From assembly GCA_046754285.1 (NCBI GenBank), contig JBHHVJ010000001.1, positions 5,056 through 69,055 on the forward strand: a stretch of DNA of 64,000 nucleotides, in the 5' to 3' direction. Under the pieces are notes generated by a model, which was given only the letters and a program-made list of their open reading frames with translations, was not told where the DNA came from and searched no databases. Positions 1 through 64,000 of this stretch are shown here, in pieces. A program made the position numbers and the translations under genes. This DNA is from Myxococcota bacterium. GTDB taxonomy: Bacteria; Myxococcota_A; UBA9160; SZUA-336. Within the stretch, counting starts at the first letter, position 1. Each line of letters opens with the position of its first letter.

Positions 1-401
1 CGCCGTTCGTACTGGCCGCCGTCGAGCATGCGCGGAGCGTCGGCGCCACGACGCTCGGCCTGACCTGTGCGCCCGGCTCCGAGCTGGTCCGCCGCGTGGA
101 GGTGCCCATCGTCGTGGTCGTCGGGCCCGAGGCAATCGCCGGCTCCACGCGTCTCAAGGGTGGGCTGGCCCAGAAGATGGTCCTGCAGATGCTCTCCACC
201 ACCGTGATGATCCGCTGCGGGCGCGTCCGCGGAAACCTGATGACGGAGCTGCGGACGCAAAGCGGAAAGCTTCACGAGCGGGCCGTCCGAATCGTGATGG
301 AGCTCACGGGCGCAGAGGCCGCGATCGCGGAGCATGCACTCGAGGAAGCCCGGGGCTCGGTCTCGGGCGCGGTCCAGCGGCTGATCTCCCGGCGCGGCTG
401 A
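1..401 (+). CDS. murQ: N-acetylmuramic acid 6-phosphate etherase, C-terminal part (5' end lies outside the window)
   Basis: Reading frame is open to the window edge. SIS-domain C-terminus 'GPEAIAGSTRLKGGLAQKMVLQMLST' matches the MurQ signature region as I recall it. Confidence 0.75.
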   Translation, partial: PFVLAAVEHARSVGATTLGLTCAPGSELVRRVEVPIVVVVGPEAIAGSTRLKGGLAQKMVLQMLSTTVMIRCGRVRGNLMTELRTQSGKLHERAVRIVMELTGAEAAIAEHALEEARGSVSGAVQRLISRRG

Positions 402-500
402 GCGGACGCCGCACCCAGCCGGGGGGCGCGACGGTCCGGCCCGGGCAAGCTAGCTTTGCGCCCCGTTCGGGCCCCCAGGCCCCAGGTGAGAACACCAGCG

Positions 501-1658
501 ATGCGCCCACGCCCCCACACCCGCCGCCTCGTCGCCAAGCCCGTGCTGCTGCTGCTGACCCTCGCGGCGACACTCGTCGCGCTCGAGGTCGGTCTTCGCC
601 TGTTCTGGGACGGCTTCTACCTGAAGCTCGAGAAGGCGTATGCGACGTACCACCCGACGCGCGGCTGGAAGAACAAGCCGGGGGCCTACGTGCCCTACGG
701 AGAGCCCGAGTTCGCCACCATGGTCCGGCACGACTCCTGGGGATTCCGCAGCCGCGAGCACCCCCTGGAGCGCGTTCCGGGCAAGCTTCGGATCTTCGCC
801 CTGGGTGACTCGTTCACGTACGGGATCGGCGTGGAGAACGACGAGACCTTCTGCGCCCGGCTCGAACAGCTCGACTCCCGGCTCGAGGTCCTCAACGGCG
901 GCGTGAACGGCTACGGAACCTCCCAGGAGCTGCTTCAGCTCAAAGAGGAGGGCCTCGCCTTCCACCCGGATCTGGTTCTGATCGGCTTCTTCTGGAACGA
1001 CGTGGGAAACTCCTACCGGCGCCCAAAGCCCGCCTTCCGGCTCGAAGGCGGCGTGCTACGCTACCCGCCGCCCCCGGACCCAAACGAGGTGCCGCCCCCC
1101 GTGAGGGCGCGCGGGGGCTACCGCAAGGTCATGCGTCACAGCTACGCGTACCGCTTCCTGAGCGACCGGCTCAAGCTCGTGCGCTACCGCGTGAAGATCG
1201 CGCTCGGGATTCCGGTCGAGGCCTCGGACATGCTGGGTACGCACGAGCGCGAGGCCGCCTGGGAGCTCGAGCTCGCGCTGCTCCGCGAGATCGACCGGCT
1301 GGCCCGCGGGGCTGGTGCGCGGACGTTGCTCGTGCTGATCCCCGATCAGGTGCAGGTGGAGCCCGGAATCTGGCCGGCGGGGCTGCGACGGGAAGACTAC
1401 GAGGTGCAGGAACGCATGCAGGCCTTCGCAGCCGCGCAGGGCATCCCCGTCATCGATCTCCTGCCCGCCCTGCGAGCCGAGCGTGGACGCAGCCGCGTCC
1501 CCCTCTACTATCGCAAGGACCGGCATCTCAACGCCCGCGGACACGAGGTCGCCGCCAGGACGATCCTGGCGGGGCTGCGGGACGAGGGCTTCCTGGCGGG
1601 GCTCCACGCACATGGGCGGGCCCTGCCCACTCGGGAAGGAGGGCCGCTCCGGCCATGA
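501..1658 (+). CDS. membrane-anchored SGNH/GDSL-family hydrolase (paralog of 7576..8721)
   Basis: N-terminal hydrophobic helix. Motifs 'LGDSFTYGIGV' (block I Ser), 'GVNGYGTSQEL', 'FFWNDV' and C-terminal 'DRHLNARGH' (block V D..H). ATG 501 chosen; the ORF is open from TTG 456. Confidence 0.8.
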   Translation: MRPRPHTRRLVAKPVLLLLTLAATLVALEVGLRLFWDGFYLKLEKAYATYHPTRGWKNKPGAYVPYGEPEFATMVRHDSWGFRSREHPLERVPGKLRIFALGDSFTYGIGVENDETFCARLEQLDSRLEVLNGGVNGYGTSQELLQLKEEGLAFHPDLVLIGFFWNDVGNSYRRPKPAFRLEGGVLRYPPPPDPNEVPPPVRARGGYRKVMRHSYAYRFLSDRLKLVRYRVKIALGIPVEASDMLGTHEREAAWELELALLREIDRLARGAGARTLLVLIPDQVQVEPGIWPAGLRREDYEVQERMQAFAAAQGIPVIDLLPALRAERGRSRVPLYYRKDRHLNARGHEVAARTILAGLRDEGFLAGLHAHGRALPTREGGPLRP

Positions 1659-2413
1659 GCAACCCACTCGACGAAATCGCGATCAAGCACGGCACGGACA
1701 AGTCGTCCCGGCTGCACGGCTACACCGAGGCCTACCACGCGGTGCTCGGGGAGCTCCGGGACCGCAAGCTCGCGATCCTCGAGATCGGCGTGCTCGGGGG
1801 CTCGTCGCTTCGCATGTGGCAGGAGTTCTTTCCCTACGCCGAGGTCTTCGGCATCGACAAGAACCCCGAGGCGTGCCGGCACGAGTCGGAGCGCGCACGG
1901 ATCTTCATCGGCGATCAGAGCGACCGCGCGTTTCTCGAGGACGTCGCGCGAGAGACCGGACCGCTCGACCTGATCATCGACGACGGCAGCCATCACCCGG
2001 AGCACCAGATCCTGGGCTTCGAGACCCTCTTTCCCCACCTGCGCGACGGCGGCATCTACGTGATCGAGGACCTGCAGTGCTCCTTCCATCCGCGCTACGG
2101 CCCGAACGCGGGTCTCGGCAACCCCGGCAACGCGATCGAGTACCTCAAGAGCCTGCTCGACGTGATCCACGCGGATCCCGAGCACGGCGGCGCGCTCGGC
2201 GACGCGATCACGTCGCACGTGCGCGCGATCCACGTCCACCCCCGGATCGCCTTTCTGTTCAAGGGCGAGCCCGGGACGCGCCCAGCATCAGACACGGGGC
2301 GGGACCGGCGTCGACCCTGGCGTGCACCCCGCGCAAGCCCGCTGCAACGCGTCTGGAACGCCCTGGCCTTTGCCGTCCGCCGGCGGACGCGTCGCTGGCG
2401 TCGCCGACACTGA
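1655..2413 (+). CDS. class I SAM-dependent methyltransferase
   Basis: 'LAILEIGVLGGSSLRMW' glycine-rich SAM loop, 'VFGIDKN' and 'DLIIDDGSH'. ATGA start/stop overlap with the upstream SGNH gene. Confidence 0.75.
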   Translation: MSNPLDEIAIKHGTDKSSRLHGYTEAYHAVLGELRDRKLAILEIGVLGGSSLRMWQEFFPYAEVFGIDKNPEACRHESERARIFIGDQSDRAFLEDVARETGPLDLIIDDGSHHPEHQILGFETLFPHLRDGGIYVIEDLQCSFHPRYGPNAGLGNPGNAIEYLKSLLDVIHADPEHGGALGDAITSHVRAIHVHPRIAFLFKGEPGTRPASDTGRDRRRPWRAPRASPLQRVWNALAFAVRRRTRRWRRRH

Positions 2414-2467
2414 GCTAGCATGGCTGGGGGAGGCCGCGTACAATGCGGCCGGGGTGGGTCGGGACCG

Positions 2468-3544
2468 ATGCGGATCCTTCTGGCCGGAACGAATCATCGC
2501 GCGGAGATCCGCTCCGCGACCATCGTGCACTACGGCTTCGCGCGCGAGCTGCGCGACCGCGGCCACCGGGTCACGCTTCTCCAGGCCGCGAAGCCCGAGC
2601 ATCGCGAGCCCATCGACGGCGTCGAGATGCTCTACACCGCGAACACGCGGAAGAGCCTCTACCCTCTGATCTTCGCGCTGCGCGACCTCTCGCGCTACGA
2701 CGTGATCCACGCCAACGATCAGTCGGGGGCCTACTTCGCGCTGCGGAATCGGGTCCGTCCGCTGCCGCTCGTCGTCGAGTTCCACGCCATGCGGCTGCGC
2801 TACGAGAGCTTCTGGAAGACCAACTGGCGCTGGCGCTACACGGCCCTGGCGGCCTGGTACGCGCCGGCCCTCCTCACGCCGTCGGCCTGGCTCCGTGACG
2901 AGCTGCGTGCCTTCTACGGGCTCGACCCCGCGCGTATGCACGTGATCCCCCACGCGATCAGCGAGTACTGGTTCGAGGCGTACCGGCCCGCGGACTCCGA
3001 GTCCGGAGGCCCGCTCCGCGTCGTGCTCGTCAACATGAAGGGCGTCGACGTTGCGCTCGAGGCCTTCGCACGCGTGGGGCCACGCTACGACGCCCGCTTC
3101 GAGCTCTACGGCGTGCACAAGCAGACGGACGAGTACCGCGCGCTGGCGCACGAGCTGGGCATCGCGGAGCGCGTCGAGTTCCGCGGGTTCGTTCACAACC
3201 GCGAGCTTCCGCAGCGCCTCGCGGGGGCGGACGTGCTGCTCAACCCCACCCGGGCGGACAACTTCCCGCAGATCCTGCTCGAGACGGGCGCGCTCGGCCT
3301 GCCCGCGATCACGACGCCGGTGGGGGGCATCTCCGAGATCGTGCTCGACGACGAGACGGGCCTGCACTGCCCGATCGACGACGTCGACGCGTTCACCGCA
3401 GCCCTGGAGCGCCTGCTCGCCAACGGCTCCCTGCGCGCCCGCATGTCCAAGGCCGCCCGCGAGCGCGCCCTCGCCAACTGGCGCTGGAAGTCCGTCGTCG
3501 ATCGCATCGAGCGGGAGATCTACCGGAAGCTGTGCGCACACTGA
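2468..3544 (+). CDS. GT4-family (GT-B) glycosyltransferase, paralog of 4530..5618
   Basis: 'MRILLAG...' N-terminus. C-terminal 'FPQILLETGALGLPAITTPVGGISEIV' is an E-x7-E type motif. ATG 2468 chosen; the ORF is open from 2420. Confidence 0.85.
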   Translation: MRILLAGTNHRAEIRSATIVHYGFARELRDRGHRVTLLQAAKPEHREPIDGVEMLYTANTRKSLYPLIFALRDLSRYDVIHANDQSGAYFALRNRVRPLPLVVEFHAMRLRYESFWKTNWRWRYTALAAWYAPALLTPSAWLRDELRAFYGLDPARMHVIPHAISEYWFEAYRPADSESGGPLRVVLVNMKGVDVALEAFARVGPRYDARFELYGVHKQTDEYRALAHELGIAERVEFRGFVHNRELPQRLAGADVLLNPTRADNFPQILLETGALGLPAITTPVGGISEIVLDDETGLHCPIDDVDAFTAALERLLANGSLRARMSKAARERALANWRWKSVVDRIEREIYRKLCAH

Positions 3545-3575
3545 ACGGTCGTGGATCTCCGGGGAGGGGTCTGGC

Positions 3576-4514
3576 GTGCTGATCCTCCTGGACAAGTACT
3601 ACTCCAAGTGGCCCGAGGATGGGCTCTCACCCGTGATCTACAATCAGATCCCGACGCTCGCGGACGCGGGCCTCGAGATCCGACACCTCTTCACGGACCT
3701 TTTCCAATCGGCGGACGAGTTCGAGCAGGCGTACACACGTCTGGCCCGGCAGGAAGGCCTCGTGTGGATCTCTTCCGTGATGAGCCCCTGGATCTCCCGA
3801 TCCCTCCTGCGCTGGACGCAGCGTACGGGCATCCGGATCGTTGCCGTGTTCTGGGACGCCATCCGAATCATGGCCCCACACAAGCAGTACAAGATCTACG
3901 AGAAGCATCGCTGGTATCACGACAAGATCCATCGAGCACGTCGCGTGGCCAGCTACGCCGACGTGATCGTGCACTTCGACTGGCCCCTGAGCGCACATCC
4001 CGAGAAGACGATCTTCTTTCCCACCCCGCAGCCGCGCGACATCTTCTTTCCGACCGCAGAGAACGGCAAGACGATCGACGTCTCATTCGTGGGGGACACG
4101 AAGAAGGCCGACCGCGCTCGCTACGTAGAGTCCCTCCCCGGAATCGTGACCACAGGCGGCCGCAATCAGGAGCGAATTCCTCTCGATCGCTACGCGGAGC
4201 TGATCCGGGTTTCCAGGCTGAGCCTGAACATCGTCGATGTTCGCGAGGGGATCGACCAGCTCAACGGCCGATCGTTCGAGGTCGCCCACTCGCGAACCGC
4301 GCTGCTTCAACCGGATGGACCTAGCCTGAGGCGCTTTCTGGAGCCGGGCAAGGAGTTCATCCCACTCGAAGGTCCGGACGATCTACCCAAGAAGGTGCAG
4401 TACTATCTCGAACACGAGGTGGAGCGCGCAGAGATCGCGGCTCGGGCCTGGCGGCGCGTCACTCGGGAGTACAGCGCCGAGCGCCTCTGGGAGCAGATTC
4501 GATCCCGGCTCTGA
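3576..4514 (+). CDS. CgeB-like glycosyltransferase (Glyco_trans_1_2-type C-terminal domain)
   Basis: GTG 3576 lies in frame within the 3051..4514 ORF, just after the previous gene's stop. C-terminus 'LNGRSFEVAHSRTALLQ...GKEFIPLEGPDDLPKKVQYYLEHEVERAEIA' resembles the CgeB/DUF3880 family. Confidence 0.6.
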   Translation: MLILLDKYYSKWPEDGLSPVIYNQIPTLADAGLEIRHLFTDLFQSADEFEQAYTRLARQEGLVWISSVMSPWISRSLLRWTQRTGIRIVAVFWDAIRIMAPHKQYKIYEKHRWYHDKIHRARRVASYADVIVHFDWPLSAHPEKTIFFPTPQPRDIFFPTAENGKTIDVSFVGDTKKADRARYVESLPGIVTTGGRNQERIPLDRYAELIRVSRLSLNIVDVREGIDQLNGRSFEVAHSRTALLQPDGPSLRRFLEPGKEFIPLEGPDDLPKKVQYYLEHEVERAEIAARAWRRVTREYSAERLWEQIRSRL

Positions 4515-4529
4515 CTCTGGGGAGGGGGC

Positions 4530-5618
4530 GTGCGAGTCCTGCTCGTCAGCCGACATCACGGCGCCGAGATCCGTGGGGCGACGGTGGCCACGCACGGCCT
4601 GGTCCGTGCACTCGCCCAGAGAGGCCACGAGGTGACGCTGATCCACAGCGCGCGTCCGGAGCACCGGATGCAGATCGACGGCGTACGGATCCTCTACCAC
4701 CGCACGACGCGCAAGAGTCTCTACCCGATTCTGTATGCATTGCACCGGACCCGCCGGTACGACGTGATCCACACGAACGACGAGTCCGGAGGGGTGCTCG
4801 CGCTCAGATCCCGCGGCTTCCGATTGCCACTCGTCGCACACATCCACGCCAGCCCCACGAAGCCGAGGAGCTTCTGGCAGGCGGGTTGGCGCTGGCGGTA
4901 CATCGAGCTGGCCGTCCGCTACGCGCCGATGCTGATCACCCCCTCGCGTTGGGTCATCGGCGAGCTGGCGACGCGCTACGGACGCGACAAGAGCGTGTTT
5001 CGGGCGATTCCCAACGGAATCGGGGAGCACTGGTTCTCCGCCTCCACGAAGGATCCACCCGCGGGAGACCGAAGACCCCCTCGCATCGTGCTCGTGAACA
5101 TGCAGGGGGTCGAGACGGCCCTGCGCGCCTTCGCTCTCGTGCTCCGGGGTCGCGACGTCGAGCTGGAGCTCTACGGAAGGCACAAGGAGGAGAGTCGGTA
5201 CAGACGGCTCGCCCACGAGCTTGGCGTCGACGCACGCGTCCGGTTCTGCGGATTCGTTCCCAATGCCGAGCTCCCGACGCGGATCGCGGGGGCAGATCTT
5301 CTCCTGCACCCATCCTTGCGTGAGAGCTTCGGTCAGGTTCTCGGGGAGGCCGCGGCGCTGGGGTTGCCCGCGGTGAGCAGCGACGTCGATGCGATTCCGG
5401 AGGTCGTCGAGGACGGACGAACCGGACTGCTGGCTCCTCCCGGAGATGTGGGCGCCTTCGCAACGGCCCTGGCCTCGCTCCTGGACGATCCCGAGCAGCG
5501 TCATCGGATGGGGGCCGTGGCGCGTCAACGTGCGGAGCGCCTCTGGCGCTGGGAGAACGTGGTCGAGAGGCTCGAGAAGGAGGTCTACGGAGCGCTCGTC
5601 CGCGGCCCATCATCCTGA
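4530..5618 (+). CDS. GT4-family glycosyltransferase, paralog of 2468..3544
   Basis: Collinear similarity to 2468..3544, roughly half the residues identical by eye (e.g. 'RKSLYP', 'RYDVIH.ND.SG', 'WRWRY', 'VLVNM.GV'). E-x7-E-like motif 'FGQVLGEAAALGLPAVSSDVDAIPEVV'. Confidence 0.85.
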   Translation: MRVLLVSRHHGAEIRGATVATHGLVRALAQRGHEVTLIHSARPEHRMQIDGVRILYHRTTRKSLYPILYALHRTRRYDVIHTNDESGGVLALRSRGFRLPLVAHIHASPTKPRSFWQAGWRWRYIELAVRYAPMLITPSRWVIGELATRYGRDKSVFRAIPNGIGEHWFSASTKDPPAGDRRPPRIVLVNMQGVETALRAFALVLRGRDVELELYGRHKEESRYRRLAHELGVDARVRFCGFVPNAELPTRIAGADLLLHPSLRESFGQVLGEAAALGLPAVSSDVDAIPEVVEDGRTGLLAPPGDVGAFATALASLLDDPEQRHRMGAVARQRAERLWRWENVVERLEKEVYGALVRGPSS

Positions 5619-6415
5619 GGCTCGGCCGGCGCCGTATTGATGCGCATGACCTCCTTCCAATCGCACCAGTCGTCGTGGAAGTGCCTGCGGGAGATTCGCC
5701 CGGCGTAGACGTCCCAGATGGAGCCCAGATCGATCAGGGTGACGCGCTCTCCGACCTCCACATGAAGCCGATCGATCAGGAGGTTCGTGGTCATTCCGGC
5801 CGAAAAGAGAATCACGTCGTAGCCGGCCCGATGCAGCTCCTCCTGGATCTCCGTCTCGATGCGCCCCCGCGCCAGGAAGCAGTTGAGGGCCGGAATCTCG
5901 ACAAAGCCACCACGAGGAAAGATCTCGGACAGCGGCGCTCGGATGTGACGCGGTCCGACGAAGAGGGGGCGACGCTCACGCAGCGCGTTGACGAACGGAT
6001 TGAAGCGTCCCTCCCAGTGCGCACGCTGAAAGACGTCGGAGTCGAACCACTCGAGATCTAGCGAGCGGCTGCTCAAGAAACGCTGGATCGCTCGGGCGCC
6101 CGGCTCTCTCAACGCACCGGGCTGAAGACCGAGCAGATAGGGCGGCCGACCCTCGAGAACCTGCGAGAGCTCCGTTCGCAGCTCGGGGAAGTATTCGTGG
6201 TCGTCGCAGTTGCGGCCCTCGACCCCGAGAATGCAGTTCCACTCTCCGTCGCCGAAGCGCGAGGCTGCAAAGGGCTCCCCCGTGCGAAGCTTTTCGACGA
6301 AGAGCTCGATGGGCAGCTCTCGGACGCCGAGACGGCGCAGGTTCCTCGCCAGCCGGGCGTCCCGCAACCTCCGCTTGAGGCCTTTACGGAGGGCGCGCAA
6401 GGGATCTGCTCTCAT
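5585..6415 (-). CDS. GT-D type glycosyltransferase (DUF1792-like)
   Basis: 'FAASRFGDGEWNCILG' matches the DUF1792 'RFGDGE' signature as I recall it. High GC3 coding frame. Its 3' end overlaps the convergent GT4 gene by 34 nt. Confidence 0.6.
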   Translation of the reverse strand: MRADPLRALRKGLKRRLRDARLARNLRRLGVRELPIELFVEKLRTGEPFAASRFGDGEWNCILGVEGRNCDDHEYFPELRTELSQVLEGRPPYLLGLQPGALREPGARAIQRFLSSRSLDLEWFDSDVFQRAHWEGRFNPFVNALRERRPLFVGPRHIRAPLSEIFPRGGFVEIPALNCFLARGRIETEIQEELHRAGYDVILFSAGMTTNLLIDRLHVEVGERVTLIDLGSIWDVYAGRISRRHFHDDWCDWKEVMRINTAPAEPQDDGPRTSAP

Positions 6416-6443
6416 GGATCCAGAGCGGGCCTTGAGACCGGTC

Positions 6444-7397
6444 TCATCGACTGGCCTTCCGCGCGAAGTAGATCACCGTATCGCCGCTAGCGAGCAGCGG
6501 TCCGACGAGGGCCACCGGAACGAAGAGCAGCGCGTGCACCAGCCGTCGCGGGGAGCGAAACCAGCGTCGGAGACGCCCGAACGAGTAGCGGATCGGAATC
6601 CGCTCGTGCCGCGTCTCGAGCAGCTCGAACCCCGTCGTTTCCAGGAGCCGCCGCGCGGTTGCGGTCCCGAACTGGAAGAGATGCGCCGGGGGCTCCGGGT
6701 GCCTCCACTGGCCGAGCGGCCGAGCGAGCCGGCGCGAGAGGCGCGGGAACGCGCCGTCGATGTTCGGGGTCTCGAAGACCAGGAGCCCCTTCGGCTTGAG
6801 GATGCGATGTACGGCGGCGAGGGCCGCCTTGGGGTCTGGGAGGTGCTCGATCACGTCCCAGAGCGTGACGACGTCGAAGCTCTCGGGGTCCCAGCCGTCG
6901 TCCTCCAGCTTTCCCGTCCGCACGTCCAGACCGTATCTCTCACGCGCGATCCTCGACGTATCCGCAGAGACCTCCAACCCGCAGACCTCCCAGCCGGCCT
7001 CCCGAGCCACGCGGAGGAAGAAGCCGACGGAGCAGCCGACGTCCAGAAGACGACCCGGCTCCCGCCGCACGCGCAGCAGCTCGAAGTCGTGGCGGGCGAC
7101 ACGGAGCGCCTCTTGGAACTCGCCGGACTCGTCCCGGAGCTCCCCGTGGTAACCCGCCTCGAAGCTATACAGGGACGCGATCTCCCGGGAGGCCGGAGGG
7201 TTCGCGACGTAGACCAGCCCGCACGAGCCGCAGCGACGCAGCTCGTATCCACGCTTGACGTGGACGAGCGTGGAGTCGGTCGCCTCACAGAGCGCGCAGA
7301 TCCGTGCTACCGGGATCTCCCCCGACGGCCCCTCCTCGGCATCACGGTGTGCTCGGCTCGGGCGAGCCGGACGCGGCTGATTGGATTCTCTCGTCAT
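6444..7397 (-). CDS. class I SAM-dependent methyltransferase with N-terminal Cys4 zinc ribbon
   Basis: 'CALCEA...(18 residues)...CGSCGLVYV' zinc ribbon. Motif I 'RLLDVGCSVGFF'. 'FDVVTLWDVIEHL'. Confidence 0.8.
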   Translation of the reverse strand: MTRESNQPRPARPSRAHRDAEEGPSGEIPVARICALCEATDSTLVHVKRGYELRRCGSCGLVYVANPPASREIASLYSFEAGYHGELRDESGEFQEALRVARHDFELLRVRREPGRLLDVGCSVGFFLRVAREAGWEVCGLEVSADTSRIARERYGLDVRTGKLEDDGWDPESFDVVTLWDVIEHLPDPKAALAAVHRILKPKGLLVFETPNIDGAFPRLSRRLARPLGQWRHPEPPAHLFQFGTATARRLLETTGFELLETRHERIPIRYSFGRLRRWFRSPRRLVHALLFVPVALVGPLLASGDTVIYFARKASR

Positions 7398-7575
7398 CTC
7401 CCGAGACGCTGCGCAGAACCGCCGGGGAGGGCTCCTCTACGCCGTGGCGACGTAGTATAGCGCTGCGGAGAGAGCTGCGTTCCGGGATGCTGCGGGGCCG
7501 GAGCCACAGCGAATACGCTGGTTAAGCCCCTCGCGCAGGCACTAGAATCGTTCGACCCGTTCCAGGAGGGACGGC

Positions 7576-8721
7576 ATGAAGGGGGTGAGCCCCTCCCCGA
7601 GGCTCCGCTTGCAGCGGCTCGCGCTGGTGCTGGTGACGCTGCTCAGCGTCGCTGGGACGCTGGAGCTTGGCCTGCGGGCGTCGTGGGAAGGCTACTACCT
7701 CAAGACCCGTCGAATCTACCGACAGCCGCATCGAACACGGGGCTGGGAGAACCTCCCCGGGATCCAGCTGGAGTACGGCAAGCCGGAGTTCGCATTCGCG
7801 GTGCGCCACGACGAGCGTGGTCTGCGGATTCCGGTGGCCGGGCCCCGACCGGGCGATCGACCGTTCCGGATTCTCGTACTCGGGGACTCGTTCGCCTACG
7901 GGATCGGCGTCGAGGAGGAGGAGAGCTTCGTCGCGGGGATCGAGCGGGCCTTTCCGAGGGTCCGGACCTTCAATGCGGGGGTCGCCGGCTATGGGACCTC
8001 GCAGGAGCTCCAGACGCTGCGGGAGCTTGGCCCAGAGCTCGCTCCGGACTTCGTCCTGCTCGCGTTCTTCTGGAACGACGTGCCCACGAGCCTCTACGCG
8101 GACGTTCCGCGCTTCACGCTCGAGGGCGGACAGCTCACGTACCACCCCCCGGGTCCGAACGACGAGCGACCCGTGTTCCATGGCAAGCACGTTCCACCCG
8201 CGATCCTCAACCACAGCTACGCGTATCGATTCCTGAGCGACCGATGGAAGATGCTGCGCCTGCGCGTGGCTCTCCTCGTCGGAGCGGACCGCATCCGCTT
8301 CGAGATGCTCCGGCCCGAGAATCTCGAGCAGGCTTGGGCGTTGGAGAGGGCGCTGCTCGCCGAGATCGCCAGGGAGTGCCGTCGCCAGGGCGCCGGCTTC
8401 CTGTTCGTCGTGATTCCCGATCAGGTGCAGGTCGATCACAACGCGGAGGTGGTCGGGCTTCGACCCGAGGACTACCGCGTGCAGGAGCGGCTGGCGACGA
8501 TCGCTCGGGAGCAGGGCTTCGAGATCCTGGACCTGCTGCCGGGGCTGCGTGACGCCGCCGAGCGCTCCTCGGCGCCCCTCTACTACCGGATCGATCGACA
8601 CCTGACGCCGGCCGGGCATCGGGCAGCGGGGCAGCTGATCGTCGAGGCGCTCCGACCGCGGCTGCGCGCCGCGGGAGCGCTCGAGGCGTTGTCGGTCAGG
8701 AGAACGCGTCCAGACCCGTGA
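7576..8721 (+). CDS. membrane-anchored SGNH/GDSL-family hydrolase (paralog of 501..1658)
   Basis: Same block order as the first copy: 'LGDSFAYGIGV', 'GVAGYGTSQEL', 'FFWNDV', 'HSYAYRFLSDR', 'IPDQVQV', 'DRHLTPAGH'. Confidence 0.8.
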   Translation: MKGVSPSPRLRLQRLALVLVTLLSVAGTLELGLRASWEGYYLKTRRIYRQPHRTRGWENLPGIQLEYGKPEFAFAVRHDERGLRIPVAGPRPGDRPFRILVLGDSFAYGIGVEEEESFVAGIERAFPRVRTFNAGVAGYGTSQELQTLRELGPELAPDFVLLAFFWNDVPTSLYADVPRFTLEGGQLTYHPPGPNDERPVFHGKHVPPAILNHSYAYRFLSDRWKMLRLRVALLVGADRIRFEMLRPENLEQAWALERALLAEIARECRRQGAGFLFVVIPDQVQVDHNAEVVGLRPEDYRVQERLATIAREQGFEILDLLPGLRDAAERSSAPLYYRIDRHLTPAGHRAAGQLIVEALRPRLRAAGALEALSVRRTRPDP

Positions 8722-9862
8722 GAGCCTTGCCCAGAATCAGGGTGTGGATGTCGTGGGTGCCCTCGTAGGTGCGCACGGTCTCCAGGTTGACCATGTGGCG
8801 CATGGAGCAGTAATCGTCGACGATCCCGTTGGCGCCGAGCAGGTCGCGCGCCTGACGGGCGATGCGCAGGGCCACGTCGACGTTGTTCATCTTGGCCATC
8901 GAGACCATCGGCGGCTCGAGGCGTCCGGCGTCCTTGAGCCGGCCCAGGCGCAGAGCAAGGAGCTGGGCCTTGGTGAGCTCCGTGGCCATCCAGGCGAGCT
9001 TCTGCTGGGTGAGCTGGAAGGACGCGAGCGGCCGCTGGAAGATGATGCGCTCGCGCGCGTAGCGCAGCGCCTCGTCGAAGCAGGCCTGCGCGGCACCCAC
9101 GGCACCCCAGGCGATTCCGTAACGCGCCTGGGTGAGGCAGCTCAGCGGCCCACGCAGCCCGCGGACCCCGGGCAGGCGATGGCTCTCGGGCACGGGCGTC
9201 CCGTCGAGGAAGAGCTCACTCGTGATCGAGGCGCGCAGCGAGAACTTGCCCTTCATGTCGCGCGCCTCAAAGCCCGACGCACCCCGATCGACCAGGAAGC
9301 CCTGGATGCCGTCGTCGGTGCGCGCCCAAACGAGCGCCACATCAGCGATGCTCCCGTTCGTGATCCAGCGCTTCGTGCCGCTCAGCCGCCAGCCGTCGCC
9401 GTGGCGATGGGCGCGCGTCTGCATGCCGCCGGGGTCGGAGCCGAAGTCGGGCTCGGTGAGGCCGAAGCATCCGATCACCTCGCCGCGGGCCATCGCGGGC
9501 AGCCAGCGCTGCTTCTGCTCCTCGGAGCCGAAGGCGTGGATCGGGTACATGACCAGCGCCCCCTGCACCGACGCGAAGCTCCGCAGGCCAGAGTCACCCC
9601 GCTCGAGCTCCTGCATGACGAGCCCATAGGCGACGGCATTCATGCCCGCACACCCGTAGCCCTGGAGCTGGGCCCCAAAGAGTCCGAGCTCCGCGAGCTT
9701 GGGGACGAGCTCGATCGGAAAAGATCCGTCCTGCCGCACGTGCTCGACGATGCAGGGCAGGAACTCCTTCTCGACGAACGCACGCACCGTATCGCGGGCG
9801 AGCCGCTCCTCCGAGGAGAGCTCGTCCTCGATACGGTAGAAGTCCAGTGCCTCGAAGGGCAC
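8696..9862 (-). CDS. gcdH: glutaryl-CoA dehydrogenase (acyl-CoA dehydrogenase family)
   Basis: 'LDFYRIEDELSSEERLARDTVRAFVEKEF', 'IGCFGLTEPDFGSDPGGMQTRA' and 'KRWITNG' are typical of GcdH. Confidence 0.85.
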   Translation of the reverse strand: MPFEALDFYRIEDELSSEERLARDTVRAFVEKEFLPCIVEHVRQDGSFPIELVPKLAELGLFGAQLQGYGCAGMNAVAYGLVMQELERGDSGLRSFASVQGALVMYPIHAFGSEEQKQRWLPAMARGEVIGCFGLTEPDFGSDPGGMQTRAHRHGDGWRLSGTKRWITNGSIADVALVWARTDDGIQGFLVDRGASGFEARDMKGKFSLRASITSELFLDGTPVPESHRLPGVRGLRGPLSCLTQARYGIAWGAVGAAQACFDEALRYARERIIFQRPLASFQLTQQKLAWMATELTKAQLLALRLGRLKDAGRLEPPMVSMAKMNNVDVALRIARQARDLLGANGIVDDYCSMRHMVNLETVRTYEGTHDIHTLILGKALTGLDAFS

Positions 9863-9867
9863 CGGCC

Positions 9868-10209
9868 CTAGACGTTCTCGCGCGTGAGCTCGCTCAGCTT
9901 CTTCGAGATCGTCGTGAGCTTGCGATTGAGCCGAGCGATATCGGCCTTGGTGGCCAGGCCGAAGGCGTCGAAGACCTGCGTCCGCGCGCGCTCGACCCGA
10001 TCCTCCAGGCCCCTGCGCGCCTCCTCCGCGCGCTTGTAGACCGTGCTCTTGCGGAGATCCGTCTGGATCCGCTCGGCCCGCTTGCGGACCTCGCCCTCGA
10101 CCCGCTTGCGACGATCGTCGAAGCGCTCGCGCAGCTCGTGCAGCTGCTCATCGAGGTTGCGAAGGGCCTCGTTGAAGCGGTCGAAGCCTGTCGTCTGTGT
10201 CTCGGCCAT
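9868..10209 (-). CDS. phasin-like coiled-coil protein (PHA-granule-associated protein family)
   Basis: ATG 10209 is preceded by 'GGGAGGTG' about 7 nt upstream. Charged coiled-coil sequence. C-terminal 'FGLATKADIARLNRKLTTISKKLSEL' resembles the phasin TIGR01837 family. Confidence 0.55.
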   Translation of the reverse strand: MAETQTTGFDRFNEALRNLDEQLHELRERFDDRRKRVEGEVRKRAERIQTDLRKSTVYKRAEEARRGLEDRVERARTQVFDAFGLATKADIARLNRKLTTISKKLSELTRENV

Positions 10210-10278
10210 ATCGATCACCTCCCTCTTGGACGCGCCCAATATAACACGCTGCGTCAAGAAGGCAAGTCCATGTATTAC

Positions 10279-10307
10279 ATAATAATATCAATACCTTACA
10301 TAACCAA
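10279..10307 (-). promoter_or_regulatory. candidate sigma70-type promoter for the phasin-like gene
   Basis: Minus strand reads TTGGTT-(17 nt)-TATTAT inside the only strongly AT-rich stretch in this part of the window. The 11-bp palindrome ATGTAATACAT (10270-10280) overlaps the -10. Confidence 0.35.
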
Positions 10308-10340
10308 CGTCCCGGGAGTTAGACGCGGGCCGTCAGGGGG

Positions 10341-11345
10341 CTACCAGCGGAGGAGGGCGGCGCCCCAGGTGAATCCGGAGCCGAACCCGGCCAGCAGGAC
10401 CAGGTGGCCGGGGCGGATGCGGCCCACCCGGGCGCACTCGTCCAAGCACATCGGGATCGAGGCCGCGGAGCAGTTCCCGTAGATGTCGATGTTGTTGTAG
10501 GTCTTCTCGGGGGGAATGCCGAGCTGGCCGGCGACGTACTCGTTGATGCGGAGGTTGGCCTGGTGGAAGATGAAGAAGTCGACGTCGCCCACCGAGCACT
10601 TGTTCGCCGCGAGCGCCTCGTGGATCACCTCGGGCATTCGCCGAACCGCGTGCTTGAAGACGAAGCGGCCGTCCATCTTCGGGTACATCAGGCCCTGCTC
10701 GAGCATCCGGGGCGTGAGGCGCGGCTTGTGGACGCAGCCGGGGGCGTCGACCCAGAGCTTCTTGGCGTGCTTGCCTTCGGCGTGCAGGTGCACGGAGAGG
10801 ATCCCTCGCTCGGCGTCCTCGCTCGGCTCCAGGATCAGGGCACCCGCGCCATCTCCGAAGATCACGGCGACGTCGCGTCCCCTCGTCGAGAAATCGAGGC
10901 CGCTGGAGTGCACCTCGGCGCCGCAGACGAGCACGCGGTCGTACTGGCCCGAGGCCACGTAGAGCTGACCGACCTGGAGCGCGTACAGGAAGCCCGTGCA
11001 CTGGCAGCGGATGTCCATCGCCGGAATTTCCGAGATGCCGAGCATGTCCTGTAGGAAGGCCGAGGTGCCGGGGAACTCGTGGTGGGGCGAGAGGGAGGGA
11101 ACGAGGATTGCGTCGAGGTCCTCAGGCCCGAGCCCCGCTGACTCGAGCGCTTGACGTGAGGCCTCGAGTGCGAGGTGCGCAGGACCCGTGCCATCCTCCA
11201 CGTGGTGTCGCTGCCGAATACCCGTGCGCTGCTGGATCCACTCGTCGCTCGTGTCCATGAGCTTCTCGAGATCCGCGTTGGTCACGACCTGCGGCGGGAC
11301 GTACATCCCCGTGCCCGCGATGCCGACGCGCCGAAGCACCTGCAT
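10341..11345 (-). CDS. fabH: 3-oxoacyl-ACP synthase III
   Basis: 'IAGTGMYVPPQVVTNADLEKLMDTSDEWIQQRTGIRQRH', active-site 'CTGFLYAL', 'FHQANLRI' and C-terminal 'GFGSGFTWGAALLRW'. Start at internal ATG 11345, directly after the hflX stop. Confidence 0.9.
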   Translation of the reverse strand: MQVLRRVGIAGTGMYVPPQVVTNADLEKLMDTSDEWIQQRTGIRQRHHVEDGTGPAHLALEASRQALESAGLGPEDLDAILVPSLSPHHEFPGTSAFLQDMLGISEIPAMDIRCQCTGFLYALQVGQLYVASGQYDRVLVCGAEVHSSGLDFSTRGRDVAVIFGDGAGALILEPSEDAERGILSVHLHAEGKHAKKLWVDAPGCVHKPRLTPRMLEQGLMYPKMDGRFVFKHAVRRMPEVIHEALAANKCSVGDVDFFIFHQANLRINEYVAGQLGIPPEKTYNNIDIYGNCSAASIPMCLDECARVGRIRPGHLVLLAGFGSGFTWGAALLRW

Positions 11346-11347
11346 GC

Positions 11348-13024
11348 CTAGCCCCCTCCCACAGCGAGGCTCGCCCCCCCTGGCTCCACCTCGGGGAAGA
11401 GCAACCGCTCCAGAGAGTAGAGCATCGCAGCGAGCCCGTCGCCGGTGGCCGCTGAGATCGCCACGCCCTCCAGGCGCCGCGCGAAGCCCGCGGCTTCCTC
11501 GGGCTCCACGCGGTCGCACTTGTTCAGGACGATCAGCTCCGGGATCTCGGAGAGCCCCAGAGCCTCGAGCGTGGCGTGGACCGCCTCGATGTGACGCGGC
11601 GCGGCGGGGCTGGAGGCATCGACGACGTGGAGCAGGACGCTCGCGTCGCGGATCTCCTCGAGCGTGGAGCGGAAGCCCGCGACGAGGTCGGGCGGCAGGT
11701 CGCGAATGAAGCCCACGGTGTCCGTGACGATCACGTCGCGTTCGCGGGGAAAGCGGAGTCGCCGCGAGGAGGAGTCCAGCGTCGCGAAGAGCTGGTTCGC
11801 CGTATGCACGTCGCTCTTCGTCAGCCGATTGAGCAGCGTGGACTTCCCGGCGTTCGTGTAGCCGACGATCGAGAGCACCGGGAGCCCCTCGCGACGGCGC
11901 AGGGCCCGGCGCGTCTCCCGACGGCGGGCGATCAGCCCAGCCTCCCGCTCCAGCCGACGGATGCGGTCGCGCACACGACGCCGATCCACCTCGAGCTGCG
12001 TCTCTCCCGGTCCGCGGCCCCCGATGCCCCCCGCGAGCCGGCTCATCGACTCGCCCCGGCCGACGAGCCGCGGCAGGCGGTAGCGGAGCTGCGCCAGCTC
12101 GACCTGGAGCCGACCCTCCCGTGTGCGCGCGTGCTGCGCGAAAATGTCGAGAATGAGCTGGGTCCGGTCGACGATGCGCGCCTCGACGAGGTCCGTGATG
12201 TGCCGGACTTGCGCGGGAGTCAGATCCCGATCAAAGACGACCAGATTGGCGCCACGCTGCCACGCGCGCACGACCAGATCCTGCAGCTTTCCCTTTCCGA
12301 TCAGGTAGCGCGCGTCGGCTCGCGGTCGACGCTGCGAGACGGTCTCGACGATGCTCAGCCCGGCACTTCGCGCGAGCTCGCGCATCTCCTCGAGCCTCTC
12401 TTCGGCATCGGGATCGCGACCGAGCGCGACGCCCACCAGAACCGCACGCTCGTCGCCGGGCTCGAGCTCGACCCCTCGCTGAGAACGCGCAAAGCGATCC
12501 TCGAGCTCCTCGATCCAGTCGAGGAAGTCGAAGTCCAGGCGGGCGGGCGGGCGCGCCGGGTGGATCTCGACGGGGTCCTCCCCGGCGGCCTCCGGGCGCA
12601 TCGACGCGTACAGCGCGAGGCGGGGAAGCCCCTTGGCGTCGACCTGGAGCGCCACCATCGCGTCGAGCCGGAGCAGCGCCAGATCCGTCAGGTCGTCCCG
12701 CGTGAGCGCCTCGCCGTGAAGGTGCGTGTGGATGCAGCGCAGGCCACGGAAGCGCCCCGGCCCACCGCGCACGCGCTTGAAGTCCGGCAGCTCGATCCGG
12801 AAGGCATCTCCGACGGTGACGGACTCGACGCGGCCGCCCCGGCTGACGAGCGCGCCGACCTGGCGGCCGATGTCGAAGGAGATCTCACTGAGCTGGCGCG
12901 CGAACTCCTGGGAGACCAGCCGGTCGCGCGGGATGCGGCGACGGTAGAGGGCCCGAAGTCGGCGAATCTGGCTCGCCTTCAGCCCATAGGTCTGTCCGTG
13001 GAGCTCCGAGATCGATTCCTCCAC
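11348..13024 (-). CDS. hflX: GTPase HflX with a long N-terminal extension
   Basis: 'GKGKLQDL' and G1 'GYTNAGKSTLLNRL', plus 'DTVGFI' and 'NKCD'. GTG 13024 has 'GGAGGA' 9 nt upstream. The ORF stays open to 13111. Confidence 0.85.
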   Translation of the reverse strand: MEESISELHGQTYGLKASQIRRLRALYRRRIPRDRLVSQEFARQLSEISFDIGRQVGALVSRGGRVESVTVGDAFRIELPDFKRVRGGPGRFRGLRCIHTHLHGEALTRDDLTDLALLRLDAMVALQVDAKGLPRLALYASMRPEAAGEDPVEIHPARPPARLDFDFLDWIEELEDRFARSQRGVELEPGDERAVLVGVALGRDPDAEERLEEMRELARSAGLSIVETVSQRRPRADARYLIGKGKLQDLVVRAWQRGANLVVFDRDLTPAQVRHITDLVEARIVDRTQLILDIFAQHARTREGRLQVELAQLRYRLPRLVGRGESMSRLAGGIGGRGPGETQLEVDRRRVRDRIRRLEREAGLIARRRETRRALRRREGLPVLSIVGYTNAGKSTLLNRLTKSDVHTANQLFATLDSSSRRLRFPRERDVIVTDTVGFIRDLPPDLVAGFRSTLEEIRDASVLLHVVDASSPAAPRHIEAVHATLEALGLSEIPELIVLNKCDRVEPEEAAGFARRLEGVAISAATGDGLAAMLYSLERLLFPEVEPGGASLAVGGG

Positions 13025-13134
13025 CCACGCGGGTCCTCCAGAGGGTAGGTGGGGCGGACGCACCCGGTCAAGGCGAGCCTCCGTCCCCGGGCCGGCTTGA
13101 CGACCTTGCACCAGACGCGATCCTCGCGATCCCC

Positions 13135-14157
13135 TTGGGCGGACCGGAGATCAGCGTGATCCTGCCGGTGCGCAACGCGGCTCGGACCCTCGATGACGCG
13201 CTGCGCTCGGTCCTCGCGAGCCGCGGCGTTCGCCTCGAGGTTCTCTGCGTCGACGACGGATCGCGGGACGGGAGCTCCGAGATCCTCGCGGAATGGGCGC
13301 GACAGGACCCGCGTGTGGCGTGGCGACGCAGCAGAGGACCGGGGATCTGTGCCGCCCTGAACGTGGCCCTCGCCGACGCACGCGCCTCCTACCTGGCCCG
13401 AATGGACGCCGATGACGAGATGCACCCGGAGCGGCTCGCGGCCCAAGCAGCCCTTCTGGATGCACGCCCGGACCTGTGCCTGGTCGGCTGCTGCGTCGAG
13501 TCCTTTCGCGAGGACGGTCTCGCGGAGGGCTACCGCCTCTACACCGAGTGGGTCAACCGGCTGATCGAGCCCGACCAGATCGCCCGTGAGGCCTTCGTGG
13601 AGTGCCCGGTTCCGCATCCCACCTGGATGCTGCGGCGGGAAGCGGTCGAGCGAGTCGGCGGCTACCGCGATCTCGGCTGGCCCGAGGATCTCGATCTGCT
13701 CTACCGGCTCCTGGTCCGTCGGGAGAGCGTCGGCAAGGTGCCGCGGGTCCTCCACCGCTGGCGGGACCATCCCGAGCGCCTGTCTCGCACGGACCCGCGC
13801 TACTCCCGTGAGGCCTTCGCCCGCGTCAAAGCGCACTTCCTGCCGCGGATCCACCCCATGTCCGGCGCGGTGGTCTGGGGCGCAGGCCGGACGGGTCGGC
13901 GCTTCGTCAAGCTCCTGGCCGCAGAAGGCGTCCTCATCCGGGCCCTGATCGACATCCATCCCGACCGCGTGGGATCGAGCTGGAGGGAGATCCCCATACT
14001 GGACCCCGCGCAGCTCCGCCTGCGCTGGCGGGCCTGGCGCGCGGAAGGTCTGCGGATCCTGGGCGCCGTGGCCAGCCGGGGCGCGAGGTGCCTGATTCGC
14101 GGCGAGCTGCTGGCGCAGGGCATGAAAGAAGGGGAAGACTTTCTGATGGTGGCCTAG
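13135..14157 (+). CDS. GT2-family glycosyltransferase with a C-terminal Rossmann-like domain
   Basis: 'ISVILPVRNAARTLDDALRSV...CVDDGSRDGS' and 'ARMDADD' (DxD). C-terminal 'VVWGAGRTGRRF'. Start uncertain: TTG 13135 or GTG 13156, which has a GGAGA Shine-Dalgarno. Confidence 0.75.
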   Translation: MGGPEISVILPVRNAARTLDDALRSVLASRGVRLEVLCVDDGSRDGSSEILAEWARQDPRVAWRRSRGPGICAALNVALADARASYLARMDADDEMHPERLAAQAALLDARPDLCLVGCCVESFREDGLAEGYRLYTEWVNRLIEPDQIAREAFVECPVPHPTWMLRREAVERVGGYRDLGWPEDLDLLYRLLVRRESVGKVPRVLHRWRDHPERLSRTDPRYSREAFARVKAHFLPRIHPMSGAVVWGAGRTGRRFVKLLAAEGVLIRALIDIHPDRVGSSWREIPILDPAQLRLRWRAWRAEGLRILGAVASRGARCLIRGELLAQGMKEGEDFLMVA

Positions 14158-14252
14158 GGAAGCCACCGCCGCGGCGCAGGTCCGCGCGGGGCAAGGCTTC
14201 AGGTCAGGCCGGCGCCGATCCGAATGGACCGGAGGGGCGAGCAAGAGGGCCG

Positions 14253-15650
14253 ATGGGAATCTCGAGAGAGCTGGCGCTGCTGGTCCTGGCGGCGGGACGG
14301 GGAACGCGAATGCGCTCGCGCCTGCCGAAAGTGCTGCACCCGGTCTGCGGCCGCCCCCTGCTGCTGCATCCGCTCGCGCTGGGGGACGCACTCGGGGTGC
14401 AGCGCCGCATCGTGGTCGTGAGTCCCGGGCAGGACGAGGTGCAAGAGCGAGTCGCGGGCCACGGTGTGGAGATCGTCGAGCAGGCCGAGCCCCTGGGAAC
14501 CGGCCACGCCGTGCTCCAGGCCCGCCCGTTGCTGAACGATCATCCCGGCAGCGTGCTGATCCTCTACGGGGATCACCCGCTGTATCGGGCCCGCACCCTC
14601 GAGGCCCTGCTGGAGGTCCATGCCTCGAGGAAGGCGGACCTGACGCTGCTCACCGGCCAGCTCCCCGACCCGAGCGGCTACGGTCGGATCGTGCGCGGCT
14701 CCGACGGGCGGATCGACCGCATCGTCGAGGATGCCGATGCACCCGAGGAGATCCGGGCTCTCCACGAGGTCAATCTGGGCGTCTACGTCGCCGCGCCCGG
14801 CTTCGTCTTCGCGACGCTGGAGGGCCTGGAGCGCTCCAACGCCCAAGGCGAGCTCTACCTGACCGACCTGGTGGAGCTGGCCCTGCGGGCGGGAAGGCGC
14901 GTGGAGACACACGGGATCGGGGACTGGACCGAGGCCATCGGCGTGAACGACCGGGTCGATCTGGCTCGCGCCGAGAGCGTGCTGCGAAGGCGCATCGCGG
15001 AGCGCTGGATGCTCGCGGGCGTGAGCTTCGTGGATCCCGAGCGGACCTACGTGGACGTGGACGTTGAGATCGGCCCTGACAGCGTGATCGAGCCCGGGGT
15101 CCGCCTGCGCGGCCAGACCCGCATCGGGGCAGCCTGCCGGATCGACGCGGGCGTGGTGGTCGACGGATGCCGGATCGGAGACGGGGTCTGGATCAAGCCG
15201 CACTGCTGGCTCGAGGGCTCGCGGGTCGCAGCGGGCTGCGTCCTGGGACCCTCCGCGCATCTGCGGCCGGGCAGCGAGCTCGCCGAGGGCGTGCGGATCG
15301 GGAACTTCGTCGAGGTCAAGAACTCGAAGCTCGGCACGGGCACGAAGGCCGACCATCTGTCGTACATCGGGGACGCCGACATCGGGGAGCGCGTGACCTT
15401 CGCTTGCGGGGCCATCACCGTGAACTACGATGGCCGACGCAAGAGTCGCACGGTGGTCGGAGACGGCTGCTTCGTGGGATGCAACTCCAATCTCATCGCG
15501 CCGGTGACGCTGGCGGCGGACTCGTACGTCGCCGCGGGATCGACGATCACACGCGAGGTACCGAGCGAGGCGCTGGCCGTGGGCCGTGCACGCCAGCGCA
15601 ACATCGACGGCTGGCGTCGGCGGTTCTTCGCGAAGAGTGACGAGGGATAG
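14253..15650 (+). CDS. glmU: bifunctional UDP-N-acetylglucosamine diphosphorylase / glucosamine-1-phosphate N-acetyltransferase
   Basis: 'LVLAAGRGTRMRSRLPKVLHPVCGRPLL' N-terminus. C-terminal left-handed beta-helix hexapeptide repeats. Sits directly upstream of glmS. Confidence 0.9.
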   Translation: MGISRELALLVLAAGRGTRMRSRLPKVLHPVCGRPLLLHPLALGDALGVQRRIVVVSPGQDEVQERVAGHGVEIVEQAEPLGTGHAVLQARPLLNDHPGSVLILYGDHPLYRARTLEALLEVHASRKADLTLLTGQLPDPSGYGRIVRGSDGRIDRIVEDADAPEEIRALHEVNLGVYVAAPGFVFATLEGLERSNAQGELYLTDLVELALRAGRRVETHGIGDWTEAIGVNDRVDLARAESVLRRRIAERWMLAGVSFVDPERTYVDVDVEIGPDSVIEPGVRLRGQTRIGAACRIDAGVVVDGCRIGDGVWIKPHCWLEGSRVAAGCVLGPSAHLRPGSELAEGVRIGNFVEVKNSKLGTGTKADHLSYIGDADIGERVTFACGAITVNYDGRRKSRTVVGDGCFVGCNSNLIAPVTLAADSYVAAGSTITREVPSEALAVGRARQRNIDGWRRRFFAKSDEG

Positions 15651-15654
15651 CCGC

Positions 15655-17490
15655 ATGTGCGGGATCGTGGCCTATGTGGGAAGCGAAGAGCGTGCCCAGG
15701 ATGTGATCCTCGACGGGCTGCGACGGCTCGAGTACCGGGGCTACGACTCCGCGGGCCTGGCCGTGCTCCAGGACGGCAAGCTTCGCGTCGTGCGCGCGCT
15801 GGGCAAGCTGGTCAACCTCGAGGCCGCGCTCCGCGACGTCCCCGTGCACGGCGCGCTCGGACTCGGTCACACACGCTGGGCGACGCACGGCCGGCCCTCG
15901 GAGGAGAACGCGCATCCCCACTGTGCCGGGACGGTCGCGCTGATCCACAACGGGATCGTGGAGAATCACCGGGAGCTTCGCGAAGGGCTCGTCGCACGTG
16001 GCTGTGAGATTCGCTCGGACACGGACACCGAGCTGATCGCGCATCTGATCCATCTGGAGCGCGAGGCCCGCAAGCCGCTTCTCGAGGCCGTCCAGTCCGC
16101 CGTCTCTCGGCTCGATGGGTCGTACGCGATCGCGGTGATCGACGAGGAGTTCCCCGACTCGATCGTCGTCGCCAAGCACGGCGGCAGCCCGGTGATCCTG
16201 GGTCTGGGACGGGGTGAGCACTTCGTGGCTTCGGACGTGCCGGCAATCCTGCCGTACACGCGCGCCATGATCGTGCTCCTCGATGGAGACGTCGCGGAGA
16301 TCACCCCCACGGCGCTGCAAATCTTCGATGCCGAGGGGCACGAGGTCTCGCGAGCGACGAAGGTGATCCAGTGGGATCCGATCCAGGCGGAGAAGGGCGG
16401 CTACGACCGCTTCATGCAGAAGGAGATCCACGAGCAGCCCCGAGCCATCAGCGACACGATCGGTACGCGCGTGAACGAGGAGCGCGGAGACATCGAGCTT
16501 GACGGCATCGAGTTCGGCGAGGAGTGGCTCGCATCGCTGTCGCGCATTCATCTCCTGGGCTGCGGATCGGCATGGCACGCCAGCCGCGTCGCGCAGTACG
16601 GCCTGGAACGTGCCGCGGGCGTTCCCGTCACCGCAGAGCTGGCGAGCGAATTTCGCCATCGCGATCCGGTCGTAGAGCCCAGTCATCTGGTCGTCGCCGT
16701 CTCCCAGTCGGGGGAGACCAGCGACACGCTGTCGGCCCTGCGTGGGGCGAAGCAGCGCGGGGCCCACACGCTGGCGATCTCCAACGTGCACGAGAGCACG
16801 ATCGCACGCGAGGCGGAGCACTGCCTCTACACCCAGGCCGGGCCCGAGATTGGAGTGGCCTCGACCAAGTGCTTCTCGACCCAGATCGTCACCCTGCACC
16901 TGCTGACCCTCAAGCTGGGCCTGCTGCGCAGCCGGCTCACGCGCGACGAGGTCCGCGAGGAGATCCGTTGGCTGCGGCGGCTGCCGCGGCTCGTCGAGCG
17001 GACGCTCGGCCTCTGGGAGCCCGTCGCGGCGATCGCCCGCAGACACTTCCATGCTCGCGACTTTCTCTTCCTGGGTCGCGGGGTGGGGTTCCCGATCGCG
17101 CTCGAAGGGGCGCTCAAGCTCAAGGAGATCTCCTACATCCACGCCGAGGGGTACGCCGGAGGGGAGCTCAAGCACGGTCCGATCGCGCTGATCGACGAGG
17201 GACTGCCCGTGCTGGTCGTCGCGAACCAGGAGACCTGCTTCGGGAAGATCGCCAGCAACGCCCAGGAGGTTCGCGCACGCGGAGCTCGAGTGATCGCTGT
17301 GGTCTCGGAAGGGGACACACGGGGGCATGAGTTCGCCGACGAGATCATCGAGGTGCCACGCGCCCCCGATCCGCTCAGCGCCGTGCTGGCCACGGTGCCG
17401 CTCCAGATCCTGGCCTATCACGTGGCGACGCTCAAGGGGACCGACGTGGATCAGCCACGGAACCTCGCGAAGAGCGTGACGGTCGAGTAG
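15655..17490 (+). CDS. glmS: glutamine--fructose-6-phosphate aminotransferase
   Basis: 'MCGIVAYVG' N-terminal nucleophile Cys, two SIS domains, C-terminal 'DVDQPRNLAKSVTVE'. Confidence 0.95.
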   Translation: MCGIVAYVGSEERAQDVILDGLRRLEYRGYDSAGLAVLQDGKLRVVRALGKLVNLEAALRDVPVHGALGLGHTRWATHGRPSEENAHPHCAGTVALIHNGIVENHRELREGLVARGCEIRSDTDTELIAHLIHLEREARKPLLEAVQSAVSRLDGSYAIAVIDEEFPDSIVVAKHGGSPVILGLGRGEHFVASDVPAILPYTRAMIVLLDGDVAEITPTALQIFDAEGHEVSRATKVIQWDPIQAEKGGYDRFMQKEIHEQPRAISDTIGTRVNEERGDIELDGIEFGEEWLASLSRIHLLGCGSAWHASRVAQYGLERAAGVPVTAELASEFRHRDPVVEPSHLVVAVSQSGETSDTLSALRGAKQRGAHTLAISNVHESTIAREAEHCLYTQAGPEIGVASTKCFSTQIVTLHLLTLKLGLLRSRLTRDEVREEIRWLRRLPRLVERTLGLWEPVAAIARRHFHARDFLFLGRGVGFPIALEGALKLKEISYIHAEGYAGGELKHGPIALIDEGLPVLVVANQETCFGKIASNAQEVRARGARVIAVVSEGDTRGHEFADEIIEVPRAPDPLSAVLATVPLQILAYHVATLKGTDVDQPRNLAKSVTVE

Positions 17491-17524
17491 CGCGGTCCCG
17501 AGCTCGCGAGCTAAGCTCTCGCCC

Positions 17525-19735
17525 TTGTCGAGCCTGGAACCCATCCTCAGCGGACTGAATCCCGCACAGCGCAAAGCCGTCGAGCACGGTGACGGGCCGG
17601 TACTCGTGCTCGCCGGGGCCGGCAGCGGCAAGACCCGGGCGCTCACGCATCGCATCGCGCATCTGATCGCGAGCGGGCGCGCACGTCCCTGGCAGATCCT
17701 CGCGGTGACGTTCACCAACAAGGCGGCGGCCGAGATGCGAGAGCGCGTCGAGAGCCTCTGCGCCGCCACGTCCGATGGGGTCTGGGTGGCCACCTTCCAC
17801 TCCACCTGCGCGCGCATTCTGCGGCGCGAAATCGAGCACATCGGCTACGAGCGCAGCTTCGCGATCTACGACGACACCGACGCCCTCGCCCTCATCAAGC
17901 GCATCCTACGACTCTTGAACGTCGACGATCGCGCCTATCCACCGCGCTCCGTGCGCGCGCGGATCGACCGCTTCAAGTGCCGTGGGCTGCTCCCCGCGGA
18001 TATCCGGGACCGGGATACGCTCGACTCGGATCGCCTGGCCGAGATCTACCAGCGCTACCAGACCGAGCTTCGGCGGGCCAACGCGCTGGACTTCGGCGAT
18101 CTGATTCTGCTCACGCTGAGGCTATTCCAGAACCACCCGAGTGTGCTGGCCGCGTATCAGGAGCGCTGGCGCTACATCCTGGTGGACGAGTATCAGGACA
18201 CGAACCCCGTGCAGTACCGCCTGCTGCGCGTCCTTGCCGAGCCGCGCCGAAACCTCTGCGTCGTGGGCGATGAGGACCAGTCGATCTATCGCTTCCGCGA
18301 GGCGGACATCCGAAACATCCTGGACTTCGAGAAGGACTTTCCGGGTGCACGCGTGATCCGTCTGGAACGGAACTACCGATCGACCCAGCAGATCCTCGAC
18401 GCCGCCACGGCGGTCGTGTCGAACAACGTGGAGCGAAAGGGCAAGAGCCTGTACACGGAGCGGGAGGGCGGAGAGCCGATTCGCTTCTTCGAGGCCGCAA
18501 ACGAGCGGGCCGAGGCGGCCTACGTGATCGGGGAGCTGCTGCGCCTGCACGAAGCCGGGCTGCCCCTGTCGGATGCCGCGATCTTCTACCGCACCCACGC
18601 CCAGTCGCGCGTGCTCGAGGAGGAGCTGCTCAAGTACGACTGTCCCTACGCGGTCCTCGGTGGCCTGCGCTTCTACGACCGGGCCGAGGTCAAGGACGCG
18701 CTGGCCTATCTGCGCGTGCTGCGAAACCTCGACGACACGGAGAGCCTCCTGCGCATCCTCAATCGGCCCGCGCGCGGGATCGGCCGCACGACCGTCGACC
18801 GGCTGCTCGCGCTGGCGGAGCAGGACGGAGGCACCCTGCACGCGGCGATCGTACGGGCGACGCAGGAGGCCCGGCTGGGGTCGGCGGCGCTGCGGCGCCT
18901 GCGAGCCTTCTTGGAGCTGCTGGGCAAGCTCCGCAGCGAGCTCTGCAGAGAGCCGATCCCCGTGCTGCTCATGCACGTGCTCGCCGAGAGCGGTTACCTG
19001 GCCGCGCTCGAGGAGGAGGGAAGCGTCGAGGCCGAGGCACGTCTCGAGAACCTGCGAGAGCTCGTGTCGGCGGCGGAGGAGTTCGAGCGCGCCAACCGGG
19101 GCGAGACCATCGATGGCTCCGCGGAGCCCGACGATCTCGCACCGCTCGATCTCTTCCTGGAGGGGGTGACCCTGATGACCTCCGCCGATGCCCTGGGCGC
19201 TGACGGCGACAGGCTCACGCTCATGACGGTGCACGTCGCCAAGGGGCTGGAGTTTCCGGTGGTCTTCATGGTCGGGCTCGAGGAGGGACTTTTTCCCCAC
19301 TTCGCCTCACTCGCCGACCCCAGCGCATTGGAGGAGGAACGCCGCATCTGCTACGTGGGCATGACGCGCGCCCGGGACCGACTCTACCTCACCAACGCGA
19401 CACAGCGAAGGGTCAGCGGGATGCTGCGGCAGAACCCGCCGAGCCGCTTCCTCGACGAGATTCCACGCGAGCTGATCCTGGGCGGCGCACGTACGGCGTG
19501 GCTCGCCAGGCCGGTCCCCGACCGACCCGATCTGGACTTCAACGAAGGGCAGTGGACCGCAGACGAGCTTCCGCCGCTCCAGGCGGGGACACGGATCGAG
19601 CACCCGGTCTTCGGAGCGGGTACCCTCATCGAGCTCACCGGCGAGGGCCGCAGCACCAAGATCCGTGTGCAGTTCGACTCCGCGGGAATCAAGACGATCG
19701 TGCTCCGCTATGCCCAGCTCCGCCTGATCCCCTAG
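17525..19735 (+). CDS. ATP-dependent DNA helicase, UvrD/PcrA family
   Basis: 'LNPAQRKAVEH..GPVLVLAGAGSGKTRAL', 'ILVDEYQDTN', 'NYRST' and 'LMTVHVAKGLEF', plus a C-terminal Tudor-like tail. Confidence 0.9.
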   Translation: MSSLEPILSGLNPAQRKAVEHGDGPVLVLAGAGSGKTRALTHRIAHLIASGRARPWQILAVTFTNKAAAEMRERVESLCAATSDGVWVATFHSTCARILRREIEHIGYERSFAIYDDTDALALIKRILRLLNVDDRAYPPRSVRARIDRFKCRGLLPADIRDRDTLDSDRLAEIYQRYQTELRRANALDFGDLILLTLRLFQNHPSVLAAYQERWRYILVDEYQDTNPVQYRLLRVLAEPRRNLCVVGDEDQSIYRFREADIRNILDFEKDFPGARVIRLERNYRSTQQILDAATAVVSNNVERKGKSLYTEREGGEPIRFFEAANERAEAAYVIGELLRLHEAGLPLSDAAIFYRTHAQSRVLEEELLKYDCPYAVLGGLRFYDRAEVKDALAYLRVLRNLDDTESLLRILNRPARGIGRTTVDRLLALAEQDGGTLHAAIVRATQEARLGSAALRRLRAFLELLGKLRSELCREPIPVLLMHVLAESGYLAALEEEGSVEAEARLENLRELVSAAEEFERANRGETIDGSAEPDDLAPLDLFLEGVTLMTSADALGADGDRLTLMTVHVAKGLEFPVVFMVGLEEGLFPHFASLADPSALEEERRICYVGMTRARDRLYLTNATQRRVSGMLRQNPPSRFLDEIPRELILGGARTAWLARPVPDRPDLDFNEGQWTADELPPLQAGTRIEHPVFGAGTLIELTGEGRSTKIRVQFDSAGIKTIVLRYAQLRLIP

Positions 19736-19757
19736 GAAGCCCCCCGAGGAGAAAAAC

Positions 19758-20345
19758 GTGTTCGTGCTCGACGAGGCCAGGCGTGGAGATCTCCGTACGC
19801 GGCGGCTGCGGCTTCGTGCACCGCGGCGCTCGGACCTCCTATCGCTCCACGAGGCGATCGCGGAGACACTGCCGGAGCTGATCCGCTGGCTCCCCTGGGC
19901 TCACCCCGGACACGACCTCCAGGATACGCGGCGCTATCTGCGTGGGGCACGGCTGGCCCGCGCCCGCCGACAGAGCTTCGAGCTCGTGATCGAAGGCCTC
20001 AGCGATGGCGCGCTGCACGGCATCGTCAGCCTGCATCGCATCGACTGGCTGCGTCGCTCCGCGGGCCTTGGCTACTGGGTTCGCCGCGCGAGCTGGGGCA
20101 AGGGCATCGCCACCGAGGCGGGCCTGCGCCTGATCGAGCACGCCTTCGGCGACCTGATGCTGCACCGCCTCGAGGCCCACGTGGCTCCCGCGAACGGCGC
20201 CAGCGTGCGCGTCGTAGAGAAGCTCGGGTTCCAGAGCGAAGGCCTGGCGCGCGGCGTGGAGCTGATCGCCGGCGCCTTTCAGGATCACCTCCAGTACAGC
20301 CTGCTGAGCACCGACGTGCGCGCGATCGGAGCGCCGTGCCCATGA
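19758..20345 (+). CDS. GNAT N-acetyltransferase (RimJ/RimL-like)
   Basis: 'LGYWVRRASWGKGIATEAGLRLIEHAF' is an acetyl-CoA-binding motif A-like segment. Confidence 0.75.
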   Translation: MFVLDEARRGDLRTRRLRLRAPRRSDLLSLHEAIAETLPELIRWLPWAHPGHDLQDTRRYLRGARLARARRQSFELVIEGLSDGALHGIVSLHRIDWLRRSAGLGYWVRRASWGKGIATEAGLRLIEHAFGDLMLHRLEAHVAPANGASVRVVEKLGFQSEGLARGVELIAGAFQDHLQYSLLSTDVRAIGAPCP

Positions 20346-21064
20346 GCCTTCGCTACGCGCTGGTGAGCGACACGGGACGTGAGCGGGAGTGCAACGAGGA
20401 CGCCGCCTGCGCCGTGGAAGAGATCGGTCTCTTCGTGGTGGCCGATGGGATGGGTGGGCACGTCGCCGGAGAGGTGGCGAGCCGCGTGGCGATCGAGTCC
20501 TTCGTGGCCTTCGTCAAGGAGCACGGCAGCATGGGCGAGGCCCCCGAGGAGGCGCGCCTGCTCTCCGAGGCGCTGCTCGAGGCCAACAGCGCCGTGCAGC
20601 ACGAAGCTGCGAGTCACCAGCTCTATGGCATGGGCACGACGCTCACCGCGGCCCAGCTGCGCGGTCACCACGCGACGATCTGCCACGTGGGGGACTCCCG
20701 TGCCTACCTGCTCCATCGAGGAGCTCTCGAGATCCTGACCCAGGACCACACGATCGTCGGTCTGATGGTCGAGGAGGGCGTGATCAGCGCTGACGCGGCC
20801 CGCGACCACCCGGAGCGCCACATGCTCACGCAGGCGATCGGTACGCAGGAGCTCGTCGAGCCCTGCGTCCGACAGCTCGAGCTACCGCGCGGCTCCCGCC
20901 TGCTGCTCTCCACGGATGGTCTTCACGACGTCGTCAGCAACGCCGAGATCCTCGAGCTCGGAGCCGGCGAGGATCTCGATGCGGCGGCGCGCTCGCTGGT
21001 CGCGCGCGCCAACACGCACGGCGGCCCGGACAACATCACGCTGATCCTGATCGAGATCGACTGA
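20336..21064 (+). CDS. PP2C-family Ser/Thr protein phosphatase
   Basis: 'SDTGRERECNEDA', 'VVADGMGGHVAGEVAS', 'LLLSTDGLHD' and 'GGPDNITLILIEI'. Confidence 0.85.
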   Translation: MPMSLRYALVSDTGRERECNEDAACAVEEIGLFVVADGMGGHVAGEVASRVAIESFVAFVKEHGSMGEAPEEARLLSEALLEANSAVQHEAASHQLYGMGTTLTAAQLRGHHATICHVGDSRAYLLHRGALEILTQDHTIVGLMVEEGVISADAARDHPERHMLTQAIGTQELVEPCVRQLELPRGSRLLLSTDGLHDVVSNAEILELGAGEDLDAAARSLVARANTHGGPDNITLILIEID

Positions 21065-21106
21065 GGCGGGCCGGAGGCACCGCCTCGGACGGGCGGTGCG
21101 TCGCGC

Positions 21107-21916
21107 TCAGCCCACGAGCTCGGTCGGCTTCTCCAGGAGCTGGCGAAGTCGCTCCAGGCTCCGGGCACAGTAGAGGCCGTCCTCGATCCGCTCATCGAAG
21201 CTGTACTTGAGCAGCGCGCGTCGGCGGCCGTCGGCGCCTTCCCGGATACGACCGACGACACAGAAGATCGGAATCGTGCCGTACTCCCAGAGGTGGTGGT
21301 AGCCCGCATCCAGGCCCACCGAGCCGAGGTTCGCGATGAAGGCCGAGGCGAACATGGGATCGCTGCGGATCATCGCCGCGGGCAGCAGCCCGAGCGCGTC
21401 AAAGGCGCGCGCGGCGGCCAGCGCGAGACGAACCAGCAGCGGAGGTAGACGGAGAAGCCACGCGACCTCCCGATCGCTGGTGTCCGGGCGGTCACTGCGC
21501 CGGTCTTCGAGCGCGCCGTGGATGCGCGCCAGCATCTCGTCGAGCGGAGCCCGGGGGTCGAGCTCGAGCTTGACCGTGACGATCGGCGCCGACTCCTCGA
21601 GCCGCTTCTTGGCGCTGAACGTGAGCCAGATGCCGCGACGCTGCCAGACCCGGCCTCCGGCCACGAAGCGATTGAGACGGGGACGCTCGTCGAGCACCCG
21701 GGCGATCGCCCGGAGAACCAGGTGAAAGAAGGTCAGCTTCGGCCCGTCTGGGCGCTCACGGTTCCAGGCCTCGACGAGCTCGAGGGCCGGCTCGACATCG
21801 ATCTCCTGAGACAGGTAGACGGCGGAGTCGTTGCGTCCCGGCGAGATGAACGGCATGAAGCGGCGGATCGGCGGCAGGTCGCGCACGAGGGTCCCGTCCG
21901 GACGGCGTCCGAACAT
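21107..21916 (-). CDS. stand-alone 2-oxoacid dehydrogenase acyltransferase (E2) catalytic-domain-like protein
   Basis: CAT-like fold signature near the C-terminus, 'DAGYHHLWEYG', in place of the canonical 'DHRxxDG'. No lipoyl or subunit-binding domain. Confidence 0.6.
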   Translation of the reverse strand: MFGRRPDGTLVRDLPPIRRFMPFISPGRNDSAVYLSQEIDVEPALELVEAWNRERPDGPKLTFFHLVLRAIARVLDERPRLNRFVAGGRVWQRRGIWLTFSAKKRLEESAPIVTVKLELDPRAPLDEMLARIHGALEDRRSDRPDTSDREVAWLLRLPPLLVRLALAAARAFDALGLLPAAMIRSDPMFASAFIANLGSVGLDAGYHHLWEYGTIPIFCVVGRIREGADGRRRALLKYSFDERIEDGLYCARSLERLRQLLEKPTELVG

Positions 21917-21922
21917 CCCGGC

Positions 21923-22450
21923 TCAGTCCAGACCCTCGATCACGGCGAGATGATCGAGCTCCCGATAATGTCCCTCCAGATCCATCCCGAAGCCGACGAC
22001 CCAGCCCTTCTCGACCTCGAAGACCGAGTAGGCGATCTCCAGATCGACCCGCCGCCGACCGTGCTTGCTCACCAGCACGGCGATGCGCACGCTGCCCGGC
22101 CCGCCGGCTCGGACCTGGGCCAGAATCGCCGCGAGCGTGCGCCCTTCATCCGCGATGTCGTCGAGCAAGAGAACGTCACGAGCGTGAAAGAGAGCGGGGT
22201 CCATCGGCTCGAGCTTGATGGGCAGCAGGCTCGAGCCGTGCGTGCGGTGGGCTCTGACGAAGACACGCTCGGTCTGCATGCCGAGCCCGTTCAAGCGTTC
22301 CAGCAGCTTCTCGGCGAAGACGCGCGCCCCCTCCTCGATGATGACGCAGACGATAGGACGGCCACGGTAGTCCCCGAAGATGCGTTCCGCGAGGCGATCG
22401 ATCCGTTCCGCAACCTCCCGCGACGAATGGAGCTCCCGGAGGGGGTGCAT
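21923..22450 (-). CDS. hpt: hypoxanthine phosphoribosyltransferase
   Basis: PRPP-binding loop 'VLLLDDIADEGRTL'. Size and N-terminus fit Hpt. Confidence 0.85.
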   Translation of the reverse strand: MHPLRELHSSREVAERIDRLAERIFGDYRGRPIVCVIIEEGARVFAEKLLERLNGLGMQTERVFVRAHRTHGSSLLPIKLEPMDPALFHARDVLLLDDIADEGRTLAAILAQVRAGGPGSVRIAVLVSKHGRRRVDLEIAYSVFEVEKGWVVGFGMDLEGHYRELDHLAVIEGLD

Positions 22451-22537
22451 GGGCGCATGCTACGGCATCGGCCCGGCGCTTCCAAGCCGGCCGTCGCGTT
22501 GCGGCGTGACCCCGGGCGGGAGTAGGATCTCGCCCTC

Positions 22538-23347
22538 ATGCCCAGCCCACCCGTTCCGGCCGCGACGCTGATCCTGCTCCAGGACGGGCCCGTCTCGCCG
22601 CGCGTGCTCCTGCTGCAACGGGACGCACGGAGCGATCTGCTCCCCGACGCCTACGTGTTTCCGGGCGGGCGCGTGGAGGAGGACGACGCTCGCCTGGCTC
22701 CGGAGCTCGAGCTGGAGGAGCGCGGCCTCTCCGGTCTGACCCCACGAGCGCTCGGAGGCCTCATGGTCGCCGCGATCCGCGAGACCTTCGAGGAGGCCGG
22801 GCTGCTGCTGGTGCGCCACCGGGGGCAGACGTCCCTGCTCACCGCAGACGACCTCGCGGCCCTACACGAGGACCGCCGGGCCCTCCAGAGCGGGCGTCTC
22901 CGCTTTGCGGAGCTGATCGCGCGCAAGGAGCTCGAGCTCGCCTTCGACACGCTCGTGCCGCACGCGCGCTGGATCACACCGGAGATCGTGCCGCGGCGCT
23001 TCGATACGTTCTTCTTCGCTGCCCGCGCACCCCGCAAACAAGTGGCCCTGCACGACGGTGTCGAGGCCTCGTCCCATGTCTGGATCCGCCCCGAAGATGC
23101 GCTGGCGGAGCGCGAGAGAGGCGAGCGGGCGATGATCTTTCCGACCGCCTGCAACCTGGAGTCGCTCGTGGGCTTCGACGACGTCGAGGAGGCTCTCGCG
23201 GCGTCGCGGAGGCGTCCACTCAGTACGATTCTGCCCGTGCTCGAGCTGCGGGACGGCCGGCGCTGCATGGTGATCCCCCGCGATGCCGGCTACTCGAGAA
23301 CCACGGAGCCGGTTGAAGCGCTCCCCCGGGGCCATCTCGAGACCTGA
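22538..23347 (+). CDS. NUDIX hydrolase
   Basis: 'FPGGRVEEDD...(28 residues)...IRETFEEAGLLL' is a Nudix-box-like segment. Confidence 0.7.
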   Translation: MPSPPVPAATLILLQDGPVSPRVLLLQRDARSDLLPDAYVFPGGRVEEDDARLAPELELEERGLSGLTPRALGGLMVAAIRETFEEAGLLLVRHRGQTSLLTADDLAALHEDRRALQSGRLRFAELIARKELELAFDTLVPHARWITPEIVPRRFDTFFFAARAPRKQVALHDGVEASSHVWIRPEDALAERERGERAMIFPTACNLESLVGFDDVEEALAASRRRPLSTILPVLELRDGRRCMVIPRDAGYSRTTEPVEALPRGHLET

Positions 23348-23362
23348 TAGACTCTACGGGCC

Positions 23363-24361
23363 ATGCACGAGATCGTCGTATTAGGGGGGTACGGACGGGT
23401 CGGACAGCTCTGTGTCGCGGAGCTCGTGAAGAGCACGCGCGCGCGCATCGTGGTGGCCGGGCGCAGCATTCAGCGAGCCGAGGACGTGGCCGCCGCCCAT
23501 GGAGGACGTGCAAGGGCGGCGTACGTGAATGCGGAGGACCGCCGAACCCTCCAGCGTGCGCTGCCCGGTTCGGCCCTCGTGGTGTTCTGCGCCGGCGCCG
23601 ATCTGCTCGACTCTCTCGTCCAAGCCATCGACGCCTGCGTGCCGTTCATCTCACTCACGCCCTCCACGCTGGAGCCGAGAGCGGCGTACGAGCTCCAGCG
23701 ACGCGCCTGGACGGCACAGGTTCCGGTGGTCCTGGAAGCCGGCGCGGTTCCGGGGCTGCCCGGCGTGCTCGCCGAGCTCCTGGTCCGCTCCTTTCCGGCG
23801 CTCCACGAGATCCGCATCGCGTGCACCGGCCCCTGGCTGGGCAGCGGGGCGGCTCTCGGGAGCCAGCGGGTGCGAGCGGACACCGGTCGGGGCGACGGAT
23901 GGCTCCGGCGACCCGTGCGCTGGCGCTTCTCCCCACGCATCGGGAGCCGCTGGCTCCGGCCCTCCAGCTCTGGGGATCTGGCGGGCTTCGTCGAGTCGCA
24001 CTGTGTGGAGCGCCTCGTCTACCTGGAGCCGGAGAGCGGACCGCTGCGGCGTTTGGCCAAGCGCGGCCCGCGAACGCGAGACGGTGGCTTTGCGCTGGCC
24101 GCCGCCGCAACGGTCGAGCGGGGCACGCAGCTGCTCGAGGATCTGGTCACGCTCGAGGCCGTGGATCCGCTCGAGGCGGCGGCGGCGAGCCTGGGAACCC
24201 TGGCCGGACGCGTCTTGCGCGGCCGCATGCCTGGCGGGTTCTTCGTACCGCGGGAGGCCCTCGATCCGCTCAGCTACCTCGGCCAGCTCGAGAAGCGAGG
24301 GGTGCGGGTGTCGACGAGCCTGCCGATGGTCCCGGCCTCCGCGGCCGAATCGCTCGCTTAG
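23363..24361 (+). CDS. saccharopine dehydrogenase-like NAD(P)-binding protein
   Basis: 'IVVLGGYGRVGQL' Rossmann loop at the N-terminus. Overall resemblance to Sacchrp_dh_NADP proteins. Confidence 0.65.
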   Translation: MHEIVVLGGYGRVGQLCVAELVKSTRARIVVAGRSIQRAEDVAAAHGGRARAAYVNAEDRRTLQRALPGSALVVFCAGADLLDSLVQAIDACVPFISLTPSTLEPRAAYELQRRAWTAQVPVVLEAGAVPGLPGVLAELLVRSFPALHEIRIACTGPWLGSGAALGSQRVRADTGRGDGWLRRPVRWRFSPRIGSRWLRPSSSGDLAGFVESHCVERLVYLEPESGPLRRLAKRGPRTRDGGFALAAAATVERGTQLLEDLVTLEAVDPLEAAAASLGTLAGRVLRGRMPGGFFVPREALDPLSYLGQLEKRGVRVSTSLPMVPASAAESLA

Positions 24362-25122
24362 TGGGCGATCTGGCTGAGTTTCCGTTTGGGCTGCGGACCT
24401 TTCTGCGGGCCTACCGCTGGCGCCGAGTCGATCCCATCCCCTGGGTTGATCCCAAGCGGCCGCTCGCCCAGTCACGTGTGGCCCTCGTCTCGACCGCCGG
24501 ATTCGTGCTCGACGGCCAGCTCCCGTTTGATTCATCGATCCGCGGCGGAGACCTCAGCTTTCGCGAGATCCCGGGCGACGCCGACGTGGCACAGCTCGTC
24601 GACACCCACCGCAGCGAGTCCTTCGATCACACGGGCATGACGCAGGACCCCAACCTCGCCTTCCCCATCGATCGCATTCGGGAGCTCGCCGCAAGGGGTC
24701 GCATCGGCGAGCCGGCGCCCCGACATCTCTCGTTCATGGGATCGATTCTCGCTCCCGGTCGGCTCGTACGGGACACGGCGCCGGAGGCCGCCAGACGGCT
24801 GCGCGAGGACGGGGTGGACGCCGCACTGCTCGTTCCCGTCTGACCGATGTGCAATCAGGCCGTGTGCCTGATCGCGGCCGAGCTGGAGCGGCAAGGGATC
24901 GCCACCGTCGCGATCGTGCTGCTGCGGCGGGTCGCCGAGCGCGTGCGTCCGCCCCGGGCCCTGGCGGTGCCTTTTCGGCACGGCTACCCGCTGGACGCAC
25001 CCGGCGAGCCCGAGCGGCAGCTCGCCGTCGTCGAGGCCACGCTCGCGCTGCTCGAGGACCCCTCGCTCAGGCCCCCGGTGCTCGTCGATCTTCCCGAGCG
25101 CACGGCACCCTCGGCGCTCTGA
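24361..25122 (+). CDS. GrdB/PrdB-family (glycine/sarcosine/betaine/D-proline reductase selenoprotein B-like) protein with in-frame TGA (Sec) at 24841-24843
   Basis: ORFs 23821..24843 and 24847..25122 share one frame and are separated only by TGA. The junction reads '[28 protein letters not shown]', a U-x-x-C motif at the family position. GTG 24361 overlaps the upstream TAG. A SECIS-like hairpin follows the TGA. Confidence 0.7.
24851..24875 (+). promoter_or_regulatory. SECIS-like stem-loop downstream of UGA
   Basis: Perfect stem ATCAGGC (24854-24860) / GCCTGAT (24866-24872) with loop CGTGT. The stem can be extended after one mismatch (c52-g74, g51-c75, plus u50-g76 wobble just outside these coordinates). 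The loop begins 17 nt after the UGA. Confidence 0.55.
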
Positions 25123-25142
25123 GGGCCGAGGGTCGGGGCCGC

Positions 25143-26030
25143 TCAGCCCGCGCGCAGAAGATCGCGCAGGGCGCGCATCCCGATCGTGTGGACTCCCGGC
25201 TCCTGGAGAACCGCGGCCATCTGGCCGTCGGAGTAGATGCGGTGCTCCTCGTCGCGCTGGCGCCAGTCGACCGTCACGGACTCGAGCTCGGAACCGCCCT
25301 CGGCGCAGTGCGTGATCAGGTACGAGAGGCCGGGGCCCAGCCCCGCGACCCGTTCGCGATTGTGCTGGAGCCCGTGACCGGGCTCGAAGTGCAACGAGTT
25401 CTGATCGAAGTGGTCGAAGAGGGGGAAGCCCTCCGCCTCGACCTCCTCGATCAGCTCCAGATAGGGCGCGAGCCGGTCGGCCAGCCCGCGGGCCCTCAGA
25501 ACTTCCACGTCGAGCCGCGGAATGAACAACGGCACGCGCAGCTCGCGTCCGAGCCTCACGTAGCTCTGCACGAACGCGAGGTCGAACACCGTTCCCATGT
25601 GGGCATCGAGATGGGTCACGTCGATTCCCGCCGCGAGGGCGCGCTCGACCTGCGCGCGAAGCTCGCGCTCGACCTCGTCGGGGCGGGCGTGAGCGACCAC
25701 CTCGGCCGTGCTGCGCCACATCCCCCCATCGGGTGAGACCAGCGAGGGCACGTCGTCCAGCACCGGGCCCCAGCGCAGTACCTCGTGCTCAGCGTTGAGC
25801 GTCAGATGGACGCCGAGGTCGAGCTCGGGTCGTGCGCGTGCGAGCTCTGCGACCTCCTCGAAGGCCGGACAGGGAACCATGACGCTCGCGGAGGTTGCCG
25901 CACCCCCGAGTGCGCGCAGGGCACCCCGGTTGGCCGCCGAGCACAGACCCATGTCGTCCACGTGGACGACGATCACACGATCGCCCCGTGCGAAGCCGAG
26001 CCGTTCGATCAGCGAGGCGTCCGATGTCAT
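25143..26030 (-). CDS. ChbG/HpnK (YdjC) family carbohydrate deacetylase
   Basis: 'VIVVHVDDMGLCSAANRG', 'LGVHLTL' and 'THLDAHMG' are YdjC-family motifs. Confidence 0.8.
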   Translation of the reverse strand: MTSDASLIERLGFARGDRVIVVHVDDMGLCSAANRGALRALGGAATSASVMVPCPAFEEVAELARARPELDLGVHLTLNAEHEVLRWGPVLDDVPSLVSPDGGMWRSTAEVVAHARPDEVERELRAQVERALAAGIDVTHLDAHMGTVFDLAFVQSYVRLGRELRVPLFIPRLDVEVLRARGLADRLAPYLELIEEVEAEGFPLFDHFDQNSLHFEPGHGLQHNRERVAGLGPGLSYLITHCAEGGSELESVTVDWRQRDEEHRIYSDGQMAAVLQEPGVHTIGMRALRDLLRAG

Positions 26031-26929
26031 GCTACCCCCCGATGGATCCGCCGCGGGAGATCCTCGTGCGTCGTGAGGACGCTGGCAAGCGTCTCGACCG
26101 CTTCCTGGCGGCCTCGCTCGGGCTCACGCGCGGCTACGTCCGGCGACTTCTCGCCCGGGGCCGCGTGCGCGTGGAGGGTCGGCCGACCCTCAAGGGGCTG
26201 GTTCTGCGTGCGGGGGACCGCATCGAGCTGCTCGAGTTCCGGCACCCCGACCAGGGTCTGCGGCCTGAGCCCACGATCGAGATCCCCGTGCTCGCCGAGG
26301 CGCCGGGCTGCCTCGCGGTCGACAAGCCCGCGGGCCTCCCGACGCATCCGCTCGACTTCGAGGAGCGGGCCACGGTCCTCAACGCCCTGCTCGCGCGGCA
26401 TCCACAGCTCTGGGGGGTGGGTGAGGGCGGTGTACGCTCGGGGGTGGTCCACCGGCTGGACACGGCCACCTCCGGGGTCCTGGTCTTCGCGACGCGTCAG
26501 AACGTCTGGAACGAGCTGCGAAGCGCCTTCCGCGAGCGACGCGTGACCAAGCGCTATCTCGCTCGCGTGCACGGCTGGCTGGACGAAGAGCGTGATCTCG
26601 TCCTGCGGCTCGTGCACAGGGGGAATCACATGCGGGTGGTCCGCAGCGGCGGACTCGAGGCCGTCAGCCGGCTCCGGCCGCTGGACCGGATTGGCGACAC
26701 GACTCTCCTCGAGGTCACTCTCGTGACGGGCGTCCGACACCAGATCCGGGCGGGGCTCGCGCAGCTGGGTCATCCCGTTCTGGGCGATCGACTCTACGGC
26801 TCCCCGCTCGCCCTGGAGCGCCACCTCCTGCACGCAACCTCGCTGCGGGCTCCGGACCTCGCCGCGGACTCCCCGGCGCCCGACCTCTTCTGGGCCCCGC
26901 AGCCCGGAGAGGGGGCACGCAGCCTGTAA
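26024..26929 (+). CDS. RluA-family 23S rRNA pseudouridine synthase (RluD-like, with S4 domain)
   Basis: S4-like 'RLDRFLAASLGLTRGYVRRLLARGRVRVEG'. Catalytic 'HRLDTATSGVLVFA'. 'HQIRAGLAQLGHPVLGD'. Start is ATG 26024 or 26042. Confidence 0.85.
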   Translation: MSCYPPMDPPREILVRREDAGKRLDRFLAASLGLTRGYVRRLLARGRVRVEGRPTLKGLVLRAGDRIELLEFRHPDQGLRPEPTIEIPVLAEAPGCLAVDKPAGLPTHPLDFEERATVLNALLARHPQLWGVGEGGVRSGVVHRLDTATSGVLVFATRQNVWNELRSAFRERRVTKRYLARVHGWLDEERDLVLRLVHRGNHMRVVRSGGLEAVSRLRPLDRIGDTTLLEVTLVTGVRHQIRAGLAQLGHPVLGDRLYGSPLALERHLLHATSLRAPDLAADSPAPDLFWAPQPGEGARSL

Positions 26930-27190
26930 CCCGGGAGCCGCCCGGCGCGTAGAGAAAGCGGCCGAAGGGATTCTAGGAGCCCCGCGGGCACGGGACTTGA
27001 CCCACCCCCAACCCTAAAACCCTGCGCAACGACTGGGGGGCCCGTGCTCTGGGAGCCTGGTCCGGGGAGCCGCGTCGGGCGGAGACCTTCCCCAGGATCG
27101 GGGCGGGGAGAGGCCGGCGGATTTCGATCCCGGCAGAGTCGGGCCCGGGGTTCGCCGGCCGTTCTCCCTGAGGCTTGGGGCCGCCGGTGC

Positions 27191-28180
27191 TCAGGGGGTG
27201 ACGACGACCTTCCCCCAGGTGGCCCGCGAGGCCAGAGCCTCCAGGGCCTGCGAGGCCTCGGCCAGCGGGTAGCACTTGAAGACCATCGGCTGGATCCGTC
27301 CCTCGGCGTACAGGCGATCCAGCGCGTCGAAGGTCTCGGGAACACGCGCGGGCTCGTGAACCGCGTACGCGCCCCAGTGCAGACCCACGATCGAGATGTT
27401 CTTGAGCAGAACGCGGTTCACGCGAAGCTCGGGGATGCGACCGCTCGCAAACCCAATCACCAGCAGGCGGCCGTTCCAGGCGATGCACTTCAGCGATCGG
27501 TCGAAGACATCGCCCCCCACGGGATCGTAGATCACGTCGGCTCCACGGCCGCCCGTGGCGTCTCGCACGGCGTCGACCCAGTCGTCCTGGCGGTAGTCGA
27601 GCACCTCGTCGGCACCGGCCTCGCGGGCGACCGCGAGCTTCTCGGGTCCCCCGGCGGTGGCGAGCACGCGGGCACCGAGGGCCTTGCCGATCTGCACCGC
27701 GGCGATCCCGACCCCTCCCGCCGCGGCGTGAACGAGAAGCGTCTCGCCGCGTCGCAGGGCCGCGCGATGGACGAGTCCCGCGTAGGAGGTCGGGTAGACG
27801 ATCGGCAACCCCGCGGCCTCCTCGAAGCTCATGCCCTCGGGAAGACGCCGCAGCATGCCGGCAGGAACCACGGCGCGCTCCGCGAAGGCGCCGAAGGGCA
27901 CGCTCCCGTAGACAGGATCTCCCACGGAGAAGGACTCGACCCCCTCCCCGGTCGAGCACACCACACCCGCCAGCTCCGCGCCCGGAACGAAGGGAAACGG
28001 CGGCTTGACCTGGTAGCGTCCCTGGACGAGCAGGATGTCGAAGAAGTTGCAGCCGGCCGCCTTCACGTCGACCCGCACGCCGCCGTCGGTGAGCGTCGGC
28101 TCCGGGCACTCGCGGAGCTCCAGCTCACCGGGCTCCATCCAGCGGTCCACGACGATCGCACGCATGGGTCCCCCCAGCAC
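27191..28180 (-). CDS. NADPH:quinone oxidoreductase / zinc-type alcohol dehydrogenase-like (MDR family)
   Basis: 'ACGCNFFDILLVQGRYQ'-like segment, 'LVHAAAGGVGIAAVQI' nucleotide-binding loop, and C-terminal 'ATWGKVVV'. Confidence 0.85.
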   Translation of the reverse strand: MLGGPMRAIVVDRWMEPGELELRECPEPTLTDGGVRVDVKAAGCNFFDILLVQGRYQVKPPFPFVPGAELAGVVCSTGEGVESFSVGDPVYGSVPFGAFAERAVVPAGMLRRLPEGMSFEEAAGLPIVYPTSYAGLVHRAALRRGETLLVHAAAGGVGIAAVQIGKALGARVLATAGGPEKLAVAREAGADEVLDYRQDDWVDAVRDATGGRGADVIYDPVGGDVFDRSLKCIAWNGRLLVIGFASGRIPELRVNRVLLKNISIVGLHWGAYAVHEPARVPETFDALDRLYAEGRIQPMVFKCYPLAEASQALEALASRATWGKVVVTP

Positions 28181-28225
28181 GGGTCAGGACGTGGCGGACG
28201 TCCGCGACCCGCCTGCGGTCGCTCC

Positions 28226-28471
28226 TCAGACGTCCGCGGCCCGCAGCGTCTTGCGGCGATTTCCGATCGCGCGCTCCTCCGCCCTCGCGATCAGACTGCG
28301 GACCTCGGCCTCGAGCGCGCCGTAGAACTCGCCTCCGACGTTGCACTTGCGCACCGCGGCCTTGACCCGGGACTTCGAGATGATCATCGCCCCCCCCGCG
28401 GCCTTCGCGGCGCGGCTGCTGCCAGCCTTTCGGGCGGTCTTCTTCCCTGCCGGCTTCTTCTTGGCTGCCAT
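28226..28471 (-). CDS. small histone-fold-like (bacterial histone HBb-like) DNA-binding protein with a Lys/Ala-rich N-terminal tail
   Basis: ATG 28471 is preceded by 'GAGGAGG' 7 nt upstream. Tail 'MAAKKKPAGKKTARKAGSSRAAKAAGGA'. Core 'MIISKSRVKAAVRKCNVGGEFYGALEAEVRSLIARAEERAIGNRRKTLRAADV'. Confidence 0.6.
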   Translation of the reverse strand: MAAKKKPAGKKTARKAGSSRAAKAAGGAMIISKSRVKAAVRKCNVGGEFYGALEAEVRSLIARAEERAIGNRRKTLRAADV

Positions 28472-28565
28472 CGCGAGCCTCCTCTGGTGGTTCTGCGTAA
28501 GAGCGACCGAGAATAAGCGGAACTCCACCGACGTCAATACGGGGGTGCAGGGTCGCTGAGGTAGA

Positions 28566-29396
28566 ATGAGGTCCATGCACCCCGTCGGCGCCCGCATCCT
28601 CGGCCTTCTTGGGTTCCTGCTGCTCCTCGCTCCTGGACTCGCGGCGCGGGACCGCGGGGCCGACGGCGAGTTCGATCAGCGTCGCTCTGCCCATTTTCGT
28701 CTGCTCCAGGACGTCGATCTCGACTGGGTCACGGGGCGGGGCGGCTCACGGGCCTTCGAGCGGGCGGTTCTCGCGGAGCTCGAGCAGGCCTATCGCGACC
28801 TGGCCCGGTCGCTCGACATCCGCCCGCGCCATGCGATCCGCGTCGTCATCTACGACCCCGGGGTCTTCGAGCAGATCTTCGGCGGGCGCTTCCGTTTCAG
28901 CGCGGTGGGGTTCTACGAGGGAGCTTCCCAGCTCATCCACATTCGCGGTGGCACACGGGTCGACGCCCCACTGGTCCGGACGCTCCACCACGAGTACGTC
29001 CACGCCGCTCTTGACGCGGTGACCGATCCCAGACGCATACCGGCGTGGCTCAACGAGGGCCTGGCCCAGCTCTTCGAGCATCGGGCCCTGGGCAAGCGGG
29101 GGCTCGGGAGCGCGGAGTACGAGTGGCTGCGGCGCGCCAGCGCGAACGGTGCCTGGCTTCCACTGGAGCGCCTCTCGGGAATGAGCTTCGCGTCCTTCGA
29201 CGCCGACGACGCCCGCTTGGCCTACCGGCAGGCCTATGGGCTGGTGGACTATCTGGTGCGGCGCAGCGGGGAGCGTCGCTTTCGGAGCTTCATGCGGCAG
29301 CTCGTGAGGGGAGGGCGCCTCGAGCGCCTGTTCGAGCGCGAGCTCCGCATCGAGCTGGCCGAGCTCGAGGCCAGCTTCCGCGCCGAGCTACGCTAG
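28566..29396 (+). CDS. secreted peptidase-MA-like metalloprotease (HExxH plus NEG motif)
   Basis: Signal-peptide-like 'ILGLLGFLLLLAPGLAA'. 'LHHEYVHAAL' (HExxH). 'WLNEGLAQLFE' downstream. Confidence 0.6.
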   Translation: MRSMHPVGARILGLLGFLLLLAPGLAARDRGADGEFDQRRSAHFRLLQDVDLDWVTGRGGSRAFERAVLAELEQAYRDLARSLDIRPRHAIRVVIYDPGVFEQIFGGRFRFSAVGFYEGASQLIHIRGGTRVDAPLVRTLHHEYVHAALDAVTDPRRIPAWLNEGLAQLFEHRALGKRGLGSAEYEWLRRASANGAWLPLERLSGMSFASFDADDARLAYRQAYGLVDYLVRRSGERRFRSFMRQLVRGGRLERLFERELRIELAELEASFRAELR

Positions 29397-29398
29397 GC

Positions 29399-29429
29399 GT
29401 CTGACCCGAGACTCCGTCTCGAGTCAGAC
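29399..29429. terminator. strong hairpin after the peptidase gene (no T-tract)
   Basis: GTCTGACCCGAGAC-TCC-GTCTCGAGTCAGAC is a 14-bp stem with one mismatch, starting 3 nt after the TAG at 29394-29396. Confidence 0.5.
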
Positions 29430-29481
29430 ATCTGCCGCCCTCGCGCGGTATCGGCGAGCCGAGCTCGCCTGCGCGCGCGTC

Positions 29482-29501
29482 GACCGACCCTCGCGTCGGT
29501 C
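29482..29501 (-). terminator. hairpin immediately after the small DUF5989-like ORF
   Basis: GACCGAC-CCTCGC-GTCGGTC, a 7-bp perfect stem, lies 2 nt beyond the minus-strand stop at 29504-29506. Confidence 0.35.
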
Positions 29502-29503
29502 TC

Positions 29504-29650
29504 CTAGTTCAGCGTGTAGACGAACGCCTCCGGCTGGTCGCGCGTCAGCAGCACCATGATCAGGACGAGCAGGATGACCGTCAGGCCGGGCAGCAGCCAG
29601 AGCCGCTTGTTGGAGGCCAGGAAGCTGCGAAAGGACTCATGATCGGTCAC
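29504..29650 (-). CDS. 48-aa single-pass membrane protein, DUF5989-like (not in the supplied ORF track)
   Basis: GTG 29650 has 'GGAAGGAGG' 7 nt upstream. Product 'MTDHESFRSFLASNKRLWLLPGLTVILLVLIMVLLTRDQPEAFVYTLN', whose 'KRLWLLP...F.YTL' layout is typical of DUF5989 as I recall it. Confidence 0.7.
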   Translation of the reverse strand: MTDHESFRSFLASNKRLWLLPGLTVILLVLIMVLLTRDQPEAFVYTLN

Positions 29651-29681
29651 GGGAATACCTCCTTCCCGAGGGTCCTTGACC

Positions 29682-30959
29682 TTAGATGTGTAGATCTTCC
29701 TTCACCCACGTGGCAGGATCGCGCAGAAATCGCTCGGAGGCGAGGGGAGAGAGGTCCAGCGTCTCGTAGGCGCCGTTGCAGACGAGCTCGGCGACGCCGC
29801 GGCCCAGCGCGCGCGACTGCATCACTCCGCGTCCGGTGAAACTGTGTGCCTCGATGAGATTCGCGAAGCCCTGCACCCGGCCCACCACGCCACTGCAGTC
29901 GGGCGTAACGGAGTAGAGGCCCGCCCAGCCCCGCACATGGCCGCAGCGCTCGAAGGCGCTCGAGCGCAGGGCGAGACGCGGCCAAATCTCCCGCTCGAAG
30001 AAGGCGTCACTGTCGTAGCGGAAGTCGTAGCCCGACGGCTCCGCGGGCGAGGAGTAACCGGCCAGAATGTACGGCCCCTCGGGGTGGTAGTAGACGTTGG
30101 AGGCGTCCACGATCATGCCGAGCGTCGTCAGATCCACACCGTCGGGCAGGTCGCGCACCCGCACATCGACCATGGCAATCTGGCGCCGCACGGGGACCGC
30201 CACATCTCGGACGCCGAGCTTCGAAGAGAAGATCGGGCTCCACGCGCCGAGTGCATTGATGACGACGTCGGCATGGATGGACGGGTGATCGACGCTCTGC
30301 TCCGGGGGAACGTGATGGTGTGTGAGGATGCGCTCCAGAACCCCGGCCTCATCGGCGGGATCGCCCTTGGCGACCTCGACAATGTGGACCAGGTCGACGC
30401 GCCGCCGACCCGGCCCGTGCTCGACCGTCTCGACCCCCTCGATGTAGTGTCGATTCAGGAAGCGTGCGCCGCCCGCCTCGGCCTCCCGACGGTAGAATCG
30501 ACGTACGGCGTTGGGGTTCACCAGGCCGTCGCGGGGCGAGAAGGTGGCACCCACGATCTCGTCCAGCCCGCGATCGAGGTGTGGGAAACGGCGCTCGACC
30601 TCACCTGGAGAGAGGATCTCGACGTCCCAGCCGAGCTGCTCCTGCCGCCTGCGCCGCTCGATCGCCTTGCGGAAGAGCCTGCGATCCCCGTAGAGCCATA
30701 GGTAGCCCCGCTGCCGCAGCGAGAACTCCTCCGCGTGCTCTTCGAAGAAGCCGATCGTATCACGACACGCCGCGATGTTGATCTCGTGCCACCAGGTGGC
30801 GCGGCAGCCGCCGGCGTTGAGCTCCGACGACGCGTAGCGTCCGTGCAGATCGAGGTCGACGACGCAGACGTCGTGCACGCCGCGCTCCACCAGTGCAGCG
30901 GCGATCGCAGAGCCGATGATCCCTCCGCCCGCGATCAGCACCTCGACGCGATCTTCCAC
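29682..30959 (-). CDS. FAD-dependent oxidoreductase (DAO / glycine-D-amino-acid oxidase-like family)
   Basis: 'VLIAGGGIIGSAIAAAL' dinucleotide fold. GTG 30959 has 'GGAGGGG' about 5 nt upstream. The ORF stays open to 31013. Confidence 0.8.
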   Translation of the reverse strand: MEDRVEVLIAGGGIIGSAIAAALVERGVHDVCVVDLDLHGRYASSELNAGGCRATWWHEINIAACRDTIGFFEEHAEEFSLRQRGYLWLYGDRRLFRKAIERRRRQEQLGWDVEILSPGEVERRFPHLDRGLDEIVGATFSPRDGLVNPNAVRRFYRREAEAGGARFLNRHYIEGVETVEHGPGRRRVDLVHIVEVAKGDPADEAGVLERILTHHHVPPEQSVDHPSIHADVVINALGAWSPIFSSKLGVRDVAVPVRRQIAMVDVRVRDLPDGVDLTTLGMIVDASNVYYHPEGPYILAGYSSPAEPSGYDFRYDSDAFFEREIWPRLALRSSAFERCGHVRGWAGLYSVTPDCSGVVGRVQGFANLIEAHSFTGRGVMQSRALGRGVAELVCNGAYETLDLSPLASERFLRDPATWVKEDLHI

Positions 30960-31005
30960 GGCGTCCCCTCCGCACGAGATGCTACGCGCTACACTGCGCC
31001 CCGCA

Positions 31006-31434
31006 ATGCGCACGGACGATCCCCCGCGACTCGGCTTCGTGGAGGCCCACGAGGTTCCCCGGCTGATCCTCGGCGTCCTGCGGGGAGATCCCGTCTCCCT
31101 CCGCCGCCTCCTGGGCGCGCGTCGCAGCGGCCGCTGGGGCTGCGGGCTGGCTCTGGCCGCGCTGCTGCTCGCCGTACCGGAGCCCTCCGGGATCGCGATC
31201 GTGGCCGCCGCGCATCTCGCGCTGGCGCTCTACGTCGTGATCCCCCGAACCGGCGCGCTCCCCCTCCGAGCCCGACAGGAGCTCACACTCTCCCTCTGGG
31301 CAGCCTCCCCCCTGTTCGCGCTGGTCGCCGCCCTCCGCCCGCTCGGCCTGCAATCGCTCGCCCTCCCCCTCGCCGCCACCCTCCTCGCCCACCTCCACAT
31401 CGCCCGAACCACCAGAAGCGGGGACGTTGATTGA
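31006..31434 (+). CDS. hypothetical membrane protein
   Basis: High GC3 frame with several hydrophobic segments ('GLALAALLLAV', 'IAIVAAAHLALALYVV', 'LWAASPLFALVAAL'). Its stop codon lies inside the left arm of the 31420-31526 inverted repeat. Confidence 0.45.
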   Translation: MRTDDPPRLGFVEAHEVPRLILGVLRGDPVSLRRLLGARRSGRWGCGLALAALLLAVPEPSGIAIVAAAHLALALYVVIPRTGALPLRARQELTLSLWAASPLFALVAALRPLGLQSLALPLAATLLAHLHIARTTRSGDVD

Positions 31435-31526
31435 GTTGTTGATACGAGAGGGTTGGGCTACGCCCGCCAGCGAAGCACGCCGCGCGGGGCTCACGCCTCG
31501 CGACCAACAACTCAATCAACGTCCCC
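31420..31526. repeat. 107-bp element with perfect 22-bp terminal inverted repeats
   Basis: GGGGACGTTGATTGAGTTGTTG (31420-31441) is the exact reverse complement of CAACAACTCAATCAACGTCCCC (31505-31526), separated by a 63-nt GC-rich spacer. Confidence 0.8.
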
Positions 31527-31799
31527 TTAGGGGCGGGAGTAGTTGTAGCCGCGGGAGTTTAGGGGGAAGCGGAGGTCGCCTTCGGGTCGCTCGGGGAGGT
31601 GGAGCGTGAGCTTGCGCTCGATCGGTGGCGGGAGGGGACAGATCTTGGCTTCGTTGGACTCGTCGAGCTGCGGGCTCTCGGCCTGCTGGGTGGGGGCGCT
31701 GGGGGGGTCCCCCTCGGAGCGGACGGTCACCCCGCCGGCACCGAGCAGCATGGCGAGCGCAACGGCGCAGCATCCGGCGATCTTCATCGAATCTCTCAT
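31527..31799 (-). CDS. small secreted hypothetical protein
   Basis: High GC3 frame. Signal-peptide-like 'MKIAGCCAVALAMLLGAGG'. The TAA stop abuts the right arm of the inverted repeat. Start is ATG 31799 or 31787. Confidence 0.45.
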   Translation of the reverse strand: MRDSMKIAGCCAVALAMLLGAGGVTVRSEGDPPSAPTQQAESPQLDESNEAKICPLPPPIERKLTLHLPERPEGDLRFPLNSRGYNYSRP

Positions 31800-31885
31800 C
31801 GGTGCTCGGCCCGCTCGACTTGAGGCCGCGGGGATCCACGGCCCGGGTTGAGGCACACGCCTTTTGCGCGTAAGCTGCGGGCAGG

Positions 31886-32437
31886 ATGCACCCGAAGATC
31901 ATTGATCCGGAGCAGGCCTTCCTCGTGCTCGTGGATGTGCAGGAGGGGTATCGCAAGGCCCTGCATGCTTGGGAGCGGGTCATAGAGCGCTGCGCCGTGC
32001 TCGTTCGAGGCTTTCGCACGTTGGAACTGCCCGTCTTCTACACGGAGCAGTACCCCAAAGGGCTCGGCCCGACGGCGTACGAGCTGCACGAGCTCCTCGA
32101 GGGGGTGCCGCGCTTCGAGAAGCTCGACCTCTCGGCACTCGGTGCACCGGGTCTGCTGGACGCGCTCGAGCCGCTGGGTCGGAAGGTCGCCGTGGTCTGC
32201 GGAATAGAGACGCACGCCTGCATCAACCACACGGCCCACGACCTGCTCGCGCGCGGCTACGACGTTCACATTCCCGTCGACGCGGTCTCGTCTCGGCGGC
32301 TGATCGAGCACGAGATCGGCTACGCCAAGCTGCTTCGCTCGGGGGTGGTGGGGGCCAGTGTCGAGTCCGCCTTGCTCGAGTGCGTCCGCAGCGCCGCGCA
32401 TCCCCGCTTCAAGGCGATTCACGCTCTGCTCAAGTAG
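31886..32437 (+). CDS. isochorismatase-family cysteine hydrolase
   Basis: 'AFLVLVDVQEGY' and 'VAVVCGIETHACINHTAHDLLARGYDVHIPVDAVSS'. Confidence 0.85.
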   Translation: MHPKIIDPEQAFLVLVDVQEGYRKALHAWERVIERCAVLVRGFRTLELPVFYTEQYPKGLGPTAYELHELLEGVPRFEKLDLSALGAPGLLDALEPLGRKVAVVCGIETHACINHTAHDLLARGYDVHIPVDAVSSRRLIEHEIGYAKLLRSGVVGASVESALLECVRSAAHPRFKAIHALLK

Positions 32438-32440
32438 GCG

Positions 32441-33178
32441 ATGTCCGACGGCAACCTCGAACGCATCGGCGCCCGTGTACCGCGTTGTCGGCGCTGTCCG
32501 CGGCTGGTGGGGTACCGCCGCGAGATCAAGCGTCGCTACCCCGACTACCGTTGTCTTCCGGTACCGAGCTTCGGAGATCCGCGAGCCTGGCTCGTGATCG
32601 TGGGCCTCGCACCCGGATTCCACGGGGCAAACCGCTCGGGCCGACCGTTCTGGCTGGACGCATCGGGAGAGTGGCTATACGGCGAGCTCGAGCGCTGCGG
32701 GCTCTGGAACGGCCGGACCCTTCGCGGCGTCTGCATCCTGAACGCGGTCAAGTGCGTGCCTCCGGCGAACCGTCCGACGACGGAGGAGAGCGAGCGCTGC
32801 CGTCCCTGGCTGGCGGCCGAGCTCGCGGCGCTCGTCCATGCTCGGGTCGTCCTCAGCCTGGGAGCCATCGCGCACCGTGCGGTGCTGAGGGCCTGGGAGC
32901 TCCAGCCCTTGTCCCGTTTCGCGTTCCGGCACGGGGCGGTCCATGCCCTCGAGGGCCGGCCCCCTCTGCTCTGCAGCTACCATCCGTCGCGCCAGAACAC
33001 GAACACCGGCGTGCTGACGCAATCGATGTGGCAAGCGATCTTCGCACACGCGCTGACCCTGCGGAGGTGCCGGGCGACGGGGGCCACCCGCGGGACGGCC
33101 CGAGACGCGATGGCTCTTCCGAGCGCGGAGCGTCGCACGGTCGAGAGCCGGCGAGCGCGGAGCCATCGCAAGGCGTGA
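32441..33178 (+). CDS. uracil-DNA glycosylase, family 5 (UdgB)-like
   Basis: 'RCRRCPRLV' Fe-S cysteines. 'VGLAPGFHGANRSGRPFWLDASGEWLY' resembles the family 5 motif GLAPAAHGGNRTGRxFTGDxSGxWLY. 'CSYHPSRQN'. Confidence 0.8.
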   Translation: MSDGNLERIGARVPRCRRCPRLVGYRREIKRRYPDYRCLPVPSFGDPRAWLVIVGLAPGFHGANRSGRPFWLDASGEWLYGELERCGLWNGRTLRGVCILNAVKCVPPANRPTTEESERCRPWLAAELAALVHARVVLSLGAIAHRAVLRAWELQPLSRFAFRHGAVHALEGRPPLLCSYHPSRQNTNTGVLTQSMWQAIFAHALTLRRCRATGATRGTARDAMALPSAERRTVESRRARSHRKA

Positions 33179-34602
33179 TGATCCGGTCGGAGGAGCGGAT
33201 CAGGCGGTGGGCGCGGGAGACGGACGTGCTCGTCCTCGGGCTGGGCTGTGCGGGCGCGGCTGCCGCCCTGGCGGCCGAGGCGGCGGGCGCTCGCGTCCTC
33301 GCGATCGAGCGGGCGAGTGGGGGCGGCGGCACCACGGCGCTCTCGGGTGGCGTCATCTATCTCGGGGGGGGCACCCCTATTCAGGAGAAGTGCGGCTTTG
33401 AGGACTCGCCTGAGCAGATGCTGCGGTACCTTAGTGCGTCCTGCGGGGCGGGCGCCGATCCAAGCCGCCTGCGAGTGTACTGCGAAGGAAGCGTCGAGCA
33501 CTTCCACTGGCTGGTCGCCCAGAGAGTTCCATTCAAGGCGAGCTTCTACGCGGACACGAGTGGGGATCCGCCGACGGACGACGGCCTGGTCTTCTCGGGC
33601 AACGAGAAGGCCCATCCCTTTGATCGCATAGCAAGGCCCGCGCCGCGCGGCCACGTTCCACGCATCGAGGGCCCCGCCGGCGGGCTGCTGATGCGCAAGC
33701 TGCTCGATGCCGTTGCGGCCACCTCGGTCGAGATTTTCATGGACAGCCGCGCGATCTCGCTCGTCCGGGACACGTCGGGCGCGATCGTGGGTGCCGTGAT
33801 TCGCAGCGGTGGTGATCAAGCCGCAATCCGAGCGCGACGCGGCGTGATCCTGACGACGGGTGGCTTCATCGAGAACCGTCGCATGGTCGAGACCTATGCT
33901 CCGCTGCTGCGGCGCTGCCGCTTCCGCGTGGGCGCCGAGGGCGACGACGGAAGCGGAATTCGCATGGGCATGGCGGCGGGGGGCGCGGCCATCCACATGG
34001 ACCGTGCCTCGGTGACGCTGCCGATCTACCCGCCCAAGCGCCTCGCACGCGGAGTTCTCGTGAACGGCTTCGGTCAACGCTTCGTGAACGAGGACGTCTA
34101 CTACGGCCGCCTCGGCGAGCTTGCACTCCTGCACCAGGACGGCCGTGCGTACCTGGTTCTCGACGAGGCCACCTTCGAGCGTCCGGAGATTCCACGCGAG
34201 ATCGCGGCCGTCGCCGAGACGATCGACGGGCTTGCAGTCGATCTCGGACTTCCGGACGGCAGCCTCGAAGCCACGCTCGAGCTCTACAACCGCCACGCGG
34301 AGCACTGCCGGGACCCCGTGTTCCACAAGGCTCCTGAGTACCTCACCCCGTTGCGCCATCCTCCGTATGCGGCTCTCGACTGCACCGTGGAGGGATCGCT
34401 CTACGCGGCCTTCACGCTCGGCGGCTTGCACACGACGATCGACGGCCAGGTCCTCACCCCCGATGGTGAGGTCATCCCTGGGCTCTACGCCGCCGGGCGC
34501 GCCAGCGCAGGTGTGAGTGTGGGGGGGTACGCGAGTGGCCTGTCGATCGGCGATGGCACGTTCTTCGGGCGTCGCGCTGGCGCCCACGCCGCCCTCCGCT
34601 GA
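33178..34602 (+). CDS. FAD-binding dehydrogenase (FAD_binding_2; KstD / fumarate-reductase flavoprotein-like)
   Basis: 'DVLVLGLGCAGAAAALAAEAAGARVLAIERASGGGGTTALSGG' and C-terminal 'IPGLYAAGRASAG'. ATG 33178 overlaps the upstream TGA. Confidence 0.8.
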   Translation: MIRSEERIRRWARETDVLVLGLGCAGAAAALAAEAAGARVLAIERASGGGGTTALSGGVIYLGGGTPIQEKCGFEDSPEQMLRYLSASCGAGADPSRLRVYCEGSVEHFHWLVAQRVPFKASFYADTSGDPPTDDGLVFSGNEKAHPFDRIARPAPRGHVPRIEGPAGGLLMRKLLDAVAATSVEIFMDSRAISLVRDTSGAIVGAVIRSGGDQAAIRARRGVILTTGGFIENRRMVETYAPLLRRCRFRVGAEGDDGSGIRMGMAAGGAAIHMDRASVTLPIYPPKRLARGVLVNGFGQRFVNEDVYYGRLGELALLHQDGRAYLVLDEATFERPEIPREIAAVAETIDGLAVDLGLPDGSLEATLELYNRHAEHCRDPVFHKAPEYLTPLRHPPYAALDCTVEGSLYAAFTLGGLHTTIDGQVLTPDGEVIPGLYAAGRASAGVSVGGYASGLSIGDGTFFGRRAGAHAALR

Positions 34603-34623
34603 TCTCGCAACGGGCGGCGCGCT

Positions 34624-35355
34624 TCAGAAGCCGGCGAGCCGAAGCAGCGGGAGGGCCACCGCGAGGCGAGGCGAGACACGGAGCGCCTCGAGCTCCGCAC
34701 GCTGCCGGGCGTGCTCGAGGAAGCTCACGGGGCGCGAGCTGGCCAGCAGTCGAGTGAGCACCTCGAGGCGGCCCCGCAAGACCAATCGCACCGGCTCGAG
34801 TCCCGGAGGATCCGCCTTGGGCGATGCGGTGCGGAGCTCCGCACCCCGACCAAGGGCGGCCCCTCCGACCCGCACGATTCGGCCCGAGTGAAGCACCATG
34901 ACGAGCTTGATGCCCGGCATCTCCTCGCCGGCCCCAGCGATCACCAGCGCATACGCACCATCGGGCAGGAGGCGAAGAACCCCCGCCCGCAGAGGCGCGG
35001 GCAGACGACGCAGGCGTTCGAGCCATCCGAGCCAGGGCGGATCCGAGCACAGTGCACCGTCGAGCAGAGCGCGCCAGAGTGGCGCTCCACTCCGGAAGGC
35101 AGGGTGCTCGCCGTCGAGCATCACGATGCGGCTCACACCCGCGGCGACGTCGAGGCTCCGCAACGCCTTCGGCGCCGGGACGGGCAGAGCGGGCGGAAGA
35201 CCCGGGAGCGGTCCGTGATCGCTGCGTACGGCCTGCTGCAGCCGGCCGTCGCGGAGCAAGCCGATGAGACGGACCTCCTGAGCCGCGTGGCCGAGCACCA
35301 GCCGGCGCAGCACAGCGCCCGCCTCGGGACTGAGCTCGATTCTCGGCGTGCTCAC
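34624..35355 (-). CDS. hypothetical protein (no family recognised)
   Basis: High GC3 frame. GTGA start/stop overlap with the upstream GH35/42-like gene suggests co-translation. Confidence 0.5.
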   Translation of the reverse strand: MSTPRIELSPEAGAVLRRLVLGHAAQEVRLIGLLRDGRLQQAVRSDHGPLPGLPPALPVPAPKALRSLDVAAGVSRIVMLDGEHPAFRSGAPLWRALLDGALCSDPPWLGWLERLRRLPAPLRAGVLRLLPDGAYALVIAGAGEEMPGIKLVMVLHSGRIVRVGGAALGRGAELRTASPKADPPGLEPVRLVLRGRLEVLTRLLASSRPVSFLEHARQRAELEALRVSPRLAVALPLLRLAGF

Positions 35356-37430
35356 AGCTCGACCAGCTCGCGAAGCTGCACGCTTCGCGCCGGCAGCTCG
35401 AACGACTCGCCGGCAAGCAGATGCTGTCCCACACCGCGGACCTCCCGGAGCGCCTCACGGGGTGCGAGCGCGATCGTGACACGCAACAGGCGTTCAAGGG
35501 GGTTGGCCAGAAAGAGAAAGCGTCGCTCACCGCCGTGGTGCAGCTCTGTCTCCACACGCGGGTCGGACGCCGCGTAGCAGGGGCGGACATCGAACGGATC
35601 GAGCAGTGCCCGCACGACGTCCGCCAGGGCATCGTCCTTGACGTCGGGAGAGCGCCACGGCAGCCGGAAGCCAAAGTGAACGACTTGGCCGCGGCCCTGC
35701 GGAACCCTCACAGCGAGCGGCCCCGCCTCAGAGCCTATCACGGGCTCTCCCCCCTCGAGCACGTCGGCAGCCTCGATCTCGAGCGCACCGCAACGCGCAC
35801 GCTCGATCCGTGCTCGGGCGCGCATGGGAAACTCGAAGCCGAGCGCGCGGCCGCCCCAGTCGATGCGGGGCACGCGCGGTCCCAGAACGAGCCGACCCCC
35901 GGCCTCCACCCAGCGCCGCAGCCGGAGTGCGAGTGCGGGACTCATGCGTTCGCAGCTCGGCAGGATCGCCACACGCCAGCGCGAGAGCTCAGCCTCGGGA
36001 ATCGATGTGTCCGCAACCGAGAACGCGATCCCCGCCCGACACAGGCCGGTGAACAGACCCTCGAAGAGCGGCTCGTGCAGTGTCTCCATCGGATCCAGCA
36101 GCCCCAGCGGCCGTGGTCGCACGCGGAGGGCCTCCAGTGCCGACGGGGAGGCGAGGCTCGGGCTCAGTGCACCATGAGAGGCACAGGCTTCACGCAAGCG
36201 GCCCAGCTCGCGGTTGGCGAGCAGCAGGCAGTCACTGCGCCGCTCGAGACGCGCGTGATCGATCGCATCGAGCATGCGAAACAGACGCTGCCAACCCGAG
36301 CCCTCGGTCGGATCCCCACCGGGACCGAGCGGGGCCGAAAGCTCGCCGAGACCGTCGCACGCAAGCAATGTCTCGAGATCCAGCGCGCGCACGCCGCTCA
36401 TGGCGAGCACCGCGGCTGCTTCAGCTCCCGGCAGCGGAAGCTCGTCGCGACACCACGAACGCGTGGACGGGATCCCGAGCACGGCGGCCAGAGGTGCGTG
36501 CGCGGACGCCCGCAGACCCAGGCGGCGCAGCCTGGAGAAGCTGGCGCGAGCCGCATCACCGAGAACGAAGCTCACGCCCTGAGCGTGCGACGCCCAGGCA
36601 TCCGCACCGCAGCCGGGTGGATCGTCGTGCACGGCCTCGATCAGAGCGCCGTCGGCTTCGCTCTGCGCGCGGGCGAGCGCGGCACGGCCGACGATCTCGC
36701 GGTGGAGCAGCTCCCCCGCCTCGACCCAGGCGAGCGCACCCTCCAAGTCCTCGGGACCCTCCGGTCCGGTCAGCGGGGGTGCCCCGGTCGGTGCGCCACC
36801 CTGCGGGAACTTCACGCTCAGAAAGCGGGCGTGGAAGGCGAGGGACTCGGGTGCGCGGTCGAGCATTCCCCCACCCCGAACCGGCCTGCGCGAGCCGGGT
36901 CCGGATGCGATCCAGCCGACGACGGGCCCACGGGGCGGGGCGTACGACGCGAAACGCTTCGCGACCGCCTCGAGCCAGACGCAGGACTCGTGTCGCAGCT
37001 GATCCGACGCCGGGGACAAGAGGCCAGGCTCCGGACCTCCGACACCGCGCGCGCGGACGTGGGCGAGAGCGAGAAGGCGGCGCGGGACGCCGTCGCCCGA
37101 CCGCACCCCCGAACCGAGCCAGGGAGCCGGCCGAAGAACCACGAGCAGCCCCCGTGCGTGTGCGATCTCGAGCAGCCGCGGCACGTCGAGGAGCGGATTC
37201 TGCTCGCCCCAGTCGAGCTGCCCGGGAGTGATCTCGTGCCGAGCCCACGACAGGTCCAGCCGCAGCAAGCGGATGCCGAGGCTCGCGGCTCCGTCCACGC
37301 AGGCCTCCCAGCGGGCCGGCGCGATCTCCCAGTACGGCAGACCCGCGGAGCGCCACGGCACGTGGCATCCATCGGTGTCGATTCCGTGGGGGCTCAGGCG
37401 AACCCCGCGGCGTGGACCGCGATCGCTCAT
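35352..37430 (-). CDS. GH35/GH42 beta-galactosidase-like TIM-barrel protein (possibly non-catalytic)
   Basis: 'LPYWEIAPARWEACVDGAASLGIRLLRLDLSWARHEITPGQLDWG...LLEIAHARGLLVVLRPAPW' follows the GH35/42 N-terminal pattern. The expected 'NE' acid/base site appears to read 'GWIASGPG'. Confidence 0.55.
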   Translation of the reverse strand: MSDRGPRRGVRLSPHGIDTDGCHVPWRSAGLPYWEIAPARWEACVDGAASLGIRLLRLDLSWARHEITPGQLDWGEQNPLLDVPRLLEIAHARGLLVVLRPAPWLGSGVRSGDGVPRRLLALAHVRARGVGGPEPGLLSPASDQLRHESCVWLEAVAKRFASYAPPRGPVVGWIASGPGSRRPVRGGGMLDRAPESLAFHARFLSVKFPQGGAPTGAPPLTGPEGPEDLEGALAWVEAGELLHREIVGRAALARAQSEADGALIEAVHDDPPGCGADAWASHAQGVSFVLGDAARASFSRLRRLGLRASAHAPLAAVLGIPSTRSWCRDELPLPGAEAAAVLAMSGVRALDLETLLACDGLGELSAPLGPGGDPTEGSGWQRLFRMLDAIDHARLERRSDCLLLANRELGRLREACASHGALSPSLASPSALEALRVRPRPLGLLDPMETLHEPLFEGLFTGLCRAGIAFSVADTSIPEAELSRWRVAILPSCERMSPALALRLRRWVEAGGRLVLGPRVPRIDWGGRALGFEFPMRARARIERARCGALEIEAADVLEGGEPVIGSEAGPLAVRVPQGRGQVVHFGFRLPWRSPDVKDDALADVVRALLDPFDVRPCYAASDPRVETELHHGGERRFLFLANPLERLLRVTIALAPREALREVRGVGQHLLAGESFELPARSVQLRELVEL

Positions 37431-37508
37431 GGGCGCTCACCTTCCGCACCCACGCTACCACAGCGACCCGATGCGCAGCGCGAGAGGGGGCACTACCCTG
37501 GGCGCGCT

Positions 37509-38768
37509 TTGGCCGATGCCCTCCCTGAGATTCGCTGCCGCGTTCCGGGTCCGCACTCGCGGGCCCTGACGGACCGCCTGGCCGGGGTCGAATGCCCGGA
37601 GGTCACCTGCCTCACGCAGCCCACCGTCTTTTGGGAGCGCGCCACGGGGTCGAACGTGATCGACGTGGACGGCAATCGCTACGTCGACCTGGTTGCGGGG
37701 TTCGGTGTGGCCGCACTCGGCTATGCGCATCCGGAGCTGAGCGCCGTCGCCGCGGAGCAGGCGGCCACGCTGCCCCACGCGATGGGCGACGTCCACCCGG
37801 CGCGCGTCAAGGTCGAGCTGCTCGAGCGACTCCGCGGCGTCCTGCCGAATGGGCTCGACTCCACCCTCCTCTCCTCATCGGGCTCGGACGCGGTCGAGAG
37901 CGCGTTGAAGACGGCGCTGGTGGTAAACGGAAGACCGGACGTGCTGGCCTTTGAGGGCGCATACCATGGACTGGGCCTGGGCGCCCTCGACGTCACACAC
38001 GCCGAGCGCTTTCGCCGTCCCTTCCTCGCGCGGCTGCCGAGCCGAACCCACTTCGTCCCCTATGGCGATGACGCGGCCGCGCGACGGCTCGCCACCCTTG
38101 TACCGCTCGGGGCGATTCTGGTGGAGCCGATCCAGGGACGCGGCGGGATCCGGGTACCACCCGATGGCTTTCTCACGGCCCTGCGCGAGATCGCAGACCA
38201 GACGGGAGCCCTGCTGATCGCGGACGAAGTGTACACGGGTCTATGTCGAACCGGACCCTGGCTGGCCTGCGAGCACGAGAGCGTGGTCCCCGATCTGGTC
38301 ACGCTGGGGAAGGGCCTCGGGGCGGGCTTTCCGATCTCGGCCTGCGTGGGCAGGAGCGAGATCATGAGCTGCTGGGAGCCTTCGCGGGGCGACGCGATCC
38401 ACACCAGCACCCATCTGGGCAATCCGTTGGGATGCGCACTGGGCCTGCGCGTGCTCGAGATCCTCGAGCGAGAGCGAATCCACGAACGTGTCGCCGGCCT
38501 CGGCGCACATCTTCGCGACCGGCTCGAGAGCGAGGTCCGCAAGCGGCCCGGCGTACGCGACGTGCGAGGGCGCGGACTGATGCACGGGATCGAGCTGGAG
38601 GACCCCAAGCGGGCCGCCGCCATCGTGCACGAGGCCCTGCGACGCGGCTGGATCCTGCTCGCCGACGGGCCGCGCGCCAGCGTGCTCACGCTCACACCCC
38701 CGCTCACGATCGCCGAGCCCGTGCTCGACGCGGCCGTCGATCTGCTTCTGGAGCTGCTGGACGGATGA
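37509..38768 (+). CDS. class-III (omega) PLP-dependent aminotransferase
   Basis: 'DVDGNRYVDLVAGFGVAALGYAHPEL', 'SSGSDAVESALK', 'ADEVYTGLCRTG' and 'DLVTLGKGLGAGFP' (PLP Lys). TTG 37509 is the only in-frame start upstream of the conserved core. Confidence 0.85.
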   Translation: MADALPEIRCRVPGPHSRALTDRLAGVECPEVTCLTQPTVFWERATGSNVIDVDGNRYVDLVAGFGVAALGYAHPELSAVAAEQAATLPHAMGDVHPARVKVELLERLRGVLPNGLDSTLLSSSGSDAVESALKTALVVNGRPDVLAFEGAYHGLGLGALDVTHAERFRRPFLARLPSRTHFVPYGDDAAARRLATLVPLGAILVEPIQGRGGIRVPPDGFLTALREIADQTGALLIADEVYTGLCRTGPWLACEHESVVPDLVTLGKGLGAGFPISACVGRSEIMSCWEPSRGDAIHTSTHLGNPLGCALGLRVLEILERERIHERVAGLGAHLRDRLESEVRKRPGVRDVRGRGLMHGIELEDPKRAAAIVHEALRRGWILLADGPRASVLTLTPPLTIAEPVLDAAVDLLLELLDG

Positions 38769-39844
38769 GCCGAGACGAGCTCGATCAGGCGGTTCAGATC
38801 TGGATCCGAGAAGGAGCCGAAGGGCCCCTCGACGAGCCGAGGTTCGAGGCTCTTGCGCTGGCGCTCTTCGCGTATCAACACGAGCACAATGCGCCGTACC
38901 GCAGGCTCTGCGAGACGGTCGGCATCGACGATCCCCGACGCGTCGAATGCTGGCAGGACATTCCAGCCGTACCGACGGGCGCCTTCAAGGAAGCGCGCCT
39001 GGCTTGCTTTCCTCCCGATCGTCGCCTGCGCGTGTTCCGCACGAGTGGCAGCACGACGGAGCGTCGGGGTGAGCTGCATCTCGACACACTCGATCTCTAC
39101 GAGGCGTCCCTGCGCTCAACCTTTGGACAGTACGTGCTCGGCGGGCCCAGCCGGATGCGGATCCTCGTGCTCGCTCCTCCCGCAGAGGAGGCTCCCGACT
39201 CATCCCTCTCACACATGTTTCACATCGCCTGCCGAGATCTCGGCACGGCCGCGAGTCGGTTCTACGTGCGTGGACACGGATGGGATCCGGACGCTCTGAT
39301 CGGGGATCTGGCTGAGGTGGACGAGTCGGTCGCGCTGGTGGGCACGGCCTTCGCATTCGTGCATCTGCTCGATGAGCTCGAGGCTCGGGGTCTTCGGCTC
39401 ACGCTCCCCGTCGGGAGCCGCGCCATGGAGACGGGTGGGTTCAAAGGACGCTCGCGTGAGCTCAGCCGCGAGGAGTTGCACGGTGGCATCGCCAAGGCTC
39501 TCGGTCTCCCGCGCCATGCGATCGTCAACCAGTACGGCATGTGTGAGCTCGCAAGCCAGTTCTACGAGCCGAGCCTGCTGCTGGGCCACGTCACGACCGT
39601 CAAGCGGGTACCGCCCTGGGTCCGCACGCGCGTCGTGGACGCCGCCACCCTGCAGGATCGGCCGCGGGGCGAGCCGGGCGTGCTGGTCCACTACGACCTG
39701 GCCAACACGGGATCCGTGCTCGCGGTCCAGACGTCGGATCTGGGGCGACGGCGGGACGATGGCTTCGAGATCCTGGGACGTCTGCCGGGGGCAGAGCAGC
39801 GCGGCTGTTCGATCGCGGCGGATGCGCTGCTCGCGCTGCGATGA
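38765..39844 (+). CDS. LuxE-like acyl-protein synthetase (long-chain fatty acid activating enzyme)
   Basis: 'FRTSGSTTERRGELHLD' is an adenylating P-loop-like segment. 'METGGFKGRSRELSREEL'. ATGA overlap with the aminotransferase stop. Confidence 0.75.
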   Translation: MSRDELDQAVQIWIREGAEGPLDEPRFEALALALFAYQHEHNAPYRRLCETVGIDDPRRVECWQDIPAVPTGAFKEARLACFPPDRRLRVFRTSGSTTERRGELHLDTLDLYEASLRSTFGQYVLGGPSRMRILVLAPPAEEAPDSSLSHMFHIACRDLGTAASRFYVRGHGWDPDALIGDLAEVDESVALVGTAFAFVHLLDELEARGLRLTLPVGSRAMETGGFKGRSRELSREELHGGIAKALGLPRHAIVNQYGMCELASQFYEPSLLLGHVTTVKRVPPWVRTRVVDAATLQDRPRGEPGVLVHYDLANTGSVLAVQTSDLGRRRDDGFEILGRLPGAEQRGCSIAADALLALR

Positions 39845-41016
39845 ACACACCGTCCTCTCTCACGGATCTCCGGGAGGCAGCGGGGCGCCTCGATCCCGAC
39901 CGCGTCGGCAGCGCGCTCGCGAGCGGCCTCGATCTCTGGCGGGCGGCGGACTCTCCCTGGCTCGCCCGACTCGCACGAGCGCATCCCGTCTACTCGGCGG
40001 CCGTGTTGGAGCGCGGCGTACGGATGGGCGTACAGGCCTGGTCCGCCCAGGCACTGCGTCAGCTCGCGACCGATGCAGCGAGACGGGGTGGGCCGGCGCC
40101 CGGGCTCACGGCGGTCTGGCTCGCGGGCTCCATCCCCACCGCGAGCTTCCACGCGCTCCTGCTTCCGTTGCTGGCCGGCTCCGCCGTCTACGGCCGACCG
40201 TCATCGCACGACCCCGCGAGCGCGCGGCTCTTCACCGCCTCACTTCGTGCGGTGGACCCGGGCGTCGCGGACGCGCTCGAGGTGGGGCGCGACGACACGC
40301 TGCTGGATCAAGCCGACGCGCTGGTCGCTTACGGATCCAATGAGACGATCGAGAGTCTGCGCGGGCGGGCGCCGGCGGGATGCCTCTTCGTGGGCTACGG
40401 ACACAAGCTCTCCGCCGCGGCCGTCGGACCTGCTGCGGATCTGGAGAGCGCCGCCACCGCGGTGGCCCTCGATGCGGCCCTCTTCGACGGGCGGGGATGC
40501 CTCTCCCCAGCGTATGTGTTCGTGGCTCAGGATCCGCAGGGACGCGCGGATCGTTTCGCGGAGCATCTGGCCGACGCGCTTGGGGCGCTGACCGAGACGC
40601 TCCCGCGCGGAGCCCTCTCCGCGACGGAGCAGGTCGCCCTACGCGAGCGCTGGGCGCGGGAGGCGCTGCGGGAGGGGGCGCGCGTGCTCTCACCCGTTCC
40701 ACGCACCGACTGGGCCGTCCTGCTCGCCCCGGCTGGGACCTGGCCCGAGCCCGGCCTGCTTCGCTTCGTGCCGGTGCTGCCCGTGCGAGATCTCGACGAG
40801 CTCGGCACCTGCTGCGCGCAGCTCCATCCGCACCTATCCTCGCTGGCACACGTGGGCTGGGAGGCGGGCGCGGATGAGCTCGAGAAGATCGTGAGACGCG
40901 GCGGCGGTGCGCGGTGCTGCGCACCGGGCCGCTTGCAGGCCCCGCCGCTCGACTGGCGGCAGGACGAGCGGGAGCCGCTCCCGCTCTTGCTACGCAAGCC
41001 GAGGACGACTGCATGA
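39841..41016 (+). CDS. LuxC-like acyl-CoA (acyl-protein) reductase
   Basis: 'LVAYGSNETIESL' and 'FDGRGCLSPAYVFV' (candidate catalytic Cys context, compare LuxC 'DQxACSSP'). ATGA overlap on both sides. Confidence 0.75.
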   Translation: MNTPSSLTDLREAAGRLDPDRVGSALASGLDLWRAADSPWLARLARAHPVYSAAVLERGVRMGVQAWSAQALRQLATDAARRGGPAPGLTAVWLAGSIPTASFHALLLPLLAGSAVYGRPSSHDPASARLFTASLRAVDPGVADALEVGRDDTLLDQADALVAYGSNETIESLRGRAPAGCLFVGYGHKLSAAAVGPAADLESAATAVALDAALFDGRGCLSPAYVFVAQDPQGRADRFAEHLADALGALTETLPRGALSATEQVALRERWAREALREGARVLSPVPRTDWAVLLAPAGTWPEPGLLRFVPVLPVRDLDELGTCCAQLHPHLSSLAHVGWEAGADELEKIVRRGGGARCCAPGRLQAPPLDWRQDEREPLPLLLRKPRTTA

Positions 41017-41483
41017 ACGAGCCTGGAGACGGCCCGCTCGACCGGCCGGCGGTGATGACGCACGTCGCTGTGCGCTGCCGGGACCTCGACGCTTCGCGCC
41101 GCTTCTACCAGCGTTATGCGGGACTCCACCTCGTTCACGAGCGCTGCGACGATCAGGTTCGCGTGATCTGGCTGTCCCACCGGGAGAGGAATCCCGAGTT
41201 CGTGATCGTGCTCCTGGAGATGCCGCACACCGACCCGAGTGAGCCGGGCGCAACGGATCACCTCGGGTTCGCCGTCCGCTCACGCGACGAGGTCGATCGC
41301 ATCGCAGCCCTCGCGAGGGAGGAGGGCCACCTCAAGCTCGGCCCCACCGACGGGGGCCCGATTGTCGGCTACTTCGTCATGGTCCGGGATCCGAGCGGAA
41401 ACACCTGCGAGTTCTCTTACGGACAGCCCATCCCCCCGCCCGAGAGCGTGCGACCCCACGGCCCTCAGCCGTCGAACGGGTAG
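41013..41483 (+). CDS. VOC-family (glyoxalase/bleomycin-resistance/dioxygenase fold) protein
   Basis: 'MTHVAVRCRDLDASRRFYQRYAGLHLV', 'DHLGFAV' and 'GYFVMVRDPSGNTCEF'. Confidence 0.8.
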   Translation: MNEPGDGPLDRPAVMTHVAVRCRDLDASRRFYQRYAGLHLVHERCDDQVRVIWLSHRERNPEFVIVLLEMPHTDPSEPGATDHLGFAVRSRDEVDRIAALAREEGHLKLGPTDGGPIVGYFVMVRDPSGNTCEFSYGQPIPPPESVRPHGPQPSNG

Positions 41484-43018
41484 AGCGTCCCCAGCAGCCA
41501 GCCGAGCCAGAGCGCCTGAAGCACAGCGCTGGCCCAGGGGCCACGGGTCCGGCACGCCAGACGCTGGGCCAGCGGCTCGAGCAGCAGCAGCGCCGGCAGG
41601 AGCACCGGGATCACGCCTGGCGGGCGGGACAGAACCACACCGAATCGTGTAGAAGCCCAGAGCACGAGGAGCGTGAGCCCCTTGCCAGCCAAGGGCGCCC
41701 AGCCGCGGCCCGGAGCCCGCAGAAGAGTCTCGAGCGCCACCAGGTAGGGGAGCAGCAAAAGCACCGTGGCTGCGCAGCCCACGAGCTGCGCGGCCGAGGG
41801 CCAGAGACGGGCGAACGGAATCGCGGCGCTCCCGATTCCCGTGTAAGCCGCGCTGAAGAGCAGCGCGCCCAGTCCCAGGTCACGGAGCTCAGGCCGAGTG
41901 GGAGCCGCGAGACGGCGTCGTGCCAGAAGGACGCCACAGAGGGCCGCACCACAGACCCCGAGCCACGCGAGCACCCCCCGCAGTCCCCGGAGCGGGACGA
42001 AGGCGAGGAGCCCGGGGCCAGACGCGAAGACCAGAGGCAGCGCCCCGAGCAGTGCAGCCGCGAACCCAGCCAACGCGGGCCAGGGGGGCCCCAAGCGCGG
42101 GGGCAAGGCTGCAGCCTCGGTGGGTGCACGGAGCCCGAGCAGGCCCCAGAGCAGCGCGAACGACGCGAGCATCCCGAGAACGCTCCAGCCCAGGAGCGAG
42201 CCGCGTGCTCGCGACGGAGTCGGCCGTGCACCATCGCCGATCGTGAGCGCGAGCCAGGCGAGCATCGCATCCGTACACGTTCTCGTGTAAGCCAGACCGA
42301 ACCCACCGGGCAGCGGAGCCGCGACCTCGGACAGGTGCACGGCGGTCCCGCGCGCCACCTCCCCATAGGTGCGGCCCAGCACCAGACGCTCGAGCTCCGC
42401 CACCTCGGCGCCGATCGCACGAAAGCGCGCCCGCCGAGCGTCCGCATCTCCCGAGCTCCAGATCAGCAGCAGGTTGGGCACGGGGTAGGGACCCGGTGGC
42501 GAGATGGCCCCGCCCACCGCGATCACGGCCGCCACGGCCGGATCGCGTCCCGCGTAGGCGAGGGCGAGCTCGCCGCCCAGACCGTGTCCGGCCAGCGCGA
42601 TCCGCCCCGCGTCGAACGGAGAACGGGTCCGCGCATACAGCACGACCCGATCGAGGTCGTCGAGCAGCACATCGCTGACGACGGGATCGCCGTGAGGAAA
42701 CGGCAGGCGGTTCGCTCCGTGACCGCGCAGATCGGGAGCCACGACAGCGTAGCCCGCATCGGCGAGGCGCCGCGCCTCGTCCGCCAAGATCCCCGCACCG
42801 CGCGCGAAGTCGTGCACGAGCACGACGACCGGCCAACGGCTGCGGCCCGCCGGGTCGAGCTGCGGGTTGGTGCTGTGGCGTGGCTCGTACACGACGGTGG
42901 GGATCGAGCCGTCGATCTCGACATCGTGGCGACGGACGGTACGGGTTCCGAGCCCGATCGCGATCCAGGCCGCGATGAGCGACAGCGCGGCGAGGCCGTA
43001 AAGGATCCGGGCCAGCAC
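41465..43018 (-). CDS. alpha/beta hydrolase fused to a C-terminal polytopic membrane domain
   Basis: N-terminal TM helix. 'VVVLVHDFARGAGI...GYAVVAPDLRGHGAN'. Nucleophile elbow 'LAGHGLGGELAL'. About 250 residues of repeated hydrophobic helices follow. Confidence 0.7.
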   Translation of the reverse strand: MLARILYGLAALSLIAAWIAIGLGTRTVRRHDVEIDGSIPTVVYEPRHSTNPQLDPAGRSRWPVVVLVHDFARGAGILADEARRLADAGYAVVAPDLRGHGANRLPFPHGDPVVSDVLLDDLDRVVLYARTRSPFDAGRIALAGHGLGGELALAYAGRDPAVAAVIAVGGAISPPGPYPVPNLLLIWSSGDADARRARFRAIGAEVAELERLVLGRTYGEVARGTAVHLSEVAAPLPGGFGLAYTRTCTDAMLAWLALTIGDGARPTPSRARGSLLGWSVLGMLASFALLWGLLGLRAPTEAAALPPRLGPPWPALAGFAAALLGALPLVFASGPGLLAFVPLRGLRGVLAWLGVCGAALCGVLLARRRLAAPTRPELRDLGLGALLFSAAYTGIGSAAIPFARLWPSAAQLVGCAATVLLLLPYLVALETLLRAPGRGWAPLAGKGLTLLVLWASTRFGVVLSRPPGVIPVLLPALLLLEPLAQRLACRTRGPWASAVLQALWLGWLLGTLYPFDG

Positions 43019-43040
43019 ACGCGCATGCTAGCATCTTGGC

Positions 43041-44114
43041 GTGAAGCTCGAAGAGGTCGACACACCCGCACTGCTGCTCCGCGCTGATTGCCTCGAGCAG
43101 AACATCGGGCGCATGGCGAGTTTCTTCGCGACGCGGCCGACCGCGTTGCGACCCCACTTCAAGACACCCAAGTGCGCCGAGGTCGCCCGACTCCAGCTCG
43201 AGGCGGGGGCGAGCGGCCTCACCTGGGCGAAGCTCGGTGAGGCCGAAGCTCTGGTCGAGGCCGGGATCCGGTGCTCGATCCTGATCGCGAACCAGGTCGT
43301 CGGCCCGCTCAAGCTCGCCCGGCTCTCGAAGCTCGCGGCGAAGCTCCCCGAGCTGATCGTCGCGGTCGACGACGTGCAGCAGATCGAGGCGCTCGAGCTC
43401 GCCGTGGCCGGGATGTCGGCGCAGCTGGGCGCGCTGATCGAGCTGAATATCGGGATGCACCGCTGTGGCTGTGACGAGCCCGAGCAGACGGTCGCTCTGG
43501 CACAGCGGCTCGAGCGGGGCCGAGTGCGCTACCGCGGGATCATGGGCTACGAGGGTCATGCCGTGCTCATCGCGGACCCGGAGCGTCGCACGGCGCTCAC
43601 CGAGCAGGCGCTCGCCGTCCTCGACCGCCACCGCCAGGCCCTCGAAGGTGCAGGGCTCCCGCCCGCGATCGTCAGTGCGGGGGGCACCGGTACCTACGAT
43701 CAGACCGGCGATCATCCCGGGATCAGTGAGATTCAGGCCGGGAGCTACGTCTTCATGGACGCGGCCTACCGGCGCGTCCGCGGGGAGTTCGGGTGCGCCC
43801 TCACGCTGCTCACGACGGTGCTGCGACGAAGAGGCCGGCTGCTGATCACCGACGCCGGGATGAAGGCGCTGAGTCAGGAGTTCGGCATGCCCGAGGGCAG
43901 CGATCTCCCGCTGCGCTGCGTGGCACTCTCCGAGGAGCACGGACACGTCTTGATCGACGAGGACGTCGAGCTCGAGCTCGCAGCGGGCGACCGAATCGAG
44001 CTGCTGCCGACCCACGGAGACACGACCCTCAACCTGCATGACGAGTACACCGTCCTCCGCGGCGGCCAGGTCGTCGCCCGCTGGCCCATCATCGCGCGCG
44101 GCCGCACACGCTAG
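43041..44114 (+). CDS. DSD1-family PLP enzyme (D-serine dehydratase / D-threonine aldolase-like, alanine-racemase N-terminal fold)
   Basis: 'DTPALLL..DCLEQNI.RM', 'LRPHFKTPKCAEV' (PLP Lys) and C-terminal 'HGDTTLNLHDEY'. Confidence 0.8.
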   Translation: MKLEEVDTPALLLRADCLEQNIGRMASFFATRPTALRPHFKTPKCAEVARLQLEAGASGLTWAKLGEAEALVEAGIRCSILIANQVVGPLKLARLSKLAAKLPELIVAVDDVQQIEALELAVAGMSAQLGALIELNIGMHRCGCDEPEQTVALAQRLERGRVRYRGIMGYEGHAVLIADPERRTALTEQALAVLDRHRQALEGAGLPPAIVSAGGTGTYDQTGDHPGISEIQAGSYVFMDAAYRRVRGEFGCALTLLTTVLRRRGRLLITDAGMKALSQEFGMPEGSDLPLRCVALSEEHGHVLIDEDVELELAAGDRIELLPTHGDTTLNLHDEYTVLRGGQVVARWPIIARGRTR

Positions 44115-45040
44115 TGGACAACAAGGAGAGGGCCGGAGTCGCGGTCACGGGAGCAAATGGCGTGGTGGGACGGGCGATCCTGCGACGCGCACTCGAAGCG
44201 GGCCTCTTCATCCGCGCCATCGTGCGCTCGCAGCGCGCGGTGGACGCTCTGCCCACGATTCCGTCGCCGAGCGGTCGCGTGGCAATCGTCGAGTACGGGA
44301 AGCCCGAGACGCTGGAGGCCGCGTTGTGCGGAGCCCAGACCGTCATTCATCTGCCGGGCCTGCTGATCGAGAGACCGGAGGCGCGCTACAGGGAGGCAAA
44401 CGTTCTCACCACGCAGCGCACGCTCGAGGCCGCGCAGAAGCTCGGCTTGGCGAAGCTCGTGCTGGTGAGCGCGCTGGGGGCCGATGCAAACGGGACCAAC
44501 GCCTACCTTCGGACGAAAGGTGAGGCGGAGGCACTCGTGCGCGCATCCGGCATGCCTTACACGATTCTGCGTGCGCCATTGATCCTGGGTCGGGGTACGG
44601 AGGGATCGAGAGCCCTCCTGCGTGCCGTGCGGAGCCGTGTGGCGTGGCTTCCGGGCGGGGGGCGACACCGGCTCCAGCCGCTCGACGTGGACGACCTGGC
44701 CCGGGCCGCGCTTCAGGCGGCCCGCGTTCCGGAGATCGCCCTGAACCAGACTCTCGATCTGGTCGGCCCGACCTCGTTGCAGGAGCGCGACCTCTTGATT
44801 CGCCTCGCACGGCTGCGCAGGCGCCACATCCGGATCTTCCCGGTTCCACTCGTCCTCTTGCGCGGCCTCCTCGCTCTGCGCGTGCGGCTGCGGGGGCCGG
44901 GCCTCTCGCCCGACGTGCTCGAGGTGATCACCGCCGACACGCGCGTGGATCCGGAGCCGGCCGCCCGGGCGCTCGAGATCACCCTCAGCCCCCTCGAGGC
45001 GACGCTGCGCCGGAGCCTCGGAGGTGCGGAAGCCCCATGA
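44114..45040 (+). CDS. NAD(P)H-binding atypical SDR (NmrA/NDUFA9-like)
   Basis: 'VAVTGANGVVGRAIL' Rossmann loop. TAGTG overlap with the upstream stop. Confidence 0.75.
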   Translation: MDNKERAGVAVTGANGVVGRAILRRALEAGLFIRAIVRSQRAVDALPTIPSPSGRVAIVEYGKPETLEAALCGAQTVIHLPGLLIERPEARYREANVLTTQRTLEAAQKLGLAKLVLVSALGADANGTNAYLRTKGEAEALVRASGMPYTILRAPLILGRGTEGSRALLRAVRSRVAWLPGGGRHRLQPLDVDDLARAALQAARVPEIALNQTLDLVGPTSLQERDLLIRLARLRRRHIRIFPVPLVLLRGLLALRVRLRGPGLSPDVLEVITADTRVDPEPAARALEITLSPLEATLRRSLGGAEAP

Positions 45041-46026
45041 GCGGAGCCCGGCACAGGCTCGCAGGCGCCTCGCGAGCGCTCCCCTGGCTGGTCACGGCGC
45101 TCTGCTTCGGATACCTCTACCTGCGCCTCGATGCGGCCGCGGTACGAAGCGGCGCCGAGGGTGTTCCCGCCTACCTGGCCACGAGCTTCCGGAAGGTGAG
45201 CTGGGGGCACTGGCTGGCCCTGATGATTCCCTACTCCGGATTCTACTTCCTGATCGACTCGCTCGTGACGTGGCGCGTGATCCGCTGGTTCAATGCACCG
45301 GTGCGCTTTCGGGACATCCTGCCGATCCGCGGCAGTGCGTACATCCTCTCGATCGTCAACGAGCAGGTGAGCAAGGGCGCCATCGCGCTCTACCTCAACC
45401 GCCGCCACGGCGTGCCGGGCTGGCAGGTGGCCTCCAGCATGCTCTTCATCATGTTCTGCGAGTTCTACTACCTGCTGACTTGGGCCACGATCGGCGTCCT
45501 GCTCCACCGCGAACGCTTCCCCGAGGTCTTCCACGGCATCCCGTGGATGGCGCTCGCGTCGGCCGTGCTGCTCTGCGGGGTCACGCTCTTCTTCTCGCGC
45601 GAAGGCTCGGGCGGGTTTCGTGAGCGGCCGATCCTCCATTCCTTCCGGCGCGCGCGAGCCTGGCAGTACCTCGCTCTGATCCTGCTGCGCTCGCCCGCTC
45701 TGCTCGCAGCCGTGTGGGTCTACTCGCTCGCGCTCGAGCTCTTCGGCGTGCAGGTGGGTCTCGGCGAGATGCTGGGCTACCTGCCGGTCATCTTCTTCGG
45801 CGCGGCCACACCGGGACCCATGCGCTCGGTGGCGATCGTGCTCTGGGTCGTCCTCTTTCCGGAGCACGAGGCCGAACTCACGATCTTCGGCTTCGTTCAG
45901 CACAACTTCTTCATCTTCTTCAACGCCGCGATCGGTCTGCTCTTCCTGCGGCGGGCCACTCGCGACCTCTTCAGCGATGCGAGATCCGCACCCGAAGCCG
46001 ATCCGACATCGACAGGAGCGTCGTGA
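45037..46026 (+). CDS. polytopic membrane protein, lysylphosphatidylglycerol-synthase-TM / flippase-like (UPF0104) family
   Basis: ATGA overlap with the upstream gene. About 8 hydrophobic helices. 'IRGSAYILSIVNEQVSKGAIALYL' resembles PF03706-type proteins (recognition only). Confidence 0.6.
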   Translation: MSGARHRLAGASRALPWLVTALCFGYLYLRLDAAAVRSGAEGVPAYLATSFRKVSWGHWLALMIPYSGFYFLIDSLVTWRVIRWFNAPVRFRDILPIRGSAYILSIVNEQVSKGAIALYLNRRHGVPGWQVASSMLFIMFCEFYYLLTWATIGVLLHRERFPEVFHGIPWMALASAVLLCGVTLFFSREGSGGFRERPILHSFRRARAWQYLALILLRSPALLAAVWVYSLALELFGVQVGLGEMLGYLPVIFFGAATPGPMRSVAIVLWVVLFPEHEAELTIFGFVQHNFFIFFNAAIGLLFLRRATRDLFSDARSAPEADPTSTGAS

Positions 46027-46498
46027 CGACGAGCCCCCACGCGAACGCGCGTGTGGGGGCCGCCAGGAAAGGAACACCGAGCCGCACCAGGATGTCCCCC
46101 CCCAGGGGCACGAAGTAGAGCACGCCGTTCGCCCGGCCCAGCGGATTCGTGCGCAGCCCGCGCGCGAGACCGCTCTCCGCCGGCTGGACGCGAGCATCCC
46201 CCACGTACTGTGCGAAGGCGATGCCCACCACGCCCGGAAGCAGCCACGGAATCGCCCCGCGCCAGGCCGCGGCCGCAAGACCCGCACTCACGAAGAGGAA
46301 GTCCGCTCCGTGATCGAGGGCCCGGCCAAACGCCGTCTCGCCGCCGAGCCTCCGCGCCACGACCCCGTCCGCCAGATCGGTGGCGATGGCCAGGACGAAG
46401 AGGAACGCAGCGAGCGGCGCAGCCTCCGGGCGCAGCATCGCCCATCCAAACGGAAGCGCACTCAACAGCCGAGCCGCACTCAGTGCATTCGCGCTCAA
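45971..46498 (-). CDS. CDP-alcohol phosphatidyltransferase (small PgsA/PssA-sized)
   Basis: 'DLADGVVARRLGGETAFGRALDHGADF' fits D-x2-DG-x2-AR-x8-G-x3-D-x3-D. TTG start overlaps the upstream ACAD stop. Confidence 0.8.
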   Translation of the reverse strand: MSANALSAARLLSALPFGWAMLRPEAAPLAAFLFVLAIATDLADGVVARRLGGETAFGRALDHGADFLFVSAGLAAAAWRGAIPWLLPGVVGIAFAQYVGDARVQPAESGLARGLRTNPLGRANGVLYFVPLGGDILVRLGVPFLAAPTRAFAWGLVVTTLLSMSDRLRVRISHR

Positions 46499-47646
46499 GC
46501 CGGCCGCAGCAGCTTCGCGATCGTCTGCAGCTGCATGTGGCTCGTTCCCTCGTAGATCTTCCCGATCTTGGCGTCGCGGTAGCGCTTCTCGACCGGGTAC
46601 TCGCGCGTGTAACCCACGCCGCCGAAGAGCTCGATGGCCAGTGAGGTCACGCGCTCGGCCACCTGCGAGCTGAACAGCTTGGCCATCGCGGCCGGCATCA
46701 CGTAGCTCCCCCCGGCATCCTTGAGGCGCGCCGCATCGTAGACCATGAGGCGGGCAGCCTCGACGTCGGTGGCCATCTGTGCGAGCTCGAACTGAACGGA
46801 CTGGAACTCCCCGATGGGCCGACCGAACTGTTGTCGCTCAGCGGTGTAGGTCAGGGCGTCGTCCAGGGCACCCTGAGCGATGCCCACCATCTGGGCGCCG
46901 ATCCCGATGCGACCCTCGTTGAGCGTTTCGATCGCCACCCTGTAGCCCTTGCCGACGTCGCCCAGCACGTTCTCGGCAGGAACACGGACGTCGTTCAGAA
47001 CCAGCTCACACGTGGAGCTGGCGCGAATGCCGAGCTTGTCCTCCTTGCGGCCCACTTCGAATCCGGTGGTGTCCCGCTCGACCATGAAGCTCGTGATCCC
47101 CCGGTAGCCCTTCTCCGGATCGGCATTGGCCATGATCAAGAAGATTCCGGCCTCGGCGGCATTGGTGATCCAGAGCTTGCGCCCCGAGAGGATCCAGTCG
47201 TCCCCATCGCGGCGCGCTCGCGTCTGGAGTGCGAAAGCATCGCTGCCTGACGACGCCTCCGAGAGTGCGTAGGCGGCGACCGTCCCCGCGGCCATCTTGC
47301 CGAGCATGCGCTCCTTCAGGGGCTCGGAGCCCCAGCGCAGCAGGGCATTGGCGACGAGCGTGTTCTGGACATCGACCAGCACGCCGACCGACGCATCGGC
47401 GCGTGAGATCTCCTCGACGGCGAGGACGGCCATGAAGAAGCTTCCCCCCGCCCCGCCCCAGATCCCCGGCGTCTCGATCGCCATTATTCCGAGCTCGAAG
47501 AGCTTCGGGATCAGGTCGTCATCGTAGCGGGCGCGACGATCCATCTCGGCCGCGCGGGGCGTGATCTCACGCTCCGCGAACTCACGGACCGTCTTGCGGA
47601 AGATCTCCTCGTCCTCCTCCAGGACCCTGAGCGGCTTTCGCGTCAT
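46495..47646 (-). CDS. acyl-CoA dehydrogenase (short/branched-chain type)
   Basis: '[20 protein letters not shown]', 'KLWITNA' and '[15 protein letters not shown]'. ATG 47646 overlaps the proS stop. Confidence 0.9.
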
Positions 47647-49346
47647 CTCATTCTCCGACGGAGCTCGGCGACCAGCTCGTCCCGTGGAACCTCCACGATC
47701 TGACCGGTCACCCGCTCGAAGAGCTCGACCTTGCCCTCGGCCATCGCGCGCGGGCCGAGCACGACCCGCCAGGGAAAGCCGACGAGATCGGCGTCCTTGA
47801 AACGAACCCCCGGTCGCTCGTCGCGATCGTCGACCAGGACGTCGAAGCCGAGCTGCGCGAGCTCGGCGCCGAGCGCCGCGGCCACCTCCCCTTGTTCGGC
47901 GTCGCGGACGCGAATCGGCGTGATCACGACGTGGTAGGGCGCGATCGGCCAGGGCCAGCAGATGCCGTTCTCGTCGTGATGGGATTCGATGGCCGCCGCC
48001 ATGATGCGCTCGATCCCGATGCCGTAGGAGCCCATCACGAGCGGAACCTCCCGGCCCTGCGCATCGAGCACCCGAGCGCCCATGCTCTCGGAGTAGCGCA
48101 GGCCCAGCTTGAAGATGTGTCCGACCTCGATGCTCTTGCGCACGTCGAGGGCCTTGCCGCAGCGCAGGCAAGCCTCGCCCTCCACGACGGTCCGGAGATC
48201 CACGATCTGGGCACCGCCGATGTCGCGCGCGACGTCCACGTGCCGGAGGTGGAAGTCATCCTGGTTCGCGCCCGTCGTCATGCCGCGGCGCCCCTCGAGC
48301 GCGCGGTCCAGGTAGATCGGAAGATGGGTCACGCCGACCGCGCCCAGGCTCCCCGCATGCGCTCCGAGGGCATCCAGGATCTCCTCGTCTCGCGCGGCTC
48401 GCAGTTCGCTCGAGCCCACCGCCTCAATCGCCTTGACCTCGTTGAGCTCGTGGTCCCCCCGCAGCAGCAGCAGCACGGGCTCGCCGCGTGCGATGTAGAC
48501 GAGCGTCTTGATCTGCCGCTCCGCGGGGGCGCCGTCGGGAAATGTGGCGAGCTCGTCGATCGTGCGAACGCCGGGGGTGGGGAAGCGCTCGGGAGCCGCG
48601 GGGTCCTCGGGTTCCTCCACCGGGGTGGGCCGTGAGACGGCCTTCTCGAGGTTCGCGGCGTAGCCACAGCCCGAGCAGGTCACCACCCAGTCCTCTCCCG
48701 CCTCGGAGATCGCCATGAACTCGACCGACTCGCTGCCCCCCATGGCCCCGGAAGAGGCCTCGACCGCGATCACCTCGATGCCGCAGCGCTCGAAGATGCG
48801 GCGGTAGGCGTCCGCATGGAGCTCGAAGGAGCGATCGAGACCCTCGAAGTCCAGATCGAACGAGTACGAGTCCTTCATGGTGAACTGGCGCCCGCGCAGC
48901 ACGCCCGACTTGGGGCGCGCCTCGTCGCGAAACTTCGTCTGGATCTGGTACCAGATCTGCGGGAGCTGCCGGTAGCTTCGCAGCTCGTCTCGCGCCACTG
49001 CGGTGAACACCTCCTCGTGAGTCATTCCCAGGCAGAGCTCGGCCTGCTTGCGATCGCGCAGGCGGAACATCGCCTCGCCCATCTCCTCCCAGCGACCGCT
49101 CTCGCGCCAGATCTCGGCGGGGTGGAGCGCCGGAAGCAGGAATTCCTGGGCGCCGATCCGCTCCATCTCCTCGCGCACGATCGCCTCGACCTTGCGCATC
49201 ACCCGGTACCCCAACGGGAGCATCGAGTAGATTCCCGCGCCAAGCTGCCGGATCAGTCCGGCGCGCAGCATCAGCCGGTGGCTCACGGCCTCGGCGTCGG
49301 CGGGATCCTCACGCAGCGTCGGTATGAAGAGACGCGACCAGCGCAT
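47643..49346 (-). CDS. proS: proline--tRNA ligase
   Basis: '[46 protein letters not shown]' and '[25 protein letters not shown]' are class II motifs. Confidence 0.95.
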
Positions 49347-49436
49347 GGCGGCACAGTCTAGCCCCCGCGGGGGAGCGCGTCCCGCGGCCCGGGTCGGCTT
49401 CAGGGCCCGCGGCGGCACGCCGATAAGCCGCTCGCG

Positions 49437-50048
49437 ATGCGACTCCGGCTCCTGCTCGTGCTGCCGCTGCTCCTGGCCCTGGGGCTCCCGGTCCCTGGCG
49501 CCCGCGCCGAGTCGTACAGCTACGTCGACGAGGAGGGCCGGCTCCACTTCACCGACTCGTTGCATGCGGTTCCGCCGGCACAGCGCGAGGCTGCGCAGGC
49601 CCAGGCGCAGGAAAACGCGGCGGACGACGCGAGCCTGGAGAGCTACCTCAAGAAGGAGCGCACGACAGCCACGCGGGTGCTCACGGCCGAGATCGATGCG
49701 ATCCGGCGCGGCCAGGGTTTGCATACCCTGAGCCACGCCGAGAAACGCGAGCTGTCGGCGATGATTCGGCGCTGGATGCCACTGCTGATCGCAGCCGACG
49801 TGATCCTGGCGCTGGTGCTCCTCGTGCTCACGGTGCACAGCCTCGCGACCCGAAAGCCGCGCTGGGCGCTCATCAATCTTCTTCTGCTCGGTCTTCCGGC
49901 ACCCCTCTATGCGTCCCGCCACTTCGCGCAGCGTCAACGAAGGCTCAAGCTCACCGTGACGGTGGTCTCCGTCAGTCCAACGCTGATCCTGACCGCCTTC
50001 TGCCTCGATTTCGTTCCCGCGCTCCTTCGACTGCTCGGAAGCCCCTGA
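49437..50048 (+). CDS. DUF4124-domain membrane protein
   Basis: Signal peptide '[20 protein letters not shown]'. '[15 protein letters not shown]' is the DUF4124 core. C-terminal TM helices. Confidence 0.65.
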
Positions 50049-50088
50049 CGCGGCAGTCCGTACGGCGGCGCATGCTAAGCTGCCGCCG

Positions 50089-51495
50089 ATGCAGACGCGC
50101 GAGGCCGCCCAATCGATCTGGCGGTACCGGGACCACACGCAGGGAAGCCTTCTGCTCTCGATGCTCGTCCTGGCCCTGCCTTCGATCGGGACCGGCATCG
50201 CCGGTGCCGCTGCGTACCAGCTCGTCGACCTCTGGTTCGTGAGCTCCCTGGGCGCGGCGCCGCTCGCCGCGGTTGTCGTCACCAACCAGTCGCTCCGGCA
50301 GGCCGCCTTTCTGCTCGTGATGGGCTCGTCGGTCGTGGCCCAGATGATGATGGCGCGCTTCGTCGGCGAGGAGCGCGTGGAGCGCGCGGAGCACGTGGCG
50401 GGGCAGGTGCTCGTGCTCGGCGGCGGGCTCTGCCTGATCTTCGCGCTGATCGGGGGCCTGTTCCCGGGCGCCCTGCTCCGCAGCGTGACGCAGGATCCGG
50501 ACGTGCTCGAGGTCGGTGTGCCCTACGTGCGGCTGATCTTCCTGTTGATGTTCGGGTTCGTGATGGTGCCGCTGTTCGCGGCCGTGCTCGGGGGGGCGGG
50601 CGACTCGACCACGCCCATGGTGATCTCCCTGGTCGCGACGCCGGTCTCGCTCTTTGCGGAGTGGTGCCTGATCTTCGGGCACCTGGGCTTTCCCGCCTTC
50701 GGCATCCAGGGCGTGGCACTCGGATCGACGCTGGGAGCCCTGGCGGCCGTGAGCATCGGGCTCTGGGCGCTGCTGTCGGGACGCTGCCGCGTACATCTCA
50801 AGGCGGCGCACCTCGTCCCCGATCCGCGCATGCTCGGACTGCTCGTGCGCCTCTCGTGGCGTCCGTCCCTCCAGCTTGCGGGACGCACGCTCGTGATCAT
50901 CTACTTCATGGCGATCGCGGGGCGCTTCGGAGCGGAGGTTCAGGCCGCCTACGGGATCGGAATCCGGCTCGAGATGGTCGTGTTCATGGTCGCCTTTCCG
51001 GTCGCCAACGCCTGCGCCACCCTGGTCGGACAGAACCTGGGTGCGGGCAGCCGGCGGCGCGCGTGGCGCGCCGTGTGGGTCGCGACCGGGGCGGAGCTCG
51101 CGATCTGCGGGACCTTCGCCGTCCTCTTCGCCGTTTTTCGCGAGGACTTCGTGGGCTTCTTCACGACCGACCGTCGGGTCGTCGACCTTGGCAGCGAGTA
51201 CCTCCTTTTCATGGCGGGCAATATGCTGATCGTCGGCCCCCACTTCGTGGCCTTCCGCACCTTGCAGGCAGCCGGGGACCTGACGTCCCCCATGCTCTTC
51301 TCCAACGGCAGCGCTCTGCTCGTGGCCATCCCGCTCGGCCACTACCTGGCCCTCCACACCGCCCTCGGACCGACGGGGCTGTGGATCGCCGTCCTCACCC
51401 ACGGCCTGATCAACGGGGCTCTGACGCTGAGCTGGCTGGCGACCGGCCGCTGGACGCAGCGGCATTTCGAGGCCGTCCCGCCCGCGGGTCCGTAG
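50089..51495 (+). CDS. MATE-family efflux transporter
   Basis: About 12 hydrophobic helices. N-terminal '[30 protein letters not shown]' is typical of MATE. Confidence 0.85.
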
Positions 51496-51640
51496 GTAAA
51501 ATCCCCCTCTACTGGCCTGAGAGCCGCGGATCGTTAGAATCTCGTCCGCGATCCCTCTCGCCTGTCCGGCCGCTCCGGCAGGGCCCTCCCCGTCGCGTTG
51601 CTCGTTCGGACCTCAACCTGTGCGGGTTCCTGCGGAAGAA

Positions 51641-52852
51641 ATGGCCGATCACTCTCTCATCCAGACCCCCGACGCGCTGGAGGCGGTCGTCCGAAAGCTG
51701 CGCCGCGACCGCGTGATCGGGATCGATACCGAGGCGGACAGCTTCTTCCACTACTTCGAGAAGCTCTGCCTCCTGCAGATCGCGGGCCGCAGCGGGATCT
51801 ACCTGATCGATCCGCTCAAGCTCCCGGAGAAGGGCCTGGAGCCCCTCGCACCCCTCCTGGCCGATCCCGAGGTCCGCATCGTGCTGCATGCGGCGGACTA
51901 CGACCTGTACGTACTCCGACGCTACGGCGACCTGCGGGTGCGAAACATCTTCGACACGATGGTCTCCGCGCAGCTGCTGGGCTACCCGGGCGTCGGGCTC
52001 GGGGCCCTCGTCGAGCGGCACTTTGGCGTGAAGCTTTCCAAGGACCAGCAGCGGACCGACTGGTCGCGACGACCGTTGCGTCCCGCGCAGATCGAGTACG
52101 CCGCCTCCGACGTACGTTACCTGATCAAGCTCGCGTCCATCCTCGAGAAGGAGCTGCGCGCCAAGCAACGGCTGTCCTGGGCGCAGGAGGAGTTCCGACT
52201 GCTCGAAGAGCGCGAGTGGCCTGAGCGCCCGTTCGACCGCGAGGGCTATCTGCGCATCAAGGGGGCCAAGAAGCTGTCGCCCCAGAACCTCGCCGTGCTG
52301 CGTGAGCTCTTCATGCTGCGGGACCGTCGTGCACGCCGGCAGGACCGACCGCCGTTCAAGGTGCTGGGCAATGGCACGCTCCTGGATCTGGCGCAGAACC
52401 CTCCGCGCACGCGGCGCACGCTGGCCAAGCGCAAAGGCATCACCGACCTGGTGCTGCGTCGCATGGGCAACGAGATCCTCGACGCCATCCAGCGCGGCCT
52501 GAGCGGGCCCGAGCACAAGCCGATCGAGCCGCGGCGTCCAGCGGACGGACGGCGACGCCTGGATCGCCGCGGCGAGCTCCGGCTGGAGCACCTGAAGCGC
52601 TGGCGTGACCGACGCGCCCGCGAGCTCGCCATGGATCCGGGCGTGCTCTGCCCCAACGCCGTTCTCGAGCAGATCGCAGGGTCCGATGCCCGCTCACGCG
52701 AGGAGCTGGAGCGTGTCGAGATGCTGCGGGGCTGGCGACTGAAGGCCTTCGGCGACGACCTGCTCGTCGTGATCGAAGAGACGCGCCAGAGCAGCGAGAC
52801 GGCTGCACGCCCTCGGCGGGGCCGCTCGCGCGGGCGCAAGCGTTCCCACTAG
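51641..52852 (+). CDS. rnd: ribonuclease D (DEDD 3'-5' exonuclease plus HRDC)
   Basis: 'IGIDTEADSFFHY', 'HAADYDL' and 'QIEYAASDVRYL', plus an HRDC-like 'LRELFMLRDRRARRQDRPPFKVL'. Confidence 0.85.
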   Translation: MADHSLIQTPDALEAVVRKLRRDRVIGIDTEADSFFHYFEKLCLLQIAGRSGIYLIDPLKLPEKGLEPLAPLLADPEVRIVLHAADYDLYVLRRYGDLRVRNIFDTMVSAQLLGYPGVGLGALVERHFGVKLSKDQQRTDWSRRPLRPAQIEYAASDVRYLIKLASILEKELRAKQRLSWAQEEFRLLEEREWPERPFDREGYLRIKGAKKLSPQNLAVLRELFMLRDRRARRQDRPPFKVLGNGTLLDLAQNPPRTRRTLAKRKGITDLVLRRMGNEILDAIQRGLSGPEHKPIEPRRPADGRRRLDRRGELRLEHLKRWRDRRARELAMDPGVLCPNAVLEQIAGSDARSREELERVEMLRGWRLKAFGDDLLVVIEETRQSSETAARPRRGRSRGRKRSH

Positions 52853-52979
52853 AAGCGCGGGGGCAGGGTCGCTCGGCGTGGGTCGGGCTCGGGCCGCCGG
52901 GGCTCGACCCGCCGGCCGCCGCGAGTCCGAGTGCGAAGCCCTCGCGGCGTGGTGTACCCTCGCGCGGGGAGCAGGAGCC

Positions 52980-54290
52980 TTGGACTGTACCGGTCCCATC
53001 ACCCAGGAAGTACTCGCGGAACGGCGCGCCCGATTTCAGGCGCAGCTCGAGGAAGGCGTGGCCATCGTCCCGGGGGCGAGGACCCAGCGCCGCTCGAACG
53101 ACGTGGAGTACGTCTTCCGGCAGAGCTCCGACTTCTGGTACCTGACCGGCTTCCCCCAGCCTGACGCGATCGCGCTCCTCACGGCCGATCGGTACGTGCT
53201 CTTCGTCCAGCCGCGGGATCCCGCGGCCGAGACCTGGACCGGCCGACGACCCGGCGTCGAGGGTGCGGTGCGCGAGTACGCGGCGGACGAGGCCTACCCC
53301 ACCGAAGAGTTCGCGAATCGCCTGCCCGGCTGGCTAGAGAACGTGCCCCGGCTCTACCACCGCTTCGGCGACGACCGCACTCTCGACGAGATCGTGCTCC
53401 ATACGCTCAAGCAGCTTGCCGGTCGGCAGCGTCAGGGTGTGACGCCGCCGGAGGAGTTCCCGACGCCGCAGTCGATCCTGCACGAGATGCGACTTCGCAA
53501 GGATGAGCCGGAGCTCGCGATCATGCGTGCGGCGGCCGAGATCTCGCGGGAGGCCCACTACGCCGCCGCGCGGCTCTGTCGGAAAGACCGCTGGGAGTAT
53601 GAGCTCGAGGCGGCCCTCGGGCAGGTCTTTCGGGCGCGCGGCGGTGCGGGTCCGGCGTACCCGAGCATCGTGGGAGCGGGGGAGAACGCCGCGGTCCTCC
53701 ACTACACCGAGAATCGCTCCCGACTCGCCAAGGGTGATCTGGTTCTGGTCGATGCGGGGGTGGAGCTGCACGGCTACGCGTCCGATGTGACCCGCACCTA
53801 CCCGGTCGACGGTCTCTTCGAGGGCGTGCGGAGGGATCTCTACACGATCGTGCTGGAGGCGCAGCGTTGCGCGCTCGAAGCAGTGCGCGCGGGGACGACG
53901 CTGCCGGCGCTCCACGACCGGGCCGTGCACCGGCTCGTCGAGGGGCTCGTGGCCCTGGGCGTGCTGCAGGGCGGGATCGACGATTTGATCGAGCAGGAGT
54001 CGTACCGCCCCTTCTACATGCACAGCACGGGCCACTTCCTGGGTCTGGACGTGCACGACGTGGGTCGGTACCACGTGGGGGGACAACCGCGGCCGCTCGA
54101 GCCCGGCATGGTCTTCACCGTGGAACCGGGCCTCTACTTCGGAAGGGACTGCGAGCAGGCGCCCGAGGCGCTGCGCGGAATCGGGGTGCGCATTGAGGAC
54201 GACGTCGCGCTCGGCGAGACGGGCCCCGAGGTGCTCACCGCCTCGATCCCCAAGGAGATCGACGATGTCGAGGCCTGGATGCGTGATTGA
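52980..54290 (+). CDS. pepP: Xaa-Pro aminopeptidase (M24B)
   Basis: '[18 protein letters not shown]', '[22 protein letters not shown]', '[13 protein letters not shown]' and 'VEPGLY'. The start is uncertain: in-frame TTG 52980 fits homolog length, and the ORF is open from GTG 52878. Confidence 0.85.
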
Positions 54291-54301
54291 AGGAGACACA
54301 G

Positions 54302-56269
<1,968 letters not shown>

Positions 56270-56301
56270 GTCAGAACGGGCGCGACCCGGAGGAGAGCGA
56301 C

Positions 56302-57627
56302 TTGCGCGGACTGTGGATCCTCGTGGTCATCCTGGCAGGAAGCCTGACCGGCTATCTCGTCACCCGCTTCGAGGGCCGGGAGCCGGGGGTCCAAACGCAG
56401 CTCGGACCCATGTACGTGGGCGACCAGCACACCCACGAGTTCCGGGTCAGTGACGAGGGGACGGGCCTCGAGAGCGTGCGCGTCTGGCTGAGCCAGGGGG
56501 ACCGTCGCCAGGAGATCTTCGCGCAGGAGTTCGCAGGCAACCTCTTCACGGGCGCGGAGCTCGAGGAGCCCCGTGCGATTCGGGTGACTCTGAAGACCGG
56601 CGAGCTCGGCCTGACGGAAGGCCGTGCGATGCTGCACCTCGAAGCGGCGGACTACTCCTGGCGCGGCAACCGCACCCACGTGGAGATTCCGCTGGTGATC
56701 GATACGCGTGCGCCTCGCATCCAGCTGCGCAGCGGTCTGACGTACGCGCGCCGAGGCGGCGCGGAGCTCGCGGTCTACTCGATCGATGAGGAGAAGGTCG
56801 AGGACGGCGTGGAGCTCGGCGAGCTGCGTTTCCCAGGCTTCCCACACCCCGAGGACGCGAGCCTCCGCGTGTCGTTCTACGCCATCCCGTACGATGTCGA
56901 TCCACGGCTGACGCCCAGGGTCTTCGCCGTGGACCGGGCGGGCAACCGCAGCGAGCTGCCGCTGCCCGTTCGCATGGTGGAGCGGAGCTTTCCGAACGAC
57001 GAGATCGAGCTCTCCGACGGGTTCATGAGCCGAAAGGTCGCCGAGCTGCTCGGCCGGAATTCCACCGGCACCCTCGAGGGCTATCTGAAGCTCAACGACG
57101 AGATGCGCCACGAGAACGCCCGAAAGGTCTTCAAGATCTGCCAGCGCTCGAGCGAGGACCGGCTCTGGAGCGGTGCGTTCAAGCAGCTTCCCGGCTCGCG
57201 CGTAGGAGCCCGCTTCGCGGAGAAGCGGAAGTACCGCTACCAGGGAAGCATCGTCGATCGTCAGACCCACCTGGGGTACGACCTGGCCTCCACGGCGCAC
57301 GCCACGGTTCCCGCCGCAAACGACGGGGTCGTCGTCTACTCGGACCCGCTCGGCATCTACGGAAACACCGTGATCCTGGATCATGGCCTGGGGCTCTTCA
57401 CGCTCTACGGACATCTTTCGGACTTCGCCGTGCAGACGGGACAGGCCGTTCACCAGGGCGAGCCGCTCGGCCACACGGGCACGACGGGTCTGGCGGGCGG
57501 GGACCACCTCCACTTCTCCGTCCTCGTGAGCGGAGTCTTCGTGGACCCGCTCGAGTGGTTCGACGCGCGCTGGATCCGCGAGCACGTCGAGCCCAAGCTC
57601 GGTGCGGCCGTGCGCGAAGCCCTCTGA
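56302..57627 (+). CDS. M23-family (LytM-type) metallopeptidase
   Basis: 'HLGYDLAS' and 'GHTGTTGLAGGDHLHFSV' (HxxxD / HxH motifs), plus an N-terminal TM helix. Confidence 0.85.
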   Translation: MRGLWILVVILAGSLTGYLVTRFEGREPGVQTQLGPMYVGDQHTHEFRVSDEGTGLESVRVWLSQGDRRQEIFAQEFAGNLFTGAELEEPRAIRVTLKTGELGLTEGRAMLHLEAADYSWRGNRTHVEIPLVIDTRAPRIQLRSGLTYARRGGAELAVYSIDEEKVEDGVELGELRFPGFPHPEDASLRVSFYAIPYDVDPRLTPRVFAVDRAGNRSELPLPVRMVERSFPNDEIELSDGFMSRKVAELLGRNSTGTLEGYLKLNDEMRHENARKVFKICQRSSEDRLWSGAFKQLPGSRVGARFAEKRKYRYQGSIVDRQTHLGYDLASTAHATVPAANDGVVVYSDPLGIYGNTVILDHGLGLFTLYGHLSDFAVQTGQAVHQGEPLGHTGTTGLAGGDHLHFSVLVSGVFVDPLEWFDARWIREHVEPKLGAAVREAL

Positions 57628-57636
57628 GGGGGCACC

Positions 57637-58740
57637 GTGGCAACCGGGCTCTCCGACGAGCTGCGACGCACGATGCCCGACCGCCTGATGCGCTGGTATG
57701 CGCGCACCCGACGTGATCTTCCCTGGCGGCGGACCCGGGATCCGTATCGGATTTGGCTCTCGGAGACGATGCTCCAGCAGACCCGCGTGGAGACGGCCAT
57801 CCCCTACTACGAGCGCTTCCTCGAGCGCTTCCCCTCACTGGAGCACCTGGCGGTCGCCGACGAGGAGGACGTGCTTCGCGAGTGGTCGGGCCTCGGCTAC
57901 TACGCACGGGCCCGAAACCTGAGGCACGCGGCCCGGCAGGTTCTCCGCGAGCACGGCGGAGAGCTGCCGCGCGACGCAGCGGCGCTGCGCCGGCTTCCCG
58001 GAGTGGGTGCGTACACCGCGGGCGCGATCCGAAGCATCGCCTTCCGGGAGCCGGCGGCGATCGTCGACGGGAACATCGAACGGGTGCTCTCGCGCCTGCT
58101 GGCCCGACGGCGCATCCCAGGGGCCCGGATCTGGCGGCTGGCGGCGGAGCTGGTGCCGACCCACCGCCCGGACCTCTACAACCAAGCGCTGATGGAGCTG
58201 GGGGCCCGGCTCTGCTCGCCACGCCGCCCGGCCTGCGATCGTTGCCCGCTGCGCTCCAGCTGCCGGGCGTACGCGGCCGGGTGTCCCGAGCGCTACCCCG
58301 CTCCCCGGCGTCGGACGGCCCCGCTCGCGGTCCACGCCCTGGCCGGCGTGCTCGTGCAACGCGCTCGCGTGCTGCTGCTCCGGCGGCCCTCCCGGGGGCT
58401 GCTCGGCGGTCTCTGGGAGCTGCCGTGCTGCGAGGTACGGCGGACCGCGGTGCTGGTCGAGGGGCTCCAGGAGCGAACGGGCCTCGTGACCCGCGTCGGC
58501 CCGCGCCTGGGAACCGTCCGTCATGCCTTCAGCCACCGCGCGCTGGAGCTCGACGTGGTACGGTTGGAGCGTGTCTCCGGTCGCCTGTGGCCGGGCCCGG
58601 ATGCTCGCTGGTGCAACGCCCGGGCGCTCGCGGATCTTCCGCTCTCGGTGCTCATGCACAAGGCACTCGAGCAGGCTGCGTGGGAGCCCGCACGGACGCG
58701 GCCGGCCGGTCGCAGGGCCGCGGAGACCGCCCGACCATGA
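57637..58740 (+). CDS. mutY: A/G-specific adenine DNA glycosylase
   Basis: 'LPWRRTRDPYRIWLSETMLQQTRV', 'GLGYYARARNL', Fe-S cysteines 'C.PRRPACDRCPL...C', and a C-terminal NUDIX-like domain. Confidence 0.9.
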   Translation: MATGLSDELRRTMPDRLMRWYARTRRDLPWRRTRDPYRIWLSETMLQQTRVETAIPYYERFLERFPSLEHLAVADEEDVLREWSGLGYYARARNLRHAARQVLREHGGELPRDAAALRRLPGVGAYTAGAIRSIAFREPAAIVDGNIERVLSRLLARRRIPGARIWRLAAELVPTHRPDLYNQALMELGARLCSPRRPACDRCPLRSSCRAYAAGCPERYPAPRRRTAPLAVHALAGVLVQRARVLLLRRPSRGLLGGLWELPCCEVRRTAVLVEGLQERTGLVTRVGPRLGTVRHAFSHRALELDVVRLERVSGRLWPGPDARWCNARALADLPLSVLMHKALEQAAWEPARTRPAGRRAAETARP

Positions 58741-59321
58741 CGCCGCGAGACGATCCCCCCGACGACGAGCGAGCTCTCTTCGAGCAGCAGATGGCCGGCG
58801 TGCGTCGCATCGAACGGGACCGGCACCTGCCCGAGATCCAGCGACGGACCCCGGTGCCGCTGTCGGCGCGCGAGCGGGAGGCGCTGCGGGAGCTCGATCG
58901 GGTCGTGTCCGGGGAGCAGCCGCTCGAGCTGCACCAGACGGACGAGTTCCTCGAGGGAGCCGTGCCGGGTCTCGACCCTCGGGTGCGCAAGCAGCTCCGG
59001 AACGGGGAGTTCAGCGTGCAGGCCGATCTCGACCTGCATGGCCTCGACGCGGCAACTGCGCGAGTCGAGCTGGAACGCTTCGTCCTGGAGTGCCACGCCG
59101 AGGGGATGCGGTGCCTGCGCGTGGTCCATGGGCGGGGGCGCCGCTCCCCCGACGGGGTCCCCGTCCTGAAGCGGAGCATGCCGCGCTGGCTCTCGCGCGG
59201 GCCCGTGCGGGGCGTCGTCCTGGCGTTCACCAGCGCACAGCCCCACGACGGCGGCACGGGCGCCAGCTACCTGCTGCTGCGGCGGCGCGGCGGTCGCCCC
59301 TCGCGGCGGAGGCCCCTATGA
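58737..59321 (+). CDS. Smr-domain protein
   Basis: '[20 protein letters not shown]...[12 protein letters not shown]...[10 protein letters not shown]'. ATGA overlap with the mutY stop. Confidence 0.8.
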
Positions 59322-59328
59322 TTCCGCC

Positions 59329-60429
59329 GTGGCATCGAGCACAGGCCAGCTCTTTCGGGTCCACACGTGGGGCGAGTCGCACGGGGGCGGCGTCGGCGTC
59401 GTGATCGACGGCTGTCCGCCGCGCACCCCGCTGGCGGCCGAGGACATCCAGGTGGAGCTCGACCGGCGAAGACCCGGCCAGAGCCGCCTCACGACCCCCC
59501 GGCAGGAAGAGGATCGCGCCGAGATCCTCTCGGGCGTCTTCGACGGCCAGACGCTGGGCACGCCGATCCTGGTGATGGTCCGCAATCGCGATGCCCGGTC
59601 TGGAGCCTACGAGCCCCTGCGCGACGTGTACCGCCCCTCCCATGCGGACTACACCTACGAGGCGAAGTACGGCATCCGGGACTGGCAGGGCGGCGGGCGA
59701 GCCAGCGCCCGCGAGACGGTCGGGCGCGTGGCGGCCGGAGCCGTGGCCCGCCGCGTGCTCGAGCGGCAGGAGGGTCTGGAGAGCCTGGTGGGGTTCGTCA
59801 GCCAGATCCATACCCTGGAGACGAAGATCGACCCGCTCGACGTCACGCGCGAGCAGGTCGAGAGCCAGCTCACACGCTGCCCGGACCCCGAGGTCTCCGC
59901 CGAGATGGTGCGCCGCATCGAGGCGGCCCGGAGTCGTGGCGACTCCCTGGGGGGCGTCGTGACCTGCGTGGTCAAGGGCGTTCCCCCTGGGCTCGGCGAG
60001 CCCGTCTTCGACAAGCTCGAGGCCGACCTCGCCAAGGCGATCCTCTCGCTGCCCGCCTGCAAGGGCTTCGAGATCGGCTCGGGCTTCGCGGGCACGCGGC
60101 TTCACGGCAGCGAGCACAACGACCCGTTCTACGCCGAGAGCGGTCGCGTACGGACGCGCACGAATCGCTCCGGGGGCGTGCAGGGAGGAATCAGCAACGG
60201 TGAGCCAATCGTGCTGCGCGCGGCCTTCAAGCCCACCGCGACGATCCGTCGCGAGCAGGAGACCGTGACCCGGGAGCTGGAGGCCACGCGTCTGGAGGCC
60301 GGCGGCCGCCACGACCCGTGCGTCCTCCCGCGCGCCGTGCCCATGGTGGAGGCCATGGTGGCTCTCGTCCTCTGCGACCACCTGCTGCGGCAGCGGGCCC
60401 TCTGCGGTAGCCTGACGCCCCCGACCTGA
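59329..60429 (+). CDS. aroC: chorismate synthase
   Basis: '[23 protein letters not shown]', 'RRPGQS', '[10 protein letters not shown]' and 'RHDPCV'. Confidence 0.95.
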
Positions 60430-60476
60430 ACGGTCCGCTACAGGCCGGAAGGGTCGCGGCCGATCCACCGGGGAGT

Positions 60477-61490
60477 ATGCTGGACCTCGCGGCGCTGGGA
60501 ATCCTGGGCATCTTCGCGCTCGTGGGTGCGTTGCGTGGAACCCTCTCGAGCGCGCTCAAGATCGGATCCCTGCTGCTCGCCTACGGCGCCGGCCTTGCGG
60601 CCGCGCCGCGGCTGGGTCCCGAGCTCGCACGAGCGGTCGGCCTGCCCTCCCTGCTGGGCAGCGCCCTCGCCGGCACCCTCGCATTCGTCGTCGCGTACTT
60701 CGCCCTCGGCGTCCTCTCGACCCTGATCAAGCTGAGTGCGCGCCGCCGGCGCCCCAGACGCTCTCACGAGCCCCGCACGCTCGACCGCCTCGGAGGCGCT
60801 GCGCTCGGCGCCGCGCACGGTGCGATCGTCGTCCTGCTGCTGGGGCTCCTGGTCTCGTACGCGGAGGCCCTGAGCCGCACCGCCAGTGCCAGCCACCTTC
60901 CGAGCGTGCCCGGCGCGAGCCATTCCAGGCTCGTCACGGTCTCGCGCTCGCTGGCCCGACGCGGCGCCGAGGCCGCCTTCCGGGATGCGGGCACGGGCGG
61001 TCGGATGGCGGTGGAGCTCGTCGCGAATCCCGCCGAGACCATGGAGCGTCTCAAGAATCTGCTCGACAACGCTCGCATCAAGACGCTCCAGGAGGACCGG
61101 CTCTTCTGGAGCTACGTCGAGCACGGGGCGATCGACCAGGCGCTCAACCGCGTCAGCTTCATGGGGATCGCCCACGACGAGACGCTGCGCGGGCAGCTGG
61201 TCGAGATGGGCCTGGTGAGCGAGCCCGCACGCGCCGATCCGCGCCTCTTTCGTAGCGCGGCCCGGGACGTCCTCAAGCGCATCGGCCCACGGATCCAGCG
61301 CCTCAAGCAGGACCCGAGCTTCCGTGAGCTGGCCGAGGATCCAGCCATCGCACAGGCCCTGCGCTCGGGAGACACCATGGCCCTGCTCGGGCACCCCGGC
61401 TTCCGGCGCCTGATCCGCCTGGCGCTCGACCCACAGGCCCCTCCCGAGGCCTCAGGGGAGGATCGCGAAGCCGGCGACGCCAGCGGCTAG
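60477..61490 (+). CDS. CvpA-family membrane protein with a long C-terminal soluble extension
   Basis: N-terminal 'LDLAALGILGIFALVGALRG' and three further helices in CvpA arrangement. Confidence 0.65.
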   Translation: MLDLAALGILGIFALVGALRGTLSSALKIGSLLLAYGAGLAAAPRLGPELARAVGLPSLLGSALAGTLAFVVAYFALGVLSTLIKLSARRRRPRRSHEPRTLDRLGGAALGAAHGAIVVLLLGLLVSYAEALSRTASASHLPSVPGASHSRLVTVSRSLARRGAEAAFRDAGTGGRMAVELVANPAETMERLKNLLDNARIKTLQEDRLFWSYVEHGAIDQALNRVSFMGIAHDETLRGQLVEMGLVSEPARADPRLFRSAARDVLKRIGPRIQRLKQDPSFRELAEDPAIAQALRSGDTMALLGHPGFRRLIRLALDPQAPPEASGEDREAGDASG

Positions 61491-61859
61491 CGCCAGCAGC
61501 AGTCCAAGCGCGCCGAGCAGTGCGTGGATCTCCCGGCTCCCCGCATGCGGCCGCCGCTCCAGCCGCAGACCCAGCAGGCCGGCCAGCAGGAGGGCCGGTC
61601 CGGCCACCAGCACGAGACCGCCGTGAAAGGACTCGAAGAGCGGTCGACCCCGGAGCAGCCCCATGGAGGCCGCCCCCGCCCCGAAGCCGAGCACGACCAG
61701 CGGGACGAAGATCCGCGCCAGACGCCGGTGCCGAAGCGTGTCGTAGGAGCGCGCGGCGAGACGCGCGCGCCGGCCGCGCAAGCCCTCGCGGAGCACCAGC
61801 ACGCCGAGCGCGAGCACCACGAGCATCAGGGCGGGGTGCAGGTAGGCGAGCCAGCGCAT
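61452..61859 (-). CDS. small 4-TM membrane protein (DUF4079-like)
   Basis: 'MRWLAYLHPALMLVVLALGVL...' with conserved-looking His residues in the helices. Internal ATG 61859 of the long 61452..62621 ORF. Confidence 0.45.
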   Translation of the reverse strand: MRWLAYLHPALMLVVLALGVLVLREGLRGRRARLAARSYDTLRHRRLARIFVPLVVLGFGAGAASMGLLRGRPLFESFHGGLVLVAGPALLLAGLLGLRLERRPHAGSREIHALLGALGLLLALAAGVAGFAILP

Positions 61860-61925
61860 GGCGCGCGAGCGTACCGACGGGCGCCTGACTGGTCCACTCG
61901 CGGCGAGTCTGTTATCGGGAAGACG

Positions 61926-62777
61926 ATGGGGGAGACCGAGAGAGCCCGGCTGCGGGCGGCAGCGCTGCACCTGGATCGCTACCGCGCCGCGATCGAGGCG
62001 GAGGTGGACCGCCGATTGGGACGTTCGGAGCCCACGCCGCACGCGCGCCGCGAGATCGTGCGCCGCTTTCGCAGCTTCTGCCGGCTGGCAAGCGTCGATC
62101 CGCGCGTGGCGCGTCCCTCCCTCGACGGGCTGGGGGGCACACATCCAGCGGGTCTCGAGCAGGCCATCAGCCGGGCCGTGGAGGTGGCGTGCGAGTGCGG
62201 TCCATCCCCCGAGATCGCCGAGACGCTCCTCGCGCTGGGCGAGCGATTCCGGGCCGGAATACGTCAGCTCATGCAGCCGGCCGCCGATCGACACGCCGGT
62301 CGCGGCCGCCGGCGCCAGGCACCGGGCAAGCGGCGACGCGTGCGGGCCGCAATCGATCGGATCGGCGATGCCTACCTGGCGCTCTGCCTGGACACGGGAA
62401 AGGTCTTCGACGTGAACCCGGCTGCGGAGACGCTCTTTGCCAGCGAGCCGGGACACCTCCTGGAGCGCCCCCTGCTCGAGCTGGTGGCGCCGACCGATCG
62501 GGAGCGCTTCGCGGCCCTCGAGGCGCGGCTCGACGCCGGCGAGGACTCGGGCCCCGTGGACCTCTGGTTCCTGCGCGACTCCGGCGAGGCGGTGCGGGTG
62601 CAGCTCACGGTGGTTCAGCACACCATCGGTGCCCGTCGCCTGGCCATCCTGACCGCACGCGAGCCGTCCGGACCCGCGGCAGCTACTCGACCCGGATCAG
62701 CTGCGCCGGAGGAATGCGGGCCAACAGCGCTTCGACTGCCCGGCTCACGTAGGCCTCTTCGTGAGACTCGAGCGTGA
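61926..62777 (+). CDS. PAS-domain protein
   Basis: 'DAYLALCLDTGKVFDVNPAAETLFASEPGHLLERPLLELVAPTDRERF' has a PAS-like core. The 3' end overlaps the convergent gene by about 95 nt, so the true stop or frame of the tail is uncertain. Confidence 0.55.
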   Translation: MGETERARLRAAALHLDRYRAAIEAEVDRRLGRSEPTPHARREIVRRFRSFCRLASVDPRVARPSLDGLGGTHPAGLEQAISRAVEVACECGPSPEIAETLLALGERFRAGIRQLMQPAADRHAGRGRRRQAPGKRRRVRAAIDRIGDAYLALCLDTGKVFDVNPAAETLFASEPGHLLERPLLELVAPTDRERFAALEARLDAGEDSGPVDLWFLRDSGEAVRVQLTVVQHTIGARRLAILTAREPSGPAAATRPGSAAPEECGPTALRLPGSRRPLRETRA

Positions 62778-63411
62778 GCAAGGTGTGGTACTCATCGCCG
62801 CTCAGGCGGGGATAGCTGCCCAGCATGAGATCGGGGAACTCCTCGAGCAGCTCTCGCAACGGCTGAGCGATATCGCTCTCCATGCAGCGCACAAAGACCT
62901 GGCGCAGGTGAAAGCGCCGCCCCTTGAACTCCCCCCGCGCACCCACGAACTTCTTGCGCAGAAGCGATGGGATACCCGGAAAGATGTACACGTTTTGGTG
63001 TCGAACGAGCGGGAACCAGAGATCCGGCGTCTCGATCAGATCGGCTCCCTCGGGCAGTAGACACATCTTGAGGACGCTCTCGTTGGGCGTCTGACCCTTC
63101 AGGGCGTGGCGCAGCAGCTCCTCCATGCGCGGGTGCATGACGAGCTCGCAGCTGAACGCCCGTGCAACACCCTCCATCGTGACATCGTCGTGCGTGGGAC
63201 CCACACCCCCCGTCGTGATCACGTAGTCGTAGGTCTTCGCGAACCAGCGAACCTCGTCGGCGATCACGGCGATCTCGTCGGGGATGACATTGACGCGGTC
63301 GACGGAGACGCCGAGGCGGCGCAGCTCCGGGAGCAGGAACGGGAGGTTCTCGTCCGGCACTTTTCCCGACAGGATCTCGTTTCCGATGATGAGGATGCCA
63401 GCCGTGGACAC
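62683..63411 (-). CDS. CinA-N / MoCF-biosynthesis (molybdopterin-binding) domain protein
   Basis: 'AGILIIGNEILSGKVPDENLPFL' and 'YDYVITTGGVGPTHDDVTMEG'. Confidence 0.75.
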   Translation of the reverse strand: MSTAGILIIGNEILSGKVPDENLPFLLPELRRLGVSVDRVNVIPDEIAVIADEVRWFAKTYDYVITTGGVGPTHDDVTMEGVARAFSCELVMHPRMEELLRHALKGQTPNESVLKMCLLPEGADLIETPDLWFPLVRHQNVYIFPGIPSLLRKKFVGARGEFKGRRFHLRQVFVRCMESDIAQPLRELLEEFPDLMLGSYPRLSGDEYHTLLTLESHEEAYVSRAVEALLARIPPAQLIRVE

Positions 63412-63490
63412 GGGTCCCTCCAGCCACTGATCTTAGTCGCTCCCGGCGCGCCCCTTCAAGCGGCCGACCCGATGGCGTACCCTCACAGCG

Positions 63491-63793
63491 ATGCCGACGA
63501 TCCGCTTCGAGCCCCGCGGCACCGCGATCGAGGTGCCGCAAGGGACCCGGCTCATCGACGCGATCCGCGCGGCGGGCCTGCCCATCGCGCGCGCCTGCGG
63601 AGACGATCTGATCTGCGCCCTCTGCGGCGTTCACGTGCTCGAGGGCCGTGTGACCCGCGAATCGCGGAGCGAGCGCCGCAGCAAGGAACGCAACCGCATC
63701 CCGCCCGAACTCCGCCTTGCCTGCGCGTTGCGCGTGCACGATGATCTCGTGGTGACGGCGAGCTACTGGGGCGAGCGGGCGGACGCGCGCTGA
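63491..63793 (+). CDS. 2Fe-2S ferredoxin-like protein
   Basis: Beta-grasp-like N-terminus. Cys pattern 'C-x5-C-x2-C ...(32 residues)... C' ('ACGDDLICALCG ... LACAL'). Confidence 0.7.
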   Translation: MPTIRFEPRGTAIEVPQGTRLIDAIRAAGLPIARACGDDLICALCGVHVLEGRVTRESRSERRSKERNRIPPELRLACALRVHDDLVVTASYWGERADAR

Positions 63794-63870
63794 TCCGCGT
63801 CGCTCCCGGCGGCTCACGCCCCACAAGGCTGGGGAGCGGACGCTCGGCCGCACACGCAGCGAGGAGACCC

Positions 63871-64000
63871 CTTGGCACGGATCAACGATCACTACCTGAA
63901 GCTCGCCGCGGGCTACCTCTTTCCCGAGATCGTCCGGCGCGTGCGGCTCTACCAGGAGCGTCATCCCGAGGCACAGCTGATCCGGCTGGGCATCGGCGAT
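63871..64000 (+). CDS. dapL: LL-diaminopimelate aminotransferase, N-terminal part (continues beyond the window)
   Basis: TTG 63871 has AGGAG 5 nt upstream. '[23 protein letters not shown]' is the characteristic DapL N-terminus. Confidence 0.8.

Follow-up and report, generated by a model that had tools for sequence, protein, structure and literature searches.

A PrdB-like gene with a probable in-frame selenocysteine codon, from an orphan branch of the GRDB superfamily

Organization of the locus

The window (the whole 64-kb stretch of DNA that was analysed) carries a gene for a PrdB-like protein directly downstream of two co-directional genes. The features discussed here are as follows.

22538..23347, + strand: NUDIX-domain gene, co-directional (Pfam NUDIX, E = 3e-6), 15 nt upstream of the saccharopine-dehydrogenase-like gene
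23363..24361, + strand: upstream gene for a saccharopine-dehydrogenase-like NAD(P)-binding protein (Pfam Sacchrp_dh_NADP, E = 7e-10)
24361..25122, + strand: predicted complete PrdB-like selenoprotein gene, 253 residues including Sec161, with the terminal stop TGA at 25120-25122
24361..24363, + strand: start codon GTG, whose first nucleotide is also the last of the TAG (24359-24361) that ends the gene upstream, a 1-nt overlap
24841..24843, + strand: in-frame UGA, predicted to encode selenocysteine as residue 161
24841..24852, + strand: U161-P-M-C164 (UxxC), the predicted redox centre, with C164 at least 90% conserved
24851..24875, + strand: predicted SECIS hairpin

The open reading frames 23821..24843 and 24847..25122 share one frame, in which TGA 24841-24843, following ...DAALLVPV-, is the sole interruption; this junction had been described in the initial annotation and was seen again when the frame was re-read. 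Beyond the TGA the same frame goes on with CCG ATG TGC AAT CAG and ends at TGA 25120-25122. Read from GTG 24361, the gene comprises 160 amino acids, the UGA, and a further 92 amino acids, whereas gene callers end at the UGA and report separate proteins of 160 and 91 amino acids. The GTG start had likewise been proposed, and it agrees both with the beginning MG(D/E/S)xxEF of the aligned homologs and with the gene calls of NCBI and Logan, which place the start at the same codon. Of the window's candidate in-frame TGAs, that at 24841 alone is selenoprotein-like, the rest being adjacent genes that share a frame. A promoter and terminator scan of 21800-25400 found nothing.

The initial annotation had proposed that the gene forms an operon with its saccharopine-dehydrogenase-like and NUDIX neighbours. 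This holds locally, as the stop and start codons overlap by 1 nt, but the arrangement is not shared: when eight window neighbours were searched by tblastn against 80 other loci carrying a related gene, none matched beside the gene. The saccharopine-dehydrogenase-like gene is thus translationally coupled here without being a conserved partner, and the NUDIX gene is local context only. All-vs-all clustering of the flanking ORFs found no neighbour family common to more than 11 of the 80 loci, and a Pfam census of the 127 nearest neighbours returned 176 different families, with no PrdA, PrdC, or thioredoxin. Five cyclophilins and four prolyl oligopeptidases, which are proline-related, occur among these 127 neighbours.

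Conservation across the UGA codon

The 80 related loci, found by tblastn, come from more than eight phyla and include Binatia, Acidobacteriota, Myxococcota, Verrucomicrobiota, Desulfobacterota, Gemmatimonadota, Marinimicrobia, Brocadia, and others. At codon 161 the triplet is TGA in 78 of them and TGC in the other two. The tblastn matches cross the TGA and extend up to about residue 244, and protein conservation continues for ~90 residues beyond it, with the consensus U-P-[MF]-C-N-Q-[AT]-V-x-L-[VI]-A-A-E-L-E-R-Q-G-I ... PPRA; invariant columns include N165, Q166, E176, R177, G179, and P197-P198-R199-A200. Cysteine occupies position 161 in 23 full-length protein clusters, in the context PV-C-PMCNQ, and these Cys forms are single fused proteins of 247-286 amino acids. 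In a true PrdB (P0255), the residue matching U161 is the first Cys of a CGTC motif. The UxxC motif, with its U matching a Cys in homologs, was among the features expected in the initial annotation, and the alignment bears it out: the column holds only TGA or TGC among the related loci, and Cys in the full-length relatives.

These comparisons bear directly on whether the UGA is a true stop, leaving a truncated 160-aa protein (a pseudogene or a natural short form) and perhaps an independent 91-aa protein initiated at ATG 24847. Such a reading matches the annotation of the gene callers, and the window does have an ATG 3 nt past the TGA. Decay, however, is incompatible with a TGA that 78 species of many phyla share at this codon and with the purifying selection seen on the 92 codons that follow. 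In addition, no start codon follows the TGA in 17 of the 80 loci, which indicates that the second ORF is not independent; the Cys relatives are fused; and the covarying hairpin described below would be left without a role. We consider a true stop highly improbable. A sequencing or assembly error concealing TGC or TGT can be set aside with even more assurance, since the same 160-aa call was made in two independent Logan assemblies (SRR29324593 and SRR29324594) as well as in the NCBI MAG, and 78 other species share the TGA. A reassigned genetic code was also considered; TGA is an ordinary stop here, used by 24 of the 40 genes in the window and by 45 of the 80 homologous genes themselves, and reassignment is therefore ruled out. 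The claim that 24361-25122 is one 253-codon selenoprotein gene, and neither a pseudogene nor two genes, is thus supported by the comparison with the 80 related loci.

The hairpin downstream of the UGA

Ten nucleotides after the TGA begins an upper stem of perfect 7-bp complementarity, ATCAGGC (24854-24860) with GCCTGAT (24866-24872), closed by the apical loop CGTGT (24861-24865; CGUGU in RNA), which lies 17 nt from the TGA. This hairpin was confirmed in position, loop, and spacing as first reported. Beneath an A24853/C24873 mismatch, the pairs C24852-G24874 and G24851-C24875 and the wobble U24850-G24876 can form. All three of these lower pairs, which had been counted as an extension of the stem, are present in the window, but only the first two (24851-52/24874-75) are conserved in relatives.

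Judged from this one sequence, the hairpin is not beyond chance. In single-sequence folding, the 63-nt context did no better than its shuffled versions (z = 0.28), and the structure of lowest energy uses a competing, non-conserved hairpin, the SECIS hairpin lying 1.0 kcal/mol above it with ~14% ensemble probability; taken by itself, this sequence thus does not justify the SECIS hairpin. Against Rfam, the window as a whole yielded no match at gathering thresholds, and neither a SECIS family nor anything else of relevance came up near the site even at E <= 10.

The comparison of sequences, on the other hand, answers the same question overwhelmingly in the affirmative. In 76 distinct sequences, 97.8% of the pair cells are paired, compared with 19-47% when the 3' partner is slid. 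Compensatory changes occur at five hairpin pairs, and the observed covariation was reached by none of 500 shuffles; RNAalifold independently predicts the same structure, with covariation. Pair 19:27 is G-C in 45 sequences and A-U in 27 (Fisher P = 3e-17) and switched state 17 times or more on an NJ tree; here an Ala GCC <-> Thr ACC replacement is offset by a synonymous xGC <-> xGU change. Pair 15:31 is C-G in 55 and U-A in 13. Codon choice is bent toward preserving the hairpin: the Val codon in the loop is GUG at 70 of 80 loci versus 41.5% in the rest of these genes (P = 1.6e-17), and the Ser of the closing pair is encoded by AGY in 29 of 29 cases versus 35% elsewhere (P = 7e-14). In the Cys forms the hairpin is degraded in all six examined, with 5-8 of 9 pairs kept and an energy for the hairpin structure of +0.1 to -10.7 kcal/mol against a Sec-form mean of -13.25 kcal/mol. 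The covariation thus supports the original suggestion of a SECIS element just 3' of the UGA.

In Escherichia coli, the upper stem-loop of the SECIS lies ~10-11 nt past the UGA and carries GU in a small apical loop. The present hairpin resembles that of E. coli fdhF in lying inside the ORF directly 3' of the UGA, with similar spacing and a small GU-bearing loop; it differs in having no bulged U in the upper stem, and the sequences are unrelated.

Read-through of the UGA with Trp or Cys by a near-cognate tRNA, the hairpin being a generic read-through stimulator, would also produce a full-length protein. The base after the UGA is always C, and C in that position makes a leaky stop context. Moreover, no Sec machinery was found in the 64-kb window, where ARAGORN detected no tRNAs at all, hence no tRNA-Sec, and Pfam detected no SelA, SelB, or SelD domains among 36 window genes; no tRNA-Sec was found in the flanks of 60 related loci either. 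Three observations nevertheless make insertion of a standard amino acid very unlikely in our judgment. The position corresponds to the catalytic Sec/Cys in a family for which Sec use has been shown by experiment (PrdB and GrdB), the geometry of the hairpin (spacing and GU-containing apical loop) fits a bacterial SECIS, and the only non-TGA codon is TGC, upon which the hairpin decays, which is the classic Sec/Cys signature of selenoproteins. We infer that the host genome encodes the Sec machinery.

Taken as a whole, we are highly confident, if not certain, that 24361-25122 is a single 253-residue selenoprotein gene recoded through UGA and SECIS, belonging to an orphan PrdB-like branch of the GRDB superfamily.

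Relationship to PrdB and GrdB

Membership in the GRDB/PrdB superfamily, as originally assigned, is well founded: Pfam GRDB (PF07355) matches residues 17-158 with 32.5 bits, above its gathering cutoff of 22. The best NCBIfam match is the PrdB equivalog TIGR04483, which aligns over residues 28-233, spanning the TGA, with 118.7 bits; this is below the cutoff of 300, and the true PrdB P0255 scores 453.2 bits on the same model. The true PrdB and the window protein are 30% identical over near full length (E = 3e-33). TIGR01918 (38.8 bits, cutoff 65.45) and the GrdB model TIGR01917 (38.1 bits, cutoff 602) likewise stay below threshold, with a match confined to model positions ~220-420. Judging from these scores, the window protein is a GRDB-superfamily member but neither PrdB nor GrdB proper.

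It is similar to PrdB of Clostridium sticklandii (TIGR04483; Kabisch et al., 1999, as described in papers citing that work) in its length class of ~240-250 residues and in a UxxC Sec motif at the aligned position. The motif context is PV-U-PMC-NQ in the window protein and GG-[U/C]-GTC-HR in PrdB. No prdA, prdC, or other prd gene is adjacent, in contrast to PrdB, and the carriers are mostly non-Stickland lineages. GrdB, GrdF, and GrdH also share the UxxC motif, and the window protein matches the C-terminal half of GrdB (model positions ~200-420 of ~431); being only 253 amino acids long, it lacks the N-terminal half, ~200 residues, of the two-domain, ~430-aa GrdB. Unlike at a GrdB locus, there is no grdA, grdE, or grdC nearby. 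The GrdB motif is given as UxxCxxC, and the next Cys of the window protein, C169, is variable (C, G, or S). A link to the 'UGSC' selenoprotein family was rejected, as the weak match of one distant relative (P0213, E = 9e-4) was not reproduced for the window protein or PrdB.

Could the protein nevertheless be a genuine PrdB of D-proline reductase, with the PrdA proprotein encoded elsewhere in the genome? The top NCBIfam match, the length and motif, the labelling of relatives as 'D-proline reductase (dithiol) PrdB' by JGI and in some NCBI records, and the few proline-related neighbours mentioned above would all be consistent with this. The low TIGR04483 score and the modest identity to true PrdB point the other way, as do the predominance of non-Stickland carriers and the lack of PrdA, PrdC, or any shared neighbour in the 80 loci and in four Cys-form loci, and we regard a genuine PrdB as unlikely. 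With no conserved PrdA-type pyruvoyl or other neighbour, and with scores far under the PrdB and GrdB cutoffs, the window protein is probably a stand-alone reductase and not a D-proline reductase.

The environmental family

Selenoproteins of this kind have been reported before. 'Proline reductase PrdB' proteins with a UxxC motif (pfam07355) were identified among environmental selenoproteins of the Sargasso Sea, where the PrdB family was the third most abundant, with 42 Sec and 1 Cys forms (Zhang, Fomenko & Gladyshev, 2005; PMC1088965), and 'PrdB' selenoproteins were found again in the GOS metagenome, with 235 Sec and 110 Cys forms (Zhang & Gladyshev, 2008; PMC2398784). The selenoprotein family and its SECIS, published in 2005 and 2008, are therefore not new. 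Both studies place the family under D-proline reductase without discussing the missing PrdA.

The Sargasso proteins belong to the same superfamily and have Sec at the same position, in LLVP-x-U-x-x-C-N-Q-[AT]-V-G-L-V...E-R-Q-G-I-S-T-V...PPR. The Sargasso sequence AACY01023739 shares 49% identity with the window protein across 86 residues surrounding the Sec (E = 2e-23), and in the published Sargasso DNA (TGAGGCCTCTGCAACCAGACGGTCGGTCTGGTC) the 7-bp hairpin recurs, again with a spacing of 10 nt. The window protein itself falls in a 57-75%-identical U-P-M-C subgroup, mostly from soil, sediment, and groundwater MAGs, and in this it differs from the marine sequences in the supplement of Zhang et al. 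(2005), which have U-G-[LI]-C.

Gene calls by NCBI, JGI, and Logan cut the gene at the UGA, hundreds of database clusters are exactly 160 amino acids long, and the Pfam GRDB model reaches no further than the Sec column. Because of these cuts and the extent of that model, databases lack both the catalytic UxxC centre and the last 92 residues.

Proposed mechanism and implications

The UGA at 24841-24843 would be recoded as selenocysteine through an in-CDS SECIS composed of the 7-bp upper stem, the 5-nt CGUGU loop, and the two lower G-C pairs. If the E. coli paradigm applies here, SelB·GTP·Sec-tRNA(Sec) would bind the GU-containing apical loop. The structure was considered through an AF2 model (pLDDT 94) of P0001, a Cys homolog with 70% identity, which stands in for the window protein; in this model the UxxC motif lies between the strand 154-158 and the N-terminus of the helix 162-177, and Sec161 and Cys164 of U-P-M-C would accordingly sit at the N-terminus of an alpha-helix, after a beta-strand. 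No sequence relative was found in the PDB copy searched, where the GRDB superfamily as a whole is likewise without one, and a Foldseek search with the P0001 model gave nothing at E <= 1e-3 (best TM-score, 0.33). From the position of the motif and the homolog model, Sec161 and Cys164 most likely cycle between selenol/thiol and selenenylsulfide, like the UxxC of PrdB and GrdB.

The orphan PrdB-like gene is carried by at least 389 GTDB species, and ~98% of the sampled ones use Sec. On balance, we lean toward the view that the orphan PrdB-like proteins are a distinct, very widespread stand-alone selenoenzyme acting on a substrate other than D-proline. The family is among the commonest environmental bacterial selenoproteins (PMC1088965; PMC2398784), yet it is filed as D-proline reductase without its obligate partner. 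Because public annotation systematically truncates the gene, metabolic reconstructions do not see it in Binatia, Acidobacteriota, Myxococcota, Verrucomicrobiota, or marine lineages, and the strong preference for Sec over Cys in the family implies a demanding redox chemistry.

Reading Frame and the UGA Column

The frame opened by GTG at 24361 was read directly in the window to TGA at 24841-24843, and past this codon the same frame (CCG ATG TGC AAT CAG GCC GTG TGC CTG ATC ...) ends at TGA 25120-25122, giving 160 codons, the UGA, and 92 further codons. As the initial annotation had it, ORFs 23821..24843 and 24847..25122 share this one frame, interrupted only by the TGA, and the GTG shares one base with the TAG of the upstream gene. 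The features concerned are as follows.

Features of the PrdB-like gene and its upstream neighbors
22538-23347, co-directional, NUDIX gene, tightly spaced
23363-24361, co-directional, Sacchrp_dh-like gene, directly upstream
24361-25122, PrdB-like gene, 253 residues, U161-P-M-C164
24854-24860 / 24866-24872, SECIS stem ATCAGGC / GCCTGAT, loop CGTGT

TGA is also an ordinary stop here, ending 24 of 40 window genes and 45/80 of the homologs' own genes. Among 5.8 billion proteins searched, >3,000 relatives emerged, the best 120 of which comprise 23 full-length proteins (247-286 aa) with PV-C-PMCNQ at the UGA column and others of exactly 160 aa ending in ...LLVPV. When one genome per GTDB species was scanned, a relative was found in 389 species; the best 80 loci, from Binatia, Acidobacteriota/Thermoanaerobaculia, Myxococcota, Verrucomicrobiota, Desulfobacterota, Gemmatimonadota, Marinimicrobia, Brocadia, and others, have TGA (78/80) or TGC (2/80) at codon 161, and the in-frame sequence beyond it is highly conserved (UP[MF]CNQ[AT]VxL[VI]AAELERQGI ... 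PPRA). The same TGA is present in two independent assemblies of the organism, and in each the gene caller divides the gene into 160 and 91 aa. Because 17 of the 80 loci have no start codon past the TGA, the 91-aa ORF does not stand as a gene of its own. Together with the hairpin described below, the Sec/Cys column and the conservation beyond it support the reading, made from sequence, of the window gene as a single gene with a predicted selenocysteine.

Some more distant relatives (P0155, P0140, P0158, P0219, and P0183) depart from this pattern, with Trp (PVWPVCNQ), Ser (AVSPVCNR), Gly (PVGPLDHQ), or another residue in the Sec/Cys column, and a Sargasso form has U-P-L-D in place of UxxC, so the superfamily includes members without the two-residue redox pair. 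A Binatia contig (L007) carries two PrdB-like copies ~4.2 kb apart (6001-6760, Sec codon at 6481; around 10184-10940, Sec codon at 10664). Both keep the TGA, and the hairpin is intact in each; at one position the pair is G-U (GCC...UGU) in one copy and G-C in the other.

A Conserved SECIS Hairpin

The hairpin proposed 3' of the UGA is present in the window, with 10 nt from TGA to stem and 17 nt to loop; below an A/C mismatch follow two G-C pairs and then a U-G wobble pair. This spacing fits the bacterial SECIS geometry of E. coli fdhF. Without comparison, nothing sets the hairpin apart in a window of 69% G+C. It is the minimum-energy structure of a 30-nt piece (-13.4 kcal/mol); in a 63-nt context, whose fold is no more stable than those of shuffles (z = 0.28), it lies 1.0 kcal/mol above the minimum-energy fold, with ~14% ensemble probability. 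That fold is supplied by a competing hairpin, GGCCGUG/CGCGGCC (24858-24864 / 24873-24879), which overlaps the 3' half of the SECIS stem. The competitor is not conserved among relatives; the SECIS hairpin is the minimum-energy structure in 56/80. No Rfam family matches the window hairpin.

For comparison, 80 Sec-type sequences (76 distinct) were aligned without gaps, and the SECIS hairpin plus two lower pairs was taken as the structure. Pairs are formed in 97.8% of cells, vs only 19-47% with the 3' strand shifted by 1-3 nt, and RNAalifold, given no structure, predicts the same hairpin. Both sides change at 5 of 9 pairs, a covariation reached by none of 500 shuffles. At pair 19:27, a change from Ala to Thr (GCC to ACC) goes with xGC to xGU, a synonymous change, two codons later (G-C 45, A-U 27-30, others 4; Fisher P = 3e-17), and a neighbor-joining tree from the rest of the gene shows no fewer than 17 changes of state; at 15:31, AAC...GUx alternates with AAU...AUx; and one locus (L013) keeps its pair by a double non-synonymous change (GCC to GUC, GGC to GAC). 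The covariation thus cuts across the genetic code. Codon choice is also skewed: the loop Val codon is GUG in 70/80 loci vs 41.5% elsewhere in the same genes (P = 1.6e-17), and the closing-pair Ser is AGY in 29/29 vs 35% elsewhere (P = 7e-14). The loop follows CGUGN (or SGUCN) and thus invariably contains G and U. In Cys-type genes the hairpin decays, with 1-4 broken pairs in 6/6 examined and energies in the SECIS structure of +0.1 to -10.7 kcal/mol vs a Sec-type mean of -13.25.

Family Placement and Structure

Membership of the GRDB/PrdB family was borne out: the read-through product scores 32.5 bits with Pfam GRDB (cutoff 22; residues 17-158), and NCBIfam TIGR04483 (PrdB) gives 118.7 bits over residues 28-233, spanning the UGA. 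PrdB or GrdB equivalog status was rejected, since these 118.7 bits compare with an equivalog cutoff of 300 and TIGR01918 gives 38.8 bits (cutoff 65.45). P0255, a bona fide PrdB from the representatives search, scores 453 bits on TIGR04483; the window protein is 30% identical to it (E = 3e-33), its U161-P-M-C164 aligning with the C-G-T-C motif. These scores and this alignment place the protein in the GRDB superfamily, closest to PrdB.

The AlphaFold2 model of P0001, a 70%-identical Cys homolog, is confident (pLDDT 94, pTM 0.93) and sets the U/C-x-x-C between strand 154-158 and the N-terminus of helix 162-177. A strand followed by a helix N-terminus is the usual setting of redox-active CxxC centers. 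No relative was found in the PDB by sequence or by fold (best Foldseek E = 8e-3, TM 0.33).

In every relative compared (the window protein, P0001, P0255, and P0128), the Pfam PF07355 (GRDB) match runs out at profile positions 342-347 of 347, directly ahead of the Sec/Cys column, where the model seems to stop; the conserved ~90 residues after Sec are covered by no Pfam family. Longer relatives (P0128, P0129, and P0147, 380-420 aa; P0197, 495 aa) keep the PrdB-like domain and CxxC and add an unannotated C-terminal extension of ~150 residues, and one of them has a fused N-terminal HTH_3 (XRE-type) DNA-binding domain. A Sec form of this long type (LLTPVuPNCTRSV) is present in the 2005 Sargasso supplement.

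Gene Neighborhood and Proposed Function

The initial annotation had placed the gene in an operon with the Sacchrp_dh-like and NUDIX genes. Their shared direction and tight spacing make local co-transcription plausible, but no window neighbor flanks the PrdB-like gene in 80 other loci (0/80). Flanking-ORF clustering found no family in more than 11/80 loci, and a Pfam census of the 127 nearest neighbors gave 176 different families, most commonly alpha/beta hydrolase (8), cyclophilin (5), OsmC (5), and prolyl oligopeptidase (4); none was PrdA (the pyruvoyl proprotein partner of PrdB), PrdC, GrdA, thioredoxin, or thioredoxin reductase. Neighbors of Cys-form loci are equally heterogeneous. We infer that the protein probably acts as a stand-alone selenol/thiol oxidoreductase, its UxxC center working like that of PrdB/GrdB.

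Some neighbors are proline-related: 5 cyclophilin PPIases and 4 prolyl oligopeptidases of 127 (L023, L031, L032, L060, L061, L072, L077, and other loci) and, 23-29 kb away in the window, prolyl-tRNA synthetase and aminopeptidase P (47646-50285, - strand; 52878-54287, + strand). This loose association is probably coincidence.

Elsewhere in the 64-kb window no tRNA and no second selenoprotein candidate were found, and Pfam scans of 36 window genes gave no SelA, SelB, or SelD. In a 1115-residue ORF (35421-38765, + strand), a class-III aminotransferase domain (E = 4e-92) is confined to the last 380 residues, and the N-terminal ~730 have no Pfam match at E <= 1e-5; the ORF may be a fusion, or its start may be over-extended. 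The cluster at 456-8721 looks like a polysaccharide modification locus. It contains a pair of paralogs for SGNH/AlgX-like acyl-hydrolases (456-1655 and 7576-8718), genes for two glycosyltransferases of the GT4 family (2420-3541 and 4530-5615), and, on the - strand, one for a methyltransferase (6447-7397).

Relation to Published Selenoproteins

By abundance, 'Proline reductase PrdB' (UxxC) was reported to rank third among the selenoprotein families of the Sargasso Sea, where it had 42 Sec forms and a single Cys form (Zhang, Fomenko, Gladyshev, 2005; PMC1088965); in the GOS analysis, the count under pfam07355 was 235 Sec forms and 110 Cys forms (2008; PMC2398784). A sequence example in the 2005 supplement (PMC1088965) reads ...DIALLVPSuGLCNQTVGLVQREIESRGVSTVS...PPRAY, and the DNA printed with it, TGAGGCCTCTGCAACCAGACGGTCGGTCTGGTC, has the same 7-bp hairpin at the same spacing as the window gene. 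Over 86 residues around Sec, one supplement sequence shares 49% identity with the window protein (E = 2e-23). In recent reviews the family continues to appear just as D-proline reductase. The literature searched addresses neither the absence of PrdA beside this branch's genes and its failure of the PrdB model nor the truncation of the family by annotation pipelines and by a Pfam model that ends at the Sec column. Since the published Sargasso/GOS family has the same hairpin, the window gene belongs to an already known kind of selenoprotein and is itself a new representative of that family.

Follow-up and report, generated by a model that had tools for sequence, protein, structure and literature searches.

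A conserved aminotransferase–LuxE-like–LuxC-like operon in Myxococcota as a candidate nitrile-free route to preQ1

PreQ1 (7-aminomethyl-7-deazaguanine) is a queuosine precursor, a base that enters tRNA through the action of Tgt. In the canonical route, QueC converts 7-carboxy-7-deazaguanine (CDG, the product of QueE) to the nitrile preQ0 and QueF turns the nitrile into the amine; in the queCDEF operon of Bacillus subtilis, queD and queE are accompanied by queC and queF. Primary amines are also made by way of an aldehyde: the LuxC-like reductase TabE and the omega-transaminase TabA yield dodecylamine for the tambjamine BE-18591 (bioRxiv 10.1101/2025.08.11.669332). Like TabE/TabA, the fused thioester-reductase/aminotransferases PigE and TamH proceed from an aldehyde, formed by a LuxC-like or thioester reductase, to a primary amine, formed by a class-III transaminase, and all use fatty acyl chains bound to ACP or CoA as substrates, within secondary-metabolite clusters. 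The operon described here differs from these systems in its predicted LuxE-type self-acylating synthetase, in having no carrier protein and in its housekeeping setting.

The operon lies within a 64-kb stretch of Myxococcota DNA (the window) and consists of four forward-strand genes, all of which translate cleanly. They encode a class-III (omega-type) PLP aminotransferase (AT; 37509..38768, 419 residues), a LuxE-like ATP-dependent acyl-protein synthetase of the ANL superfamily (38765..39844, 359 residues), a LuxC-like acyl-protein thioester reductase of the ALDH superfamily (39841..41016, 391 residues) and a glyoxalase-I-like single-domain VOC protein (41013..41483, 156 residues). As the original prediction had stated, the genes are chained by ATGA start/stop overlaps (38765-38768, 39841-39844 and 41013-41016), the motifs that it quoted are present in the ORFs, and Pfam places all four products in the expected families (Aminotran_3, PF04443, PF05893 and PF00903, respectively). 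Because it is flanked by a divergent GH35/42-like gene upstream (35352-37430, reverse strand) and a convergent alpha/beta-hydrolase gene downstream (41465-43018, reverse strand), the operon is a discrete four-gene unit. The AT gene starts at TTG 37509, the first in-frame start past the divergent gene; gene calling done independently on an identical contig yields the same 419-residue product. A longer ORF in frame with the AT gene (35421-38768) was rejected as a high-G+C artefact, its upstream part being antisense to the real GH gene. The 78-bp intergenic leader (37431..37508), which fills the gap between the GH35/42-like gene and the operon and is the presumed promoter and 5′ UTR, contains no sigma-70-like consensus and matches no Rfam family, even when the cut-off is relaxed from the gathering threshold to E ≤ 5.

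Across the 64 kb, Pfam scans of 54 coding-like ORFs found no Bac_luciferase (luxA/luxB), no LuxD-type acyltransferase and no PKS or NRPS, in agreement with the earlier statement that luxA, luxB and luxD are missing from the window. The window genes (those for ProRS, GlmS, GlmU, UvrD, HflX, MutY and AroC) are those of a housekeeping chromosome, not of a biosynthetic gene cluster.

The LuxE-like protein matches PF04443 with an E-value of 4.5e-15 (55.9 bits, cut-off 24.9) and reaches 58 bits against the NCBIfam LuxE equivalog, for which the cut-off is 550. The LuxC-like protein matches PF05893 with an E-value of 1.9e-41 (142.7 bits, cut-off 21) and the LuxC equivalog with 48 bits (cut-off 750). 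For each, the sole PDB match is the corresponding chain of the fatty acid reductase complex 7xc6 (LuxE, 63 bits; LuxC, 35 bits). Near the LuxE C terminus, QKGCS of 7xc6 aligns with QRGCS of the window protein, and Cys348, the predicted acyl-accepting residue, is kept in 117 of 118 homologues, in which the TSGST, YGMxE and ETGGFKG motifs are also conserved. Around the LuxC active site, QQACFS aligns with GRGCLS, and the predicted catalytic Cys220 is invariant (109/109 homologues). Since both acyl-carrying cysteines are conserved, a relay from ATP-dependent adenylation through acyl-Cys to NAD(P)H reduction to the aldehyde is expected.

Amination of that aldehyde is the role that we propose for the AT. 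The protein is a clear Aminotran_3 member (E = 3e-93) that falls below every NCBIfam equivalog cut-off, the top one being ArgD (309 bits, cut-off 457); its closest solved relatives are AcOAT/LysJ, GabT and putrescine aminotransferase, and PigE is among its family matches. It shares 44-53% identity with the ATs of QueE-linked Verrucomicrobiota loci and of three further loci (L046, L053 and L134), and groups with the Verrucomicrobiota enzymes (46-48%). The NC10 and Bacillota ATs, at 31-39% identity, fall into different class-III subfamilies. An AT was thus recruited beside the LuxE/LuxC pair at least three times, with non-orthologous class-III enzymes in the same position. The general logic put forward originally, from an acid through an activated thioester and an aldehyde to a primary amine, is supported by the conservation of both catalytic cysteines and of the trio and by this repeated recruitment.

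The VOC protein (PF00903, E = 7.6e-13; AlphaFold2 model with pLDDT 88) has GloA2 (4mtq), Escherichia coli glyoxalase I (1f9z) and FosX as top PDB folds; residues H17, H83 and E133 are invariant and E69 is variable. Its family is narrow (205 homologues, 58-75% identity), and these homologues sit on contigs equal in size to those of the LuxE matches. The gene is limited to one Myxococcota subclade, and the protein is a clade-specific accessory outside the three-step scheme proposed below. Of the four-gene architecture, it is therefore the AT–LuxE–LuxC trio that recurs across phyla (Myxococcota, Verrucomicrobiota, NC10 and others).

We compared about 135 related loci, scanning about 1.6 Mb of neighbourhoods. 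Four independent lineages have queuosine genes next to the LuxE/LuxC pair. The gene order is queE-AT-luxE-luxC in Verrucomicrobiota, queD-queE-luxE-luxC-AT in a high-GC Bacillota lineage (L049/L047), queE-luxE-luxC in an unclassified lineage (L120/L129; the first gene being a queE-like radical-SAM gene) and queG-AT-luxE-luxC in NC10 (L131). In Verrucomicrobiota, queE (TIGR04349, 312.6 bits, cut-off 300) is directly upstream in all 11 AT-bearing loci, with a gap to the AT gene as small as 6 bp. The five Bacillota genes form one operon with unrelated genes on both sides, and the NC10 queG scores 390 bits against TIGR00276 (cut-off 200). No queC, queF, tgt, queA, folE or yhhQ was found in the 1.6 Mb, and no preQ1 riboswitch in any scanned locus. 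Many lineages carry LuxE–LuxC with no adjacent AT. Every pathway-informative neighbour is a queuosine gene (queD, queE or queG) or, in a sister clade, points to thiamine (a TPP riboswitch).

Given this adjacency to que genes in relatives, conversion of CDG to preQ1 is likelier than conversion of fatty acids to fatty amines. We therefore favour, with moderate confidence, a reading in which the operon takes CDG through 7-formyl-7-deazaguanine to preQ1, bypassing QueC and QueF. It would be a three-step carboxylate-to-aminomethyl pathway whose substrate would be a small heteroaromatic acid, CDG being the most probable; CDG is, to our knowledge, the sole free carboxylate made by QueE. The LuxE-like enzyme would adenylate CDG with ATP and then bind it covalently, as a thioester, to Cys348 near its own C terminus; the acyl group would pass to Cys220 of the LuxC-like reductase, where reduction by NAD(P)H would give 7-formyl-7-deazaguanine, which the class-III aminotransferase would convert to preQ1. 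ATP activation of CDG is already known from QueC, and omega-transaminases convert aryl aldehydes to arylmethylamines. We infer the substrate, product and cofactor of these enzymes, as we do, from orthology at 35-50% identity, that the Myxococcota operon in the window would share the function of its que-linked orthologues. A literature search returned no paper on a nitrile-free LuxE/LuxC/AT route to preQ1.

The same acid-to-aldehyde-to-aminomethyl chemistry could instead serve another small heteroaromatic or nucleobase-like carboxylate, for example a thiamine-pyrimidine-type acid, yielding 4-amino-5-aminomethyl-2-methylpyrimidine, or another salvaged base derivative. The case for it starts from the sister clade, represented by LuxE–LuxC operons in Pantoea, Azospirillum, Chloroflexi and Actinomycetota, in which a TPP riboswitch and a transporter (either Xan_ur_permease or an ABC system whose binding protein is NMT1/THI5-like) accompany the pair, and in which a short-chain (SDR) or fused Zn-alcohol dehydrogenase replaces the AT; a Priestia operon shares this gene order but gave no riboswitch match. 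The LuxE proteins of this clade are 41-43% identical to that of the window, and the adjacent pair and conserved cysteines are common to both. Because the clade combines a TPP riboswitch with an alcohol dehydrogenase and transporter, small heteroaromatic carboxylates are the apparent substrates of the subfamily as a whole, with the third enzyme setting the product. The clade is nested within the subfamily, which is thus functionally non-uniform, and the substrate must have changed at least once. Only one robust position emerged from a search for specificity-determining residues, LuxC residue 366: every que-linked or AT-linked lineage has Q there, as do Myxococcota, and the TPP clade has G or T. 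Neighbour-joining trees are star-like, with no clear branching and no support values, and no que gene adjoins the operon in the window or its Myxococcota relatives (~29 genome loci and roughly 40 metagenome loci). Against this stand the thiamine-linked operons themselves, all of which use an alcohol-forming dehydrogenase and none an AT, whereas AT-partnered lineages with informative neighbours are all queuosine-linked and the window AT clusters with QueE-linked ATs. The window has no TPP riboswitch, and its leader is too short to hold one. On balance we consider a different carboxylate unlikely, if the strongest competitor to CDG.

The route suggested originally, a LuxCE-type fatty acid reductase feeding an omega-transaminase to give a long-chain fatty amine or aminated lipid, draws on the Pfam family names, homology to 7xc6, the TabE/TabA precedent and the annotation of relatives as "long-chain fatty acid--CoA ligase". 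A fatty-acid substrate is nevertheless not supported: the proteins score far below the LuxE and LuxC equivalog cut-offs, in no lineage does the block include luxD or a gene for an ACP, a thioesterase, an acyltransferase or lipid metabolism, the recurring neighbours are queuosine genes (queD, queE and queG) or, alternatively, nucleobase-type transporters together with a TPP riboswitch, and the setting is not a secondary-metabolite cluster. We regard this route as improbable. Slightly more so is an amino-acid-type route akin to ArgB/ArgC/ArgD or LysZ/LysY/LysJ, in which the omega-carboxylate of an amino or dicarboxylic acid would become a semialdehyde and, by transamination, a diamine or omega-amino acid. 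It would suit the best family and structure matches of the AT (acetylornithine/LysJ, GabT and putrescine aminotransferases) and the conserved alanine-racemase-N/D-serine-dehydratase-like PLP gene downstream in Myxococcota, but flanks there are syntenic on both sides and this linkage is therefore uninformative; the AT misses all equivalog cut-offs, no amino-acid pathway gene recurs beside the trio outside Myxococcota, and que-gene adjacency is left unexplained. Least probable is that CDG is the substrate but the product serves a purpose other than tRNA queuosine, for example a 7-deazapurine secondary metabolite or DNA modification, since, although QueD/QueE adjacency alone fits any 7-deazapurine product, QueG, encoded beside the NC10 trio, acts on epoxyqueuosine-tRNA alone, genes of DpdA/Tgt-like, glycosyltransferase or tailoring type are absent from the surroundings, and the genes occupy housekeeping, non-cluster neighbourhoods in many phyla.

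The preferred CDG-to-preQ1 reading sets the operon between two known systems. With the LuxC–LuxE fatty acid reductase of luminous bacteria (7xc6) the window pair shares both folds, the adjacent gene arrangement and both acyl-carrying cysteines (C-terminal in LuxE, active-site in LuxC). The relationship is very distant, as the low PDB scores indicate, and the window LuxC-like protein is ~90 residues shorter. The luminous system acts on myristate, whereas context suggests a heteroaromatic acid for the window pair, which is partnered with an aminotransferase instead of LuxD, LuxA and LuxB. With QueC and QueF the proposed route would share its start and end compounds and an opening ATP-dependent activation of the CDG carboxylate; in the Bacillota locus L049, the trio directly follows queD-queE, the two genes that queC and queF accompany in B. 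subtilis queCDEF. The folds of QueC and QueF are unrelated to those of the operon enzymes. The proposed intermediate is an aldehyde rather than an amide/nitrile, nitrogen would come from an amino donor via PLP rather than from ammonia, and one hydride would be used in place of two. If correct, a nitrile-free route would replace the canonical QueC and QueF steps.

The operon at 37509-41483 (+ strand) is composed of four genes, each with a clean, uninterrupted translation containing the motifs quoted in the original prediction, and ATGA start/stop overlaps are present at all three junctions. Pfam searches returned the families that had been proposed: Aminotran_3 for gene 1 (37509-38768, E 3e-93), LuxE PF04443 for gene 2 (38765-39844, E 4.5e-15), LuxC PF05893 for gene 3 (39841-41016, E 1.9e-41) and Glyoxalase/VOC for gene 4 (41013-41483, E 7.6e-13), all on the + strand. 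On an identical contig from a metagenome, genes called independently yield the same four products. The operon is bounded upstream by a divergent GH35/42-like gene (35352-37430, - strand) and downstream by a convergent alpha/beta hydrolase gene (41465-43018, - strand). Promoter and terminator consensus scans of the operon found nothing, and Pfam detected no transporter in the block. Spurious long ORFs are abundant in the window because of its 69% G+C content. One of these, a 1115-aa ORF (35421-38768), is in frame with the aminotransferase; an upstream extension of gene 1 was nevertheless ruled out, as the ORF opens with 696 codons of meaningless, arginine-rich sequence that run antisense to the GH35/42-like gene. 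It is an artefact of the high G+C content and might lead gene-calling programs astray.

The surroundings are those of an ordinary chromosome (HflX, GlmU, GlmS, UvrD, ProRS, RNase D, MutY, chorismate synthase and acetyl-CoA synthetase by Pfam), and neither PKS/NRPS nor que (queuosine biosynthesis) genes turned up in Pfam scans of the 54 coding-like ORFs spread over the window. Positions 456-8721 form a polysaccharide-modification cluster with two GT4 glycosyltransferases, a Glyco_trans_1_2-type protein, two SGNH/AlgX-like acyl-hydrolases and two methyltransferases; positions 13135-17490 encode another GT2 together with GlmU and GlmS. Downstream of the operon (41465-45040), the alpha/beta hydrolase (- strand) is followed by an AlaRac_N/D-Ser-dehydratase-like PLP enzyme (+ strand) and an NAD-dependent epimerase/NmrA-like gene (+ strand), an arrangement also seen in most related Myxococcota loci. 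The linkage to these flanking genes and to the GH35/42-like gene was judged uninformative, because both flanks are syntenic within that clade only; it may reflect function or plain synteny.

Genes 2 and 3 encode true, though distant, LuxE- and LuxC-superfamily proteins. The LuxE-like protein matches PF04443 over residues 24-351 (55.9 bits, cut-off 24.9), with the ANL adenylation motifs TSGST, YGMxE and ETGGFKG conserved. Its Cys348 occupies the acyl-accepting position about 10 residues from the C-terminus, aligns with the LuxE cysteine of the LuxC–LuxE fatty-acid reductase complex (PDB 7xc6) and is kept in 117 of 118 homologues. The LuxC-like protein matches PF05893 (142.7 bits, cut-off 21), and its Cys220, which aligns with the LuxC active-site cysteine of 7xc6, is invariant (109/109 homologues). 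The two chains of this complex are the sole solved relatives of genes 2 and 3 (63 and 35 bits). Since both mechanistic cysteines are conserved, there is good support for an ATP-dependent relay in which the pair turns the acid into an acyl-Cys intermediate and this into the aldehyde. Both proteins fall far below the NCBIfam equivalogs for the fatty-acid enzymes: 58.2 bits vs a cut-off of 550 for the long-chain-fatty-acid–protein ligase (NF052244), and 48.5 bits vs 750 for the long-chain fatty-acyl reductase (NF052251). Neither Pfam nor NCBIfam (June 2026) holds a model specific to this LuxE/LuxC subfamily. A phage collection gave one remote match, at 24% identity.

Related loci were gathered from one genome scan (79), a metagenome scan (45 more) and look-ups of individual homologues (11). 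The LuxE–LuxC pair is the constant unit among them, and is found in Myxococcota, Verrucomicrobiota, Gemmatimonadota, NC10, Bacillota, Dormibacterota, Eremiobacterota, Chloroflexi, Actinomycetota and others. The pair is not universal: in Binatia, Armatimonadota and Nitrospirota (L132, L133, L138, L139), a LuxE-like gene stands alone without an adjacent LuxC. An aminotransferase adjoins the pair in 28 of 29 Myxococcota genome loci and 11 of 26 Verrucomicrobiota loci, as well as in both Bacillota loci, the NC10 locus L131 and loci L046, L053 and L134, either before it or after it. Conservation of the four-gene block, which the original prediction had put forward as a check, thus holds for the three-gene core of aminotransferase, LuxE and LuxC but not for the VOC gene, which is present in one Myxococcota subclade only. 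At L134 (4122-9360) the order is def-fmt-AT-luxE-luxC, which in this one lineage sets the trio behind the genes for peptide deformylase and Met-tRNA formyltransferase, in a housekeeping context related to translation.

The aminotransferase matches PF00202, the class-III PLP aminotransferases, over its full length (313 bits), and the PLP-lysine region segment DLVTLGKGLGAG is present. It falls below the cut-off of every named equivalog (ArgD, GabT, LysJ, BioA, putrescine aminotransferase and PigE), the best being ArgD NF002874 (309 bits vs 457) and the others further below their own cut-offs. Its identity is 44-53% to the aminotransferases of Verrucomicrobiota, L046/L053 and L134, and only 31-39% to those of NC10 and Bacillota. 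Since the aminotransferases beside the pair are not one subfamily, they have been recruited at least three times, and such repeated recruitment provides good grounds for seeing aldehyde amination as the function under selection. The acid-to-aldehyde-to-amine logic of the original prediction is upheld.

Clustering of all neighbouring ORFs identified QueE as the sole recurring cross-phylum neighbour of the pair. In Verrucomicrobiota, all 11 aminotransferase-bearing loci have the order queE-AT-luxE-luxC, with QueE above the TIGR04349 cut-off and a queE–AT gap of 6 bp in L044, L054 and L056. In three Verrucomicrobiota loci (L032:6621-7900, - strand; also L038 and L052), an unrelated membrane-anchored-protein gene on the opposite strand lies between the aminotransferase and luxE and splits this cluster. 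The two high-GC Bacillota loci (L049, L047) contain a queD-queE-luxE-luxC-AT operon between an MFS gene and citramalate synthase; an apparent LuxE–LuxC fusion in L049 (853-aa ORF) was ruled out, LuxE being in a different frame (7989-9113). In a low-GC lineage (L120, L129) a queE-like radical-SAM gene is followed by luxE and luxC, and in NC10 (L131) the order is queG-AT-luxE-luxC, with QueG at 390 bits vs a cut-off of 200. By a rough estimate, chance falls far short of explaining three different que genes next to the pair in four lineages. With queG as a neighbour, the system is tied to queuosine in tRNA and not to a secondary metabolite.

The QueE product, 7-carboxy-7-deazaguanine (CDG), is a carboxylic acid, and the queuosine precursor base preQ1 is an amine two steps from it (acid to aldehyde to amine). 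The pair would act as a heteroaryl-carboxylate reductase of LuxE/LuxC type, converting CDG to 7-formyl-7-deazaguanine, which the transaminase would convert to preQ1; the net result would be a nitrile-free bypass of QueC and QueF. Queries from E. coli and from the loci themselves detected no queC, queF, tgt, queA, folE or yhhQ in ~1.6 Mb of neighbourhoods extending up to 10 kb around each locus, and for queC and queF this is only suggestive of their absence from genomes with the trio. Neither the window nor 40 related loci gave an Rfam match to a preQ1 riboswitch, which is weak evidence because many canonical que operons also have none.

A sister clade complicates the picture and is informative in its turn. 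Cultured relatives on large plasmids and chromids (Pantoea, Azospirillum and Priestia), with LuxE 41-43% identical to that of the window, have operons of LuxE–LuxC followed by an SDR, and those of Azospirillum and Priestia also include an ABC transporter whose binding protein is NMT1/THI5-like. In Pantoea and Azospirillum a TPP riboswitch lies ahead of LuxE, and one also stands at the start of the operon in Chloroflexi L043, Actinomycetota L058 and the metagenome locus L084; the RF00059 matches (60-72 bits) lie directly upstream of the LuxE–LuxC operons at L142:7716-7845, L143:7674-7806, L043:6502-6606, L058:6390-6492 and L084:6536-6640. After the riboswitch, the two loci examined in detail (L043, L084) carry in turn a Zn-alcohol-dehydrogenase–LuxE fusion, LuxC and a Xan_ur_permease. 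Thiamine thus regulates one clade of the subfamily, which seems to take up a nucleobase-like acid and to reduce it, by way of the aldehyde, to an alcohol; this alcohol is plausibly HMP, the pyrimidine of thiamine, which suggests an undescribed salvage route from the acid through the aldehyde to HMP. In this clade an alcohol dehydrogenase and a transporter are always present and an aminotransferase never is, whereas the window operon has an aminotransferase and no transporter. Rfam found no TPP riboswitch in the que-linked loci scanned or, even at E<=5, in the window.

This thiamine-regulated clade has two implications: the subfamily seems to act on small heteroaromatic acids and not on fatty acids, and at least one change of function has occurred in the family. 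Transfer of the CDG assignment to the Myxococcota operon is therefore not automatic. In favour of transfer, every aminotransferase-partnered lineage with informative neighbours is queuosine-linked, the window aminotransferase groups with the QueE-linked ones, and the window shares neither the TPP riboswitch nor the aminotransferase-free composition of the thiamine clade. Against it, or neutral, are the star-like neighbour-joining trees and the single class-separating LuxC residue. This residue, 366, is Q throughout the que-linked and aminotransferase-linked lineages and the Myxococcota, and the TPP clade has G or T there; residue 366 alone was left of an initial 10 positions once all six TPP-clade sequences were included, and the LuxE differences between the classes are few and conservative. 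No que genes lie beside the window operon or at any Myxococcota locus examined, which limits our confidence. The nitrile-free conversion of CDG to preQ1 is nonetheless the best-supported mechanism for the window operon, and we give it an even chance. Slightly short of that stands the joint proposal of a widespread, undescribed QueC/QueF-independent route in Myxococcota, Verrucomicrobiota, NC10, some Bacillota and other, mostly uncultured phyla, together with reduction of a pyrimidine carboxylate to HMP in the TPP clade. The main rival, in which the window operon performs the same chemistry on another heteroaromatic acid, draws on the functional shift and on the que-free Myxococcota neighbourhoods, and we consider it improbable given the queuosine linkage of the partnered lineages. 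The fatty-amine reading of the original prediction, which the family matches to LuxE and LuxC had favoured, is probably wrong and very unlikely to apply here, given the que-gene neighbours, the TPP clade and the low equivalog scores.

The VOC protein is predicted to adopt the paired beta-alpha-beta-beta-beta fold (model pLDDT 88; top PDB matches glyoxalase I GloA2, 1f9z and FosX), and Foldseek returned only generic glyoxalase I and FosX matches. In its H/E/H/E metal site, H17, H83 and E133 are invariant, and the second canonical ligand position, E69, varies among homologues. It scores far below the cut-offs of all NCBIfam glyoxalase equivalogs. The family is unusually narrow: a database of 5.8 billion proteins contains 205 homologues, every one at 58-75% identity. 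Since these lie on contigs equal in size to those of the LuxE matches, the VOC protein seems to be a clade-specific accessory confined to this operon.

Literature searches, whose coverage is incomplete so that a prior description is possible, found no paper that connects homologues of LuxE/LuxC with queuosine or thiamine, none mentioning 7-formyl-7-deazaguanine and none on TPP-controlled LuxE–LuxC thiamine-pyrimidine salvage; matches on galactosyrin, a flagellin-glycosylation island and Dickeya were unrelated. To our knowledge, the steps from CDG to preQ1 have been described only as the QueC/QueF pair, and we know of no biological nitrile reductase other than QueF. If the proposed route is true, a second, chemically different one would change how queuosine capacity is read from genomes: many MAGs would have been wrongly scored as Q-auxotrophs or salvagers, and thousands of proteins annotated "long-chain fatty acid--CoA ligase / acyl-CoA reductase" would have a different function. 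It would also provide a compact ATP/NAD(P)H/PLP cascade to heteroaryl-methylamines, of possible interest for biocatalysis.

In bacterial lux operons, luxA/luxB and luxD accompany luxC and luxE, whereas the window operon is without them: as originally noted, no Bac_luciferase or LuxD-type family occurs among the 54 window ORFs (Pfam), nor do luxA, luxB or luxD appear where the genes of related loci were mapped. For the chemistry of the window operon, the nearest precedent is tambjamine BE-18591 biosynthesis, where the LuxC-like TabE and the omega-transaminase TabA make dodecylamine (bioRxiv 10.1101/2025.08.11.669332).
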